A stretch of 64,000 nt of DNA from Klebsormidium nitens (Eukaryota; Plantae; Klebsormidiophyceae). Positions 1-64,000 of this stretch are shown here, one piece after another. The position numbers were made by a program, and so were the translations under genes. Every line of letters begins with the position of its first letter. Positions within the stretch are counted from its first letter, which is position 1. The notes under the pieces are model-generated. The model worked only from the letters and a program-made list of their open reading frames with translations. It was not told the DNA's origin and searched no databases. The stretch spans positions 62,001 to 126,000 of the forward strand of contig DF237075.1 in the NCBI GenBank assembly GCA_000708835.1, in the 5' to 3' direction.

Positions 1-3000
1 GAAGATCGTGCTCTGCGGAGGGAATAAAAGAATGCTGAGTTTCTCCTTGTTGGGTTTTCCCTCTGCTTTGCTTTCCCTCTGCTTTGCTTTTAAAGGAGAT
101 TGAGCTTGACTATCAGGTTTCAAAGTTCTAGGGGTTTTCAGGTTAGAAATGGACAATTTTGTCCCGGGTTTCCTCTCTCTTTTTATTTCTTTTTCTCATT
201 TGTTTTGTTTTGAAGAGGTTCGGTGACAGCTTAAGTCTAACTATCATTCCCCTCTCAACATAGACGAACAGAAGCCGGGAAGGGAGCGACCGCCCCGTCC
301 GACGCTGTTCGCAACGCACTTCGACAGGAGAGTCTAAGACGGCCAATGGGGCAATGACGCGCGCACAATGGCGCCCTTCCTAAAATCGGACAGGACACCG
401 TCCTGGCAACGTTCGTGCCCGCGAAAGCAGATACGCTGCCATTCCGCGCCTCTCAGCAGCCGAACTCCATCGCTGATAAGCTTTTTCTGACCGCTACACT
501 TCCTCTACTCAAACGCGGCCCTTGTCCGTCCACAACCAGTGGCCTTCTTGAGCATGTTTTACCCTGCTTTTAGAAGCTGCGTCCACGCCAGCTTTTTCTA
601 TCGTTAAGCAAAGATTCCCGTTCTTGAGGCCCAGCCATACGGGTTGGCGGCCAAACGAGTGCGCAGGAAAGCTTTCCCCTTCTGCTCTTACCAGATTCAC
701 TGAACCCCAAAAGCCCGCGCTTGCATGCAGACATACGACGATTTCCTTCTTTGTAGCCTTAGCACAGAACCAACACATACCGGGTTGAGGAAACCGGTGA
801 AGGAGTAGAAGATCTGGGAGTCCTGGCGGCGTCCGGTGGCGCTGGAGACGGAGCCAATGTCGAGGGGGAGCCCCCGGAGGAGGCGGCCCGAGGCGAGGTC
901 GTGCAGCTGCAGCACGTGCTTCACGTCGGCCTGGTAACATACTAGTAGAAGGCTCTGCGCAGGGGGTGGGGAGGGGGTTAGCGAAATTGTGTTCAAATAA
1001 ACCCGAGGGTTAGCGCAGATTCTTAGTTGGCACTTCGCAGGGAGGGGTAGCAGAGCTATGGAGAAGTGAACTCGGGGAGAAGGTATACCTGGGGTGGGAA
1101 GCGTTTCCAAGCAACAGCACACCAGCAACGGGCTCTGCAAAGGGGGGGTTAGCGTGGTTTGACTGGGGCGATGAACCCTCGGGTTATGAAGAACGTGCGG
1201 AGTTGAAGCCGGGGTTTGCAAAGGTGTGAAACATTGCGTACTCGAAGTGAGGGTGAAGGCGGAGAGAGAATGTTTCAGGGGTGGAAAAAGACCCGCAAGC
1301 AATAGCAGATCGGCAACAGGCTTTTTGCAGGGAGAGGGGACGGGGGTGAGAAACTGTAGGGAGCTGAAGTGCGGATTGTGCCGAATTGTACGGAGTCCGG
1401 GGATGAGCGGACCTGAGGGGAATTGAATCTGAAAGTGAGGCCGGAAAAATGTGTTCTGAGGTAGAGGGATACTGTAAAGCAAGAGCAGGACTGTAGGACG
1501 TTCCGGTCGTGCGTACAGTCTCTGAGGACGAGCGCTGCAAGAGACATGTACAAGAAACAAAAACCTCTGAGGAAAGGCAAGAAAGAGGAAGCGTTCAAAG
1601 CAGCGTCAAGCCTGCACCCTCTTGTGTCCAATCGTATAGTTTACCCTTAGCAACAAAAGCTGCAAGGAAGGAAATGCTCCGTTGATTGTTAGGAAAACCT
1701 CACCTGGTGAACGCAGTGCGCCCATTCCAGAAGGTCGGACTTCGACTCGGGGATCAGGTCCTCCCAGGAGTCCGGCTTCGTGAGGTCGACCCGGACCACT
1801 TTGTACAAAGGCGCGTTCTTGTTCGTCTGGCAACAATAAAGCAATGCTCCAGCTCAACAGTTTTTTCCAAGCTTCTTCCAACCGTATCGTGACTTGTCCT
1901 GGTGACAGACGTGGCGCATGTATCGGGAACAGACACAGGCAATATTGCGCTAGAGCTGGATGACGCATACGGAAAGGGAGCCGCTTTTGGAGCCGCTCTT
2001 GTAGTTATTGATTGGCAATAACGAGCACACAAGAAATTGCTGCCAGGTGTTGGATTGCAAACGTGCCTTTCCAAGGTGTACTGCTTCTGCACATGATGGA
2101 AGCCCCTCCCAGATCAAAGCAGATAAAACAAATCCTACGCAAAGCTGTGAGCAACGTCCGTCTGGGTACTCGCCTGGAACACAAAGGACGTCCCGTCGTT
2201 CGCAATGTAGCCGTACTGCGCCTCGAAGTTGTCAATGAGCTTCACGACTGGCAGCAGCCCCGTCACGCCGGCAAGCCCGCCAGAAAGCGCCTCCAGGTCG
2301 CAGTAGAAGACGCGGTTTACAGGGTCGCAACCCTCCTCCACAGAGATGATGAGGTACTGCACAAGGCCCGAAGCACGACTCAGCAAACCGGAATGCAAGA
2401 ATATCCAGATGATCGAAAAGAACAATAAAGAGTAGGATTGCCTAAGGTGCGGAAGGGTCCAGATGCGCGAACTTGACTCTCATCGAGCAAGTTGAGTCAA
2501 AATTGGTTAAGTCGGATACTTTACAGTGTCCAACTATTCCCCGAGCCGCTCTCTTCATCACATCCGCAGTTCGGAGTACGAAGCAATTTCCAACAAAGAA
2601 CGCCGCACAGGAGCTTTTTACCCAGTACACTGATGCATGGACCGTTTGCGGCATCATCGGAGAGGAATTGAGCAGAATAGTCAAGTGAAACATGTCCAGC
2701 ATGCAGCGAAACCGACTGGTGTCTCTGTTCCGTCCCACCTTCCCGTCGTCCGTGATCTCCGCCCCGAACATCCACTTGGGCTCGTCAGGCGCCTCGTAGC
2801 ACAAGATGTCCTCTGCCTGGTCGGTACCGAGCCTATGGTAGTACAACTTCTGGTGCAGATTGGAAGCCGTCTCCGTGCCGGCGTCGAGGCCCTCAGCCTT
2901 GCTGGAACGCAAATGGAAGAATGATGAGCCAAGGCTGCTTATATTACTCGGAAAAAGCCTTCGATCCTGCAGGGAACCGGCTTCTAACTTATCTCTCCAA

Positions 3001-4857
3001 ACTGCAACAGGTGGCTGTTGGAAGGCAATCCTGGCTGCAGCAAGACCGCTGTCAGATGCGTTGAACCTAACGGCTTCAGATTGAGCTAGAGTACGTTAGG
3101 CCAGCCTTCCATCCACCTAAGATACAACCGGTGTTCCTTGACAATCCCGCAAGTAAACGCATTCGATGATCCAGCAATGATAGCAGGCTGACAAGGGGAT
3201 GAGTTTGCCAGAGGATCCTCATTGATACAGACCTTTACTCAAACAGGCGGGATCCTTCGACTTTAACGGAAGAGGTAATCAACGAGCTCCGGGGCTTGAG
3301 CTGACTCACGGCGGCTCCGGGTAGCGATTGTAGAACAACCCCGCGTTGTCGTGCGTCCACGCCAGCGACGTAAACTTGGCCCATTTCAGGACGTCCGACT
3401 CCTCCTGGCCGTCCGAAACCCGCAGCACGTGGACCTCCTGCCAGTCGCTCCCGCCCTTGGACAGGCCGTACGCCAAAAACTGGCCGTCCTCACTGAAGCT
3501 GTACGAGGAGAGCGCGACGGTGCCGTCGGAGCTGAGGGTGTTCGGGTCCAGGAGGATGCGGGCGGACTCCTCAGGGGCGTCCACAGACTCCTGTAAACGA
3601 AAGAAATCTTTCTTGTCAGCATGTAGCTATAAAGCAGTAGGGGAAGCCACCGCCCATGGTTTGTAGATTGGACAAAGCCCCACCCTTTCCCCCAATGAAT
3701 TCTCTCCTGAGAAGACTGCGGATAGAGGCAACTGGCTGAGTTGCAGATTTTGAGGGGCCTTCATAACACTCCTGCAGAGCTGGTGGCAAGAACTGGGACC
3801 AGAGTCAGTGGTGAAGCCCAGCTGTCGATCATCAGAAGAACTAAGATTGGCAGGGCGCAGGCGACTGGGGGACTTGCAGTTCTGACACTGCCAACAGAAG
3901 CCACAGACTCAAAAGGATGTTTTTTAAAGGGAGTACTGAAAGCTGTTCTTGAAGAATGATGCAGGCTCGGGCTCTCAAGAAAACATTCTCTGCTGAGGTA
4001 CCACGTGCTCGCTCACCACCATGTACAGCACGCTCTGGGCCTGCAGCCCCGTGTTCTTGAAGTAGAAGTACTTTGAGCCCCTCCGAAATGGCGTGCCATA
4101 CTTGGGATAGTTATAGAGCGCAGTCATGCGTTCTCTGAACTTCTCCCTGGTCTCGCATTCAGACAGAAACTTCTGGGTCACCTCATTCTGGGCGTCCACG
4201 AATGCCTTGGTTTCAGCGTCGTCGGGGTTCTCAAGCCTGCGACTCAGCAACGAAAGGAGTGGTCAGGAGGACACCTAGATCGAGTATGTCACACTGTGAC
4301 AATCTCAAAAGCTCCCAACTGACCAATTTTGTAGCGATGAAGGGGTGGTGTGACAGTGCAGAAGTACCAGAAGCTCACTAAGAAAGATACTTAAACAATG
4401 CTCATAATCTTTCAATGCCTTTTCAGCCAGAGCTGTAATCAGCTTTTAGGGTTTAGAGTTGACAAAGTGAACAGCCTCACCATCTGTATGGGTCTGCAAT
4501 TTGGTGCTTTCCATGAAACTCATCGACCACAGTCTCATCACGCCTGACCTCAGGATACTTCAACGTCGCTGCCGCAGTTTCTGCCATGGTGGACGAGCAG
4601 CGAATTGCTGAGTGCAGTCTAGCTATTCGGAATGCTGCTCGATCAGCCTGGGTGCGCTGAGCAATTGCGCCCTTTTGGAAGGCCAGCTGAGCAGACAATG
4701 AGCTGGGACTTGCTGACACTTGCGGCGCGGTTGCTGACCTGGCAGCAAACAACCTGCTCTGCTGCTGGCGCACAGTTGAGGAAGCTGTTCTTTTGAAGGC
4801 CTGAGGGACAGCGGGCAACGAGAAGAGCTGAGCAGTGCAGCTCAGGGCGGAAGGCAT
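1..4857 (-). CDS. Prolyl oligopeptidase (S9A family); C-terminal catalytic domain lies outside the window
   Basis: Phase-consistent exons 4857-4481, 4236-4017, 3590-3310, 2901-2739, 2356-2174, 1826-1704, 954-781, 12-<1. They give [94 protein letters not shown], typical of the POP N-terminal and beta-propeller region. Confidence 0.95.
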
Positions 4858-5031
4858 GCCGACAGCTCCCTGGGAAAGTTGTGCTGGTCGATCACAATCA
4901 TATTTAATCAGGAGCAGGACAGGTTTTGGGTCGCAGGCAGGTTATCATGAAACCGCATCTAGTTAACCCGATATTAACCGGCCAGAACCGTGCAGCGACA
5001 ATAGCAAGTCGGTGGGCAGCGCATGCAGCGC

Positions 5032-5852
5032 TTAAGGTCGAACTTCCCTTATTCGCAGATTCAAAACCCTATTGCCCGTGGAACAGAAATGTGAAGACGT
5101 CTTCATGCATATCTCAAGCTTCGCTCCATCTTTTTGAGATCCGTCTTTTGCACATGAAAGGATACATCAAAAAGAACCTCGTAAGCCTTATTCGGCAAAA
5201 TCCAATAGCTCTAAGTACCTGCCATGACGTGGCCAAAACATGCGTTTCTGGGCGTTTTGGAGCAGGCACCGAGAACGCGTTTGACGTGTTTTTTGGACCT
5301 TCTGACACATTTTTCTCAATGGGACCCGGGGGGACTCTTCATTCGTCGAGTGAAGAAGGGATGGAGCTCATAAACAAGAAAATCAATCTGTGATTTCCAG
5401 ATAAATTGACCCACCTTTTTAAGATTTTGCAAAACTGGTAAAAACTGTGTTGTTCAAAAACGGTGGGTCAATATATCCGAAAATCACAGATTGAATTTCT
5501 TGTTTATGAGCTCCATCCCTTCTTCACTCGACGAATGAAGAATCCCCCCGGGTCTCATTGAAATTTTTTGTCAGAAGGTCCAAAAAACACGTCAAACGCG
5601 TTCTCGGTGCCTGCTCCAAAATACCAAAACGCCCAGGAACGCGTGTTTTGGCCACGTCATGGCAGGTACTTAGAGCTATTGGATTTTGCCCACTAAGGCT
5701 TACGATGTACGTTTTGATGTATCCTTTCATGTGCAAAAGACGGATCTCAAAAAGATGGAGCGAAGCTTGAGATATGCATGAAGACGTCTTCACATTTCTG
5801 TTCCACGGGCAATAGGGTTTTGAATCTGCGAATAAGGGAAGTTCGACCTTAA
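5032..5852. mobile_element. Non-autonomous fold-back DNA transposon with TTAA target-site duplication (Kolobok-like termini)
   Basis: TTAA (5032-5035) then GGTCGAACTTCC... and ...GGAAGTTCGACC then TTAA (5849-5852). Near-identical inverted arms of ~385 bp (5036-5420 and 5456-5848) flank a ~35 bp spacer. The same translated stretch appears on both strands in the ORF track. Confidence 0.85.
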
Positions 5853-7215
5853 CTAGCACGCTAGCACAAGCAGCCACGAAGCCACGAAGCCACAGGGATG
5901 ATGGAGCAAAACATTCTCAGAAGCTGGTTCCGAAGACGTCTAGTTCGTTCAAGGGCGATGCGTGGGCTGGAATTCAAGCATTTACCAAGCTCTCCGCCAG
6001 ATCAACAATATGCACAAGCCAAGAAAAGGTATCTGCATGGCAACGGCGCCAGATTGAGGGCACGCCCAACTTTCCTCTAGTCACTCACTTTTGGCACGTA
6101 ATCGTGGCTGCCTTTTCCCTGACGCTTCGCTGCCATAAGGTTTTACGATCTGATGAAGGCCACAGGCCGCGGTCAGCTCTCTAATTTTGCAGCTATAGCC
6201 GTTCCATAGTCCCATCTGCATTTGCACCCCTAGCCTTTTCGTCTTATTTTCGTCTCCAATTTCTTCCCGTTCTTCAACACACGCTTCATGAAAGCTTTGA
6301 ATGCAGCTAGTGTGACTACTATGTGATACGTATTGTAAGATACGATGGATCATGATGACTTTGCTAGCTCAGTGCCCTTTAATACGCTTTGTACGTTTAG
6401 TCTGCTGATCTTATACGTTTCAAAATGCCACCACCAGCAGACCGCTTAATGAATGATCATGGCCCGCGGCTAAAATTTGCGCACTAAGTTGCGCAGATGA
6501 ACCGGTCAGACTCATGCGCGATTACAACACAGACTATATGCCCCGAAAAATATTCAAATAATTAACGTCAGCGCCGCCACTTGAATTACCAAAGTATATG
6601 TACCAATCGCAATGTCATTTGTTTATCCCTTTTATCCGAATGTTCGACAAGAGCACCTAAGTTTTGCAGGTATACGGAGCGACCGTCACGGGTCACATGC
6701 ATCATCTACTCATGAAGGTCTCCGAGTTTTACACTCCGGCCAAAACGAGAGATCATTCGATTGAACGAGTACCAAGATTACGCAAGGTTGGGATCGAAGT
6801 ACACAGGTTGGGAGGAGTACACACTGCATGGCAATATCCTGTCCGCGCTCTGTGTATGATAACTTGATCTCGAATAAACGAAACCTTCGATCAGACTTAT
6901 CAACAATCATGGCCGCGGATGGCCTAGGATGACTATATCGACCAGGTTGCATGGTGTCAACTTCGTCTCTCCAAGTGAGGCAAACCGGCCTCCAACTCGA
7001 GCTTCATCTACCAGACTTGGAGCGAGATCTGAGATCAGTCCTGCGACCTGCATGACATGCTTTTTGCCGCCGACGTCATAAAAGAATCAACTCCGCCTAG
7101 CAGTCCGCCACGAGCAACACGAGCAATACGGGCCCTCTTATCTAGTTTCTCGATTCCCTACTGTTAGTCGTCCCCCCGTTAGTGAAACAACGCGTTTGTA
7201 AAGTCGCACTAAGAA

Positions 7216-7683
7216 TTAAGAGTTATCGAGCTCTGGCTGAAGCGCATCCAGCACTTCTTGAGTCTCTGGAATCCTGCCGCTCTGCATCGGAGAGATACAT
7301 CGGAGTGAGCCCATACAGAAGTGACAGCCCCGCACAGTTCTTGAAGGAGTGAGCAACCAAGGCAGCGTCCGCTCTTTCAATTCTCTTTGCCTGGGCAGGC
7401 TGCTTCAGACGAAGATCCCTATGCAAATGGGCCCTTCCATCAGACTGAGGTGCTCTCCAACTCGAGAGTGCGTCACAACTTAGTTTCTAGGTTTTAACTA
7501 GCTCACCTCCAGCTTGGAGAACAAGACTTTGCCTCCCAAAGAAACCTCAAACGCTCCTTTGCGTGCTTCCGTCCCTTCAGGATTCCCAAGAACAATTACG
7601 GCTGGATACATGTCTTCAACCTCGTCCGCTAGTTTGATGAACTCGTTCAAAAAGTCCTCCTCTTCACAGTACTCCACAATAAC
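7216..7683 (-). CDS. Rdx family (SelT/SelW/SelH-like) thioredoxin-fold protein; 5' exons unresolved
   Basis: Exon 7683-7507 gives VIVEYCEEEDFLNEFIKLADEVEDMYPAVIVLGNPEGTEARKGAFEVSLGGKVLFSKLE. It splices in phase 0 to exon 7281-7216, SGRIPETQEVLDALQPELDNS*. The GAFEV, SKL and GRxP motifs are typical of the Rdx family. Confidence 0.85.
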
Positions 7684-9664
7684 CTGGGCAAGAAGAAAAC
7701 ACGAACTCAACCCCAACCCAAGGTGGCCAGGTCGGGTACACTCAGTAGAAGACAGAGAGTACATCTCCTCCTACTACATTGGCATGAGGAGATCATTCTA
7801 GCTAACAACATGACACATGTAAAACACCTGCCCTCAAGGTATAGTTTCAAGAATGAAATGAATCTTGTGAGCGATCGATGCCTATAAGGTGCCACATACT
7901 ATGCACGCTTTTTGAGACTGCTAGGCTGGGGGATGATTCTAGCCTTCGAGCTTCAGCGGATGATAAGACGGGTCAGTTTTATACCATGCTTTGACCCCAC
8001 TATGACAATACTCGAAAAACGTGTTCGTCTTAATGAAGCCCCACTGTGGGGCTCACTCATCCGCCCAGCGGGGCAAAACTGTCTTGAGAAAAAGAGTCAA
8101 GCTTGCCCAAATTTGTGTGGCTGCCGGTGTGCTAATCAAGGATGAGGCTTGGACACAGACTGCAGTGACTGAAAGAGTTTCGTGATTATGAAGCTATTTG
8201 ATCTCCCTCCTAGTACTGACTGGATACGGCGCATAGCCGGAGCGCTTTTCAGGATGGGGCATCTTTCAAGAAAGAAAGCAAATTGACAAAAGCCTCCGTA
8301 CCTCCGGAGGTGGTGGAGCACCGAGCTTCGAGGATCAGGCAAAGCAGCGCTTGCTCTGCTGCGGCCAACCCGGAGAGACCGTTCCAACGAATGCACTATG
8401 CAATGCTCCAGAACTGCAAGGAACTGCAGAAGACCCCCAAGTTGCGCTCGGAGACAGCTTGTGAAAACTGAAAGCAGCCAATTGGTTACAGGTGTTCAGC
8501 AAAGGACCCCCTGCCGCAAGTAAAACTTTTGTAGCTCCAGCAGAATCTGGAGCTGAATCTGGTGTCGCTGCCCCATGTCTACGTGCATTGCAAGCTAGTT
8601 CTTCCCTGCCTAGCCCGCCAGACCAAGATACGGCGCTTGCTTGCATTTTGGCCCCCCTGAATAGGGCAGTGCTTCTGTTCAACAACTGTAGAGCAGTGCG
8701 GCCCTTCATCTTTGCTACTGGACCCGTTCAATCTGAGATTGGGGTAGGGCTTCTAGATCCGAACCCCGTTTTTGCTTCTCTGCTCTCAGAGCCGCGGCAG
8801 AAGGACTGCTCAGAACAATCCTAGAACAAATACAATATGCGTCGGCGGACGATGCAGATTTGTTCCTCTGCCCTCTCTCCCGCACTTCCTCTGTACCTGA
8901 GACAATGTGTTACGTGACCTCCATGGCTAGTTACCCCTCAACGCGCTCAAATAGCTCTGCTTTTGCGTCACTTTCAAATCCTTGAAATATAGAGAGTGAG
9001 GGATAAGAATATGGCGGCCGGCGCGGGGCAGCAAACCCTAATCCGTAAAGCTGGACTGCTCTGAAGCTCTGGGAAGCCAAGTGTCAACTTCTTACTGTCT
9101 GAAACGTCCACGTGCTGAAATGCACCAATCGCTGCAGCAGCTTTAGCACATGCCACTGGTGGCATTTGTACATGCTTTTCAACATTTCTCTTTTCAACTT
9201 TCACATTGATGATTGGACCGCATTTTGCTCCTTTCATAAAACTTCACAAGTGTCACTGTATTACTGTCAGTGTAACACCTAATCTTAGTTTGTGGACTTC
9301 ATTCAGAATTCTCTTCAGAATGACAGAGCCTGAGGAAGCTTGCTTGAAAGTAGCTGGATCGGCGTTTGCACAGCATCCAAATTGCTCACTGAGGTTTTCA
9401 GCCTTTGCAAGCGTTTGCTGAAAGCTGGGTAGGGAATAAATGCCGTGGTGTTGATGGGCACAGGGATCCCTTGGCAATATGGACCCCAAAAAGATGCCTT
9501 GCAAGCAGTCAGCAGCATTGCTGTTGCCCGGAAGGGAATGCCAGTCAGAACCACAAAAAGCAGTCACCGATTGCCCATCAACGACAAGTTGTGAAGTCTG
9601 AGCTTTGAATTGTGCTCTTAGAAAAAGCTCTCAAGGCATTGGGGCACTGATACAACCAGGGACA

Positions 9665-12600
9665 ATGGATACAACTGAGAGCAAGGCCAGCAGTTCAAGA
9701 GCTGCTCCACCTCAAAGCGGAGACGTTGCAATTGTCGTGGACAAGAGCCCCCACTTAAGAGCAGGTAAGTGCCTGGCATTGGGATTTGCGTACTCAAAGG
9801 CTTCTTCAAATGACACATTTGGACTCCGCCCCTTAAGCTGCGCACATTGCCCTTCTCTTCTCATACGTTTCTCAAATTTGACGTCACTCATTACATTTGG
9901 GGGTTTCTCTGAATGGGTCAATCAAAAAGTGAGGAGAACTCTGATTTTTTGGATCCACGTCTCCGCACCCACTGAAAGAACTTCATTTACATCCTGCGGT
10001 CGAATCATTCAAACCTGAATCAGTCTCGTCATATTCCAGTTGTGGGACTTGGACTTGACTCTCATCAAGAACATTGCATCCTGCAGGGGAGAAGGAAGAG
10101 TTGCGGGAAGAGGCTGCGGAGCTGCTCGAAGACCTGAACGCCTTTTACTCCCGCTCCCCCGCCATCACAGAACGAGCATTGGAACTGACTGCTAGCACTT
10201 TGAACCGCCGCAAGAGCTTCGCCCTCAGTCACAGCCGGTTGAGTAACACTTCAGCTCCGGACAGCTCCAGAGAGGACGTTCACACCAGATCTCAGGGGCC
10301 TGATCATGGTGGTGAGAATGGGGCCCCCTCTCAGCCCCTCTTGGCAGACCACCGGCGAAGCGAAATGCTGGGGCTGGCGGCGCGGTATGAGAGTTTGTTA
10401 CAGTCCCTGGGGCATTCGAAAGAAGCGCAAAGGGTGGCAGAGTTTTGGCAGGGGGTGAAGGAGGTCTCTGCGGCCAATGGGGTGGCGCCAGGTGGCGGCG
10501 CCCAGGACGATGCGGACCTGCTGACAGGGATGGAAGCGTTGCTGAAGGACGGGCTCGTGCGGTTCCTGATGACTGTGAAACCGTTTCTGCCACCCTTCCC
10601 ATCCCAGGTGAATTTTTGAGGAATATACACGAGAGTAGCCTTGACATAGTCAACTGATAGGAAATCCTTTTGTCCTGAGCAAGGGATGGGGAAGGATCAA
10701 CGTTACCTGAACACATGGGGCTCACAGTCGCCGAGTCTGGACATCCAGGGTCTGTATACTATCTAGATCGTTGCTTGACTATCTGAAACTCTTGTATGAA
10801 GGGGCTAGTATCCTTTCTTCACCGTGCAGTTCAAACGTGGGACTAATTTGAGAGACACCTTGGCATCAATTCCAAGGCCCTTGGTGGAGCGAGGGATCAG
10901 CAAACTGCACTTTCCAGAAGATACACAGAAGGACTTTCTCAACGTGTAGCATTTACAATTTCTTGGTCTAGCTTGGTCTAGCTTGAGGGCAATGTGTTTG
11001 CGCCTGCAAATTCTGTTCTTTAAATCAGTTGCATTCAGAGCTTCGGTTGTCTGAACGTTCTTTTGCAGCTTATCGGTCTTTTCTCGTCTTGCAGATTGTA
11101 AAGTTTACAGACGTGAAGTACAGCACCCTCCTCCCCATCGATGACACACCTTATGACGACATGCTGACCAAGTTTGTGCCGTGTCTACGAAAGAAGGTCC
11201 CTACAGAGCGAGTCCCCGTTCTCTCAGGTACTCAACAGCTGGTTTTACCTTCCCTCTTGTTCATTATACAGTCTGCTGCTGACCTCATGAATTCAAAAGC
11301 ACAGACAGTCACTTCACTCTTGGACAATTGACAGATTCCTAAAGCTGGATAGGAACACAACTGATAGCAGCAGACGGCCCTTGTCTAACAAGGAAGTAGC
11401 TGTAAAACAAGGCATACTTGCGTGATTGATCATGATTCCCGCTCCTAATACTATTGACGTCTCTCGTTTCGCGAAAGTGTTTCTCGGGCTCAAAGTCCTC
11501 TTTCCCCTTCCTGAGTCAGGTGTGACCGGGTATCTGATGCCTGGTTCCTTGACGCTGTGCCTGGGGCCCCTCGCCTCTGGGCAAACCGCTCTGACCAAGA
11601 TCCTCGGGGGGCGTTCCTGGGTGGACAAGAAGACGTGGCACCAGTCGGGCTGTGTCACGTACAACGGGAAGAACCTGCGGGAGGTCCAGATCTCGAGGTG
11701 GGTTTCTGCGGCTTGCTAGTCTTCTGCATCTGTAAGGCGACATGACGGTGCTTATGACGTCAGCGCTACTGAATGATTGTAATGGCGTATGTCGCGCCAG
11801 CAAAGAAAGTGTATTGAGGTGTGACATTCTAGTCGTAGGCGACCAAGCAGGGCTCGTTAAGCAGGTTCGAGATCGCCCAGAATGCTTTCGATTCGATGCT
11901 GACGTCATGGGTTGTTATTGACGCTTGAATACAAGCGTCTGCCTTAGAGACTTTAATTCTGAGTTGGACGACAAGCTGCGCCATGCGCTAACGAGGTAGC
12001 GATGTTACTCAGGACTAGAAGCTCTGAGCCTGTCAAAAAATAATATCCGTATGGATGTGGGCTTTGAAATACAATCCAAAAAAGAAAAGGGATTGTTTGT
12101 GGGCTTTGAGATCGTGTTCCAAACGAGAGGTCTTCACCCACAAGTTTCCAGCATTCTTTGGAGTGAGGAAACGCCGCTGAAGCTGTCACGACAACCCACT
12201 TGTCCTGGCAATTTTGATCCATGTCCACGTTTTAGGTACTGTTGCGATCGGAGAATCGCCTCCAGTTTACTGCTTCAAGTATGACGTCCAAGAAAGCTGT
12301 CACCAGGTTGCCTTTTCCCAAGTTTTGCCGTTAACCCCCCGTCAAAACCTACAGGTTGGCCTCGTATGCGGGCCCGTATCCCAATCATCACCCGGCGCTT
12401 ACAGTGCGCGAAACGCTCGAGTTTGCACGGGACTGCTCCCAAGCCTTCAAGCCGTGGCACAGCGAGGACTTGCAAGAGGTCAGCGCTGTCTTTCTAGGCT
12501 CATCGGTCGTTTGGCTACGTTTATATATTTTGGGGACTGACGATGTCTGCTGTTCGTCGTTAAATTTATCTGTCCCCACGAGATTGTCAGGCTCAGGACA

Positions 12601-15600
12601 TTTGCAGCATGGCAGAGTGAAAGGCCAGCAAGCAAGGGAGCAAAATCAGAACGAGTTATTCCAACGGCATTTTTTCAAAGTAGTCCATTTAACGACAATT
12701 CGCCGGCCTTTTACGCTCCTTTCGAAGGCGTAAGCAAGTATTGATCACCGTGCACGTATTTCAAAGGAGCGGTTTTGACGGAATCTCTCAGCTGTACGAG
12801 CATTCGGGCTTTCTCTTCTGAGCTTTCCAGGTCGTTCGCACTTGAATGACGACTCACCAGTCGGCCGGAAACCTCTCAAAACGGCGCTTACGATGTCTGT
12901 GCTATGTTCAACCGTACAGCTTCAGGAAAAAGCCATAATGTTCAATTTAGGTTTTGGGAGTCTCTATTTTAGTATGCATTGGCGAGGTCTGACGTCAAGG
13001 TCGTGCTAAAATTTTAGTAACATTCTCTTGTCGCGTTCCCTCAAATAAAGTTGTATGCAGGATTCGAAGGCAGTGAAATTCGTGCATCAATATCTGCAGT
13101 AAAGCGAAATTTCAGTTCTGCGCAAAAGCAGCTACTGGCGCTGCACATATGCAGGTCTTCAATGAACTGGAGGGTCATTTTTTCAGGGCAACTGTTCAGA
13201 GTTACTCATCTGACCACCCTCTGACATATTTCCAACTTGTTTGTTTGCTAGGCTTTGGGTCTGCCCAAAGGCAGCAAGGCCCGGGCCGACGCCAAGACTG
13301 ACCTGATCATCAAGGTGCTGGGCCTGAAGGCGGTGGAGCACGTTCCGGTCGGGGCGCTCACGCCGGACGAGCTCCGGCGGCTCAGCATCGGGGAAATGCG
13401 GGCGGGGACGTATACCGGTACGGAACTCAGACTGGTCGTGCGATCGACCGTCGATTCGTCCGATCGGACGGTCGTTTTCATGTCGGCAACCCACAACTTT
13501 CAAAATTGATATATGAAGGATTTATGAATGGAAATTCCGCCCGGTCTGGTACGACTATACTTGAACAGGATCTGTTCTATAGTTCGTACACCCTGTCTGT
13601 GTTCTCCAACACTGACAAACTCCTCAACCAGGATGCGGAGATAAGACTTCCTCGCCTGAGCGCGAATACCTGCGTGGCTCCGCCCGGTTCTCCGGGTGGG
13701 GCTACTGCCTAATGAACGTCCCGCCGGCTCATTCCGCCGGCGGTTGACGGCTTGGAAGCGTTCTGACTGGTACCCACAATTTTTTGCCTTTTCAGATGTT
13801 GGCGTTTCGTGCTTCTGACCACTTTTATTGACTGACTGTCTAGCGTTGCTTGAAACCTCTTTTTGCTCTATCTTCAATGTGCTCCGTTTTCGGACCTCTT
13901 GTCTTTCTTGATACACTAGCTACCTAGCTCTCTCCCTATCTCCCTACAATATGATTCACATAATTGGGCATCATCGTTGCTCGCAACAAGTAATCCTCAT
14001 GACTAGAAAGGCAGCGGCTATCCTAAATTCCAGGCACCGGGCACCGGGCATGCAATCAATACACTTGCAAAACCACTTTTCAAATTCCCCCCACCCCTCA
14101 CTAAAAGAGCCTTCCAACCTTGAATTCATAAGCCGGATTTTGATGCTCAATTGCAGTACACTTGCATGACGATGTTGGGGTGGACTTCGACCCGGCCCTG
14201 GCTTTCGACATTGTGTCCATGCTCAAAGCCACGTCCCGCGTCTTCCAAACCGTCCAATGGGTCGCTTGCGACAACCTTTCAAGCGAGGTCTACAACCAAT
14301 TTGATCGGGTGGTGGTTCTGTAAGTCCCGGCCTTGCCATGAGACCTCACTTCCCCATGCATCTTCACGGCATTAATAAACCTGCCGACTTCGCCCCCTTC
14401 AATAATCTGGACATGTTTTACAGACGGCAGAATAATCAGGAACTTCCTGTTATTGCTCCTGGCTTGAGCGCCAAGCCCACACCTTTCCGAGGTAATCCTG
14501 ACAGATATGTATGTCTGCAACGTCTGCACAATTTTGTGTCAAATTACTCCATCTCCTTCGCCTTGAATGGGCCCAAGACGTGCCAGCTTGTCACCAGAGT
14601 TCTGCATCGATGCACCAGTCAACTGGTTACTGAAGACAACAGATCGGTATAGGAACTTGCAAAGCGCTGAAAGTTACCCCGCTCTGGTGGAGGAAAACCT
14701 AAAGGTTCAAACCCTTTTGCAGCAATGGTGGGCGCATCGTGTACCAAGGTCCCCGCCTGGACGCCCTGCTGTACTTTGAGCGACTGGGCTACTTTAAGCC
14801 CCAGCACGTGGAAGTGGCAGACTACCTCATGGTAGGATTTTGAAGCTCTCAAGCTAGAAAAACTCTCCAAAGACTCGCGGATGCAAAAGGACGATGAAGG
14901 GTCCTTGTGGACTGGTTGCTCAGAGTTTGCAATTTTATGCCGTGGGAAGGCCGAGACGGATCTGAGGTCCGGGCCTGGACGCTCTCACGAGAAATTGAGC
15001 GAGGACTTGAGGTCCTCAACCTGAAACGTGCTGCGTAATCAAGTCGTTCAATCCTCAAAAGCAAATGGTTCGTGGCTTTTCTGGATTCTGCACTCCATTA
15101 AATCTGTCGGCTGCAAAAGCTGATCCTTTTTGTCACTGGAGAAGAGGCGAAAGTAATTCCGGGGCAGAACTTCCTTTCTTGAATCAAGTCTGGTGCTGTG
15201 TCCAAGTCGGTTGCAGAGAACGTACCAACGACATAGCTGTGGAAAATAGGACAAGAGTCCAACCCTGACTCTAACATTGAATGGCCACGCTGCCAGAGAT
15301 TGGCACGGCCGCATGAGAAACTCAATGTACATTCGTCTGGCCAGAGTCTTGAGGCGAGTGAAAGACAGTCAATGGTGCACAAATCTGACAGGTTAGAACG
15401 AAGTGGACAGCTCCGCACCGAGCCAAGCCCAAAAGACCGAATACGAAAACATCTGGCGATCCGGCCTGATTCTTGTATCTTCACAGGAGGTCACCACTGC
15501 CGACGGTCATCAGTATTTGCGGCCAGGAGCGCAGGCGCTCGACGTCGACGGGTTTGTAGCTGAGTACGAACAAAGCCAACTGTACCAAGACGTGCGTCGG

Positions 15601-18600
15601 ATTGCGGAAAGTGAGAAAAGCAGGCACGTGTACTGGATGAAGCTGACGGACCCTAGCCAGGTCGCGTTTGAGGATGCTGACGTGTCAGATGACGGAGGAA
15701 AGGTGAGAAGTCGGAGAGGTTTGCTGCTTGCCTTGGTTCGTATCTTCATGAACAGAGTCAAGGACGGGGTTCGAACGCTAGCTGGAAGCTGAATCTACAG
15801 TACAGCCGGAAGCCTTACGTTTAGAAAGCGACAGGGTTGTCGACCGGGACGTACTGGGGGGGTCTCGGCCGTCATGTCTGCAAACGCACCGAACACATGA
15901 ACAGCTTGCAGTCAGACTCTTAAGTCCCGATCGAGCATCGTGACCGTGGCGCGAAGGGCGACAATCTCCTAGAACACGACTGCCTTGATCACGCCGGTAT
16001 CATAGCCCAAGAAGCGGACGATCCTCGAGCCCGCTTTTCTTTGGGGATTGCGAACTTCTCACCGGAACCCTTAACCATGCCTTTCGCCTTCATTTCAGAC
16101 CATCAAAACGCTGCCCGCCATCTCATGGCTGGACGACGCCCTTGTCAGCGAGTGCAGCCTGGACCGGACGTCCGAACCGCACCTTGGCGACGTGGTGTCC
16201 GGCGTCCGGATCGGAAATGAGACGTTCCGCTACCTGGCGGTGGGCGACCACGACTCCAGCGCTGCGGGCTTGATGGTCGCCCTCAAGGGGGCGGAGGGCG
16301 ACGTCTGGCTGCAGCTGGAACGGCCGCTCTCGAAGGTAAGAGGAGATGGCTGGCGGACCGAAATACGGGCCATATTGTGTTCGGCGGGTATCCCTTTCGC
16401 CAGACTTGATGAGTTGGTCGGTTCGATTCGTAATCTGAAGCACAGATTGGAAAGTACCTTTCTGGCGCCCAAGTACCTAGTGTCGTCGACAGCGGCTGAG
16501 CTTTGGCTACCTCAACGTCCTCGACCTTCCAGTTCTCATTCTCCTACGAGGGCACTTTTCGTAACCAAGATCTATGACGACACAACACCGTGTATTTCTG
16601 GACGTCGAGGAATCGAACTTTCGTCACCCGATTGCTGTAACTTCGAAACCGCTAAACGCGTTGCTCACAAGCAGTGACGTCCTTGCAGCCAGCCTCTCGT
16701 AAGCCCTGGCACTACGTCCAGAACAAGCTGCTGAGGTTCCAGCGCCTGCAATTCGAGCTGATGAGATTAAACCCACAACTCCTGAACCGCACGTCAGTAG
16801 TCACAAAGCTTGCTGACAAGCAATACCGTTCGTGGGACGACGATCGTCTCTCAGATTCATTCACAACAGAAGCCAAGCAGAAGAGACTATGCTCTGCACC
16901 CCAGTTCACTCTTACTCCCCTACTAATCCTCTTGCAGTTCTTCAGTATCGTTAAATCGTACTTATATGCACATTATTCTATGCTTCCGATTTCAGGTCGA
17001 CGGCGTGCTGCCACGTCAGTGGACGCAGAAATACGTACAGCCGTTCTGGCCGTCCACGAGGCGCGTGCTGCACCGCCAGTGGCTCGTCACCATACGCAAC
17101 AAGACGGCGATCAAGGCGCGGCTTATCCAGGTACGCAACAAGGGAATCGTAGACAATCTTGAATCATTCCCGCTTCCGGTCTCCTTTTTAGACAGGGGTA
17201 TGTTGGAGCACTTTCCGTCTTGCAGGACTCTCCGCTGGCGCCACTCTGTAACCAAAGTGGAACTGGTAGCTATTGGACAGCAGCTATTGGACTGCTTATG
17301 CTGGCAACGATAACATAAGGCTGACTGCAGGTTGCGGGCCTTGAGGGACCTGTATCTCGAATTCCCAGGTCGTTCTTGGAAAGGTCCTTCTTTAGAGCGT
17401 TCCTGCGCGTATAGATTCGAGACTGAACCCAGCGCTCATCACGGCTCTCTCTTCCTAACGGGACGCTACTACTCTTCTGCGGCAGCATGTCGTTGGAATT
17501 TTCTGTCGCTCAATCTTGCGAACCTGCCGGACGCTCTTTCCATCTCTCCGGCGCTTTGTCGCTCTTCGGACGTCTTACTGCAAGTCCGACACGCCTGTCC
17601 CCTTCTGTCAGATGCTTCGCTGCCCTTTCGGACGCTTTAGCGTTTTTTCGGACGCCTGTCCCGTTTTCTCGAGATGCTTCTTTGCCTTTTCGGACGCTTC
17701 GCTGCTCTTTCGGACGCCTGTCCCTCTCTCCCAGATGCTTCTTTACTCTTTCGGACGCTTCGCTGCTCGTCCGGACGCCTGACACGCTCTCATCGGACAG
17801 GTGATCATTTTGGGCATCTTTGCGGGCACGTTGCTGTACCAAAAGTCGCTGCGGCCGCCGACCACCGTTCTGCTGGGCCTGCGCAAGGCGGCACCTTTCA
17901 TCGCCATCCTAGTTATCTTCCTGGGCGCGCTCGCGCAAGTTCCTGGCCAGGTAAACACTAATGTTATTCAGTTTAGGTTACTTCTGTTTTCAAGCCGTTG
18001 ATTCCTCTGCGTAGTCAGGTTAACTTACTTTTACTCGCCTACTTCAAGCCCTTTCAACCAAGCTCTCGGACCCGTGAATACCGAGACGCGTCTATCTTAG
18101 GAAGGCTCACTTCTTTTGTAAGCAGTACTCTACCTGATTGGATCCCGCTTCAAACTGACCGGTTCTAATCCTCCCCATGGCAGAGTGACCAAGACGAGGA
18201 CCTGAAATATTGGCGCCCCCGGTCCCTCTCAATGGGCTAAGACTAAGTGATCTGTTCGGGACCGAAACCAGGATGGCAAGTCTTTCTCTTTTATTGCGCA
18301 GATGGTTGAGCGCGCCATCTATTACAAGCACCACGCGCAGGGCTTCTACCGCGCCTCCTCGTACGTGCTCGCGGCGTTCGCCTGCAACGCGCCCCTGGTC
18401 GCCATGGAGGTGAGCAGGACGTTGGTTGACACTTTTCTTCGGGTCACTGAGACCTCATCGCGCTCGGAGACAAGGTTGCTCTCGAGTTCTTGTGAGGAAT
18501 CAAGAGACTGCAAACAGAACTTAGAAACTGAGGTTTTTTGCTGGAAAGTTTAGCTTCTCTCTACTACCAATCGCGTTCGCGGGTCTCATCCCCCAAATAT

Positions 18601-21600
18601 TGACTTCCGCTTCTTGCTTCGAGTAACAACATGTCCAGTTTATCGATCAATGTGTCAGGAGTAGACGCCACATTTGGAAATCCTTGTACCCGACAGCTCG
18701 TAAATCTTGACTTTTATCCATGAACCCCTACAACAGGACCACCCACAAACCCAGTCGTCTGCTCCCTTTGCGAATTCTAGTGTATGCCTGCCTGCACATG
18801 TATGTGGCTTCTTTACTCCGTCCACTTTGAGCCCTTTACTCTCCTTACTTTGGTTCCTTAGAACTTAAGAACCAACCATCTTACAAGGCCAGACAGCTTA
18901 GCCCCCCAAACCCGCAGGTTCTGATGTACGGCTGCCAGCTCCACTTCCTGACGGGCTGTCACCTTTACAGCCAGAGCCTGTCAGATTTATAAATGCACAG
19001 AGCATTCGCTCCGTCTCCTGCAAACCCATGACTGTTATGATAGAATAATCCACAAGACCCCAGAAACTTGACCTCCCCTAACCCGGAGGTTCTGGTGTAC
19101 GGCTGCCTGCTCTACTTTCTGACGGGCGGCAGCCTGTACGACCACTGGGCGCCGATCTTCGTCTTCCTGGTGCTCCTCTACATGTCCGGCACCATCGGCG
19201 CGTCCATGGTCCGCATGCTGACGTCATGCCTAGAATCAGCGGCCGCGGTCAACCAGATTGCAGGTGCCGACTCTTAAATCGATCTCGTGTCAGGGCGTCG
19301 CCTCCATTCGATTGATTTCGGTTCTTTTCAGCTGCAGATAGTGATCTGATTTGGGTTCTCTTCAATTGTGATCATGATTAGCCACTCTTCCCTTACGTGA
19401 CAAAGATTTGCTGGGACAGGTTTTGAAGAAGATGGATGCGGACCGGCTGACTTGGTCTTTACGAACACGACTTCGTCTTTCGTCGCAACCTCCGTAGCCG
19501 ATCACTCTAATGTCGATGGCTGGCGACTGTAAACTTACGTCGCTGGGAAAGCAGATTGATTCGCAACATTCTGGGAACAACCGGTCGAGAAGAAAAGGCT
19601 CCGTCATACACCAAATGGTCATTTGAAGCTTCGAACACTTCATTGTGCATCGTCTGAAATTGAGTTTTTCGAAAGCGTGAACTTTTGGCGAGAGCTGAAA
19701 TTTTCGGCAATTCCGCGTTGTCAGCTGCCTCGCTCCTGTGTTGACCTCTCACCAACGCTTCCTCGTGCGCTACAGGTATTTTGATTGGTCTCTTCATTGT
19801 CTTCGCCGGTTTCCTCATCCCCCTACACATTATGCCCAACTGGTGGTAAGGCAGTCTTCCTCTGTGTTGCAGTCTTTGCATCCTTACACCCCTCTATATC
19901 TAATCCTCTCTTCTTTCCGCGTCTTCACCCCGTCCTTTCAACACACTATGACTGGTGGTCAGACCGAGTCCCAAGCGGTTGACTTTTGCAACCTTCTCTT
20001 GTTCCTGCCAACGTCACGTTGCTAACATCGGCCGAGCTACTTCTTGGTGGGCGGAACAGTTTAACTAGCCTTGCTGCATGTGGATCTTCATGTGGTCCTT
20101 AAACGCCAGCTTACTAAATCTAGCCCACTTTGACCAATTTGTTTTACGATATGTCGGCGACTGTGACACGTCAAAGTTCGGACTCTATGGCAAACCGTCC
20201 CTGCAACACCTGAAAAGCGACCGCATCTGTAAATGCTGACGTCATATCCTGATGGAGAGCTGACGACGCATCCCTTCTGTCCGATGACGTCAGGTTCTGG
20301 TTCTACTACCTGTCACCGATGCAATGGATAATCACGGGGCTCATGATCAACGAGTTTCGCAGCGGCCGCTACGACCAGATCTGCGGCGACTACCCGCCCG
20401 CGCTTCTCGCTGTGGTGGGTCTCAGTAGCTCTGCTTGACCGCAAATGGATTTTGCATTCAGCGCTGAATTAACGCAAATAGAGCCTATCGAAACACACCT
20501 AAACAAGCACAGTCAACTTGAAATGAGACCATCTTCGGACCAATACTTCCATGTTAGTCCAGACCGTCACCCGTCCCCGTGCGAGCCCCCACCTCGCTTG
20601 TTCCACGTAGACGCTTGTGAAGGCTTCTTTTGCACTCACGTTGGGATCCCGGTCCTATGAAGACACCTACCGGTGAGCCACTCTTTGGGCGCCAGAGTGG
20701 CTCTAGCGGTGGCTTCTAGCGCGGCTCTGAAGAAAGTCGGCTAGAATAGTAACCATTTGTGGTTCTAGCGGTGAAATATGGATTCGCGGTTGGGGATACA
20801 GGTTGCTTGACCAGTGGCATTGGCATCATGAGAAGATGGTTTAGAAGAAAGGTCTACCAAGGAGTCCACCTATGAAGCTACCAGTGACAGAACCTTTAAT
20901 CCGTGGAGACCACGCATAAACCCAGAGCTTAAGCTGTCTCCCACAGCTGCCGTACTGCCGGGGCGCCAATCTGGACAGGGTTGAGGGCGCGGCGTACCTC
21001 AACTTCTACTGAATCCATGTAGCAAACCACCTCCAAACCCACTTGTAAAACCGTCTATGAACCCACCTGCAAACCCGGAAACTCACCCATAAACCCGATC
21101 CTTAACCCCTTTCCCAGCTGCCCTAATGCCGGGGCGCCAACCTGGACACGAGCGTGGGCGAGGAGTACCTCAAGTGCTACTCGATCCAGTAGCAAACCCA
21201 TCTGTAAACCCACCTGTGAACCCTTCTGTAAACTCACACATTAACCCGATTCTTTACCCCTTTCGCAGCTGCCCTACTGCCGGGCCGCCAACCTGGGAAA
21301 GAGCGTGGGCGAGGCCTACCTCAATTTCTATCCGCTTCCGTAATTGCTCATTCACAAACCCGCCTGTACACCGGTCTATACACCCACCTGTAAACCCGTC
21401 TGTAAACCCACCTTTAAGCCGGAAAGTCAACCATAGACCCGATCCTCAACCCGTTGTGCAGCTGCCCTACTGCCAGCTGGGCGCCAATCTGGGGAAGAGC
21501 GTGGGCGAGACCTACCTCAAGTAGTACTCAAGCCAGTGGCAAACCCACATGTAAACCTACCTGTAAACCCACCTGTAAACCCGTCTGTAAAGTTGAGTGT

Positions 21601-24600
21601 AGAGACGTTCTCCCCCCCATAATGCAATTTCTTAGCTCCTTTTGCAGCTACCGTACTGCCGGGGCCCCAAACCTGGACAAGAGCGTCGGCGAGGGCTACC
21701 TCAATTTCTACTCAATCTGGTAGCAAACCCACCTGTAAACCCGTCTGTAAACTCAACTTCATAACCCTAAACCCTATTTCCTCTCCGCCAGCTGCCGTAT
21801 TGCCGAGGCGCAAATCTGAACAAGAGCGTGGGCGAGGCGTATCTCGACTTCAACTCAATTCAGTACCGCAAGTGGTGGCTCGGAATCTGCTTCGCGGTGC
21901 TCGTGGTGTTTGTACTGGGGTTCCAGTTCCTGGCGTGGCTAGGGCTCAAGTACGTCAGCTTCCCGGAGAAGCTCAACCAGCGCATCTCGCTCGCCGGCTT
22001 CCTGGTAAGGCTGCTGACTCGTGCCCCTTAACCCAGGGGAGTGTTCGACACTTCCGGCAAAGCCGGGGAGTACGCTAGATCGTCGAAACAGCATCTCGTC
22101 GAGATCCTTAGGATTTGCACCTTCTGAAGTGCAGACTGGCCGTGCAACAATTTGGATGCGGGGTTAAACGGCCCGAGTCAGGCGGTTGCGCAAATGCGGG
22201 CGTTGCCCTGCTTTTTGGCAGCCTGGACTTAAGGAAACGGACCGCATCATCTAACCCAGCGTTCCAAAGGCTATCTTTTTAGCTGTGCGTGTTGAGGAGC
22301 CAAATTGTTTCAGCACTGCTTGGTCAGCTGGCGACAGCTTGAATGCTGATCGTATTCGTCAATAGGACGTTGCGATTTGTTTTGAAGTCCATCGTCTCAA
22401 GCCGGTGAAGGCCCTTTGAAAAGTTGCGTGTCACAGACACGTTCGAGTGCGGATCCCGATTAGCGACACGATTGATTGGCAGGGTAAGACGGCGCGGACA
22501 GGTCTAAACACAAGTCTTTAGCGTCCAAATCATCAGCTTCGTTGCGTTGTCCATTCCCAACCGCTAAAAAAAGCACAGCAGTTTTTGAAAGAGTCGTTGA
22601 TCTGTGCAGCAAACGCGGCGCTTCGGAAAAAGAGCAGAGGTACCACAGCCGACTGAATGGCAGACGGTGCAGCCCCCTAAAGCCAACGGCTCAGAGCACG
22701 CGGGCCACACGGCAGAGGCGCTTGTGGTGAGTCGCTCAGAGTTCGCGTCTCTGAACGTTTTGCGGCGCTCTCGCTTGGAACATAGTTCCATCTATGTTCA
22801 TCGAGTATCTGGTCGAGAGTAGCCGCAAAGACTACTGCCGCATCTAGTAACGACTGAACGAATGCGAAGCTAGCCAGTTCGTCGCACACTGACGGATTCC
22901 TAGAGATTCGGCTTGCGGGCAAGAATTGAGAAAGCACCGAAGGTTTAAGTGGCTTGCATTGTCGGAAGCTGAACACGTGTTCTGCAGGTCAAAGCGGCCG
23001 CGTTGCCCGCCTTCCAGCCCGTCACGCTGTCGTGGCATGACGTCAGCTCCGAGGTGCCCATCCCCAATTTTAAGGACCCGCGAGTCGTGCTGAGCCACGT
23101 GTCAGGCTGGGCCAAGGTGAATATTGCCATCTATAGATCTGCTGCCTCCAGGCGCCTGCATATCCACAAGGCGGATCGCCCAGTCTAAACCGTTCGAGCA
23201 TGCCTCTGAAACAATCGCTCAGACTCGAAAACGTCGCACCGAAAAGTGTCATCACCGATCACGAACATCGAGATCGTGTAGGACGAATGTCGCTGTGTTC
23301 AGCGGATGTCTTTGTGACGCCACCTCAGCTACTCCAGGTTTCGTCTCACATCACTCGCGGTGTTCGCGCCCTCAGAGTAAGAGTTGATTACTCGACGAAT
23401 CAGAGTTGGTGCGTTTTTACACCACCCAAAAGCCCCAATCCGGTCTTTCCAAGATCCAAGTTCAGACCACTATTTTTAACACATTTCCTCGGTCTGCAGC
23501 CCGGTACGATGACGGCCATCATGGGCGTGAAGGGGTCGGGGAAGACGGTCCTGATGGACATTCTGGCCGGGAGGAACACCCCGGGCAGGACCAAGGGCAG
23601 CATACTGGTGAGCAACAGCGGGAAAAGCACCCGGGGAGTGATGAACCGATGATATGAGTCTTAAGCGACTTGATTCTGAGAGCTACGTATTGGCGAGCGC
23701 TTGCAATAAGTACGAAATTCAAAAGATCCGAGTCGAAATTCGGAGGAAGCCTTGGAAGCCTTGGGACTGGTTTTCTCGCGTGTCAAGCAAGCCATATGAG
23801 CCGCCGTTAAACATTTGACATGTTGATCGGACAATCCTCGAGCAAGATTGTATGTATTGCTTCGCTTCGAGCGGCGGCTCTAGCTGACGTTATAAATCTC
23901 CGCTGCTGCGTCCGCCGAAGTGACGTTACTCTCGTGTAGGTGAACGGCTACCCCCGCGACGTGGACACGTTCCGGCGGGTTCGCGGTTACGTGTCGCCTT
24001 CGGACGTCCACCCGGCGTACGCAACCGTCCGAGAGTGCGTCCAATTCAGCGCCAAGCTGCGGCTGCCGCGGAACACGACGCCCGAGAAACGAGAGGCGCT
24101 CGTTTCAGAGGTGAGAAATCGTCGATTGCGGAACAGAGCTGCTCGTGCGGACGTCAGGTTGTGAAGGAGAGGCTGCAGAGGGAAGCGGTTGCCGAGATGA
24201 CGAGTATTGAAAGATTACACGGAGGAGCATCGATAAGACTTTCCGTTCAAGCTTTGTGATATCTTGGTATTGAGTCTTGAGGCTTTTCAGAAACAGAGAT
24301 TTCGCGCAATTTTGCATAGATGTGTTGGTGGGATGACTTTCCCGGACCATTAGGGTCCTATCCAATCGAGGGGGTATTGCATTGCAAGTGTTGTGACTTC
24401 GTTCCTCAATCACAGCCGCATGTTCTAATCTTGACCGCACGCCTTACTTTCAAAACCCATGTTGCAGTTTCTGAAAGGGCCCCATCTCTGACCGAAGAAA
24501 GTCACCCTTAAGGAATGCAGGAAGGTCTGATCCACTCCGCAAGTCTCAATCCTTCCCAACCGTGCGACGACACTCGACGCATACGTTGACGCGGAACCAG

Positions 24601-27600
24601 CGTTTTGTGGAAACACGCTTCTTCACCCTACCCGCAGGTGCTAACCATAACGGGCCTTTTGGCCACTGCGGCCCAGGAGTTTCGTCAAACCCGGTCTTTA
24701 ACCTCACCCGCAGGTGCTAACCCTGACCGGCCTCTCGGCCACTGCGGCCAGAACCTTCGGCAAACTCGATTTTTAACCCTACCCGCAGGTTCTAACCCTA
24801 ACCGGCCTCGCGGCCAGCGCGGCCCACCTGGTAGGCACCCCGGGCACCAACGGCCTGGACCCGGAGCAACTCCGCCGCCTCTCGTTAGCGGTCGGGTTAG
24901 TCACTAACCCCGCGGTTAACTTCGTCGACGAGCCGGACAAGAACCTCGACCCGCAGGCGGCGCGCAGAATCGTCGCGTGCAATCACGCGGTTGCCAAGAG
25001 CGGACGGACCGTAATTTCGACGCTGAACCACCCGGTGGGACGGATTCTGGGTGTGTTCGACCGGTTGTTGCTGCTGAAGAGGGGCGGGGAAACGACCTAC
25101 TGGGGGCCGGTCGGGGGGCTCGCGTGCACAGACGCTGTCGTGAGTGGTTTGAAATTTTCAGTTTTTTGATTTTCTAAAGTTCTTTATTACTTTTTGTAAC
25201 TTTTTCTAGTGCTGAGAAGAGGGCTGAAAGGATGTCTACCGACCTACTGGGGGCCGGTCGGGGGGCTCGCGTGTGCGGACGCTGTAGTGAGTGCTTTTCA
25301 AGCTTGTAGCGTTGGGACGAACATTACTGAAACGGGGTAGCTTTGCCCGCGTCTGTCAAGACGGTATAACGAGTGAGGAGGTTTTTCCATACAAATTGAT
25401 TTAACGCACACGTACCGGTGTGAAAGCGGGCCTTGCTCGCTTGCTACTGTTTCTACGTCAATCAAATTCTGTTCCCCTTTCAGGGCCGTTACGGCTCGTC
25501 TCCCACTTGTGTGGATCCTATTTACATCCTGCTACGAATCTCACTGAATGAAGGAGAAGCCGGTCCAAAGCTCTCCATCAGATCAAAGGATCGATACATC
25601 CCTTCTTCTAATACGTGCGACTCCTCTTCGCGCATCACATTCTTGCCACCCTCCGCCAAAGGAGCATTCCTGACGTCTCCTCTGCCGCTGTGATCAAAAG
25701 GTTATGGCAGCCCATTCTTTTGTCCCCCGTCTGCGAATGTTCCCTCACACATCTCCGCCGCCTTCCGCTAGGGCTACTTCGAGCGCATCCCTGGCACTCT
25801 CCCCTGCGGCTTCAGCGAGAACCCGGCCGACTACCTCATCGAGTGCATCGGTGGCGGTCTGCGCCAGCGAACGGACCGCGACTATTCTTTCGACTACCGC
25901 CACAGCGTACTCGCAGCGGAATCCGCGGCGGAATTGAGGGTCTTAAGGCGGTCCAAGGGCCAAGCGGGGCCGAACCTGGTAGAGAAGGGGTACGCTGCGC
26001 CAATGAGCACCATCTACAAAGAGGTGAGGTTTCGGGCACCTTTTCTTATGTTTTCTTGCTATGCGATGGTTATTCTCAACCTTGTCTGCCGAGTACGTTC
26101 CGTTTCTTGTCCACTAGTCGGTTATCTTATGCAGGCTTCGGCTGAATCTCTTTCGCTCAGAGAGAAAGTTCCTTGCTTCTCCAAAATTTTTGCTTCCCCA
26201 AAGCACCTGGTAGTGTTGTATTCTTTGCGCCGTACTGTAGTCCAGATTTGAGTGTCCTGCGCTGCAGATTGGAGCAGCATATCTGCAGCCGGTCTTTCTG
26301 CACAGTACCGACGTCCTTCCTCGCACGCGCAACACCTTTTGCAACTTCGGATACATGCTGAGGTCAGCACGTCCCCATTGCTGACGTCGTTTCTCCGTAT
26401 CTCCCAGGTACTCTTGCGCGCGCAGCGCACCTACTTCCGCAACCTGTCTTACAGCTTCGGCCGCGTGACGTCAGCGATCCTGCTGGGGCTCATCTTCGGG
26501 AGCGTCTTCTGGCAGATGCCGTACACGACCATCGTGCGCAGCGGCGCGCGGGGGGGCGTCATATACATAAGCACGCTGCTGATGACCATAGGCAGTGCGA
26601 CGGTGGTGATCCTGGAGCTCAATAAGGAGCGCCCCGTGTACGACCGGGAGAGGAGCCACCGGATGTACCCCGCGCTTGCGTGGAGCTTGGGATGGGGGCT
26701 CGCGGAGGTGAGACGCCCTATCGTTTTGGAGGGCTCATTTTGAGGAGACCCTGAAACCCCCGCAGATGCCACTGGTTCCACGAAGGTGAGGCGCTTTCGC
26801 TTTGGGTAAGTCTCAATCTGAGAACCAATGACAAGTGCATGAAGAGTAACGTGAGTCTACCAGGCTGAATCATTCAGAAGCCCAATCCATACATGTACTC
26901 ACGCGCTCAACACCCGAACCTACCATGACTTCCCAGTGAAACACAGGCGTCCCCCGGGCTTGAAGCCAACATTCATACGGCTTATCAATTTAGAAACGAG
27001 ACTATCCGCTATGGTAGGGTGGTGGTGACTGAAGAAGACCAATCCCAGTTGAGAGCGAAGCAACTCAGAATATGTATTTGTGTGTACTCGACTGCCAAGT
27101 GGTCAAAGGAAACCAATAAGAGGACTTTTCTTTACTGCATAAGTGCCATCGGCTGTCAAAACAGCTCGTCGACTCGCAACCTTCGCGGCAATAAAGGTGT
27201 TTGGAGGCCCTTCTTAACTCATCCGAAACCTTTCTGCCCCGCGTTTTCTTAAAGACTACATACGCATGACCGTGGAACATGGACCTTTTAAACCGAAATC
27301 CTGACCGCTTGCACGATTCAGCGCAACCTATGTGACCGTTCCAAATCCACCTTCCGAGACAATCGCCGAACGTCCCTTTCGGTCCCGCATGTCAACTGCC
27401 TTCCCACCAGAACCGCATCAGTGTAGTTCGCGCTTCTCAAAGTGCTTTTGAGTAAGCCAATAACTAATCGGTTTCCGTCCTTCGTTCAGATCCCGTACAT
27501 CGCGGTGTCGTTCCTGTTCCACTGCGCCATCCTGTGCTTGATGACCAACATCGCCACGGACAGCGCGGCCAGCTTCTTCGAGTTCTGGTTCACGCTCTGC

Positions 27601-29636
27601 CTCTTCGGGGCGACCATCGTGTACGCCGCCATGTTCCTCGCGGTCGCCACCCCCGCCCCCCAGGTCAGCACCGTCGGATAAAACGTTGCTAAGTCTGAAC
27701 GGTCACGATGCAGCCTCCAGTCTTCTAGGCTTAATCTGGGGCGAAGATTGTGTACGCCGCCATGTTCCTCGCGGTCGCCACGCCCGCGCCCCAGGTCAGC
27801 CGACGCGGCACCAGGTCGGGTTGTGAAAGCTACGAATCTTGGATAATCTTGTACTCAGAAAATCCGCCCTTGGTTGCAACAGGATGACCTTGAAGCTCTC
27901 GTTTCACAAGCTTGCAGCTTGGCAAACCCCGGCCTTGGAGCAGATCCAAGGAGAGACTCATCACTCGCTCTGTCCATTCTGCACAACCAATCGCGTTCAA
28001 TTTGAGGGCTCCCCTAGAAGTTCTAGTCGCAGCAATTATTCAAAAGGTGCTCCTTTGCTACGATTCATTTTTACTTGCCCAAGAGTTAATCCTGGCAAGC
28101 GTACGGGCTCAAAATGGGAGTCTTTGCTACAGCGGTGGTCGTACGTGACAGGCTTCGGTCGGTTGCAGGGAACAATGTTGGATCCTGGGTCGAACTAGTC
28201 AGTGGTCTCGCCTCTTGGATGACGACGTGAGATGAGATAGTGGCCTCAACGGATGGGAGTCTTCTTGAAAAGTCAAGCATGACTGTGCCGGCGCCGAAGT
28301 TGGATTGTTGACGGTCCCGCTCGCTATGCCGCAGATTGCGATCGTCATTATCAACGTCTTCATCAACCTGATGATTGCGTCAGCGGGTTACGTCATCCCC
28401 AAGGCGCAGATCCCCAGGTTCTGGCAGTTTGCCTACTGGATCAAGTGAGTCGCCTGAACTTCATGACCGTCTGATGTAGATTCTGCCACACTGTACACGG
28501 CTTGCTTTTGCTATGCACCCTCCTATAATTGGGGACGCTACGAGAGTGGTTCCAACAAGAAGCTACTTTATGAAGGTTGCTAGTATTTGCAGCATAAAGG
28601 TACGATCCTAACGAGGACCGGATTGGGGGCTTCAGACGGAGAGGCATGCCTATAACGCCTGCCTCCTAGAATGGATTTCCCTTCCAGATAGGCACTCACT
28701 ATACTTATACATCCGCAGGTCAACTTTTTTCTGAAAAGCAAAAAGTTCGCAAGCAGGAATCGAAGACAGCTGTCAAACAAAGACGAAATCATGAGGCGCG
28801 ACCGCACTGACAAACGCCCGACTGACTCAAAAGCGCAAAGAGGTGGGCCGCGAGCATCCTCCAGAAGTGTCCAAAAAGAAGGTAACACGTGTCCATCTCG
28901 TGCAGCCCCGCTCGGTACACGCTGAACAGTCTGCGCTCCATCGCCTTTTACTGCGACACCAAGAGCCGCCAGTGTACAACTCCCGGGTGCGCCAGCAACC
29001 CAGCGGTGTGCCCCGCATGCACCTGCACGGTACGTCCAACCGGCCACTTCTTGGCTCATACCAGACTAGTCCATGTAACAATATAATGCATGCGCCTGCC
29101 CGGCACGTCCTCGAAATTCATAGCGTTTTTCAACATCCAAACGGTTCGATTCGATCAGGGAAATGTCATTGTCGTGTCATACGTCGAGGATACTTTCGCT
29201 GATTCAACACTTGCCGGGATAGATCCAGCATCTTCTATAAGAGCCTTGCAAGCTTTCTGCTCGGGTAAGCAAGCATGCAAGATATTCCTCGGATGTTGAA
29301 TCTTGCAATCAATCTGCTGACGAAAGTGCGATTCTCTGTTCATCTGGCAGAAATAATGAAGGACTTTGTGAACGGTGCGCTAACCAGACAGAGCACGTAT
29401 GATTTACGTGGCTATCTAGTAGACTCTTCGGGTGCATTTTTTTACTCTTGGCCGTTCCCTCGCAGCGTCTGAAAGACAACTTCAATGTCTTCGTGTGGAC
29501 GTCACAACAATCCTCCGCCCAACTAGACAACGGGCGGCGCCTCTGGGACTGGATGGCCTTGCTCGCGTTCTGTGTTTTCTTTCGGGTACTAGCCTACCTG
29601 GCCCTTCGGCGGGCCAAGTTCAATAACAAGTATTAG
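9665..29636 (+). CDS. Full-size ABCG/PDR-type transporter (NBD1-TMD1-NBD2-TMD2), ~1641 aa, with degenerate NBDs and a PDZ-like insert
   Basis: 28 phase-consistent exons: 9665-9764, 10087-10607, 11095-11227, 11520-11697, 12355-12478, 13252-13417, 14157-14319, 14723-14831, 15487-15702, 16099-16335, 16996-17130, 17801-17950, 18302-18409, 19089-19263, 19776-19845, 20294-20414, 21792-22004, 22610-22726, 22988-23116, 23500-23607, 23940-24110, 24789-25139, 25772-26023, 26408-26707, 27490-27663, 28335-28444, 28906-29029, 29466-29636 (4926 nt, no internal stop). PDR motifs: LTVRETLEFA, IVYQGPR, ERAIYYK, MINEF, PFQPVTLSW-like, GSGKT, ERPVYDRER. The start exon is the least certain part. Confidence 0.93.
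17520..17790. repeat. Intronic minisatellite, ~60 bp unit, about 4-5 degenerate copies
   Basis: CGGACGCCTGTCCC..AGATGCTTC..TTTCGGACGCTT recurs at ~17586, 17649, 17712 and 17771, just upstream of the 17800 acceptor. Confidence 0.8.
20941..21791 (+). repeat. Tandem array of five decayed copies of the acceptor plus 5' end of PDR exon 21792
   Basis: cag|CTGCCGTACTGCCGGGGCGCCAA..GAGCGTGGGCGAG..TACCTCAA variants start at 20947, 21118, 21269, 21462 and 21648, separated by AAACCCACCTGT-rich spacers. Confidence 0.9.
24620..24788 (+). repeat. Two tandem ~75 bp copies of the acceptor plus 5' end of PDR exon 24789
   Basis: acccgcag|GTGCTAACC.TAAC.GGCCT..GGCCACTGCGGCC at 24638 and 24714, versus the functional acccgcag|GTTCTAACCCTAACCGGCCTCGCGGCC at 24789. 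Confidence 0.9.
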
Positions 29637-30763
29637 AGAAGCAAGAAGGGCATGGCCCCCGACTGATATATGCGCGCATCTTACTTAGTGTTGCAGCGCT
29701 TTGGTGGATTTTTCTCTGTCGACTTGTACAAGAGAGGAGGGGGTGTGGATGTTAATCGATCAGGGCTCGAATAACGTGCGCCTAACATAGCAAGTGGATA
29801 TCGAAGGTGGGCCAGCTACTGAAAGTGCTACGAGAAGCTGACGGGTTATGATGAGGTCATGGAACGGTGATTTGTGTACGTTGTGGAAGCGACAAAAGGA
29901 GGTAGGTATTTTGATCAACAACTGTGCTAGGCGGCTGCCGGAGAAGAACATGCTTGCACTTAACAATTGCGGTGTCTAAAGACGACGAAATATTCAGATT
30001 TCGACCGCAAATTACAAGAAACGACTGGATTAAGGCGCGAATGTTGATTCTTTGATTGCCAGGACGTCAGGCGTGTTGCGCTGCCGATGATCACGTACGT
30101 TGTGCATGGATTTCAGGCATGATGGTCGGCAACTTTTGATGGATGTGATCCGACGGATACTTCTCATGACCTTTTCAGGATGGCTCAGTCTAAGACGATC
30201 CGCCCCAATTAGGCACCATGATGGATCAGGAAACCAATTCACAATGTCTGAGCCTACGACATTCCAGACCCTCCAATAGGTTTAAGGCCGGCCATATTGG
30301 CCTCGTTTACAATGCTGGCCCGGTCCAGATTGAATCTCAATGCCCACCATGCACCAGCCACCAATGGCAACACAGTGCATGTTGAATGTGCACGCGAGTG
30401 CGAAGATAGACAGCCTCAGACGCCTATTTAACTGTATGTACAACTGTAGCATAGGTAGGCTTGCTTCCTTCGGCGCTGGACGGGCTCACTTCCGATCTGG
30501 TTTATAACCTGTGGACGTAACCGATGGTTATGTTTTGGACGTAACCGAGCAAGACCAGTCTAGAAGAAGTACCGCGAGCCTAGCAGTGCAGCGTTCTCAT
30601 ACGGAGGGTTTTCCACGTTCACCCGTTCAATGTTAACCAAAATCTTCGTATTTGTGTTCACACGATCTACCTTGGCTCTGTTCAGGTTGTGCTGAGTTTG
30701 CGATCGACGCTTTCACAGCATTCGCAAGCTGCACAGCGCACTTATCAAATCAAGGCATCCAAA

Positions 30764-32379
30764 ATGGCGGCTTGTGGTGTCTCTAGCTCCTTGGTGTCCT
30801 CCGTCCTGAGCACACGGTCTCTGGCAGCGGCCACCGCCTCCCGTGCATCTTCTGCTGCATGTGCAGCTTTCCTTCCCGTCCACGCAAGCCCTGCAAATGT
30901 GCGCTCCATTGTGCCTGCAAGCAGACAATCCGAAGTTGTGAGATCGAGGTTCTTTGGACAGACGAGCTTTGGTTCTAGGCAGACTACTTTCCACGGTGCT
31001 GCTCTTGCACCAAAAGCAATCCACGGAAGTGCTAGGACTGCGATGACCATCAAAGTTGGTGATGAGATTCCAGATGCGACCTTGTCCTACTTTGACAGTG
31101 AGAACAATATGCAGGTGAGAGCTTTGCATTTCTATCAGATATTGTCGTTATGAGTAGTCTTTTAAGTTTAAGGTTTATTTTCAATCCGTCCTTTCATGCG
31201 GCACCAATTGCAGCATTGCGCTTTTAGCACTGCCGAACTGCTGCCAAGCTGTAATGTCGGGTTTGCATAGGAACAAAATCTTAGAAATGCTGAGGATGTG
31301 CACTCCGATCACAGAGACTTCTCCCTGTCATTGATTATTTTTTGAGCATCTCCTTTTCTGCCTGTTGCAACTCAATTGAATCTTGAAAAATATTGATGAC
31401 TGCAGAGGAAACGCCAACCAACCGAGATTCGTCTACCAGTTTGAGAGGGATCAAGTCTTATCTACTGCAGGTTGTGAGTGCAAAGGAAATGGTTAAGGGG
31501 AAGAAGGTGGTGCTGTTCGCTGTACCTGGGGCCTTCACCCCAACTTGCTCCCTCAAGCATCTCCCCAGCTTCATTGAGAATGCTGACAAACTGAAGGCAA
31601 AAGGCGTTGATACCATCGCGTGCATCGCTGTAAATGATGCGTTCGTCATGCAGGCAAGTCATCCGTTTGTGCGGTTGCAGATGGGTTTGATCTTGATCTT
31701 AGCGCAGAGTTCCCAACTCGCCATGGACGTCTAGTTTTTGCAATTGAGCACAATGAGAGAGTGAGAGTATTAATTTGTCACATTCTGGGCATCAGAAGCT
31801 TGTCAATGGAGAGTAGTGGTTCCTTGAAAGCCCCTTCCAATCCAGCTTTGATGAAAGCTCTTATAGTGACTGAATGAGATGATCAAAGGCAGTTTTTACC
31901 TGCTCATGTTCTTGCATTGTTTGCATCACAGGCCTGGGGAAAGTCTGTGGGAGCTGAAGGGAAGGTGCTGCTGCTTGCTGATGGAAGCGGCCAGTTTGCC
32001 AAGGCACTTGGGGTTGAGCTGGACCTGGTGGACAAAGGCCTGGGGATCAGGTCGCGCAGGTGAGAGGCAATCTAACTCGGTTTTGCATGAATTTTGTACC
32101 TTGAGACGTTGCCATCAAGCAGCATCTTTCTAATGTCAGCCTCTCCCAGGGGGAAGCCTTTTCTGCACCTTCAGTTGGATTTAGAAAAGACTGCGAGAAC
32201 TTCCCTGAAGTAGATCTGGCTAAATTCGCATCAATCTCCCCATATTGCCTGCAAACAGCGATCCATTTCGGTGCAGGTACTCTATGTTGGTTGATGATGG
32301 CAAGGTGGCTGCTCTGAACCTGGAGGAGGGAGGTGCCTTCTCCACAAGTGGAGCCGACGACATTCTGAAGGTGTTGTAA
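30764..32379 (+). CDS. PRXIIE: Type II peroxiredoxin with plastid-like transit peptide (PrxIIE-like)
   Basis: Exons 30764-31114, 31471-31653 (GC donor), 31932-32059, 32277-32379. Contains [38 protein letters not shown] and LGIRSRRY, with an S/A/R-rich N-terminal extension. Confidence 0.95.
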
Positions 32380-34426
32380 GCTCGCCTGGCTAGGACTCTA
32401 GTTTCTAAGCATGCCACAGAGTCCCACAGTTTTGTCCCTACTAAGCTTGCGTCTTGCGGTTAGACAATCTGCATGGTGACCCTATTCGATTGGTTATTTG
32501 ACCACATCGACAGGTATTATTTTCCATCCTACACCGTGGATGCCCTGCACATTTGCACAAGCCTTTACGACCCAGGTCGTGCTGATCTGATTTTGGAAGA
32601 CCAGAGAATGTCTGCTGCGAGTGCAAATGCGTTATGCAGTATGGAAGTGCAAGTGTGTGGCAACTCATCTGGTTTCGTTTCATACAAGAAATGATCGTGC
32701 AATTTTGAATTTGGTGCCAAGCCTGCTCAGATACTGAAGAGCATGGCAACTTTCTAGACCTGTGAAAGATGATATATCCACAGATCGGGAAGCCCAAGCG
32801 GCCTGCAGGGTCAGTATTTGTTCGATACGCGCATGCAGCATGAGCTGTCTCGCTCGCTTACATTTGAACATTGTCAGCCATGGGGAGATCATTGCCTGTC
32901 GGATAGGTCTAGTCCAATCGAGATGGCTGGCGCGCTGGTCAGTGCCATGTCAGCATGTTCCATGGGCCATTTTCTACCGTCATGCTTAATGATGCAGTAT
33001 GTTGTTGCATCGTGGTCCATGGCAGCAAGTCGAATACGCGCACATGGATCTGCGCATGTTAGCACATGCGGGCTTCCGCGCCAATGTCTGCTTGATGCAT
33101 CTATACAGCTCCGATACGAGCTAGTCACTACGAACAAGAGCACGATCGTTCATGGCAGCAATGTAAGGCGTAGTCAAATTAGCAAGTCTAGAAGCCCGAG
33201 CAATGGACATTGTGTCCTGTAACAAAGTCGAACCTTCGGACAACCTGTAAATCAAATCTTTCTACATTCCTCCACCGGATCTTAATTCTACATACCCAAC
33301 GCTGTTGAATCCAAACGATGAAAGGCTCTGCAAACTTCCTTTACTGCACCTGTTATCAAAGCTTCTTGTCGAACCAGGTTTAGCTGTGGGGACCCCTTCA
33401 AAATTTCACACCAGCCTGCTTTTAAGCTTGTACAGCTCACTATGTGACTTGCTCAAACGTAGCCCTTGCCAACGCAATTCAAGCACTTTTGAAGCCTGCA
33501 TCATTGTCCAGAAATTGAGAACTTGATCAGAGACACAATCTGCTGCACAAAGCCAGAAGGCTCAGAAGCGTAACCAATAAAGCATGAAACACTTGAGGTG
33601 CTAATGCCAATTGCACATCCAGCTTGACACTCTCAATATGATCAGGTTGAGAGTTTTGAAGAAGGCAGCAGGCCTCAAATGGTACCCAGGTTAAGAAGCC
33701 GGTTACCACACCTGCGGCCATCACATGTCGGACACTGATATCGTGCCTCGCTGACGCCTGCTCCTGGAAGGGACCCTTCTGCACGACAAGTTTTGCAGGG
33801 CAAAAGCCCCCTGCCGCTGCAAAATGGACACCTTGGGGCAGTTTTCTTCTGCAGAAGAGAAGAACAAGAAGGTAAGCAACGTCACCCGCACGGGGACCCT
33901 TCTAATGCTTAGCCAGCCCACACAGTCAAGATGTTAGTGGCAGCTTAGAACAGACGGAAGGACAGGGCCCCCAGAAGTTTGGGGAACGCTCGACTTCTGC
34001 AGGCCTGCTTGACCCCTTAAATGATGCAAGGCAAGAACTAATGGTCACAACCACTCATCCGGTGACACCCAGGTGTCCTTTTTTCCCGCATCATGTATCT
34101 CAGGGTGCCACTTGTATGTCTGAGCAGCAAGTCTTCTGAGGCAGCACATTCTAACAGTCAAAACGTCACTCATATTGCTTTGAAATGGTGGTGGTACGAG
34201 ATAGGCAGGTGCTCCAATGGTTAGCCCCACTCAGCATCATAAGGCACAATGTATGCAACAACCTCAGTCATTACTAAAACCACCCTCCCTGAAATTGGTC
34301 TCGAACTGCTTTCACAGGTGCCAAGTCAAGTGAGCTGTGGCGGGGGGGATGTGAGCAGCGTTCATCCTTGCAGTGGCATTGAAGGCAACTGCTTTTCCTG
34401 GAAGGCGGTGCCTCCTCCTTTGAATG

Positions 34427-34713
34427 TCACGAGCTCAAGATTGCTTTGGAGCATTCAAGCTGGATAGTAACAAGCCTTGATAAAAGACGCCAGGAAGAAA
34501 CTGCTGATCAAGCTGTTGAGGAGTCATTCTGCTTCGCACCTTTTGGGCCTCCAAGTGATTCGTCGCTGCGCCTGCTATGAGGCCCCCCAGGAATACAGTT
34601 CCTGCGGACACTGCGATGAAGCCCCCAACTGCTGTAATGCAGCCCCGGCAGCCAGCTGCCACCTGCTCAGGGTCAGGAGGGGGTCTCGACGGCGCAAACT
34701 TTGCCGTGGACAT
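34427..34713 (-). CDS. Possible small single-TM protein (~68 aa), unknown function
   Basis: Exon 34713-34540 gives MSTAKFAPSRPPPDPEQVAAGCRGCITAVGGFIAVSAGTVFLGGLIAGAATNHLEAQK with donor AAG|gtgcga. A candidate last exon is 34459-34427 (LECSKAILSS*). I recognise no family, and the 3' exon is uncertain. Confidence 0.35.
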
Positions 34714-34904
34714 CACGCTCACTGAATAGGAAACTTGAACATGTGGCTTCAAAGCTGCATCGCAAGAAGGAAGGCCCTTTTCGAGAAAAGGACCTTGAAT
34801 GTAGGTTTCTAGGCTGCTCTAACATACATTCGACCTACACCTCTCTACTTTTTTCACATGTATGCTGACCCCCTGCCACTTCCGAGTACCAGCCTGCTCT
34901 TAGC

Positions 34905-34968
34905 CAGCCTGCTACTAGTGCTACTAGTCACTAGTGCTACTAGTGCCTGCTACTAGCAGTGCTAACCT
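34905..34968. repeat. Short tandem repeat of GCTACTAGT-like units
   Basis: gcctgctactagtgctactagtcactagtgctactagtgcctgctactagcagtgcta. Confidence 0.75.
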
Positions 34969-35328
34969 GTATGTTTCCACGCAGAGGACTTGCCATTTCG
35001 AAATGCTCCTGAAGACACAGGAGTCATGGCTAGCAACTCCCAGAGGAGAGATCCAGGGCTATCCATGTGCCCGGTCAACCATTGCCTGCCACTGACGTCT
35101 CTCAAAGTCGGCAGGTCGCGTTGACATGGTTCGTCTGGACTCTGGCACTGTAGCTGCTGCCGTTTCTACGATGCTGTACCGGTTATTTCCCGTTTAAGAA
35201 GAACCGGGCAGGCTCTGCCGACGGGACTGAAGGAAGCTTCAGAGAAGGACCTGATCCAAAATCACTGATCACAGATCAGCAAGTCGGCGCTTGCCTTATC
35301 TGCTTAAAATTGGAAATTGGGAACTGAT

Positions 35329-36823
35329 CAGGAACTTTACTCCAGCTAACTCCGCACCAGCTAACTCATGCCGATTTCACAAGCCACCGTGGCAGTACAC
35401 CCACAGTACATCTGCCAACGTGGCATCTGTACGTATTGACTTCGACTCCCCGCCGGGTCGAGTTTCAGAGGAAATCAGCCCGTCGGCCGACCGAGTGCCT
35501 TTTGTGGCAGGTTAATCAGCTTAGGGTTTGGAAACCTAAGCACTGAAACCCGGTCTAGCGGGTAGCTTAGGATGATGTCTGTTACAGGTTTGTTAAAAGT
35601 CGGTCACCGGTGCCTGGTGACTCCTGCGGTTGGAACTTGGACCCCGGGGGGTACCTGGAATATCGACCGATCACTGCGGTTGGTGCCTACTACTACCGAG
35701 AAAGAGACTGCTGGGCGGTACGGTAGCCCGGTACCATGGTCACAAGCACGGATGCCTAGAGACCCCAACATGCATACTACGGTCACTATTGTACCCGATA
35801 CCTATCTAGAGTCTCCAGAGGTTGAGCATGAGACGGTAGACCTCAGGCTCAACCGGTATCTAGTATCCGCTGTCCACCAGTGACCACTGTCCGTCGGGAG
35901 AGTACGAATCCAGGCCCAAACAATCCAGGCCCGAGTTTTTAGGCCGAATCCAGGCCGTTGATACTTCGTCCTGTCCGACACTCCGACACCCTTTCTAAAC
36001 TGTTTTGCGGACTCAGCCCGCAGTGCACACTGCACACTGCACTCCGTCCGGTGCCTACGGTAGCCTGGACCCCACCCCGGGGGTCTGTCCCACCTGGAAG
36101 ATATGTACCGGGCGCGGAGCCGCGAAACCAGACGGATACCATTTTTGGCTGTGATTTAATAAGTTGTACAGTTACAAGTACAGTTACAATTTTAGGTCAG
36201 TGTACAGTTACAAATACAATAAGAGAAACGGATTCAGTCACACTTACAGTTCTGATTACGGTTACTGTCACACTCAAAACTCCGACATGACTCTGGATAA
36301 GTAGCAACTCTAGTAGAGTGTACAGCCATGGTTAGAACGGCACAGACAGAGTTACAGAGACCAAGTTCAGTTAAAAGTTACAGTAATACAGTTACAGTTA
36401 CACTTACACTTACACTTACAGTTACAGTTACAGTTACAGTTACAGTTACAGTTACAGTTACGGTTACAGTTACAGTTACGGTTATCTGCTTTCAATTAAC
36501 CTTACTAGGTTGAGGTTCATTTAACGTTAAAATGCAGAGCTCGGTTCTTCATCGCGGGGGTGCGGCGGACGGAAAGCGAGACACAGGGAATCTATTTAAG
36601 TTCCAAAACTACGGTCAAAATCGTCCGACAAATCGACGGGCCTGGATTGTCGGGCCTGGATTGTGCGGGCCTGGATTGGTACTCTCCCCCGTCCACACCA
36701 TTTTGCCGACGGCCGGACCACTCTCAGCACAGCAAATTGCCAACGTGGCGGTATACATCCACGTCGGACACCCGAAATCGAGGAGAGTTAGCTGGATCAA
36801 AGTTAGCTGGACTAAAGTTCCTG
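35329..36823. mobile_element. Probable non-autonomous element or nested elements with two pairs of inverted repeats
   Basis: Outer pair: CAGGAACTTTACTCCAGCTAACT..CCAGCTAACTC (35329-) versus the reverse complement of GAGTTAGCTGG..AGTTAGCTGGACTAAAGTTCCTG (-36823). Inner pair: GGAGAGTACGAATCCAGGCCC..AATCCAGGCCCG (~35895-35960) versus CGGGCCTGGATT..GTACTCTCC (~36635-36698). No clear TSD. Confidence 0.6.
36375..36482. repeat. (GTTACA)n hexamer microsatellite, with degenerate copies back to ~36165
   Basis: Direct reading of gttacagttacagttaca...; this explains the TVTVTV ORF. Confidence 0.95.
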
Positions 36824-37024
36824 AATATAAATTGGGAAGATGCCTTTGGTCATTCTGTCGAAGGCGTAGAGAGTGAAATGCAATGGAGGAAGTACCGGTA
36901 AGGAGGAGCTGTGGCAGTGTAAGGAAGTTGCGGACACCTCAGCTCAAGCCGGCATCCTGCTTCAGGGAGAGAATTCTGGCAGCGTCCCAGTGACCGGGCC
37001 AGTAAGGTGATTGTCGAGGACATT

Positions 37025-40000
37025 ATGGATAACAAGCTCGAAGCTGAGGAGGGGCAGCCGGGGATACCCAACACTAAGACTGACAACTCGATTGGTGTGC
37101 ACAGTCCGGCAGGGCCCTCTTCTGGAAGGGGAAGAAGAAAGTCGGGGGCAAGAAAAGGGGGCAACAAAGCCCCCTGGTCCTGTTCGACTTGCACGCTCCT
37201 CAACTCTGCTGCAAGCGAGGAATGCGCCGCTTGCGCAGTTCCTAAAGTGCAGACCCTGCAAAGTGTCGCAGTAGAGGGCGGGGGGGAATGGCGGTCTCCG
37301 TACGGAGAAAATGACAGCGTGGCGGGCCCGTCGGTTGTTCCTGTGGGACCAGACTGGGCGTGCGCTTTGTGCACGTTTCAAAACAAGTACGGAGCAGAGG
37401 AATGCGAAATGTGCGCTCAAGGTAGAGCCCCAGAGGTTCCTTCCTCAAAGCAGACCCAGTCAGGCCCCCAAGCAAGTGGCGATGTAGAGCAACTAGGCAC
37501 GGAACAGGACGGAGAGGCTTGGACGTGCGCTCGCTGTACTTGCCAGAACAGGCATGCGGTGGAGTGGTGTTCAGCATGCGCACAACCAAAAGCCACAGAG
37601 AGTGGTTCTGCAACTTCGAATCAGCCTGAGTCATTGGGCCTAGACAAGACCACCTCAAAGGCTCCTTGCTTGGAGCCCCACGCAAACAGGGCTGCAGAAC
37701 AAACCGGAGCAGTGCCGGCGAAAGCAGAAGTGCTTGTTGATGCGACAAGCAATCATGAACCGGCAAATGGAAAGGCAACAGAAGCGGGGGCTGAGCCTCA
37801 AAACCTTGCACCAACTTCAGAAGCAAGGGAGGTGCCGAGACTCTTCTTGGAGTCAGCAAAGGAACGGTCAGGACCCAGCCTTTTTGAGGATCAGGCGGGT
37901 GAGATCATCCTTTCTTATGTTGAAGCTGATGTGTTTGATCTTGAGGCTTCTGATTCTTTGAGTGAGTGTTTGAGAAAGGCTCCTACCTCTGAGGACTCCG
38001 TACTTAAGCCTCCTGGTATGCCAAACGAAACAGCAGAGACAAAGCACTCACTCAGGATCATGCATCTTTTAGTCAACATTCACAGGGAATGTTTGTTACT
38101 TTCTTCCACCCCCGCTGTCCAGATTCCCAGCTCATAGAGATGCACACTTCCTTCTATATTCTGGACCCTTCTTGCGGTCTCCATGCCGCCCTCATCTTGT
38201 ATGTATGCTGACTCAGCACCTTCTTGCAGGTCCATCCTTTCTGCTGCAGTGTGGGATCTGTTCCAGCGACCAGACTTCCGACACGTTCTGTCTAGATGGC
38301 TGCTCCCATCGCTTCTGCACCTCGTGTTTGAAAGAAGCTGTGCAAAAACAGTTTACTGCTTTGCCTCCGGCTGAGGCTGCCTCAATCCAGCAGATCTCGG
38401 AAGCGTGTGTTTGTCCTAACTCAAGGTAAGTGTTTCGTCAGGTCACCTGTTGTCCAGGCAATTTGTTGTTTTCATATGAAACCGCTTGCTGTGTCGAGCG
38501 TGATGGTCAGGGGACTTATCTTCTGGAAAATCCGTTCAGTAGATCTGAACGGGCCGTCCAAAGTAGACGTCCCTCCATAGTACTCTGCAACCTTGTAGGA
38601 TCAAGGAGTCTGTTAACGAACTTCATACTCCGCCCCCAAGAAACGAAATTTCGTCGTGCAGCCAATTGAGTTCTATGGACGGAGATTGGTACGAGTAGAC
38701 CTGAAAGCCGTCAAATCTGTACCTCGAATTGTGGGCCTCCTTATACACCTATGCTGCAGCTGCCTCCTCATATTCGACTATCGCTTGCTTTATTTACGAC
38801 TTGGAATACTTGTTCTAATGCTGCTTATAATCGTAGGCCAGTCGCAGACTGTGGAGATCTTCTTGTGAAGGGCCGCATGGACGGCTTTTCCGATCACAGA
38901 ACGTTGCCTCCGTTTGCAGCTGCAAGACGCCCCTGACCCAGCGAGACCTTATTCTCACTGCCGGCGAGGAGCGGGCCCGTTCACACCAGCAATGGCTGTA
39001 CCGAGTGCTGACTCGAACGTTCGACCAAGAAGGGGCCAGCCCGAAGTGCGCCCGCTGCGGGGAAGAGCAGCTCTCGAGAGTCAAGGTGTCACAGCTGGGT
39101 AGCCTCTCGCTAAGAGACTGTGAGCTTTTCAATCGCTCTTCTGCCGTGGCGATCTGTCTGTTGCGCACTTTTCCGAAGCAGTTGGCAGGTTTCTTGGTGA
39201 GTGCCTGACGTTACGTTGAGCGTTATATTCCGTATGTAAGAAGCTTCGAAGCTTGTGTATGTCTCGGTGAACAGAGATGGGCATGGCCGGAAACCGGAAT
39301 CCAACATCCTACTTTTTCCATGTTGGAGCTTGCTTTAGTCGTTCGAAAGGGACGTCTGCAAGGTTCTCGACTCCTCTGGGGAGCTCTCGACGGGGCAGCT
39401 GTCTCCTTCATGACCCGTCTTTACAAGGGAGCACTTCGGCCGAGGCGCTTCAAACCTGGAGGCTAGATTTAGACCTTTCTGCAGAACTGCCCTCTCAAGT
39501 ACTTATTCTTAAAAGTTTCGACCCTGGGACCTGGTCGTTGGCCAAATCCTTTAGGACAAATGTTTCAGCGAATGGGAAAGCGAAGTAATAATTGGAAATG
39601 GAGAAGCCCGTTTGCGCGACCTCTTACCAATCGCGCAGCTGAAAGCAGAAATGTTTTCGTTGCTTGCTACGACTCCCTCCACCCCGTTAGATGTCATGGA
39701 TTTCGACAAGTACGCGGCCCGGTTGAATCGTCTTGGACTGTTCGATAAAATTTCCTACTCTCCCCCAAGCATAGCTATTTCCCCCTCCTTTCAGTGCGTA
39801 AGGCCCTCAAAGCCCGCGGCCTGGACGCCTCGGGGAAGCACCCCGAGTGCGCACAGCGGCTGGTGGACGTTTTCGCTGCCGGCGCAACCAGGGCCGACGA
39901 TCGGTGGATCTGCATCGCCTGTCCCGAGTGCAGCTGCGTCAACTGCGGCGCGGGGCTGAGCGTTCCGGGCCACGACTGCCGACAAGCGCTGTGGGGGAAA

Positions 40001-43000
40001 GTGCACGACGCCGTTGCTGAGCTCGACAAAGCGTACAAGGTACGAGCTGTATCGCTTTTTCGCTATAGCACTCATGCCCTCACCTTTGTATGAGTCGAAA
40101 GTCTGCTTCTCATCGAGGCAACTGACTAAGCTTTTCTTACATACAAGCGGGTGAGGCGTAATTTTTACGGAAGAGACCCGCAAAAAAGTTGAGCCAAGTC
40201 GTGAGTGCCTCAAAGTTCCGTCGAACTCCAGGCGTAATCGCTTCGCGTTGGTTCCGGACGTTTGCGTCTGACGTGATCCCCATTGTCTGCAGGTGTCAGC
40301 CTTTTCTCGTGTATTTCAATTTCTCGCTCGGAGGGTCATTTGCACTCTGAAGAAACATCCTCAGAACTCGATGGAGCGCAGGTTGGGTGACGATTTTTTA
40401 TTTAGCCCGCTGTGGCTCAACACGCTCATGACGTTCCCAAACCTCGGTATTTCGCGAGCCGGTTTTGCTAACCCCTTGGCGCACTCCGGTTTCAGGCGTA
40501 CCTTGTCAGCTCCATCAGCCCTCACCCCCAAAAGCTCGGCAAGAAGCAGAAAACGTCACATAAGGGCGGCAGCGTATGGGCCGCCGGAACGGGCTATGGG
40601 GGCGCCAGCGACTATTCACACCACCCCCACTTCTGGGGGGGCAAGCACGGCAAGCACAAGCAGCCCCCGCAACCCCCCCGCGAGAGCGCCGCCGAGAGCA
40701 AGGCAAAAGAAGCGGAGCGAGAAGCGGATGGTCGGCTGGGAAACGCCATGGATGCGCTGAGTGCGTGCCTTTCCGGGGGGGTGGGCGATGGGCTGGTGAC
40801 GGGTCTGAGCTTGCCCCTGGTTGCGTTGGTGCACGAGTCGGGGGTCCCGGCGAGAGTGCTCCGGGCACTGCTGCTGAACGACTCGATGATCGACGTGTCC
40901 AAGCGGGGGGCGCTGTATCTGAAGGCGTTGCAGGTGAAACTAGTTGCCGTTGCTTTAGGTTGACACTGGCCGTTAAAGGTTGGATGAAGAACTCCGGGAC
41001 GTGAGCTCGACCAGGGTCAAGCGGGTCCCAGGGGCCCATGTCACGTCAGATTCTGCAAAGATCTTCGATGAGGTGCCCTTGGATCGCACTGACCTGGACT
41101 TGCGAGGTCTCTTGCTCGAACAGCGACTAGACCAGTTCTACGCACTGTTTGCAAAGGTATGCTGGTCGTTTCATATTTGAATTTTATGCCTACAAACTTG
41201 ATGTGGTGGTTCAAAGCTCCAAAGCTGAAGTCTTGCTGGGGCGTGCAGCTGATGCGGGTGCTCGGGGCTCGAGAGGAGCTGCTTCCGGTCATCTGCGAAA
41301 GCCCACCGAAACGACCGAAAGAGGTCCCAAAACCCGCACCCACTCCACCTCCTATACTTGAAAAGACACCGCCGCCGATTGTAGAGGAGTCCCCTCGGCG
41401 CTCCGGCCGGCGGGTGAAGTCGACGGATCGGAAAGGGAAGCGGAAGCTCGAGGAGGTCGACGAAGACCTCAGCAAGGATGACGTCAGCGAGGTGGCGGGA
41501 ACTAGAGCGGAGGAGCACGAGGACGACGTCGAGGGGACGGTGCTGGGCGCGATGGAGAAGCTGTACAAGCAGGCGTCGGTTGTCAAAGTGGGGCTTATGG
41601 CGGGCGTTGCCGATGAGGGCGGAAGCGACGAGTTAGATATTGGGTTAGTGTGCGAGATTTGTGACGCGTTTGAGGAGCTGCAGCGCGCGAAGAAGGGCTG
41701 GGAGGAGGCGCGCGGCGCCCTGCGGAGCGCGCAGGGTTTTGGCGGGTTAGCACAGGGGTTAGGGGCCGGGGCGCAGGGGTTAGGGAACGGGTTACGACAG
41801 GTTTTACTAAACGGTGCTCCAGAAGCAGAAACAGCGGAGGATGACGAAGATGAAGACTGCGTGCTTCTGGATCGGCAAACTAGGAAGGGAAAGAAAGTGG
41901 AGGCGCCCGCGCCGAGCCCCGAGGAGCGCGCGCGCGCGCACGCATTGGAGGTGGTGGCGTACAAGGACGCGCTAAAGGACCTGCAGTTCCGGATGGAGCC
42001 CCTGGTGAATTCCGGCGGAAAGCCGGACCACTACTTCCGAGAGAAGAAGAACGCGATCGACAACGGGGGGGTGCACTCGCAGAAACGGATGCTGGCGATT
42101 AGTAAGGAGATTGGGAGCCTGGTAACGACGCTCCCCCTGGAATGGGGATCGTCCGTGCATTTGAGGGTGGATGAGGAGCGAATGGACCTGGTGAAGGCGC
42201 TGATTATCGGGCCGGGGGGGACGCCGTACCAGAACGGCGCGTTCCTGTTCGACATCCTGCTGCCGCCGGACTACCCACAGGTACGTAAGTCGTAGGTGTT
42301 GTCAGTAGGTGCAAAAGGAGTTGCTGAGTGCGCAGCCAATCTTGTGTGCTGTGCGGACGCCGGCCATGCCAGACGTGGCTGCACGCGTCTCTGGTTTGAC
42401 CTGACCTGCTCATTGAGTGTGTTCAACTGTTTCCTGAAGTCGTAACCCGGGGAACAAAACACGCTAAAACGTTGACGCCCGCATTGATTAGTTGGCCGGT
42501 CTTCTGTTTCTTGTTCGCCTCCTCTCATCCTGCTCTTTCGGCTTCGTTTTCCGACTCTTTGCCCCTTACATCTCGGCTTTCTACCAACCAGCGGCGACGC
42601 CAACTCCGTCGCAAACTTCATCGAACGTCATCGCCTTTGCCTCCACTGATCCGACGGCCGTGCTTGCGCCAGGTGTCGCCCAAGGTGCAGTTCATGACGA
42701 CGGGCGGCGGCCGCACCCGGTTCAACCCCAACCTGTACGCCGACGGCAAGGTCTGCCTCAGCATACTCGGCACGTGGGCGGGGCCGGGGTGGCAGCCCGG
42801 GAAGAGCACGCTCATGCAGGTGCTGCTCAGCATCCAGGGCATGATCTTCGTCCCGGAGCCCTACTTCAACGAACCGGGTGAGTAGTTCGAGCATGCCAGT
42901 TGTTTCTCTCAGGTGCGGTCTCGATCGACCATATTGCTTGCAGTCTAGCTTCCCTGGTCTCACCCTCTGTATTTGTGTATGGACTAATCCTAGGAGCATC

Positions 43001-43825
43001 ACCCTGTAGCTCTCGGACCGTTCTCGTACCCAAAGTCGATTACCTTTGACATTTGAAGCTTGCTCAAGCCAGGCGTTTCAGACAAACAGCTTGCATGTCA
43101 ACTTGAAAACGGTCCTCGATCGAAGCGAATGCGGTGGCATAAACGGTTAGGTGTTGGTCAGTGCGCCTTGGCTCGTGTGCATCTCCCGCCTTACCTGCAG
43201 GCTACATTTCGAGCGTAGTTACTCGAGGTCGTTAATATGAGGCTTAATGTCCAAAGATCCATCCCATCCGGAAAGAGCTCTTACTCCGACTTATCCATGT
43301 TTCGACGGTTTGGAAAGTTCTCCGGAGTCCGGGTACAGTCTCTGAAACCCGTTAGCTCCACCTCAAACCCTGAATTTCATTCCAGGTTACGAAGCGCACG
43401 GCAACAAGACCGCGTCCCACAGCTACACCCGCAACCAGCGGCGCAACACGCTCCAGCTGGCGGTGCTCGGCATGCTGCGCCACCCGCCCGCGGTCTTCGC
43501 TGACGTCATCCGCACGCACTTCAAGCTGAAGCGGCGGGAGATCGAGGCGCAGTGCGACGAGTGGGCCGCGGACGACTTTGCGCCGAAGCCCGCCCCCAAG
43601 GCGAAGGGAAAACCGGCAAAAAAGCCCAAGAAGAAATACCACGGAGTGGATGATATGATGGATTGGGATAGCAAAGATGATGCGGATGAAGAGTTTCTCT
43701 CGGGTCTAGTCGGAGCTGCCATGGGCGGGGCAATGGGTGGGGTGCACATCGATCACGAGACGGGGCGCGGCAGTCCGATCCAGGCGACGATGAAGGAGCT
43801 TCTGGTAGAGCTCGCCAAGTTGTGA
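37025..43825 (+). CDS. Multidomain ubiquitin enzyme: 3x RanBP2/NZF zinc finger - RING - IBR-like (with SAP) - BIRC6/BRUCE-type UBC (E2)
   Basis: Exons ~37025-37898 (or -38014), 38230-38425, 38920-39085, 39691-39709, 39795-40039, 40496-40933, 41249-42280, 42673-42877, 43386-43825, phase-consistent. Three WxCxxCTxxN..CxxC motifs; [19 protein letters not shown]; [14 protein letters not shown]; VWAAGTGYG; LLNDSMIDV; [19 protein letters not shown]; [20 protein letters not shown] (Cys at 42754-42756); PYFNEPGYE. Confidence 0.9.
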
Positions 43826-45158
43826 TTGTATGATCATACGTCCTTGAGTTGTGTTTGCTAGTCAGGCTGGTATGATCTGCAACAGAATGGTTCATAGGTA
43901 GATTGATTAGAGTGACTGCCTTGTCCCTGGTTATTATGGCGGAACTCAAGAAGCCGTATAGGCTTGAGTTATAAACTAGTGGGAGCGCTTAAGAATCTGC
44001 CTCTGCGTGCACTTTGTAAATGGAATAATCGAGAGGCGAAGTTGTGTGTCCGACCGAACCAAGTGACGATTATCATATTGCCAGCTATCCAACGTACGAC
44101 TTGGTTCTGGTACCACTTTTGCAGTTTTCAATGTCAGCGAAACATGATCGCGGCGCCCTCGGCCACTGATGTACGCGTGATCTCGAATCGATGAGTCTGT
44201 AATATAAGAAACCTTGCTCTGGCACCACTTAAAGCTATTCCGATGCAGCCGCGGCCCAGTATACGTCCTTGCATAAACATGTACGTGCAATTAATATGAG
44301 CACCGTCTTTATAACAGCTTCGTGCGGTGTCCGGATTATACTCGAAAGCACATGTGCACGTCCTTGACAGATCGGCGGCCGCGCGGGCAGCGTCTGGTGC
44401 TGACGTCCACATGTGCGCGCAACGTTCATTGAGGATCGGATCGCGCGCACATGCATGATTAGCTCGACATATTCAACGAGGCGAGTGATCTTTATTAAGC
44501 CGGGTCTCTTGTCACTGTGAGACTCAGAAAGAAGTCACGTCATGTGCCCAAAAGAGCATTAACAGCTGCAAGCACGCGCTCAGACCTGGCTAACCTTAGT
44601 TATCCGATGATCGAGATCGATTGTCTGGGAACTTTTATCCATTATAAATCTTATGGGCTGAGCACCAACCCTCTTTTCGTTGCAGCATGCGCTACTTGCG
44701 CGCATGTCTAAGAGTTTGCACTCCGCTGGTCGCTATATGCTACATCCGTTGACCACTTGGCCAGCTTGATTTCTAGGACTATACGGACACGACCACGAGC
44801 AATGTGGTGCGGTGAACTTTTCAATCCTGACCAGCCAAATGGCTCCCGAGATTCTATGTGAGAACTGCCAGGGTTGTATTCTGCAATGACTAACACGTAC
44901 CGACTCTCAAAGGAAGCAGGAGCACGTTCTAACTGCTTTCTTGCTTATTCATGTCCGACAGAAGCGACACTGATTGTACATTTGATGCACGCTCAATCCA
45001 CGGTAGCACGAGGTGACTGCATTCTATCCTTTCTTTTCCACCTCACGATTGACCAGCTGTAAGAGGCGGTCACACCAATAAGTACAGCCCTTGCGAGCGC
45101 GTGGCAGCCTCTCGCTAGCGCGCGCACGAACACCAAACTTGTCGTCACACGGAATACC

Positions 45159-48100
45159 TTAGTAGCCCATCAAGTCAAGCCCCGCGATCAGGTATCCCAA
45201 GCCTTGCATGCCCAAGTAGACGGAGAGCCCATACCGTCCGGCGCTTATACCATACGTCATGGCGCCAAACACAAACGCGGCCCATCCTAGTTCTGGCACG
45301 TGTAACGTTCGCACTGCCATGAATCCCCTGACGTTGGCCCACGTCACCTTCTCCCACACCTCCCGCAGCGACGGCAGCCTATACAGCGTCCGCTCCAGGC
45401 GCCACGCGGCCCCGGCCTCGAATGACGTCAGCAGCGACGGGTCCCTCTCCGCCCTCTCTTCCGTCGGCGTCAGCAAAGAGAGTCTCCGCCCGGCAGACGG
45501 GCTCCACAAGCCCCGCTTCATCGGGCTTGACACGTGGCCGAAGTCCCGTCGTTTTGCGGAGGAGTCGAGCCCCGTGCAATGGCCGCTCGTCTCCTCACCG
45601 CGCCCGTGCGCCGTCCTCACTTTTAGCCCCACCCTTAGTTCTGGCAGATCATACGCTATGAGCGGATCCATGCTAGCGTGCGCCACGAACGCGTCATCCG
45701 ACGAGCCCTCCGAAACGGGGCTCACCGGCTCCGCGTCGTTGGCCACCCCCCCCTCTTTTCCCACGCATTTTGACCCCCCCGATTGGATGTTTTCGGTCTT
45801 GGCGTCGATTCCAGTCTTGGCAGTGACGACCCACACGTGGGCGCTGCGTAGGTTGAAGAGGCCGCTGAAAATGGCCTGCGCTTTGACACGGTACATGACG
45901 TTCTCGAAGGCGTAGTAGGGGAACAAGAGGCACCAGCTCCTGCGCAAGAACGGGAAGGAATGTTGCGGGGACGGGCCTTGCAACTGATTTTATGATGGAC
46001 GAACTCAAATGAACGTCTCGAAGTGATAGCTCCCCGGAAAGAGGCTCACGGAGCTCTAAACATGCGAAGCAAAAGCGCTGAGAACTCTTTCAAGAAGGCA
46101 AATCGGAGAGAGGTCCACTGAAACGGAGCTTCTTGGTTGGTATAGTCTTTTTACCTTCAAGTCTTACCCAACCAACAATAGTACGTAAGTTGTTTATAGA
46201 GTAAACGCCTCCTTTTTAACTCGCTTCTCGCCCCAGCAGTCCCCTCGCCGGAAGATAAAGCCTCAAAAAGGCGGCATATGAAATCCAATTCGTTGCAGTC
46301 AGAAAGTACGTGTCCGTACTCAACAGCGTTCCCTGCCCAAAAAGCTCACCCGCGGTGCGGCAGCCAGTGCAGGATCGCCTGTGTCTGCATATAAGCAAGG
46401 AACCAGAGCGGCAGCGATGCCTCGGGCAGTAACACGGCGAGCGGCATTATGATGCAGTAGAGCAGGAATCCGGTGACCGGAAGCACGAAGCGGCGGAACC
46501 AGAAGAAGCAGACCAGCAGGTTGAACTTCTGGTACGCGCTCAGCGTGGGACACGTCAGCGAGCGGTGCCACGTCAGCATGAACAGGCGCGCGGGGCCTGC
46601 GCAGAGGGGCGAGATGCGTCAGCACTGGGTCATGTGGTTGTCTGCAACTTCGTAGAATGAAACTTCAGTTCTGAAGGAGGCATGGCAGAACGCTTTGGGT
46701 GGAGAGGGGCGAACCAGAACGGCTGGAGGAAAGAGTGGGGGAAGAGGAACGGCCAAAAGCTAGTTAGTCGGTCAACCGCCTGATGCTATTGTGAGTTGTG
46801 GCGCAGGTTCTTCTACTTGGGACTGTTCCGTACCGTACGCTGAGAAACCATCGAACGAAAATTGTGATGGTCGGCCCGAGCCTTTGAAAACTGTTGGTTG
46901 GAAGGAAAAGCCGATCGAACTTTGTGATGAGGTATGGAAACTGTGTTTCAAGCGGCAGTGCATCGACTTGTGCGGCGGGGCATCCTGCTTCGCAAGCTTC
47001 CACATCAGATGTAAAGTCGGTCTGCAGCCTTGAATCTGAAGCGCCCCTTTCCACAAAAAAGTTGATCGCAACTGTTGCTGTTCAGTACCTTGTTTCGGTG
47101 GTCGAAAGATCCGCCTTGCCACGTGGCAAGCTCACCTGCGTGCCACCTTTGCTGCTGCTTGCAGTAGGCCTTGTACGTGCAGGGCAGCTCCGAGGGCACC
47201 GTGACGTCATTCAGGTACGTGAAATTCCAGCCTTTCATGTGGGCACGCACCGCTAGATCCTGCGGGGAGTTACATAAGAGGGCGAGGGAGGGTCGGACAG
47301 GGTAAGAGAGAACAAAAGCTACAAAAAGTAAGAGAGAGTAAGGAACGACAAGGGGGATAAGGGAAAAGAGAGGCGAAGACGGCAACGATCAAAAGAAGGT
47401 TAGTCAAGCAAGAAAGGGTGAAAGCCCGCCTCATTTGGTCAGCCGCTTGTGCCACATCTGTCTGTCAGTGGTCTTTTCGACTTTTCAGCTACGTTACGGT
47501 AGGAGCAACTTCGGGCCCTTAAAAAGCAGGAAGTACTTGTTCTTTTCGACTGTTTTTAACCTGTCGCATCCATGGCCAGGAATCAAACACGTCACCAATA
47601 TTTTGTAAGTTGTTCGCACCAATTACTATACAGACTGGCGCTGCACTATATTTCTTACCTGCGTTGGACGGGCTGATATTCCTAAAACAAGACACGAACT
47701 AGAGCCTGTAGTCTCAAAGAGGATATCCGGAACGTTGGTTAATCAGCATTTCTAAACAAACCAGTCGTCCAAACGGAACCTTGACTAGGGACACTCTGAC
47801 CTGTTTGGGGCGGCGTGACGGAATCACTGGCAACGAAAGAACTAGATACATGCGCAAACAAAGGTGAAGGACGAGCTCGTACCATATCCTCAGTGGTCGT
47901 TCTCGCGAGCCACCCCCCTGCTTCTCGCAGCGCCTGAACTCGCCACACGCCCGCCGTCCCGTTGAAGCCAAAGAACGCGTTGAAGTGGTTCTGCACCTGT
48001 TGCTCCACTTCGAAGTGGTACGACATGCTGATGACCTGGAATCGCGTCAGCAAGTTCTGCTGCGCATTGGCAAACGCCCACCGGGCCTGCAAGGCGGGTT

Positions 48101-50444
48101 AGCGCCAGGTTAGAGCCGGCTATCAGCTGGTTATGTAATCAGATTAAGAGGAGGGTGGAAAAACGACGGGTCACTGACTGGGCTTCAGCTTGGTAAGGAC
48201 TGAGCCGGAGGAGGGGTACTCCGACTTCAACCAAGTTTCTTGGTGGATTAGGTTCAGGCAGATTAAGGACCAGGTGTAAGACCAGGTTGTGAAACAGTTG
48301 TGGGATGGGATTCGAACGCACGGGGTAACGTTTCGAGTTCGGTGATTGGTACGCTTCGCTTCAAAATTAATAGCTTCAGACCAATGTGGTAGTCAGAGGC
48401 ACTCTTAGCTGTACGGACAAAGCGGGACTACTGGGGGAAGGGCAGCCTTCTATCAGAGGGTTGAAGAGATGAGTCTCGTTGTTTTTGTTTACAGAGAAGT
48501 TTTCCTGTCTGTGGGTCTGGCCAACCGGTGATTGAAGCTGCTTCTGGCATGCTTAGATACTAGATACGAAGCCTTTGGTGCTCCTGCATTGACTTCTATT
48601 ACTGAAAAGGGTCCTAACAATCCCAGGGGTTGTGGTCGGACGAGCTAAATGGCCCCAAGCTTTCAGAAGATATTTCAGAAGCTTCTTCCTTTCATCTCGC
48701 AGCCTAGCCGTATACCAAAATCGAGAAATTCACATCGTCCGCCAATGCGTCTTCTGACAATCACGTAATAGCGCACCGTCTCTGGCCCCCTTTTCGTACC
48801 AGGCCACAACTGAAGTGGATTAAACCCAGTCCGAAAAAGGACCCCTCCTTTCAGCCTACCTGCACAAGGGCCAGCTTTGGCTGCCCCTCAAACTTTGGCA
48901 CCGTCCTCCGGAGGAAATCCTTGGCCGGCACGAAATCGGCGTCAAAGATGGCAACGTACTCGCAGTGCTGGATCGCAGGGTCCTGCATTCCGTGCGCCAG
49001 GGCACCAGCTTTGAACCCCGTCCGCGCCGTGCGGTGCGTATATCTGATGGGAGCCCCCACCGCGCGCCAAGCATCGACCTCGTCACGGACAAGCTGCTGC
49101 ATGTCTGGGTCGTCGGAATCATCCAAAACCTGCGTTGGGGACGATAAGAGAGGGCTTCAGGAAAAGCAGAGCGCAGAGTGGAAAAAGTCGAATTAGAAAT
49201 GCAAGTTTGTCAACCTGACTGCAATGTTGGTAATCCAGTGGTTGTGACACTTGCTGTGGCTGACCTCAAGGAAAAGCGAATATGCGTTTCTTCTACTGGA
49301 GGGCCACTTATTTGCCATCAAAGCAACGCTAATGTATCTCAGAAAAGTAACGTGCCACACACATTGCCGCTAGAGGCAAGGCTTTTTCCAATATCACCAA
49401 TACTGGAGGGGCATAGCTTATCAGACAAGCAGCTTTTGACCTAGAAGCTACAGAAGGATGAGGATTTGGTAGCAATCTAGGTGAGAAACTGGGGTGCAAG
49501 GCGCTACCTTGGATAACACTCCATCTCTGGTGACATTGTGAGCTCCTGCGAGGAGCTCAGTGAGTAGCCTGCCATAAAGTAGAACAGTCACTATCACTTC
49601 AAAAAGCACCAAGTATTTTGTTCTTCAATGCATGCAAGTCAGCAATTCGTTAGTTACCTGTACCACCAGTTTATCCTGAGGCCAATCCAGCCGGCATGCC
49701 GCCATGATACCCCGCTTGTAACACTCCCTTTCATTGCGCATCGGGATCTGCACCAGCACAACCGGCTCGAATGCAGGCTTCTCTTCATTGCCCCCACAAT
49801 CTCCGACTGCTAGGGAGCCTGAGTCCCCCTCCTTAGTTGGCTGCTTCCAACTGATGTAAAAGTACCCCGTTATCAGCAGCAGCTTGTCGATGCTCTGCAG
49901 GAGACAAGCAGGGGAAATTGACACCAGATGCCACATCAAGAGTACAAGCAGTCTGCTCAGCATGCCTGGTGAGATTAAGGAGGCCAAAAGTCAAAGTCGC
50001 CTGAAGCAATAAAGGGTGCCCATGTCTCATTGAATCGTCCATGCCAGAGTCTTTCTGTACCTTCTTTTGTTCATGTTGAAGGCCCCCATACTGACAGTAC
50101 TGCTAAAAGCTTGCTATTTGTTTCCTACTACAGGCCAAGTCCATGATCACATGGTCCCACTAAGAAACCACCAAGTAGTGTCAAGATCTGAACAAAAGCT
50201 TTCTAGATCTGGTTTACCCCCCAGCTCAAGACAGTGCAGGCGTGCTTGTTTTACTTAAGTGAGGTCTTACCTGGACAATAAAGGCGAACATGAGCACGCT
50301 AATGACTGGCTGCAGCACACGGGCTGTCCACACTTCCCGAAACCCCTGCCAAGCTGCACCGGAATGCACAGCATTACTGCATGCCAACCTTACCAGGGCC
50401 GCAGACAGTGCTACACACAGGGCAACTCGCAGACCGGACGCCAT
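45159..50444 (-). CDS. CSLC: Cellulose synthase-like C type GT2 glycan synthase (~678 aa)
   Basis: Exons 50444-50271, 49894-49658, 49129-48860, 48086-47883, 47259-47136, 46596-46350, 45939-45159. Motifs [77 protein letters not shown] and RWHxG favour CslC over CslA. Confidence 0.9.
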
Positions 50445-51454
50445 TGTTGCTACTTTCTTATCTTTAGCGAACCAAGGTTTAGCTTTAGCTGTCCACTTAT
50501 CTATCTAGAATGCAGTGACAGCTCGCCGGCCGCCTGCCTAGAGGTCCAACAGTAGGCAGGGAGGGCGTCTGATGCAGCCATGTTGGTCGCTGCATCTGCA
50601 ATGTACGACAGTGACAACCTCACAGTCACAGTCACAGTGGCAGCCTCAAACGCCCTTGATGTTCCGTTGGGACGCACGACGCCGCCATTGCACGGAACTT
50701 TCAAGATCAGACACCAGCTTCCTTCTCCGCATCGGAAGTGGCTCTGCCAGAGCCCGACTCTGACTCTGAGGCTGAGGCCTGCATGTGCCATATGCGGCGG
50801 TCAACGCACTCACTGTCAGCCGTCAAGTTCAAGTCTTGCGCAATGCGCAGGCCAAGACTGACAGCGCACGTTCGAAGTTCCGAGGATGCAGGCGCAGAAT
50901 CCAAGCCGGTGACCCCGGGTTGTAGCCCCGGGCGTAGTATCACCCCAAAATTGCCCAAATGCTGAAAGGCCTTGCATGGGCCCTCCGTTCGGGGCCCCTA
51001 CCGCCAGTGGGACGGGCCGCTACCGACTAGGTAGTCGAGGCTTGCGCCTGGGCGGGGAAGCCAGAAACATCCTGGGGCAAACTACCGGCTGCCGCACCAG
51101 CCGACATTGACGGGTTCACTTCCGGCCATTCATTTGATTTGAAGGTCGATGATTGGGTCCAATCTTGTTCGAGAGTCCCCGGGCGCGACTCGTTTTCCAT
51201 AACCCAGGGTTTCGCCGCTTTGAAAACTGCCAGACTATATAAGTAACCCTACCGGTCTAAGTTGGCACGTCAGCAGGCAGGGAGAAAGTTATGTCCGGGA
51301 GGAAAGCAGCTCTGAAATCCGAGCCTCGCGGCCAATCATTGCCTCATGGAAACGGTCGCGGTAACGCTCAAAAAGAGGTCAGCTTTGAGAGTTTGTTGAA
51401 CGAAAATGATTCCGCTCGAACTCATCAAGGTCCATGAAGGCATTGAAGGGTTAA

Positions 51455-51995
51455 ACTGGGACGGGTGGGGTTAGCCTGGGGGTTAGGGTGGGTACGGGTG
51501 CGGAGCGTGTAAACTTTGGGTTTAGGTTTTTAGTTAGGCGCTTACCCTTCATAGAATCGAGAGTTACACGAAAATGTAGCATGGATGAATCGGCGGGCAA
51601 TAATTGCTAGTAGGTATGTCGTGACCCGTCATGGCCATGATCAGGGAATCAGGATCGATATGACTCAAGTAAGAATTCTTAATACCGTACGGTCACCCAT
51701 GATTTCGGCAAAAAATAAATAATTATTTGGCCGGCTGAAATTTTCAGAAATTATCTTGGGGCGATAATGGTTCGATAATGGTTATTTTAGCAGGTAACGT
51801 CGAGCCTGCTGAAAGGAATAAAAGTTTCATAATCAACTATTTTGCGTCGAAGGTGCCGAAATCAAATACAGGTACGGTAGGTAAGCCAAGACAATAACAA
51901 GCTCCGCCTAACAATAAAACTCCTAACCCAGAAACATGCCTGCTCCGCAACCAGACCCGCCCTATCCACCAGACTATTAAACCGTGCCCGACCCA
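51455..51995. mobile_element. Nested diverged inverted repeats; the inner ~195 bp element resembles a Tc1/mariner (Tc2/pogo-like) MITE
   Basis: An ~85 bp arm at 51455-51540 (ACTGGG.CGGG..TAGGG.GGGT..TGCGGAGC..GGGTT.AGG..GTTAGGCG) matches the reverse complement of 51905-51995. Inner pair: TA|CCGTAC..TGATTTCGGCA (51683-51710) versus TGCCGAAATCA..GTACGG|TA (51854-51879). Confidence 0.55.
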
Positions 51996-52184
51996 GTGCG
52001 GTTAGGTACCTTATAAAATGTTACTTATAGTATGTCCATGAATCATGCATCTCGGCTTATTGGAAGGTGGGTTTTGCAGAGTAAGTTGTAACCATGCGAA
52101 GTTAATGTCCGTACGAAAAGCTTCATGACCCTCCGTACAGTGACACTCATGAGATGCATGGGGCGAATTGACGCGATCATGATG

Positions 52185-52400
52185 TCATGCAGGGGTTCTA
52201 GCGGGGCGCCATGCAAACGGGGCGCAGAGCGCCCCCGGGCAGATCCTGGCGTCCCCGGGCGACAGCCCGGGGCGCCAGAGCGCCCCGGCTCGAAGCGCCG
52301 ACGGCCGAGGCCCTGTCTGGCCTGGGCAGGGGCGGCCGGCCGCGCCCCGGGGTCGCGGAGGGGCGCCCCGGGGCGGAGCCCGAGCGCCTCCGGGCAAATT
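52185..52400. repeat. Very GC-rich low-complexity block with repeated GGGGCGCC/CCCGGG palindromic motifs
   Basis: Repeated ggggcgc..agagcgcccc.ggg and cccggggcgcc units just upstream of the tRNA; no splice-supported coding frame. Confidence 0.5.
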
Positions 52401-52505
52401 CCTGCCAGAACCCCTGATGTCAGGTATCCTGAGCGTGTCGACTTCCACGTGGCAATCTTAATGCTTATATAGATTTAAAAGCTGCTGTGCGAGCATCCCG
52501 CTGCT

Positions 52506-52609
52506 GGTGAGATGGCCGAGTGGTCTAAGGCGCTGGTTTTAGGACACGCAGCTCAGCGTGAAACGCACCAGTCCAGAAATGGGCGTGGGTTCAAATCCCA
52601 CTCTCGCCA
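52506..52609 (+). tRNA. trnL-UAG: tRNA-Leu(UAG) with a 22-nt intron at the canonical 37/38 position
   Basis: Acceptor stem GGTGAGA/TCTCGCC; D-arm GCC-GAGTGGTCTAA-GGC; anticodon stem CTGGT/ACCAG with TAG at 52540-52542; intron 52544-52565; long variable arm; T-arm GTGGG-TTCAAAT-CCCAC; downstream TTTT at ~52648. Confidence 0.95.
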
Positions 52610-53857
52610 GATGCAGAACTTCCCGTTCCGTGCACTGCCCAACCTCCTTTTAGCTACCGTATCACCGCCCTTTCTTTTACACTTAAAATCGGGGGGGCTG
52701 CCGCCCCCCCGAGCCCCCCCGCTCCCTCCTCCTCTGGAGGTCTTAGCGTCGTTGCACGAAAGTGGACCATAATTGTCGCTGAGTAGCTATAGAGTCGAGG
52801 TGGCAGTCGCGCCATCAGGGCCCCATCAGGGTTTTTCATGTGAGTCCCGGGACGGTTTTTCATGTGAGGCCTCATGGTGGATTAGTTATTTACTTGAGAT
52901 CAACCTGGTATACTTCTTGGACATTGGTAAGTTAACGGATACTTTTCATTGCGATGCCCATGAGGCGATGCCCTTGCAGTGACAAGGCATGGGGCCAATA
53001 CGGCCGGCAAGACCGGCTCCCAAGAAACAATGTAATGAGGGATATGGCGCGCAAAGATTGCCATCATGTCCCAAATGACAGGAAGCGCGTGTATGCATCC
53101 AAGTCCTATCGTTAGCATGCCTAGTAGCATTTGCTTGTAACGTCCGCCTTCATACGGTTATTGCCCCGTTATTGCCAATGCCTAAACAATGTGAAGTGCT
53201 CGTGAACTTTGTGCCAGTCTTTTATGTTCAATGACTAGCTCAGCTCTAATTCCGTATCGGCCACTGCTTTACAAATTGTATTGTGGACCCCTGCAACATG
53301 TATCATGTGGACCCCTACTAAGGTAGCTGCCATCATTGCCAATATGTATATTCGAAACCAAGCAGAGTCCATATATAACTCCAAACACATTCAATGATTG
53401 CCAGGATCAAAAGCCTTGGTTGGGCTTTGCAAATCGAGCATGTGCGAAAGAGCTCAAGACAACGCGATTGCTCACATGATTACTGGCGGGTGGGTGTGAG
53501 AAGGAAACCGAAATCGATGCTATACTTGCATTCGAATATATGACGGGTGCGGCACACAATTTCGTATCAAATCACGTGCCTAGCTATCCAGAACAACATG
53601 CAACAGCTTGTGGATTACGGTGCCAAGGCTTAAAGCTTGCATGACATGATTACCATGGTGATTTTCTGATAACGGAAACGAAACTTGATATTACCGGCAT
53701 GCTATCTCCGTTTACTAGTGCAGAGCACGGACAGGCAATTGAAAACTTGTCGTTTACCTGGATAATGTCGTGGAACTTTGGTAGGAGGCCTCAAGCTCAT
53801 TATAGAATATTTTTGACTGGGGCGGTTTCCATCCTACTTGTCGACGTGTCTTCTTTA

Positions 53858-56702
53858 TCAAAGTAGTTGCGCCTCAATAATGCTAGCCATAGGAACAACA
53901 TTACAGAGCTTTGTCAAGCGGAGACCGGATCTTTTTAGCAACTCCTCAAAGCTCGTCCTTGTCCGCTCTCGTCCATTTACCATTGCTAGCATACTAAGAT
54001 CCGAGACTAACTTGGGGATTAACAGCCCATCTGGACAAGAATCTTCTATGACAAAGTCGACAATGATCAGTCTTGACTTATTATGCATGATCGTGCATGC
54101 ATTTCTTAGGATCTCCACACACTCTTCATCGCCCCAATCATGTAAAATGCGCTTCAAAATTACTGCGTCTGCTGTAGCCACCCGCTCAAAGCTCTTGGAA
54201 TCGAATAGATCGCCTGGGACGAATCTGACAGACTTGTTTCCAGACTTCGAGTTCTTCAAAGCGGCGTCAATCACACTCTGCCGCTCAAAGATGACAGTCT
54301 CTAGATGGGGATGCCGGTCGACTAGGTGCCTAACAATGGTCCCATTGCCTCCACCGATGTCGACCACCGTCCTGCAGTGGATAAAAGCATTTCTTATGCT
54401 CATTAGAACGAGAAACTCCGGAGAGAAAAGATTGACGGCTGATTCCGTCCTCCGAAGACTCGCACTTGCAACGACCTCTAGGGAATCAAAGTGCGGCCGA
54501 CAGATTGTCGAAGCCGCTTCTGTCGACCTAGAGTGTCAATAAAAGAGAAGTCCCGGAATTGAGCAAATCTTAAATCCTTCATTGCGCGAAAGTTACAGCG
54601 GATTGATGTGTTGCAAACAGAGCACAATCTGGGAGATAGGTGTGGAGAAATGCTCGTGCTCGACTCTAGCTTCACTCTACTCCAGATGAAGGAACAGGAT
54701 TGAATCCATACTTTGTCCATCGTCGAAATGGGCTGTTATTTGAATCGAAACGCGCTTGAATACCCACCTTATGCGCTTCCAGTTCACCGCCTCGGCCAGC
54801 GCGTACTTCTCCCTCACGCTCATGACCTCCATCATTTCGTCGAACCGCGCGCCTTTCTCGGGGTGCTGCGTGTACCACTGCCACAGGTCCTTGCCCGCCG
54901 AGTGCTCGAAGCCCGCCCCCCCTTTCCGGAGAGCGGCGTCCAGGGCGCCCCAGCCGAGCTGGTGATCTTGGGGGTCGTTCATGGTGAGGACGCACGAACG
55001 GAGCGACCAGCCGGTGCGGTCCGGAACCAGGGTGCGCCCAAGCCTGTGGCAATGCGGGAGGAGTCATGAGAAGTTGGGGCCAGAGAAGTGTGTCAAAATA
55101 TAGCGGACAAGTATGCGATGATGAGGTTGAGATGAGTCGACTTCCACGAGAAGCGACCGGTGTATTTAGAATTGCGAGTAGACTTACGAGAAATTCGTGA
55201 AAATAAGGGAAAGAGGGTTGTGTCAGGAAGATCAGGAGGCTGTACACGCAATGTACAGCCTGACTCCAAACACACACTACACACTTGGTGAAGCGTGCAA
55301 AACACATTGAGACAACAAAGACGAGTCTCAGATCAGGCTAGGAAGCCCGCCGCACTTGGAGAATACCAGTTCAAATACCGCCAGTCTTACGCCAGGTATC
55401 CAGAACTGATCAGACCCTGCGCATTCAGCCTGCCAGCTTGGACTCGAGCCCTCCAGGCCTCTGGTCGATCCGAAGTATCATAGGTTCTACGGGTCCTTCT
55501 CCGGGCTTTGTTTGACACACAACTATGCACCATCTGGTCGATATAATGGGGCCACTTTTCAACCATGAGAGGTTGATGAAGATGATGCTCAGACACTTGC
55601 AGCACGTCGTCGATTGTCCTTTCTTCCTCACAGCTTGATACGAATCAGGTGTGCCTTTGAAATTGCAGCGCAATCAAACTTGTCAAGATCTTCAAGCCAG
55701 AGCAGGCGCCAGTTTCCTCCCAGTTGACCAACCTGGTTGGAGAGAAGCGCCCCTTCTTGTCCATCTTGTACACGCCCAGCGAGGCCAAGAACCGCATCAT
55801 GCGGTACAGGTGGGGCACGTGCACCGGTTCTGGCAGAGCAGCGGCGATCTCCTCCGCAGTGGCGGCGCCGAGGTCAGCGAGAATGTTTGGCACCCCCGCT
55901 TGAGTGACGACGTAGAGCACCCGGGGCGGGACGAAGGCCATGGTCAGAACCAACATCTGCAGCAACAGACCGCCCTTGTGTCGATTCATTTTAGAAATCC
56001 AATGTTCAACAGTGTAGCGATAGAATGTGAGAATGCGGAGGGAAGCCTTCTCTCGGCTGCCAGGTTCTGGCCAAGATGAGGGACTTCAGTTCGAAAGTCT
56101 TGTCATAGAATGTTGAGGAAGGAGACCCTGTTGACAGTTGACACAGCCCAGCTCGCCGTACTATGTCTGAACGAATCTGACTAGACCCACTCGAGAATCT
56201 GCCAGAGCGCAGTTAACTTGGTCAGAGATGCGAAGGAAGGGGCTAAAATAGAACGAGAAGCCTCCGTCACGATGAACTTGGATTCCACCTCCACTACATC
56301 TTACTGGCATTTTGAATGCACGATAAGATGCTGTCAACATAACATGGCAGAAGCGCAGCCATACATTAAACTACTTAATTACCGCCAGCAAACTCTAAAT
56401 GGGCATTCAAACAACATCCAATGGGTGCGAAACGGTCTGCATGCAAAGCCCCCAAGCAGCACATCTTGTTGACTTTTCTTGTTGCAACTCTTGCAACTTC
56501 TGCAACTCACCTGTATGTCCACAGGCACAAGCCATTGCGCCACAGCTTGTCCAACGATGAATGCATGTGAGAGGCCCCACATCAGCCATGAGCGTCCAGG
56601 CTGGCCAAACAATCTTCCTCCCAACCAAAGCAGCACGTACAAGCTGAAGCATGTGACAAACCCATAGGCGAACTGACCCAGGAGCTCCGGCGCCACAAAC
56701 AT
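53858..56702 (-). CDS. SAM-dependent O-methyltransferase (COMT-like, dimerisation plus Methyltransf_2 domains) with probable N-terminal TM exon
   Basis: Exons 56702-56511 (hydrophobic), 55956-55733, 55043-54768, 54371-53858. Motifs ATAEEIA..LYRMMRFLASLGV, SLRSCVL, WGAL, FDEMM, VVDIGGGNG, GDLFD, LKRILHDW, GRERT. Linking exon 1 is less certain than the rest of the model. Confidence 0.9.
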
Positions 56703-57166
56703 AGCTTCTTTGACTTTTAGCGCTAGAAAAAGAGCGAGGCGACAAGAAATCCGGTTGAGGCTACCGTACAATGACTTCCCACTCTTTCCACAGATAAACA
56801 GGAAGCCAGACGGAGAGCATGGCCTGGACTCGGAGGGGCTGGGGCAAGAAAGAGAACGCTTGCATTGATCGAAGTTTCTGATCTGATTGAAGTGACACCC
56901 CGACATTGACACCACGCCAACTTCTTGATGGAAATCTCTCTAGAAGGCGGCTTCAGTGTCAAACTTATCTTCTCAGAACCCAAGTTTTCTGACATTGACA
57001 GACTTTTGAAGACAATGCGCAAACCGAGCAGGACCAAAGTTGAAGTTCAAAGGGAGGAGTGCGAAGATTCAGAGGGCGCCAGTGGCAGGAGGGGCATATT
57101 TGCAGCGTTGCGAGTTTCTTCCCCTGGTGCTTGAAGCTTTTCAAATTTACACGAGTGTTTGTCGCC

Positions 57167-59153
57167 ATGGCAGCGGCAATTGCAAGCAAAGGTTTGCTGA
57201 GCGGGGGTCAGCTGGCGGCAGGAGCGGTTCCTGTTCAACAGAGCAGGCGCTGTTCGCAGGGGCAGCCGACGCTGCCGGCATTGCAGGCTGGGAATTACTC
57301 TGGGTTGAGGGGGCTGAGTCTAGTACCGACCAGGCAAATGAGGGTTGAATCCAGACGTGAGTATCATGAGGAATGTTGAGCACAGCAGTACACCTCCATC
57401 TTGGTGTACCACTAGCTTTTATGCAATGGAAGATTTCAAAGGGTTTTGCAAGGGTATTGACACTCAGCGTCCTTCAGGAGCCTGTTCCTGACAAGCTGCC
57501 ACAATTGCTGTTCTACTTTTATGCGCGGCCGCATCTGCACAGCACCACCTAATCTACTCTCTAATTGTCTGCTTCTGTTAGACGTTGCCTCAGAAGCTAG
57601 TCATCATGTGGTCTTTACAATTCACCCCGGCATTGTAGTAAGCGCTGGTACTACGGTCTGGCGCGTTACATCTGCACGATTAACCCTGAGCTTCATCTAC
57701 AATGTGTGAACCGATGGTCACAAGAAACGTTTCAGGCAGAATTGCAAAGGGTTCATTTCAAAAGTTGGCTCTTGGCAGCGACATCTTGTAAGGGGGCCTC
57801 CTCAGCTTGTGACCTCTCTTACCACTCTTGGATTCAATATGCTCAACCAACTTCAACCTCAGCGCACCATCTCGCAAGCCTTCTGCTCAGACTCAGTCAA
57901 CCAATTTTGTAACCCCTCTGCAGGCCGCCTTGCCCCCGGCATCTCCTGCCAGCTTTCCTCCTCTCCCCATTGGCCCCTCGCCGTTGTGTCCACCCTCGCC
58001 ACCCCCTTCGACCTCCACGCAGCTCCCCTAAGCCTAGACCTCCCGCCCCTAAACCCCGTCTATGGCGAAGTCGGCGCCGTCCTCGAGCTCAGCGTACAGC
58101 TCATCTACTTGCTGGGGCTGCTAGCGCTCCTGGGAACCGGCAGTTTCCTGGTGGTACGTCAGGTCTTGATCCGGCGCGAGCTTGAGAACGCGGCCAAGGA
58201 TTTGCAGGACCGTGTGCGCATGGGAATCGCGTCGGCGGAGGAGTACTTTGAGCTGGGGGCGGTCATGCTGCGCAAGCGGCTGTACATCCAGGCCAACAGG
58301 TACCTGGAGCAGGCGATCCAGAAGTGGGAGGGGGACCCCGAGGAGCTCGCACAGGTAAGAGTCTCATCACTCTAGTTGTCATGCTTCTGTTTCTCTGGCG
58401 ATGCCATGAGGGGTGTCTCTCTGTGTAGTTTGCAAGAGAAGCGGTCTCCAGTGGCAGAGTCAGAGTGCGTGTCTGCTGGTCAAGTACTGCGCCAGTCTGA
58501 AGCAAGAAGGTGGTGATGCGTCGTGCAATGAGGCAAGCTGTCTCAAGGACTGCAGGAAGCGAGCGGTGCCTCTCCTAAGGCTAAACGGGCAATCTCGTTA
58601 CACAAGCCGTGCTTCAAAGGGGAGGGAAAGTTTCAATTCAGCTTCATGTGTCGTCATGAAGGCTCTGAGTGCAGAGCTTCAAAAAAAAACTTGCTTTCAC
58701 GTTCTTGTCGTTGTCTTGTTCTCGTCTATCTCCCCTGATGAGAGTACAAGGCATCAATCGATGTTGCATCCTGATAAAAGAGACGTCTGATGAGCTCGGA
58801 TATTCTTGAACCCATCATTTCTTGAGGATTGACAGCATGCAACTCATACTTTTGTGCTGACCTTGGCTTTTCTTTTGCAGGTTTACAATGCGCTTGGGTT
58901 CTCTTACACCAAGGAGACACGATATGACGAGGCTGTTGCTCAGTTTGAGAAGGCCCTTCGATTGCAACCAGGTTACGTGACTGCCCGCAATAACTTGGGA
59001 GATGCATACGAGCAGGCGAAGCAGATTGAGAAGGCCCTACAAGCCTACGAGCAAGCTCTGCGGTATGATCCGAACAACAATCTGGCCAAGGATAAGGTGG
59101 AGGCGTTGAGGCGGAGAGTAGACCGGAGGAAAGGGGTGACGTCAGAATCTTGA
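57167..59153 (+). CDS. PYG7: Ycf37-like TPR thylakoid protein, photosystem I assembly factor (PYG7/CGL71)
   Basis: Exons 57167-57356, 57924-58354, 58881-59153. Transit peptide, then a TM segment ([29 protein letters not shown]), [40 protein letters not shown]. Confidence 0.95.
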
Positions 59154-60022
59154 GCACTTCTTTAAAGTCACTATCCATTTTGCCTGACTTGGTTTCATTG
59201 CGTGGAGCATGGATTGAGAACTTTTGAAACGCGTCACTCAAGTTCGGACGCTGGCCCCCTAACATGGTTACCCCATTTTGGAGGTAGCACTCTGCAAACC
59301 AAGTCACTCCTTAAGGCTCAATCAAGCATCCGTCTCAGTCTTTTCATTAGTCTGCCCGGCCCAGGCAACGGAAAAGCTTTTTCAATATGCAAAGAGCATC
59401 TTCATCTTGCCATGATCATATCAGCACTGAGTCGCACATACCGTTGCCCAAACTCAACATCAATAGAATGGAATGCTCGCATTTGTGTTCGATTCGATCG
59501 GCGCAGATCAGATGTATACGCATATACGCGACTCTTGAAACCGCTGAGAAGCCATGCGTGTTTGCGTGAATGTGCGGCCTGCACCATGCGCCATATATGT
59601 GATCGTTGTGCCCGCGGCCAGGGCCGCCCACAGCGCGTGCGCCCCCGGCCGCAACTTGGGTATCATGCAGGACCCCTAGCCGGGCTGCCCATCATTATTG
59701 GTTCGATGATAACCTCGACGAGGCAGGGTATCATGACTGCAGATGAATCACCCTCAGTAGATACGGCCAATCAGCACCTAGCATGCACGATTCTCGAGTA
59801 CTCATGTCAAGCAACAGCTTAGCTCTGCGATCATCCTATTGAAGGCTTTTGGCGGGCGAGAGCTTCCATGATCTGCATGTTTCAGTACCACTTTGGGAGT
59901 GCCAGAGTGACAGGCTCTTGACCAAAGAACATACAAACATACAATCAACCGCAGCCGTTTGCTGAACCCACAACAGTTTTTCGAGACATAGGCCCAGCCT
60001 CTTGGGGTCGGAAGGGGGCGCC

Positions 60023-63000
60023 CTAATCATCCTCATCGCTGTCCGTCATGACGACTCTCCGACCCCCCGCTTTCTTGCCCGTGCTTTTCCGCGCGGGCGG
60101 TTCTTCAACTTCTTTCGCCCGTTGCTTGGCCCGCTTCTTTTGCTCCTTGGCCTCTTCTTCCGAGTCCTCGTACTTGTCCTCCTCTTCCGAGAAGATGTCC
60201 TCCTCCTCTTCCTCCTCTTCGCTGTCCGTCTCGAGCTCCCTCCCACCTGCACCCAAGAATGGAAAACCCGTCAGCGAAGGCACAGCTTCCGCACGGGCTT
60301 TGCTGCCTCTTTACACAAGGGCTGACTGCGGTTGCAGCTGAGAAACTCGTCACAGAAACTGAATCTGCACAAGGGTCGATGCATTCTGCTTCTGTTCAGA
60401 GCGGCAGACTGTGGCTGCAGCCGGGTTAAAGTCGCCACAGAGACCGAAGTCGCACATGGGTCGATGTCGAATCGCTACACATTGTACCAGCAGCCGTGAA
60501 GCTCCCCTTACCGCCTGCCCCGCTAGTCTTCTGACATCATCCCCTTGCACGAATACATCAACAGCCGTCGAGCTTGGATGAGCTTGTTCAAGCGCATCCT
60601 AAATACGACGTAAGAGCGACACGTGAACCCAAAGTCCACACAGAACCTTCATAGTAACCCAGCTTCGTAACGGGCAAACTAAATAGCGGACCGATCGCTG
60701 CCTCCTTTCGCGCTGCCAGCCCTCACCTCGGCTTTTCTTCCTCGGCGGCTCCCTTGCGGCCGGCCGCGACTCCCGCTTCGCCCGGATGATCCGCTGCTCC
60801 GCCTCCTCTTCGCGCGCCATCCGCTCCTCAAAGTCTCGCCGCCGCCGGTCCGCCCGGCCGCCGCCGTCTTCGTCGTCCTGCCAAGGAGGGCAAACTTGCC
60901 GTCAGCTTACGGAAACCTGCCGACACTGGAGCACGGAAAACCTTCCAGAAAGATTTTAAGGAGGCTTCGACAGAAGCTGCCTCGTCCTGGCGGTCGTTTC
61001 TTGAATGAAGCTTTCTTTCCTTTCGATGCTCGATCAGTTCGCCACACGTGGTTCTGGTGGGCCCTGGGAGTTGAGATGGTCGCAGGGGCAAACCAGAGCG
61101 TTCGAACATAATCGCTGCATTTCCATGCTCGTATGCTCAGACTCTGAGCTATGTCGAGCAGGCCTGATGCGGGGGGAGTGACCAATCGTGCTGTCCACTC
61201 GTTCGGGCATATTTTCACGACATCCGTCTCGATGCATGGAGCCGTCAAAGAGGCGTTTGACATCCGAAGCATCCAACCGCACCCTGGACTTCGAGAATCA
61301 CATACGCCTTGTTGATACTGCTGGTTCAGCTCCAACTCGAAACAAAGTCGTCCACAATCAAATCCCAGGCTTGACGCCTTCCTTTGTCCAAGACACAACC
61401 AATCGTGGGCACGTGTAACCGTCTCACCGACTCCTCCAGCTCCTCCAAATAGTCCGGGTTCAGCGCCCTCGGCGCATCCCTGTCCCTGCTGTACGTATCG
61501 TACTCTCCAGCGAACTTGCGCATGTGCCGGTCCTGCCGCCGCGCCAGGTTCTCTGAGGCCTCCACCCGGTCTTGCTCCGCCTGCGACGCAGAAGGGTTCC
61601 TTCAGAATTTGTCTGCGTGCTGCGGTCCGTCAGTAACCGGAACAAAGAAGACCCACCGCCGAGATAAAGTCGTCTGCCCTTCTCATCGCTTGCTAGAAAA
61701 ACTCGGGAGGAGTCGCTCGGTTGTGCGGTCCTACAGATACTTAGTGTTGACTGGTCCAACGCCGAGGAGACTTCTCGCGTTTTCGTAAAAGAGTGGTCAC
61801 AGACCATTCGACGGGTCAGGCGCCGCTGAATCGGAGGCGCTCCGTTTGCTGAACCTGTTGCAGAAACTCGGCTCCGCTTCGCTCGGCTTCACACTTGCCA
61901 ACGACAATAAGCGGAACGCTCGCGAAAGACTGAAAGCTGCACCCCGTCGTAACGACAAGGACTTTACTGCAACCTTGCCGAAAAGGACCAGGAAAAAAGT
62001 AGCTCTCATGACGCCTTTCAAAAAATAAATAACAAAACTGCTTCAGCGCCAAAGGTCTCTCAATGTTGCTTTCTGTCTTACCAGTTGCCTGCTACTAATG
62101 TCTCACTTTTCTGCTCTTCGGCCAGATCCGCGAACAGCACGCTTGAAATATACACAGTAGTCTATCGAGCCCTCTGCATAAAGTACTTGAAGCCTCGTAG
62201 CAGAAAGTGACTACATCTCCAAATCACCCATTCGACCTTTCGTCGCAGCTTGAAAGCATTTGCATGCTCCACAACACCAATTCTAAGTTCCATAGCGGAA
62301 AGCGACTGCGTGTTCCCCATCGCCCATCTGAACATTCATAGCGGAAAATGACTGCATGCCCCACACGAGTGTCGTCAACGAGATTGACTGCTTGCCCCAC
62401 ATCACCCACTTGGACCACGTGGCGGAGAAATGCGACTACATGCCCCGGTAAATCCGGCTCACCTTTTCCCGCGCCAGTTTCTCCTTCTCGGGGTCCACGG
62501 TGGTGGCGACCGTCTTGACCTTGTACACCTTCTTGTGCTTGCTGTCCACCAGCTGCGTCAGCTTGCGGTGCGACTTGCTGTCCAGGCTGCTCGGCATCAG
62601 CCGCATCTTCCACACCAGCTTGCCCTGACCCTGTAGTAACCCCTGTAACGCAACACACACAAATCTTATTAATTCAGCTCCAAGGAATTCACATAAGCAG
62701 CCTTTGTTCGAAGCTTAAGGAAAATGGCCATGCCCGTCGCTAGAGAGGCCGGGTTTCTGCTCAGCGGCCTTCGTTGCAAGAATTTGGGACCCGTGCCTAT
62801 TCTCAGAGCGGCCAGGAATAGGCTCAATCCGCGCTTCGTCCCGAGGGTTAGAAAACCGTGCCCATTGCTTGAGCGACTGAACTCCTGCTTCCTTGCCCCT
62901 GCGGCGGGTGGTGTGTGCGAGAAGGAAGCATTTGCCGTGCCATCGAGAAAGTAATTTTGATAAAGGCAGGACCGTGGATGCGTCTACTATCATGAAACAA

Positions 63001-63866
63001 GTCGCCCCCAATCGAGGTTTTGGCTGGCCCGCTGGGGTGTTAAGACTCGTCGGACTTACATCGGCAGGCCTGGCAAACAGGCCCCTGACCAATCTGAGAA
63101 CAAGGCTGCTGGCGCTTTCGACTCGTAACTTTCGACACGAGTGAGCGCTGGCGCTTTGAATCAGAAGTTTCCACACAACTCAGAGCTGGTCTGCCCATGA
63201 ACGACGTATATGCAGTGCATACTAGGAGACAACGGTGCAGGCGGAGATTACTAGAATACAAATGATCAGGCGTGTCCAGATCTTCCACAAGCGAGCCCTG
63301 AGTGGGCCTCACCCGTGGGTGTTTGACAAAGAGCTGCGCTTGGTCACCGGCCATGCTCTGCTTCTGCATGTTGAGCACCTCCGTGCCAATCATCAGCTGC
63401 CACGTGCCATCTGACCACTTGACGAAGCGGGCGTTGCTCTCCCTCTGCAGGGAGAACGTGCTCTGAGCTCAGGCGGATTGCACACTGATCAGAGACCAGC
63501 TTGACACTGATTGCAATGGTAGATTGCTCCGATGGAATCTCTTGTCGCCGGCAAACCTCTCTCTTTTCTTGGGAGGCAGCAGCATTAGGATGCAGAATCT
63601 CGCCTCTCTTTCTTTGTGGTCAAGAAGAATTCTTTGAGGTCGTTTTTGGGCAGCAAAAAGAAGGGCACAAGTCGATCTTCCAAGGAGGAGCTCACCTTGA
63701 CATTTCCGTCAGCATCTAGTACTTCCCGCCACCGTGCAATATTGTCGTCAAGGCGTACCCTCTTTAGTCCCTTCTCGTCCAGATAGACTTCGTCCTCGTC
63801 AAAAGTGTCCGGGTCGAAACGCTTGGGCTCGACTGTGAGGATATTCGACGACCGGAGAACAACAAG
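60023..63866 (-). CDS. LEO1: RNA polymerase II-associated Paf1 complex subunit LEO1 (VIP4-like); 5' part lies beyond the window end
   Basis: Exons 63866-63696, 63444-63313, 62642-62463, 61580-61428, 60877-60727, 60246-60023. Motifs VEPKRFDPDTF, NIARWR, ESNARFVKWSDGTWQLMIG, MPSSLDSKSHRKLT, DPEKEK, and an acidic C-terminal tail. Confidence 0.95.
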
Positions 63867-64000
63867 CTGGAAACCAGGAGATCAAAATTAACGACGACAG
63901 GATGTGTCAACCAATGACAACGTTGGTTACAGACGATGAGCTCCGTGATCGGACACCAGATCTTTCAGGCCTCTATGTACATCTGTGTGTCGCACGCTGC

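What the first reader, a model, noticed from the sequence alone, without database searches (positions are those of the whole stretch)
11520..25139. Intact full-size PDR transporter whose ATPase motifs are degenerate at both composite sites
NBD1: Walker A is GPLASGQT (CAA at 11582-11584 where Lys is expected); Q-loop SYAGP; signature LTPDE instead of ISGGQ; Walker B/D-loop VHLHDDVGVDFD instead of LFMDEISTGLD. NBD2: Walker A (GVKGSGKT) and Walker B (VNFVDE) are kept, but the Q-loop is GYVSP, the signature is LDPEQ, the D-loop is PDKNLD and the H-loop is TLNHP (canonical TIHQP). In known PDRs the site formed by NBD2 Walker A/B plus the NBD1 signature is the hydrolytic one; here its signature, Gln and His are all changed. 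Yet 28 exons stay in frame across ~20 kb. I infer a non-pumping ABC protein, such as an ATP-binding channel, sensor or regulator, analogous in concept to SUR or CFTR.
Basis: partly seen in the sequence, partly recalled or inferred. Interest (0 to 1): 0.8.

Follow-up and report, generated by a model that had tools for sequence, protein, structure and literature searches.

The report
Algal ABCG transporter with crippled ATPase motifs
A green-lineage alga expresses and conserves a full-size ABCG (PDR-type) membrane protein that has lost most of the residues such pumps use to burn ATP, at both ATP sites, so it probably no longer works as an ordinary pump.

Summary
The gene runs on the + strand from 9665 to 29633. 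I model 27 coding exons and 1,612 aa, not 28 exons. The order is NBD1, a PDZ-like insert, TMD1, NBD2, TMD2.

- **Expression:** spliced RNA contigs from four runs in two studies join the NBD1 exons exactly. No alternative canonical exons appear.
- **Orthologue:** metagenome and Logan contigs carry a syntenic orthologue with the same exon lengths and nearly all the same motif changes.
- **Selection:** dN/dS is 0.15 over 1,172 codons and 0.11 for NBD1, so this is not a pseudogene.
- **Sister proteins:** the closest full-length relatives (Riccia, Chlorokybus, Closterium) share the insert but have fully canonical motifs. The degenerate clade sits on a long stem.
- **Where the changes fall:** 15 of 38 near-invariant NBD1 positions and 21 of 75 in NBD2 are changed, against 0-5 in controls. 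The TMDs look normal.
- **What NBD2 keeps:** the Walker A Lys and the Walker B Asp-Glu.

"Non-pumping" is plausible but not shown. First readers flagged the same pattern on another piece of this genome (s1-290912); I did not check it. The joined protein went to no search or fold tool.

The parts
9665..9764 (+). Exon 1 (inferred start codon, N-terminal extension)
   Evidence: First ATG of the open frame, with a good GT donor at 9765 that joins in frame to exon 2. It is not conserved at the DNA level in the orthologue, and the 5' end is not confirmed.
10087..10607 (+). Exon 2 (N-terminal region before NBD1)
   Evidence: Its 3' end matches the loose end of the RNA contigs that continue into exon 3. 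It is 67-68% identical in DNA to L003 and L004, with indels.
11095..11227 (+). Exon 3 (start of NBD1)
   Evidence: Spliced RNA contigs in X6, X8, X10 and X11. The orthologue has the same length and AG/GT borders.
11520..11697 (+). Exon 4: NBD1 Walker A GPLASGQT (11564-11587; Gln codon 11582-11584)
   Evidence: RNA joints 11227|11520 and 11697|12355. The motif is identical in P0151, P0152 and P0153.
12355..12478 (+). Exon 5: NBD1 Q-loop SYAGP (12362-12376), Gln replaced by Pro
   Evidence: RNA joints. Conserved in L003. Canonical relatives have Q here.
13252..13417 (+). Exon 6: NBD1 signature LTPDE (13357-13371) in place of [VI]SGG[EQ]
   Evidence: RNA joints. Identical in L003. Canonical relatives have VSGGE or ISGGQ. 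The exon alone finds no ABC chain in the PDB.
14157..14319 (+). Exon 7: NBD1 Walker B HLHDD (Glu to Asp), D-loop VGVDFD, H-loop region VACDNL (14261-14278)
   Evidence: RNA joints. L003 has VHLHDD, AGIDLD and VAADHI. There is a weak match to Cdr1 NBD1 residues 332-376.
14723..14831 (+). Exon 8 (end of NBD1)
   Evidence: RNA joints. Weak Pfam ABC2_membrane_7 hit. Conserved in L003.
15487..15702 (+). Exon 9 (linker and first part of the insert)
   Evidence: RNA joints. The L003 homologue has indels.
16099..16335 (+). Exon 10: PDZ-like insert between NBD1 and TMD1
   Evidence: RNA contigs. The insert is shared with the Riccia, Chlorokybus and Closterium relatives. The fold model has pLDDT 69.8, and its weak Foldseek rows are mostly PDZ domains with best E 0.42.
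16996..17130 (+). Exon 11 (elbow helix, start of TMD1)
   Evidence: Its 5' end matches the RNA contig loose end. L003 has the same length and borders.
17801..17950 (+). Exon 12 (TMD1)
   Evidence: Frame-keeping GT/AG model. 85% identical in DNA, with the same length and borders, in L003, L006 and L008.
18272..18409 (+). Exon 13 (TMD1); 5' boundary uncertain
   Evidence: Pfam ABC2_membrane hit. Conservation with the orthologues starts only at about 18299, and the projected acceptor is not AG there.
19089..19263 (+). Exon 14 (TMD1)
   Evidence: Model. Conserved in L003, L006 and L008. A decayed copy of its acceptor and first 56 nt lies at 18889-18973.
19776..19845 (+). Exon 15 (TMD1)
   Evidence: Model. 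Same length and borders in the orthologues.
20294..20414 (+). Exon 16 (TMD1, extracellular loop)
   Evidence: Model. Same length and borders in the orthologues.
21792..22004 (+). Exon 17 (last TM helix of TMD1)
   Evidence: Model. Conserved in L006 and L008.
22988..23116 (+). Exon 18 (start of NBD2)
   Evidence: Model. Conserved in L006 and L008.
23500..23607 (+). Exon 19: NBD2 Walker A GVKGSGKT (23524-23547), Lys kept
   Evidence: Pfam ABC_tran at E 1.8e-6. The orthologues have GVKASGKS, which still fits GxxxxGK[ST].
23940..24110 (+). Exon 20: NBD2 Q-loop GYVSP (23985-23999), Gln replaced by Pro
   Evidence: Model. The orthologues have GHVTH, so the Gln is absent in all copies. Canonical relatives have GY[VC]EQ.
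24789..25139 (+). Exon 21: NBD2 signature LDPEQ (24855-24869), Walker B VNFVDE (24915-24932), D-loop PDKNLD (24933-24950), H-loop TLNHP (25020-25034)
   Evidence: Aligns to Cdr1/Pdr5 NBD2. The same motifs occur in P0001, L001, L006 and L008, with TLDHP for the H-loop. dN/dS is 0.16.
25772..26023 (+). Exon 22 (end of NBD2, linker)
   Evidence: Model. Conserved in L001, L006 and L008.
26408..26707 (+). Exon 23 (TMD2)
   Evidence: Pfam ABC2_membrane at E 2.1e-15. 86-87% identical in DNA in the orthologues.
27490..27663 (+). Exon 24 (TMD2)
   Evidence: Model. Conserved in the orthologues. A copy of the exon end plus donor lies at 27738-27800.
28335..28444 (+). Exon 25 (TMD2)
   Evidence: Pfam ABC2_membrane hit. 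Conserved in the orthologues.
28906..29029 (+). Exon 26 (Cys-rich extracellular loop of TMD2)
   Evidence: Model. Conserved in L006 and L008. Aligns with Closterium and Chlorokybus.
29466..29636 (+). Exon 27 (last TM helix, C-terminus, stop codon 29634-29636)
   Evidence: The acceptor is conserved in L006, with 88% amino-acid identity. The C-terminus aligns without gaps to P0038 and P0070.

Best explanation
This is a real, transcribed and selectively maintained gene. It is a narrow, lineage-restricted offshoot of a streptophyte subfamily of full-size ABCG (PDR-type) proteins. That subfamily carries a PDZ-like insert between NBD1 and TMD1.

On the stem of this offshoot the ATPase engine was remodelled, while the membrane domains evolved at about the normal pace.

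- Site 1 (NBD1 P-loop plus NBD2 signature) is dead. The Walker A Lys is Gln, the catalytic Glu is Asp, the Q-loop Gln is Pro, there is no H-loop His, and the partner signature reads LDPEQ.
- Site 2 (NBD2 P-loop plus NBD1 signature) keeps only the P-loop Lys/Thr and the Walker B Asp-Glu. It has lost the signature Gly-Gly (LTPDE), the Q-loop Gln, the H-loop His at its usual position and the SGLD D-loop.

Inferred mechanism: the protein can at most bind one MgATP, at NBD2, and turns it over very slowly or not at all. The NBD pair would then act as a slow nucleotide switch or a static clamp rather than a motor. The conserved ABCG membrane domain would work as a gated passive pathway, a receptor or a regulator, and the PDZ-like insert would offer a docking surface.

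Shown here: gene structure, expression, orthology, purifying selection, the derived state of the motifs, and acceleration specific to the NBDs. Inferred only: loss of fast hydrolysis and any non-pump role.
For: - Spliced RNA contigs from four runs in two studies join exons 3-10 at GT..AG borders. They show no alternative exons.
- The 27-exon frame is open for 1,612 aa.
- The orthologous gene lies on L003 and L006, with a second copy on L008. It has the same exon lengths and borders. It is syntenic on both sides: an Rdx-family gene upstream and an AhpC/redoxin gene downstream.
- dN/dS is 0.106 for NBD1 (291 codons), 0.166 for the NBD2 core and 0.146 over 1,172 codons, with dS 0.79.
- Most degenerate motifs are identical in the orthologues; the D-loop and H-loop regions vary slightly.
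- The sisters P0030 (Riccia fluitans KAL2652756.1), P0070 (Chlorokybus) and P0038 (Closterium) share the insert and have fully canonical motifs.
- In the tree these form a six-row clade with 100% support. The degenerate clade has a stem of 1.15 changes per site, against 0.35-0.51 for the sister end branches.
- Identity to the sisters is 36-42% in NBD1 and 44-46% in NBD2. The sisters among themselves show 55-72% and 62-67%. The TMDs lose far less: TMD1 is 34-37% against 38-45%, and TMD2 is 38-49% against 46-61%.
- At near-invariant positions, 15 of 38 (NBD1) and 21 of 75 (NBD2) are changed, against 1 of 11 and 2 of 13 in the TMDs. Controls change 0-5. Of the 36 changed NBD positions, 24 carry the same derived residue in the orthologue.
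- In Pdr5, NBS2 catalysis uses the Walker A Lys, Q951, E1036, H1068 and the NBD1 signature VSGGE (PMC8421411).
- A D-loop mutation turned TAP (ABCB2/B3) into a facilitator that lost directionality (PMC7756269).
Against:
- NBD2 keeps the Walker A Lys/Thr and the catalytic Glu, which is what a working site needs most.
- A conserved His sits one residue after the lost H-loop His (TL[N/D]HP) and might substitute for it.
- Single H-loop and Q-loop mutants of Pdr5 keep activity (my own knowledge; the titles appear in reference lists).
- Keeping four key NBD2 residues is not statistically informative. It would happen about 27% of the time at the observed stem change rate.
- Only the NBD1 half was checked against RNA.
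- The orthologue set is shallow. It has four or five close sequences from one narrow clade.
Confidence: 0.5

Rival explanations
1. It is still an ATP-driven pump. Site 1 is a fungal-PDR-like dead site. Site 2 hydrolyses ATP through a non-canonical arrangement: the P-loop Lys, the Walker B Asp-Glu, a His shifted by one position, and an Asp/Glu-rich signature.
For: - The Walker A GxxxxGK[ST] and Walker B D-E of NBD2 are kept in all copies, and the P-loop changes seen are ones the motif allows.
- A His is conserved at H-loop position +1.
- The TMDs are strongly conserved, with dN/dS 0.12-0.16.
- Pdr5 works with one dead site (PMC8421411).
Against: - Four separate elements of site 2 are changed at once: the signature Gly-Gly, the Q-loop Gln, the H-loop His and the D-loop.
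- None of the 149 other nearest representatives lacks the H-loop His, and nearly all keep the Q-loop Gln.
- The Q-loop position is not even fixed among the orthologues (Pro in the window, His in the relatives). That is odd for a catalytic residue.
Confidence: 0.3
2. It is a nucleotide-independent scaffold. Neither site binds ATP. The acidic residues gained in both signature loops (LTPDE, LDPEQ) sit against the opposite P-loops and hold the NBDs together permanently.
For: - Both signatures gained a Pro and an Asp in parallel (G390P, G391D and S1143D). These changes are conserved in the orthologue.
- Both D-loops were also rewritten.
Against: - This rests on sequence alone; no model of the joined protein was made.
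- The intact NBD2 P-loop would then have no reason to stay canonical.
Confidence: 0.12
3. It is a decaying or recently dead gene (pseudogene), or the degenerate motifs are artefacts of a wrong gene model.
For: - Pfam ABC_tran fails on every NBD1 exon.
- Several RNA runs of the same species hold almost none of its words.
Against: - The frame stays open across 27 exons.
- Transcripts are spliced at exactly these exons.
- Exon lengths and AG/GT borders are kept in three further copies with no stops.
- dN/dS is 0.15 at dS 0.79, and 0.066 between L006 and L008.
Confidence: 0.03

Closest known systems
Insert-bearing full-size ABCGs of streptophytes: Riccia fluitans KAL2652756.1 (P0030), Chlorokybus atmophyticus Chrsp234S03598 (P0070), Closterium CAI5462083.1 (P0038). 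These may be the 'V1-type' full-size ABCGs of Cho et al. 2020 (PMC8359288); I did not test that equation.
   Same: - Same domain order.
- Same insert between NBD1 and TMD1, ending in the LQLER(P) motif.
- Same Cys-rich last extracellular loop and C-terminus.
- They form a 100%-supported clade with this protein.
   Different: All three have canonical Walker A, Q-loop, signature, Walker B and D-loop in both NBDs, and a canonical H-loop in NBD2. This protein is changed at nearly all of them and sits on a stem two to three times longer.
Fungal PDR pumps Pdr5 / Cdr1 (PDB 7P03-7P06, 9S2C, 9IUK)
   Same: - (NBD-TMD)2 ABCG fold. NBD2 aligns at E 1e-15.
- Site 1 is dead in a similar way: the Walker A Lys is lost, the catalytic Glu is lost, there is no H-loop His, and the NBD2 signature deviates (LNVEQ in the fungi, LDPEQ here) (PMC8421411).
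   Different: - In Pdr5 the second site is fully canonical (VSGGE, Q951, E1036, H1068). Here it has lost the signature, the Gln, the His and the D-loop.
- The site 1 decay arose independently, because the streptophyte sisters are canonical.
- The fungal pumps have no PDZ-like insert.
CFTR (ABCC7) and SUR1/2 (ABCC8/9): ABC proteins used as a channel and as channel regulators
   Same: The concept only: an ABC exporter fold whose nucleotide sites serve gating or regulation rather than uphill transport. In both, site 1 is degenerate (PMC7756269).
   Different: - They belong to a different subfamily and fold type (ABCC, type IV, versus ABCG, type V).
- They keep a competent site 2.
- No homology beyond the NBD.
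- Nothing here shows channel or regulator activity.
ABCG5/ABCG8 sterol transporter
   Same: An ABCG fold with one non-consensus site. That site has changes in the signature and in the Walker A Lys (Lys to Arg) (PMC7756269).
   Different: It is a heterodimer of half-transporters, and one site stays catalytic.

Membership tests
Full-size ABCG / PDR-type ABC protein | Reverse domain order NBD-TMD-NBD-TMD on one chain | tested here: met
   The exon order places NBD1 at 11095-14831, TMD1 at 16996-22004, NBD2 at 22988-26023 and TMD2 at 26408-29633. The protein is collinear with 1,400-1,630 aa full-size ABCGs.
Full-size ABCG / PDR-type ABC protein | ABC-2 type (type V) membrane domains | tested here: met
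   Pfam PF01061 ABC2_membrane hits exon 23 at E 2.1e-15. It also hits exons 13, 24 and 25 below the curated cut-off.
Full-size ABCG / PDR-type ABC protein | Phylogenetic placement inside full-size ABCGs | tested here: met
   The protein falls in a 100%-supported clade with the Riccia, Chlorokybus and Closterium full-size ABCGs. The tree had 25 rows and used the quick method with SH-aLRT support only.
Catalytically competent ABC ATPase (at least one consensus site) | Walker A Lys, Walker B Asp plus catalytic Glu in one NBD | tested here: met
   NBD2 has GVKGSGKT and VNFVDE, and the orthologues keep both. NBD1 fails: Lys is Gln and Glu is Asp.
Catalytically competent ABC ATPase (at least one consensus site) | Signature LSGGQ-type loop from the partner NBD facing that P-loop | tested here: not met
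   The NBD1 signature is LTPDE where all eight aligned relatives have [VI]SGG[EQ]. The changes G390P and G391D are conserved in the orthologue.
Catalytically competent ABC ATPase (at least one consensus site) | Q-loop Gln and H-loop His in the NBD that holds the P-loop | tested here: not met
   The NBD2 Q-loop is GYVSP (GHVTH in the orthologues). The H-loop is TLNHP or TLDHP. Of the other 149 nearest representatives, all keep the His.
Catalytically competent ABC ATPase (at least one consensus site) | Measured ATP binding and hydrolysis | not testable with these tools
   This needs purified protein. The joined model also could not be sent to the fold tools.
Insert-bearing streptophyte full-size ABCG subfamily | Insert of about 150 aa between NBD1 and TMD1 with a GD[VI]-x-x-[VL] core, ending in LQLER(P) | tested here: met
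   BLASTP of the insert against P0030, P0070 and P0038 gives E 9e-13 to 7.5e-7.
PDZ domain (for the insert) | PDZ fold recognisable by profile or structure | tested here: inconclusive
   Pfam gives no hit. The exon 10 model has pLDDT 69.8. Foldseek against the PDB has a best E of 0.42, yet most of the top 50 rows are PDZ domains, with TM-scores around 0.3-0.55.
CFTR / SUR-type regulatory ABC protein | ABCC-type (type IV) TMDs, an R-domain or TMD0, and a partner channel | tested here: not met
   The TMDs are ABC-2 type, and the nearest solved chains are all ABCG or PDR. The resemblance is conceptual only.

The most novel reading that the evidence does not exclude
The ABCG fold has been turned into a pseudo-ATPase. 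The Asp residues gained in both signature loops act as built-in phosphate mimics and latch the two NBDs without nucleotide, or with one permanently bound ATP at NBD2. The conserved membrane domain would then serve as a passive, ligand- or partner-gated conduit or receptor, tethered through its PDZ-like insert. This would be the first ABCG-type counterpart of the CFTR/SUR idea. It arose within streptophyte algae from canonical pumps.
Probability: 0.15. Interest if true: 0.8.

Novelty: new variant of a known kind. Interest (0 to 1): 0.6.

Why it matters
ABC exporters with one degenerate site are common. In full-length human ABC proteins the degenerate site is always site 1 (PMC7756269). My literature searches found no description of a full-size ABCG with the consensus site also stripped.

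Here such a protein is expressed and held under purifying selection, and it sits next to canonical sisters from Chlorokybus, Closterium and a liverwort. That gives a natural before-and-after pair. It can be used to ask which NBD residues an ABCG fold needs when it stops acting as a motor, and what else the fold can do.

It also warns annotators. Pfam ABC_tran misses the whole of NBD1, so a pipeline could report this protein as a half-transporter or as fragments.

Tried and rejected
- **Pfam on single exons.** No NBD1 exon reaches ABC_tran. This is useful as a measure of divergence, not as evidence against homology.
- **PDB phmmer with single exons.** The NBD1 signature exon found no ABC chain. 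The Walker B/H-loop exon matched Cdr1 only at E 1.5.
- **Exon-level word searches.** They returned only fragments of orthologues. I could not fetch canonical paralogues from the same genome, so I could not test whether this alga also keeps canonical insert-bearing copies. Earlier notes list three more insert-bearing ABCG loci; I did not check them.
- **First-pass 28th exon, 29159-29264.** Rejected. It has no homologue in L006 or L008. Exon 26 joins in frame to a conserved acceptor at 29466, and the result aligns without gaps to Closterium and Chlorokybus.
- **Decoy acceptor at 18918.** It has a better CAG than the real exon 14 acceptor. I considered it as an alternative exon and dropped it because its frame stops after about 25 codons.
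- **The 1,983 nt that one RNA contig carries upstream of exon 3.** This is more than exons 1-2 can supply. The only conserved upstream blocks belong to a minus-strand Rdx-family gene, so the contig probably merges neighbouring transcripts. I found no further N-terminal coding exon.
- **Paper search for the run and metagenome ids.** Nothing found.
- **Read laying.** It allows one call of 6 kb, so only the NBD1 half was laid on RNA. The NBD2 exons rest on conservation.
- **The joined spliced protein.** I used it only inside local scripts (BLAST, MAFFT and IQ-TREE against proteins already fetched).

Full report
**Gene and model**

The window has about 52% G+C. Between about 9.6 and 29.6 kb on the + strand lies one multi-exon gene. 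Stop-free segments in the three + frames spell a full-size ABCG protein.

Pfam run on single exons gave the following:
- ABC_tran only on the NBD2 Walker A exon (E 1.8e-6).
- ABC2_membrane in both membrane halves (best E 2.1e-15).
- Nothing on any NBD1 exon.

I built the model from three sources: frame-keeping GT/AG pairs, RNA joints, and conservation in related contigs. The final model has 27 coding exons, runs 9665-29633 and encodes 1,612 aa.

A first-pass exon at 29159-29264 was dropped. Exon 26 ends in phase 0 and joins a conserved acceptor at 29466. With that join the C-terminus aligns without gaps to the Closterium and Chlorokybus proteins. The start codon and the exon 13 acceptor remain inferred.

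**The observation**

| Element | NBD1 | NBD2 |
|---|---|---|
| Walker A | GPLASGQT (Gln codon CAA at 11582-11584) | GVKGSGKT |
| Q-loop | SYAGP | GYVSP |
| Signature | LTPDE | LDPEQ |
| Walker B | VHLHDD | VNFVDE |
| D-loop | VGVDFD | PDKNLD |
| H-loop | VACDNL | TLNHP |

The NBD2 exon aligns to NBD2 of Cdr1 and Pdr5 at E about 1e-15, motif against motif. In an alignment with eight canonical full-size ABCGs, every one of these positions lines up with the consensus residue it replaces.

**Expression**

RNA-type runs of the same organism hold 12-21% of the sampled words of a 6-kb stretch over NBD1. That is about the exon share of the stretch.

Contigs from four such runs, in two studies, were laid on the stretch. 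They join 11227|11520, 11697|12355, 12478|13252, 13417|14157, 14319|14723, 14831|15487 and 15702|16099, all GT..AG. Their loose ends match exon 2 upstream and exon 11 downstream.

So the mRNA carries the degenerate NBD1 exons, and no alternative exon appears in these contigs. Other RNA runs of the species hold almost none of the words. That fits low or condition-dependent expression but proves nothing.

**Relatives and selection**

A search of the 1.84-billion-representative library with the NBD2 exon gave one close hit. It is a 109-aa fragment, 85% identical, with the same LDPEQ, PDKNLD and TLDHP. Everything else was 50% identical or less.

Exon-level searches and contig look-ups then brought in genomic DNA of the relative:
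- L003 and L004 cover exons 2-16.
- L001 covers exons 21-25.
- L006 and L008 cover exons 12-27.
- The sources are two Logan runs and two JGI metagenomes.

Only the exons align with the window, at 75-89% DNA identity; the introns do not. Exon lengths and AG/GT borders are the same almost everywhere.

The locus is syntenic on both sides. A minus-strand Rdx-family gene lies upstream and an AhpC/redoxin gene downstream. I therefore treat L003/L006 as the orthologue. L008 is a second copy, about 83% identical to L006 including introns, with dS 0.16.

dN/dS values:

| Comparison | Codons | dN/dS | dS |
|---|---|---|---|
| NBD1, window vs L003 | 291 | 0.106 | 1.07 |
| NBD2 core, window vs L006 | 210 | 0.166 | 0.73 |
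| TMD parts, window vs L006 | 134-236 | 0.12-0.16 | 0.52-1.02 |
| All comparable codons | 1,172 | 0.146 | 0.79 |
| L006 vs L008 | 707 | 0.066 | 0.16 |

No copy has a stop.

Motif conservation in the orthologues:
- Identical: GPLASGQT, SYAGP, LTPDE, VHLHDD, LDPEQ and PDKNLD.
- H-loop: TLNHP in the window and TLDHP in the relatives.
- NBD2 Q-loop: Pro in the window and His in the relatives, so the Gln is absent in all.
- NBD2 Walker A: GVKGSGKT in the window and GVKASGKS in the relatives. Both fit GxxxxGK[ST].

This removes the pseudogene reading and the relaxed-selection route to refutation.

**Where it comes from**

I joined the exons only inside local scripts. With that model, the best full-length relatives among the fetched proteins are P0030, P0070 and P0038. 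Their sources name them as Riccia fluitans KAL2652756.1, a Chlorokybus atmophyticus protein and a Closterium protein.

They share the insert between NBD1 and TMD1 (E 9e-13 to 7.5e-7), the Cys-rich last loop and the C-terminus. All have canonical motifs.

In a maximum-likelihood tree of 25 rows, the window protein and its two orthologue rows form a 100%-supported group. That group sits inside a 100%-supported six-row clade with these three. Its stem is 1.15 changes per site, against 0.35-0.51 for the sister end branches. The crown branches are short, 0.01-0.12. This was the quick method with SH-aLRT support only, and the order inside the six-row clade is unresolved.

The extra divergence is concentrated in the NBDs:

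| Domain | Sisters among themselves | This protein vs sisters |
|---|---|---|
| NBD1 | 55-72% | 36-42% |
| NBD2 | 62-67% | 44-46% |
| TMD1 | 38-45% | 34-37% |
| TMD2 | 46-61% | 38-49% |

I also counted changes at positions at least 90% invariant in 22 canonical proteins:

| Domain | Changed in this protein | Changed in six leave-one-out controls |
|---|---|---|
| NBD1 | 15 of 38 | 0-1 |
| NBD2 | 21 of 75 | 0-5 |
| TMD1 | 1 of 11 | 0-2 |
| TMD2 | 2 of 13 | 0-2 |

Of the 36 changed NBD positions, 24 carry the same derived residue in the orthologue. The pattern is a burst of change in the ATPase engine followed by constraint, which is what one expects after a shift of function.

The nearest relatives being streptophytes suggests that the alga is a streptophyte (charophyte-type) alga. 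That is an inference. Cho et al. 2020 describe an early-diverged 'V1-type' of full-size ABCGs in charophytes, bryophytes, Selaginella and Amborella (PMC8359288). This subfamily may be that type, but I did not test it.

**How it probably works**

In Pdr5, NBS1 (NBD1 motifs plus the NBD2 signature LNVEQ) is inactive. NBS2 is catalytic and uses the Walker A Lys, Q951, E1036, H1068 and the NBD1 signature VSGGE (PMC8421411).

Site 1 of this protein has decayed in the same way as the fungal one. It did so independently, because the streptophyte sisters are canonical.

The unusual part is site 2. It keeps the P-loop Lys/Thr and the Walker B Asp-Glu. It has lost the Gly-Gly of the partner signature (G390P, G391D), the Q-loop Gln, the His at the H-loop position and the SGLD D-loop.

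My best reading, at about 0.5, is that fast hydrolysis is gone. NBD2 would bind one MgATP at most and serve as a slow switch or clamp. The well-conserved membrane domain would act as a gated passive pathway, receptor or regulator. One precedent for part of this: a D-loop mutation alone turned TAP into a facilitator that lost directionality (PMC7756269).

The main rival, at about 0.3, is a pump with one non-canonical but working site. Three things favour it: the retained catalytic Glu, the conserved His one residue downstream (TL[N/D]HP), and the tolerance of Pdr5 to single H-loop or Q-loop changes. That last point is my own knowledge; I saw the papers only as reference-list titles.

Keeping four key NBD2 residues is not statistically telling. 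At the stem's change rate for invariant positions it would happen about 27% of the time.

A third reading, at about 0.12, is that neither site binds nucleotide. In it, the Asp residues gained in both signature loops latch the NBDs together.

**The insert**

Exon 10, aligned with the orthologue and three sisters, folds with pLDDT 69.8. Foldseek against the PDB finds nothing significant (best E 0.42). Most of the top 50 weak rows are PDZ domains, with TM-scores around 0.3-0.55. 'PDZ-like' is therefore suggestive only. The insert belongs to the whole subfamily, not to the degenerate branch alone.

**Novelty**

One-site degeneracy is ordinary. In full-length human ABC proteins it is always NBS1 (PMC7756269). 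My paper searches found no description of a full-size ABCG with both composite sites stripped and held under selection.

I rate this as a new variant of a known kind. It is known so far only from this genome and a few close relatives in public reads and metagenomes.

First readers of this scan noted the same pattern on another piece of this genome (s1-290912, beside the insert note s1-290911). I could not read that DNA. It may be a paralogue or a duplicate contig.

**Limits**

- There is no biochemistry and no structure of the whole protein.
- RNA support covers exons 2-11 only.
- The orthologue set is narrow.
- The composite orthologue joins contigs from two metagenome samples. Their overlapping exons 12-16 gave identical hit values, so they appear to be the same sequence.

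Noticed in passing
window 17591-17791; 18889-18973 and 19060-19144; 20908-21865; 24611-24826; 25093-25150 and 25240-25297; 27607-27669 and 27738-27800: Several introns of this gene hold head-to-tail, partly decayed copies of their own exon-intron borders, with either the acceptor plus the exon start or the exon end plus the donor. The 17591-17791 array is intron-only repeats just upstream of the exon 12 acceptor. Some copies keep a better splice site than the one used, for example CAG at 18918 against GAG at 19089. The orthologues have similar partial exon copies in their introns (L003 exon 12, L001 exons 21 and 22, L006 exon 24). This matches earlier notes on this genome (s1-316218, s1-267568, s1-334354).
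   Followed up: partly
window 15487-16335: An insert of about 150 aa lies between NBD1 and TMD1. It is shared with the Riccia, Chlorokybus and Closterium full-size ABCGs. The fold model of exon 10 gives only weak matches, but they are mostly to PDZ domains.
   Followed up: partly
window about 7500-8400 (minus strand) and 30762-31530: The neighbouring genes are conserved in synteny with the metagenome orthologue. Upstream is an Rdx-family (selenoprotein W/T/H-like, PF10262) gene on the minus strand. Downstream is an AhpC-TSA/redoxin gene.
   Followed up: partly
L006 compared with L008 (JGI sample 3300060284): Two contigs in the same metagenome carry copies of the gene. They are about 83% identical through the introns (dS 0.16, dN/dS 0.066) and lose similarity about 600 nt after the stop codon. 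They could be two related taxa or a recent segmental duplication.
   Followed up: partly
L003 10927-10928 and L004 3212-3213: The intron after exon 5 starts with GC in the orthologue (GC-AG intron), where the window has GT.
   Followed up: no
window 8300-9664: One RNA contig carries 1,983 nt upstream of exon 3, about 1.36 kb more than exons 1-2 supply. It probably merges the 5' UTR with the head-to-head neighbour's transcript, so the true transcription start and start codon are open.
   Followed up: partly
window 11259-11487 and 14382-14573: Low-depth RNA contigs lie wholly inside introns 3 and 7. They are probably unspliced precursor or retained introns.
   Followed up: no
window 28906-29029: The last extracellular loop is Cys-rich, with seven Cys in 41 aa. 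Most of the Cys positions are shared with Closterium and Chlorokybus, which suggests a disulfide-stabilised outer domain typical of this subfamily.
   Followed up: no

Follow-up and report, generated by a model that had tools for sequence, protein, structure and literature searches.

An eight-exon Klebsormidium nitens gene encodes NZF fingers, an RBR-like RING and a BIRC6-type ubiquitin-conjugating cassette in one predicted protein

In the streptophyte alga Klebsormidium nitens, a real, expressed gene of eight exons encodes a multidomain ubiquitin enzyme of 1,209 aa. The gene lies on the + strand of the window, i.e., the whole 64,000-nt stretch of contig DF237075.1 that was analysed. The domains of its product follow one another as three NZF fingers, a RING that structural modelling assigns to the RBR RING1 type, a helix, a two-zinc IBR-like module with a SAP-like insert, and a BIRC6 cassette of ~600 aa. 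To our knowledge, E2/E3 hybrids are represented by BIRC6 and UBE2O, both centred on animals. The defining step of RBR ligases is the hand-over of ubiquitin from RING1 to RING2. A protein of the present design raises a sharp question about the role of RING1 when the sole nearby catalytic cysteine is that of an E2. The window gene is not peculiar to one genome and belongs to an old Archaeplastida family with tractable members, e.g., in Marchantia polymorpha. The apparent absence of this family from angiosperms may explain its omission from plant ubiquitin surveys centred on Arabidopsis.

Gene structure and transcript evidence

The gene spans positions 37025–43825 (Table 1), limits that the original prediction had drawn and that coincide exactly with the start and stop codons. 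Translation begins at the first ATG downstream of an in-frame stop at 36920, and the resulting ORF of 3,630 nt is open throughout. All introns are of the GT..AG type in RNA contigs from four studies. Six of these joints occur at the predicted sites in spliced RNA contigs (four runs from four studies), with the exon 2/3 joint at 38425/38920 seen in every run. The exon 1/2 joint was placed from depth only, with ~18 nt at exon-level depth in all four runs; depth in the four runs likewise sets the 3' end of exon 1 at a GTGAGA donor. Small exons at 40293–40381 and 40980–41180 had been proposed in a hand-built splice model, and the RNA joints place both within introns. Intron 3 is spliced in some contigs and retained in others, namely in a 4,514-nt contig of run X5 and in 735-nt contigs of runs X1, X2 and X4. 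Depth is 30–44 for the spliced form versus 19–29 for the retained form, i.e., retention affects a sizeable share of contigs. The predicted product of the retained form has 452 aa and comprises the three NZF fingers, the RING and the C-x2-C pair.

Table 1. Coordinates of the gene and of its encoded features within the window. L001 is an orthologous locus on a metagenome contig.
Feature	Position	Strand	Content
Exon 1	37025..37898	+	aa 1–292; start codon, low-complexity N-terminus, three RanBP2/NZF fingers
NZF1	37175..37234	+	T-L/A, ubiquitin signature incomplete; conserved in L001 ortholog
NZF2	37355..37414	+	full Npl4-type T-F/Met signature (direct reading)
NZF3	37520..37579	+	T-C/A; missing in L001 ortholog
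Exon 2	38230..38425	+	aa 292–357; most of RING, C299 to C353
RING finger	38250..38923	+	aa 299–358, C3HC4, ends CPNSSC, split by intron 2
Exon 3	38920..39119	+	aa 357–424; last RING Cys, post-RING helix, C400-x2-C403, SAP start
SAP-like helix-extended-helix	39098..39877	+	aa 417–451, split by intron 3, inside IBR-like module
Intron 3	39120..39794	+	spliced in X1, X2 and X4 contigs; retained in others
Exon 4	39795..40039	+	aa 424–505; SAP remainder, second Cys/His cluster, helix; joints in RNA contigs
Exon 5	40496..40933	+	aa 506–651; BIRC6-type helical module with WAAGTGYG; joints in RNA contigs
Exon 6	41249..42280	+	aa 652–995; end of helical module, low-complexity linker, UBC N-terminal extension, first UBC half
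Exon 7	42673..42877	+	aa 996–1064; UBC core, catalytic Cys1023, loop Trp1030
Catalytic Cys1023	42754–42756	+	in (H/N)PN...G.VCLS motif
Loop Trp1030	42775–42777	+	after active-site Cys
Exon 8	43386..43825	+	aa 1064–1209 and stop; BIRC6-type C-terminal UBC helices, acidic/basic tail

The original prediction had treated the locus as one gene with one mRNA, and the six RNA-contig joints together with the 4,514-nt contig, which carries ~1.15 kb 5' of exon 2 and reaches 43714, bear this out. We nevertheless weighed an artefact in which an NZF-RING gene and a UBC gene are read through and no full-length protein is made. Such a reading could appeal to the nature of Logan contigs, which are assemblies and not single molecules, and to the exon 1/2 joint being set by depth. 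It could also point to the sole all-spanning contig, that of X5, in which the retained intron would stop the protein at residue 452. Against it, the exon 3/4 splice occurs in three runs at the spliced-form depth given above, is in frame and builds the SAP motif over the junction. Moreover, the same domain order recurs collinearly at the L001 locus and within single annotated proteins of Marchantia, Riccia, Chlorokybus, Adiantum and Sphagnum. We regard the artefact as very improbable.

This gene may have no model in the public protein collection. An exhaustive phmmer search found no exon 6-containing protein more than 75% identical, and the gene's own product was absent from the results of word searches with an alignment of the family and the window exons (A3) and with Marchantia residues 1–620. 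The former search returned only its own first row and the latter seven proteins.

Domains of the predicted protein

All motifs quoted in the original prediction were recovered in the translation: the second NZF finger, CPNSSC, WAAGTGYG (aa 533–540), LLNDSMID (aa 631–638) and the UBC active site KVC(1023)LSILGTW, the last three all in frame. The assignment of the C-terminal half to a BIRC6 cassette held up in profile and single-exon searches. A family profile that includes window exon 5 (A4) matched BIRC6 only in the PDB, at residues ~4283–4558 (E 7e-16). Exon 5 alone gave no match in PDB or Pfam and nothing useful in the ESM Atlas, so the family profile was needed to reach BIRC6. In phmmer searches the best PDB match of exon 6 was the BIRC6 UBC (E 5.8e-17, versus 4e-8 for UBE2O), and that of exon 8 was again BIRC6 (E 2e-9). 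These alignments cover the BIRC6-specific UBC extensions, i.e., the N-terminal Y..x.K.LQF...HY and the C-terminal HFxLKRxEIxxQCxEW. Pfam UQ_con matched the two exon halves of the UBC with E 7.6e-11 (exon 7) and 7.1e-6. Trp1030 corresponds to W4673 in the blocking loop of BIRC6 (PMC12999496). Pfam scans of every exon returned no BIR domain.

The RING motif CPNSSC is only created by splicing, with exon 2 ending in CPNS and exon 3 opening with SC. Pfam RING families matched exon 2 with E ~1e-4. The domain keeps all eight zinc ligands, which are invariant or nearly so across the family, as well as the Ile that follows the first Cys (CGIC) and the CPxxxC Pro. A RING-to-IBR profile searched against PDB sequences retrieved generic RINGs only (RING1B/BMI1, TRIM32, RNF25, TRAF6), i.e., a link to RBR ligases is not visible from sequence alone. 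We therefore turn to structure for the proposal that the RING is of RBR RING1 type. In VIA-align comparisons of an AF2 model of the Marchantia ortholog (P0255:98-340, pLDDT 77.5), a protein 34% identical to the one described here, the best 28 matches were all RBR RING1 domains (Z 6.8–9.9). They include RNF144A (9.9), ARIH2 (9.4), RNF216 (8.6), parkin (8.4), HOIL-1L (8.2) and HOIP (8.1), and canonical RINGs reached Z ≤6.4 against the same model. Foldseek placed the RNF216 and HOIL-1 transthiolation complexes first for the whole RING-IBR model, and the nearest ESM Atlas clusters were IBR/RBR families with weak scores. As judged from the modelled ortholog, the RING belongs structurally with RBR RING1 domains, in agreement with the original prediction.

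Downstream of the RING, a Cys/His cluster occupies the position of an IBR and reads C400-x2-C403, SAP-like insert, C463-x2-C466-x4-C471-x2-C474-x8-H483-x-C485. Its C-x2-C, C-x2-C-G and H are invariant or almost so in the family, and the pattern is conserved in the green lineage. Pfam IBR reached E <1 in 4 of 17 members (best 0.0078), and a model restricted to the IBR and SAP regions (pLDDT 71) did not reveal an IBR fold, with a best Z of 3.1 and nothing significant. By position and Cys/His pattern, we consider the cluster putatively IBR-like. The insert shows the SAP-like pattern L..LR..L..RGL...G.K..L..RL, readable across the exon 3/4 junction. With the exon-4 half by itself, Pfam SAP stayed under its cut-off (E 0.017), and it reached E <1 in 2 of 17 relatives. 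In the model the insert forms two helices, and ten SAP and two LEM domains were among its weak matches (Z 2.1–3.0). Conservation of the insert extends to Marchantia, Riccia, Diphasiastrum, Chlorokybus and Adiantum. Between aa 486 and the UBC there is no Cys cluster that could represent a RING2/Rcat; the cysteines of this region (596, 667, 786, 789, 855) are scattered and non-conserved. The region in which an RBR ligase would carry RING2 is taken by the BIRC6 cassette, as had been proposed.

At the N-terminus, a regular-expression search and direct reading found three W-x-C-x2-C-x3-N-x6-C-x2-C fingers (aa 51–70, 111–130 and 166–185). Pfam Zn_ribbon_RanBP matched exon 1 with E 3e-6 and 26.8 bits against a cut-off of 27. 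In the second finger, T-F directly follows the second Cys and Met precedes the last Cys (CEMC), reproducing the T13-F14/M25 pattern of Npl4. This direct reading upholds the predicted Npl4-type ubiquitin-binding signature, which, at the level of sequence, is present in one of the three fingers only. The second finger of the L001 ortholog keeps T-F and has Ala instead of Met.

Family distribution and selection

Collinear relatives occur in streptophyte algae, a chlorophyte, bryophytes, a lycophyte, a fern, gymnosperms, Prasinoderma and red algae. The closest relatives of the window protein are streptophyte proteins, and Marchantia polymorpha contributes a single named ortholog, MARPO_0070s0037. 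In a UBC tree, one subtree takes in 43 of 44 RING-bearing proteins, and a separate, RING-less clade unites the BIRC6-like proteins of animals and amoebozoans. The red-algal branch retains the RING, although its second cluster is degenerate and SAP is missing; among gymnosperm and Mesostigma members, some lack a regex-complete RING. No angiosperm member was among the relatives found, and the family seems to be missing from flowering plants. Elsewhere, the BIRC6-type cassette is fused to other modules with a targeting or E3-like character, i.e., SPRY and a Ufd2 core. The recurrence of the same cassette behind varied N-terminal modules is in keeping with a portable E2 engine that its N-terminus directs. 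The cassette is an ancient portable unit that was joined once, in the plant/red-algal lineage, to an RBR-type RING1 (as assigned by the model) without RING2.

The similarity between the window gene and its collinear ortholog L001 is confined to exons, and dN/dS between the two is 0.04–0.12 over the RING exon, exon 3 and most of the UBC core. By segment, dN/dS is 0.065 for exon 2, 0.12 for exon 3 (74% aa identity) and ≤0.04 for exon 7 (98–100% identity). Exon 5 is 72% identical, and dN is 0 over the 22 codons of a second UBC segment. In a search of the literature, neither a RING-UBC nor a RING1-IBR-UBC family was described, with an earlier mention possible in a survey of E2 architectures (Burroughs et al. 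2008), and the family is apparently unstudied. The architecture had been unfamiliar to the author of the original prediction; this novelty stands with regard to the literature searched, and it does not extend to occurrence, as the architecture is widespread and conserved across Archaeplastida.

Proposed mechanism and comparison with known systems

We tentatively propose, with a little less than an even chance of being right, that the protein is an E2/E3 hybrid resembling BIRC6, with ubiquitin- and DNA-binding modules that aim it. The original prediction had likewise envisaged binding of ubiquitin chains, possible binding of DNA and conjugation in cis. E1 would charge Cys1023 of the UBC directly, and from there ubiquitin would reach substrate lysines with no separate E3, as in BIRC6 and UBE2O, which are established and generally known E3-independent E2/E3 hybrids (PMC12999496). 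The front end would pick the site of action: NZF2 may hold a ubiquitin that is already attached to the substrate or one at a chain end, and the SAP-like insert may tether the enzyme to DNA or chromatin. The RING1 and IBR-like unit would touch its own UBC~ubiquitin, or a ubiquitin, and tune discharge. Overall, ubiquitin marks would be extended or spread in a ubiquitin-dependent manner, possibly on chromatin, and the combination of NZF and SAP hints at a ubiquitin-dependent role on chromatin or in the DNA-damage response of early-diverging plants. Observations in line with this hybrid are the spliced transcript, the low dN/dS, the BIRC6 cassette with its conserved Cys and Trp, the NZF2 pattern, the SAP-like insert and the type of RING1. 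Counting against it are the signature in one of three NZFs, the Ala for Met and missing NZF3 in L001, the scores of SAP and IBR under Pfam thresholds, and the derivation of the RING1 structure from the Marchantia model.

Two features of the RING and the UBC also weigh against the hybrid. An RBR RING1 normally keeps E2~Ub open and passes ubiquitin to RING2, and does not promote direct discharge. In loop 4 of the UBC, Gln995 follows 'YP' at a position where UbcH5 and UbcH7 carry the Phe that is gripped by RINGs, which makes canonical binding of the RING to its own UBC doubtful.

Two further readings were weighed. The RING1/IBR-like unit could have no ligase role and instead be a ubiquitin- or protein-binding or autoinhibitory element, leaving a BIRC6/UBE2O-style E3-independent E2 with a targeting N-terminus. 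RING1-IBR units are generally known to bind allosteric ubiquitin in HOIP, HOIL-1, RNF216 and parkin, whose structures are top matches of the ortholog model, and the BIRC6 cassette requires no E3. The degenerate second cluster and missing SAP of the RING-bearing red-algal branch, together with the gymnosperm and Mesostigma members in which the regex-complete RING is missing, also agree with a non-ligase role. The full retention of zinc ligands, the CGIC Ile and the CPxxxC Pro, the near-invariance of these ligands in the family and the dN/dS of the RING exon speak against this reading, which we consider somewhat unlikely.

The other reading is an RBR-like relay in which a separate, canonical E2~ubiquitin docks on RING1. 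Its ubiquitin would be transthiolated onto Cys1023 of the in-cis UBC, which would go on to modify the substrate in the place of RING2; in a milder form, two E2s would divide the work, priming falling to the recruited one and extension to the in-cis UBC. The RING1 type indicated by the model, the leading position of transthiolation complexes in the Foldseek list and the UBC cassette in the place of RING2, with no further conserved Cys cluster, are consistent with such a relay. Gln995 may likewise mean that the natural partner of the RING is another E2. However, transthiolation from E2 to E2 is not an established natural reaction, the IBR identity of the cluster is only putative, and ~400 residues, many of low complexity, separate the IBR-like module from the UBC. 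E1 also loads BIRC6-type UBCs directly (PMC12999496). We consider the relay improbable. If true, it would define a new mechanistic class of ubiquitin ligase, 'RING1-IBR-UBC', which red algae through gymnosperms have conserved and flowering plants have lost, and in which NZF and SAP would confine the enzyme to ubiquitinated, DNA-bound targets.

Among known systems, BIRC6 (BRUCE/Apollon) is homologous to the last ~600 residues of the window protein. Shared features comprise the helical module with WAxGTG(Y/F)G and (L/R)NDSxxD...R..LY (profile E 7e-16) and a UBC with an N-terminal extension, an NPN...C active site, the loop Trp and a C-terminal HFxLKRxEIxxQCxEW helix. In contrast to BIRC6, the window protein has neither a BIR nor the ~4,200-residue scaffold (1,209 versus ~4,860 aa) and carries the NZF fingers, RING1, IBR-like module and SAP-like insert; proteins of BIRC6 size lie in a separate clade of the UBC tree. 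UBE2O, a large E2 that chooses its own substrates, has a UBC of the same subfamily (E 4e-8 to 5e-7), yet its UBC is a weaker match than that of BIRC6, the WAxGTGYG/NDS module has no UBE2O match in the PDB, and none of the conserved N-terminal regions of UBE2O were seen in the window protein.

With RBR ligases, among them RNF144A, ARIH1/2, RNF216 and parkin, the modelled RING and the following helix align best to RING1 (Z 7–9.9 over 83–90 residues), HOIL-1L giving the highest identity (25–26%), and a Cys/His cluster occupies the IBR position. The LUBAC subunits HOIL-1/RBCK1 and HOIP carry NZF upstream of RING1-IBR-RING2, and the NZF fingers of the window protein likewise precede its RING. Unlike RBR ligases, the window protein has no RING2/Rcat or its catalytic Cys, its IBR-like cluster is split by the SAP-like insert, scores below the Pfam threshold and has no fold match, and sequence profiles detect a generic RING only.

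A functional analogy, for which we claim no sequence relationship, is offered by RAD18, a RING E3 with a UBZ finger and a SAP that works with RAD6, a bound, separate E2. The window protein unites RING, ubiquitin-binding zinc finger, SAP-like insert and E2 in one chain, with NZF in place of UBZ. By analogy, this RAD18-like set of parts in a single chain suggests DNA-associated ubiquitin writing.

Gene model and transcripts

The gene lies in a eukaryotic, intron-rich region that is covered by Logan contigs from four runs of four studies, aligned across 37880-43870. These RNA assemblies are 99-100% identical to the window and contain six GT..AG joints. The end of exon 1 was placed from depth, with ca. 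18 nt at exon-level depth in all four runs, and a contig of run X5 carries another 1,167 nt 5' of 38229. Joining the eight exons yields an open frame of 3,630 nt (1,209 amino acids) bounded by the start (37025) and stop (43825) of the original prediction.

Intron 3 is kept in a considerable part of the RNA contigs: in full in the sole gene-spanning contig (X5, 4,514 nt), and also in 735-nt contigs from the other runs, at a depth of 19-29 for the retained versus 30-44 for the spliced form. Retention would terminate the protein at residue 452, leaving a predicted product with three NZF fingers and the RING that lacks the SAP-like stretch, the second Cys cluster and the UBC domain. This RNA could represent a regulated isoform or unspliced nuclear RNA. 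Upstream, ca. 0.5 kb 5' of the start codon and just outside the inferred transcript 5' end, lies a hexanucleotide microsatellite.

Features of the gene and its upstream region (nucleotide positions in the window; aa, residues of the protein)
Feature	Position	Strand	Evidence or remark
AGTTAC microsatellite	36364-36484		ca. 20 copies
Short tandem repeat	36637-36678		14-15 nt units
Short tandem repeat	36786-36819		14-15 nt units
Exon 1 3' end	37898	+	GTGAGA donor; from depth, near left edge of compared stretch
Splice joint	38425/38920	+	GT..AG, Logan RNA contigs
Splice joint	39119/39795	+	GT..AG, Logan RNA contigs
Intron 3	39120-39794	+	splits SAP-like motif
Splice joint	40039/40496	+	GT..AG, Logan RNA contigs
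Splice joint	40933/41249	+	GT..AG, Logan RNA contigs
Splice joint	42280/42673	+	GT..AG, Logan RNA contigs
Splice joint	42877/43386	+	GT..AG, Logan RNA contigs
NZF/RanBP2 fingers (three)	aa 51-70, 111-130, 166-185	+	pattern; Pfam E 3e-6
RING, C3HC4	aa 299-358	+	last pair CPNS/SC

BIRC6 cassette and RING1-style front end

The C-terminal half of the protein is a BIRC6 cassette, as originally proposed. Behind the Cys/His cluster, a module with the motifs WAAGTGYG and LLNDSMID and a low-complexity linker lead into a UBC domain with the catalytic Cys1023. For both halves of this domain, BIRC6 was the top PDB match (E 5.8e-17 and 2e-9) and UBE2O came next (E 4e-8); the alignments to BIRC6 span its N-terminal extension and C-terminal helices. 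Exon 5 alone gave no match in PDB or Pfam; a profile of the helical module built from exon 5 and 18 relatives retrieved BIRC6 only (residues ca. 4283-4558, E 7e-16). A Trp located seven residues past the catalytic Cys matches W4673 of the BIRC6 'blocking loop' (PMC12999496).

At the N-terminus, only finger 2 of the three carries the Npl4 T-F/Met ubiquitin-contact pattern. The last Cys pair of the RING is created by splicing, and the RING is followed by a helix, C400-x2-C403, a 35-residue stretch with a near-ideal SAP pattern built across intron 3, and a second cluster, C463-x2-C466-x4-C471-x2-C474-x8-H483-x-C485. No further Cys cluster occurs beyond C485, and hence there is no RING2.

Sequence profiles of the front end returned a generic RING only, and Pfam IBR matched weakly in 4 of 17 family members (best E 0.0078). 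A structural model of the RING-to-IBR region was built for the ortholog from Marchantia (P0255:98-340; alignment of 45 rows; pLDDT 77.5), and its best Foldseek matches were RNF216 and HOIL-1 RBR transthiolation complexes. The top 28 VIA-align matches were all RBR RING1 domains with 83-90 aligned residues (Z: RNF144A 9.9, ARIH2 9.4, RNF216 8.6, parkin 8.4, HOIL-1L 8.2, HOIP 8.1); canonical RINGs reached a Z of at most 6.4 over 52-66 residues. The ortholog model thus supports the predicted RING1 style. When the IBR-plus-SAP part was modelled alone (pLDDT 71), no IBR fold was found and the matches, all weak (Z 3.1 or less), included ten SAP and two LEM domains, such that the insert in the Cys/His cluster is probably a SAP domain.

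A conserved family and its range

Relatives were collected by exhaustive phmmer with exon 6 and by word search. Of the 260 BIRC6-type UBC proteins obtained, 43 carry a RING pattern N-terminal to the UBC domain, and RING-to-UBC similarity is collinear across relatives (BLAST, MAFFT); Marchantia polymorpha MARPO_0070s0037 aligns with residues 299-1125 in one HSP (34% identity, E 2e-147). Members occur in Mesostigma (one and six NZFs), Chlorokybus (two NZFs), Klebsormidium nitens itself (paralog P0184), the chlorophyte Myrmecia (two NZFs), Marchantia, Riccia, Sphagnum, Diphasiastrum, Adiantum, Ginkgo, Taxus, Prasinoderma and the red algae Gracilariopsis, Agarophyton, Hildenbrandia and Chondrus. 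The green lineage keeps the SAP-like insert and a C-x2-C...C-x2-C-x4-C-x2-C-G...H-x-C cluster; in the red-algal branch the cluster is reduced and SAP is lacking. No angiosperm protein was among the named matches, which is suggestive of loss in angiosperms.

When 168 UBC domains were placed in a tree with FastTree, excluding proteins below 550 aa or with incomplete UBC, 43 of 44 RING-bearing rows fell within one 77-row subtree (support 87) composed of one green and one red group. BIRC6-like proteins of animals, amoebozoans and fungi lie outside it and lack the RING. The RING label changes 15 times on this tree, partly because the regex overlooked some members, Riccia P0003 among them, versus 38 times with shuffled labels. 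This clustering fits one old fusion in Archaeplastida.

Other E2-plus-E3/adaptor fusions, mostly protist and metagenomic, join a BIRC6-type UBC to Ufd2P_core, the U-box E4 core domain (Ufd2P_core + UQ_con in P0239, P0245, P0251, P0253), or to SPRY (SPRY + UQ_con in P0180, P0219). P0215, named 'MAG: ubiquitin-conjugating enzyme E2, partial [archaeon]', has a BIRC6-type UBC inside the eukaryotic BIRC6-like clade and is therefore probably a eukaryotic contaminant in an archaeal bin.

The K. nitens paralog (837 aa, 55% identical in UBC) has its annotated start inside the RING-aligned part and keeps the SAP-like stretch and the C-x2-C-x4-C-x2-C-G cluster; its public model is therefore probably truncated at the N-terminus. 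An exhaustive search with exon 6 (41249-42280) gave a metagenome fragment (P0001) as best protein and none above 75% identity, with the paralog present in the same collection, so the public protein set may lack the window gene or contain it in a mis-modelled form.

A JGI metagenome contig (L001) encodes a collinear ortholog with DNA similarity in exons only. Amino acid identity is 47% in the NZF exon, 67% in the RING, 74%, 55%, 72% and 71% in exons 3 to 6, 98-100% in the UBC core and 62% in exon 8. The RING exon and exon 3 show dN/dS values of 0.065 and 0.12, and the UBC core shows no more than 0.04. Two NZFs are present in the ortholog versus three in the window gene, its NZF2 keeping T-F with Ala for Met, and an additional intron, which the window gene lacks, interrupts its exon 7 (L001 11522-12080). 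Some 4 kb downstream is an ORF for a Ty3/gypsy-type reverse transcriptase (L001 18015-19049).

Mechanism and relation to known E2/E3 hybrids

The component parts are established, as are the order in which they occur, how they are conserved and the existence of the transcript. The cassette would act like BIRC6 and UBE2O, with E1 charging the UBC domain and ubiquitin being transferred without a separate E3. The N-terminus would aim the cassette, NZF2 presumably binding ubiquitin and the SAP-like insert possibly DNA. A simple model in which the RING activates the protein's own E2 is disfavored: RBR RING1 domains keep E2~Ub open, and the UBC loop-4 residue following YP is Gln995 instead of the Phe that RINGs grip at this position in UbcH5/UbcH7. 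These two features keep alive the readings that the unit of RING1 and putative IBR binds ubiquitin or regulates, or that it recruits a second E2 and, at the extreme, relays ubiquitin to Cys1023 as RING2 would.

Full-text search retrieved no paper on the RING/UBC architecture, which is also absent from the main text of Grau-Bove et al. 2015 (PMC4327156), and relatives carry names such as 'hypothetical protein', 'UBC core domain-containing protein' and 'putative ubiquitin-conjugating enzyme protein 17'. The originally reported gene and its motifs are confirmed, and their interpretation is supported in part, for the single transcript, the BIRC6 cassette and the RING1 style; the architecture, flagged as unfamiliar, is not a one-off but a conserved family, albeit one for which we found no description. 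The family poses a clean biochemical question, for which the Marchantia ortholog is tractable. The window gene is real and conserved, and represents a variant type of E2/E3 hybrid that seems not to have been described.
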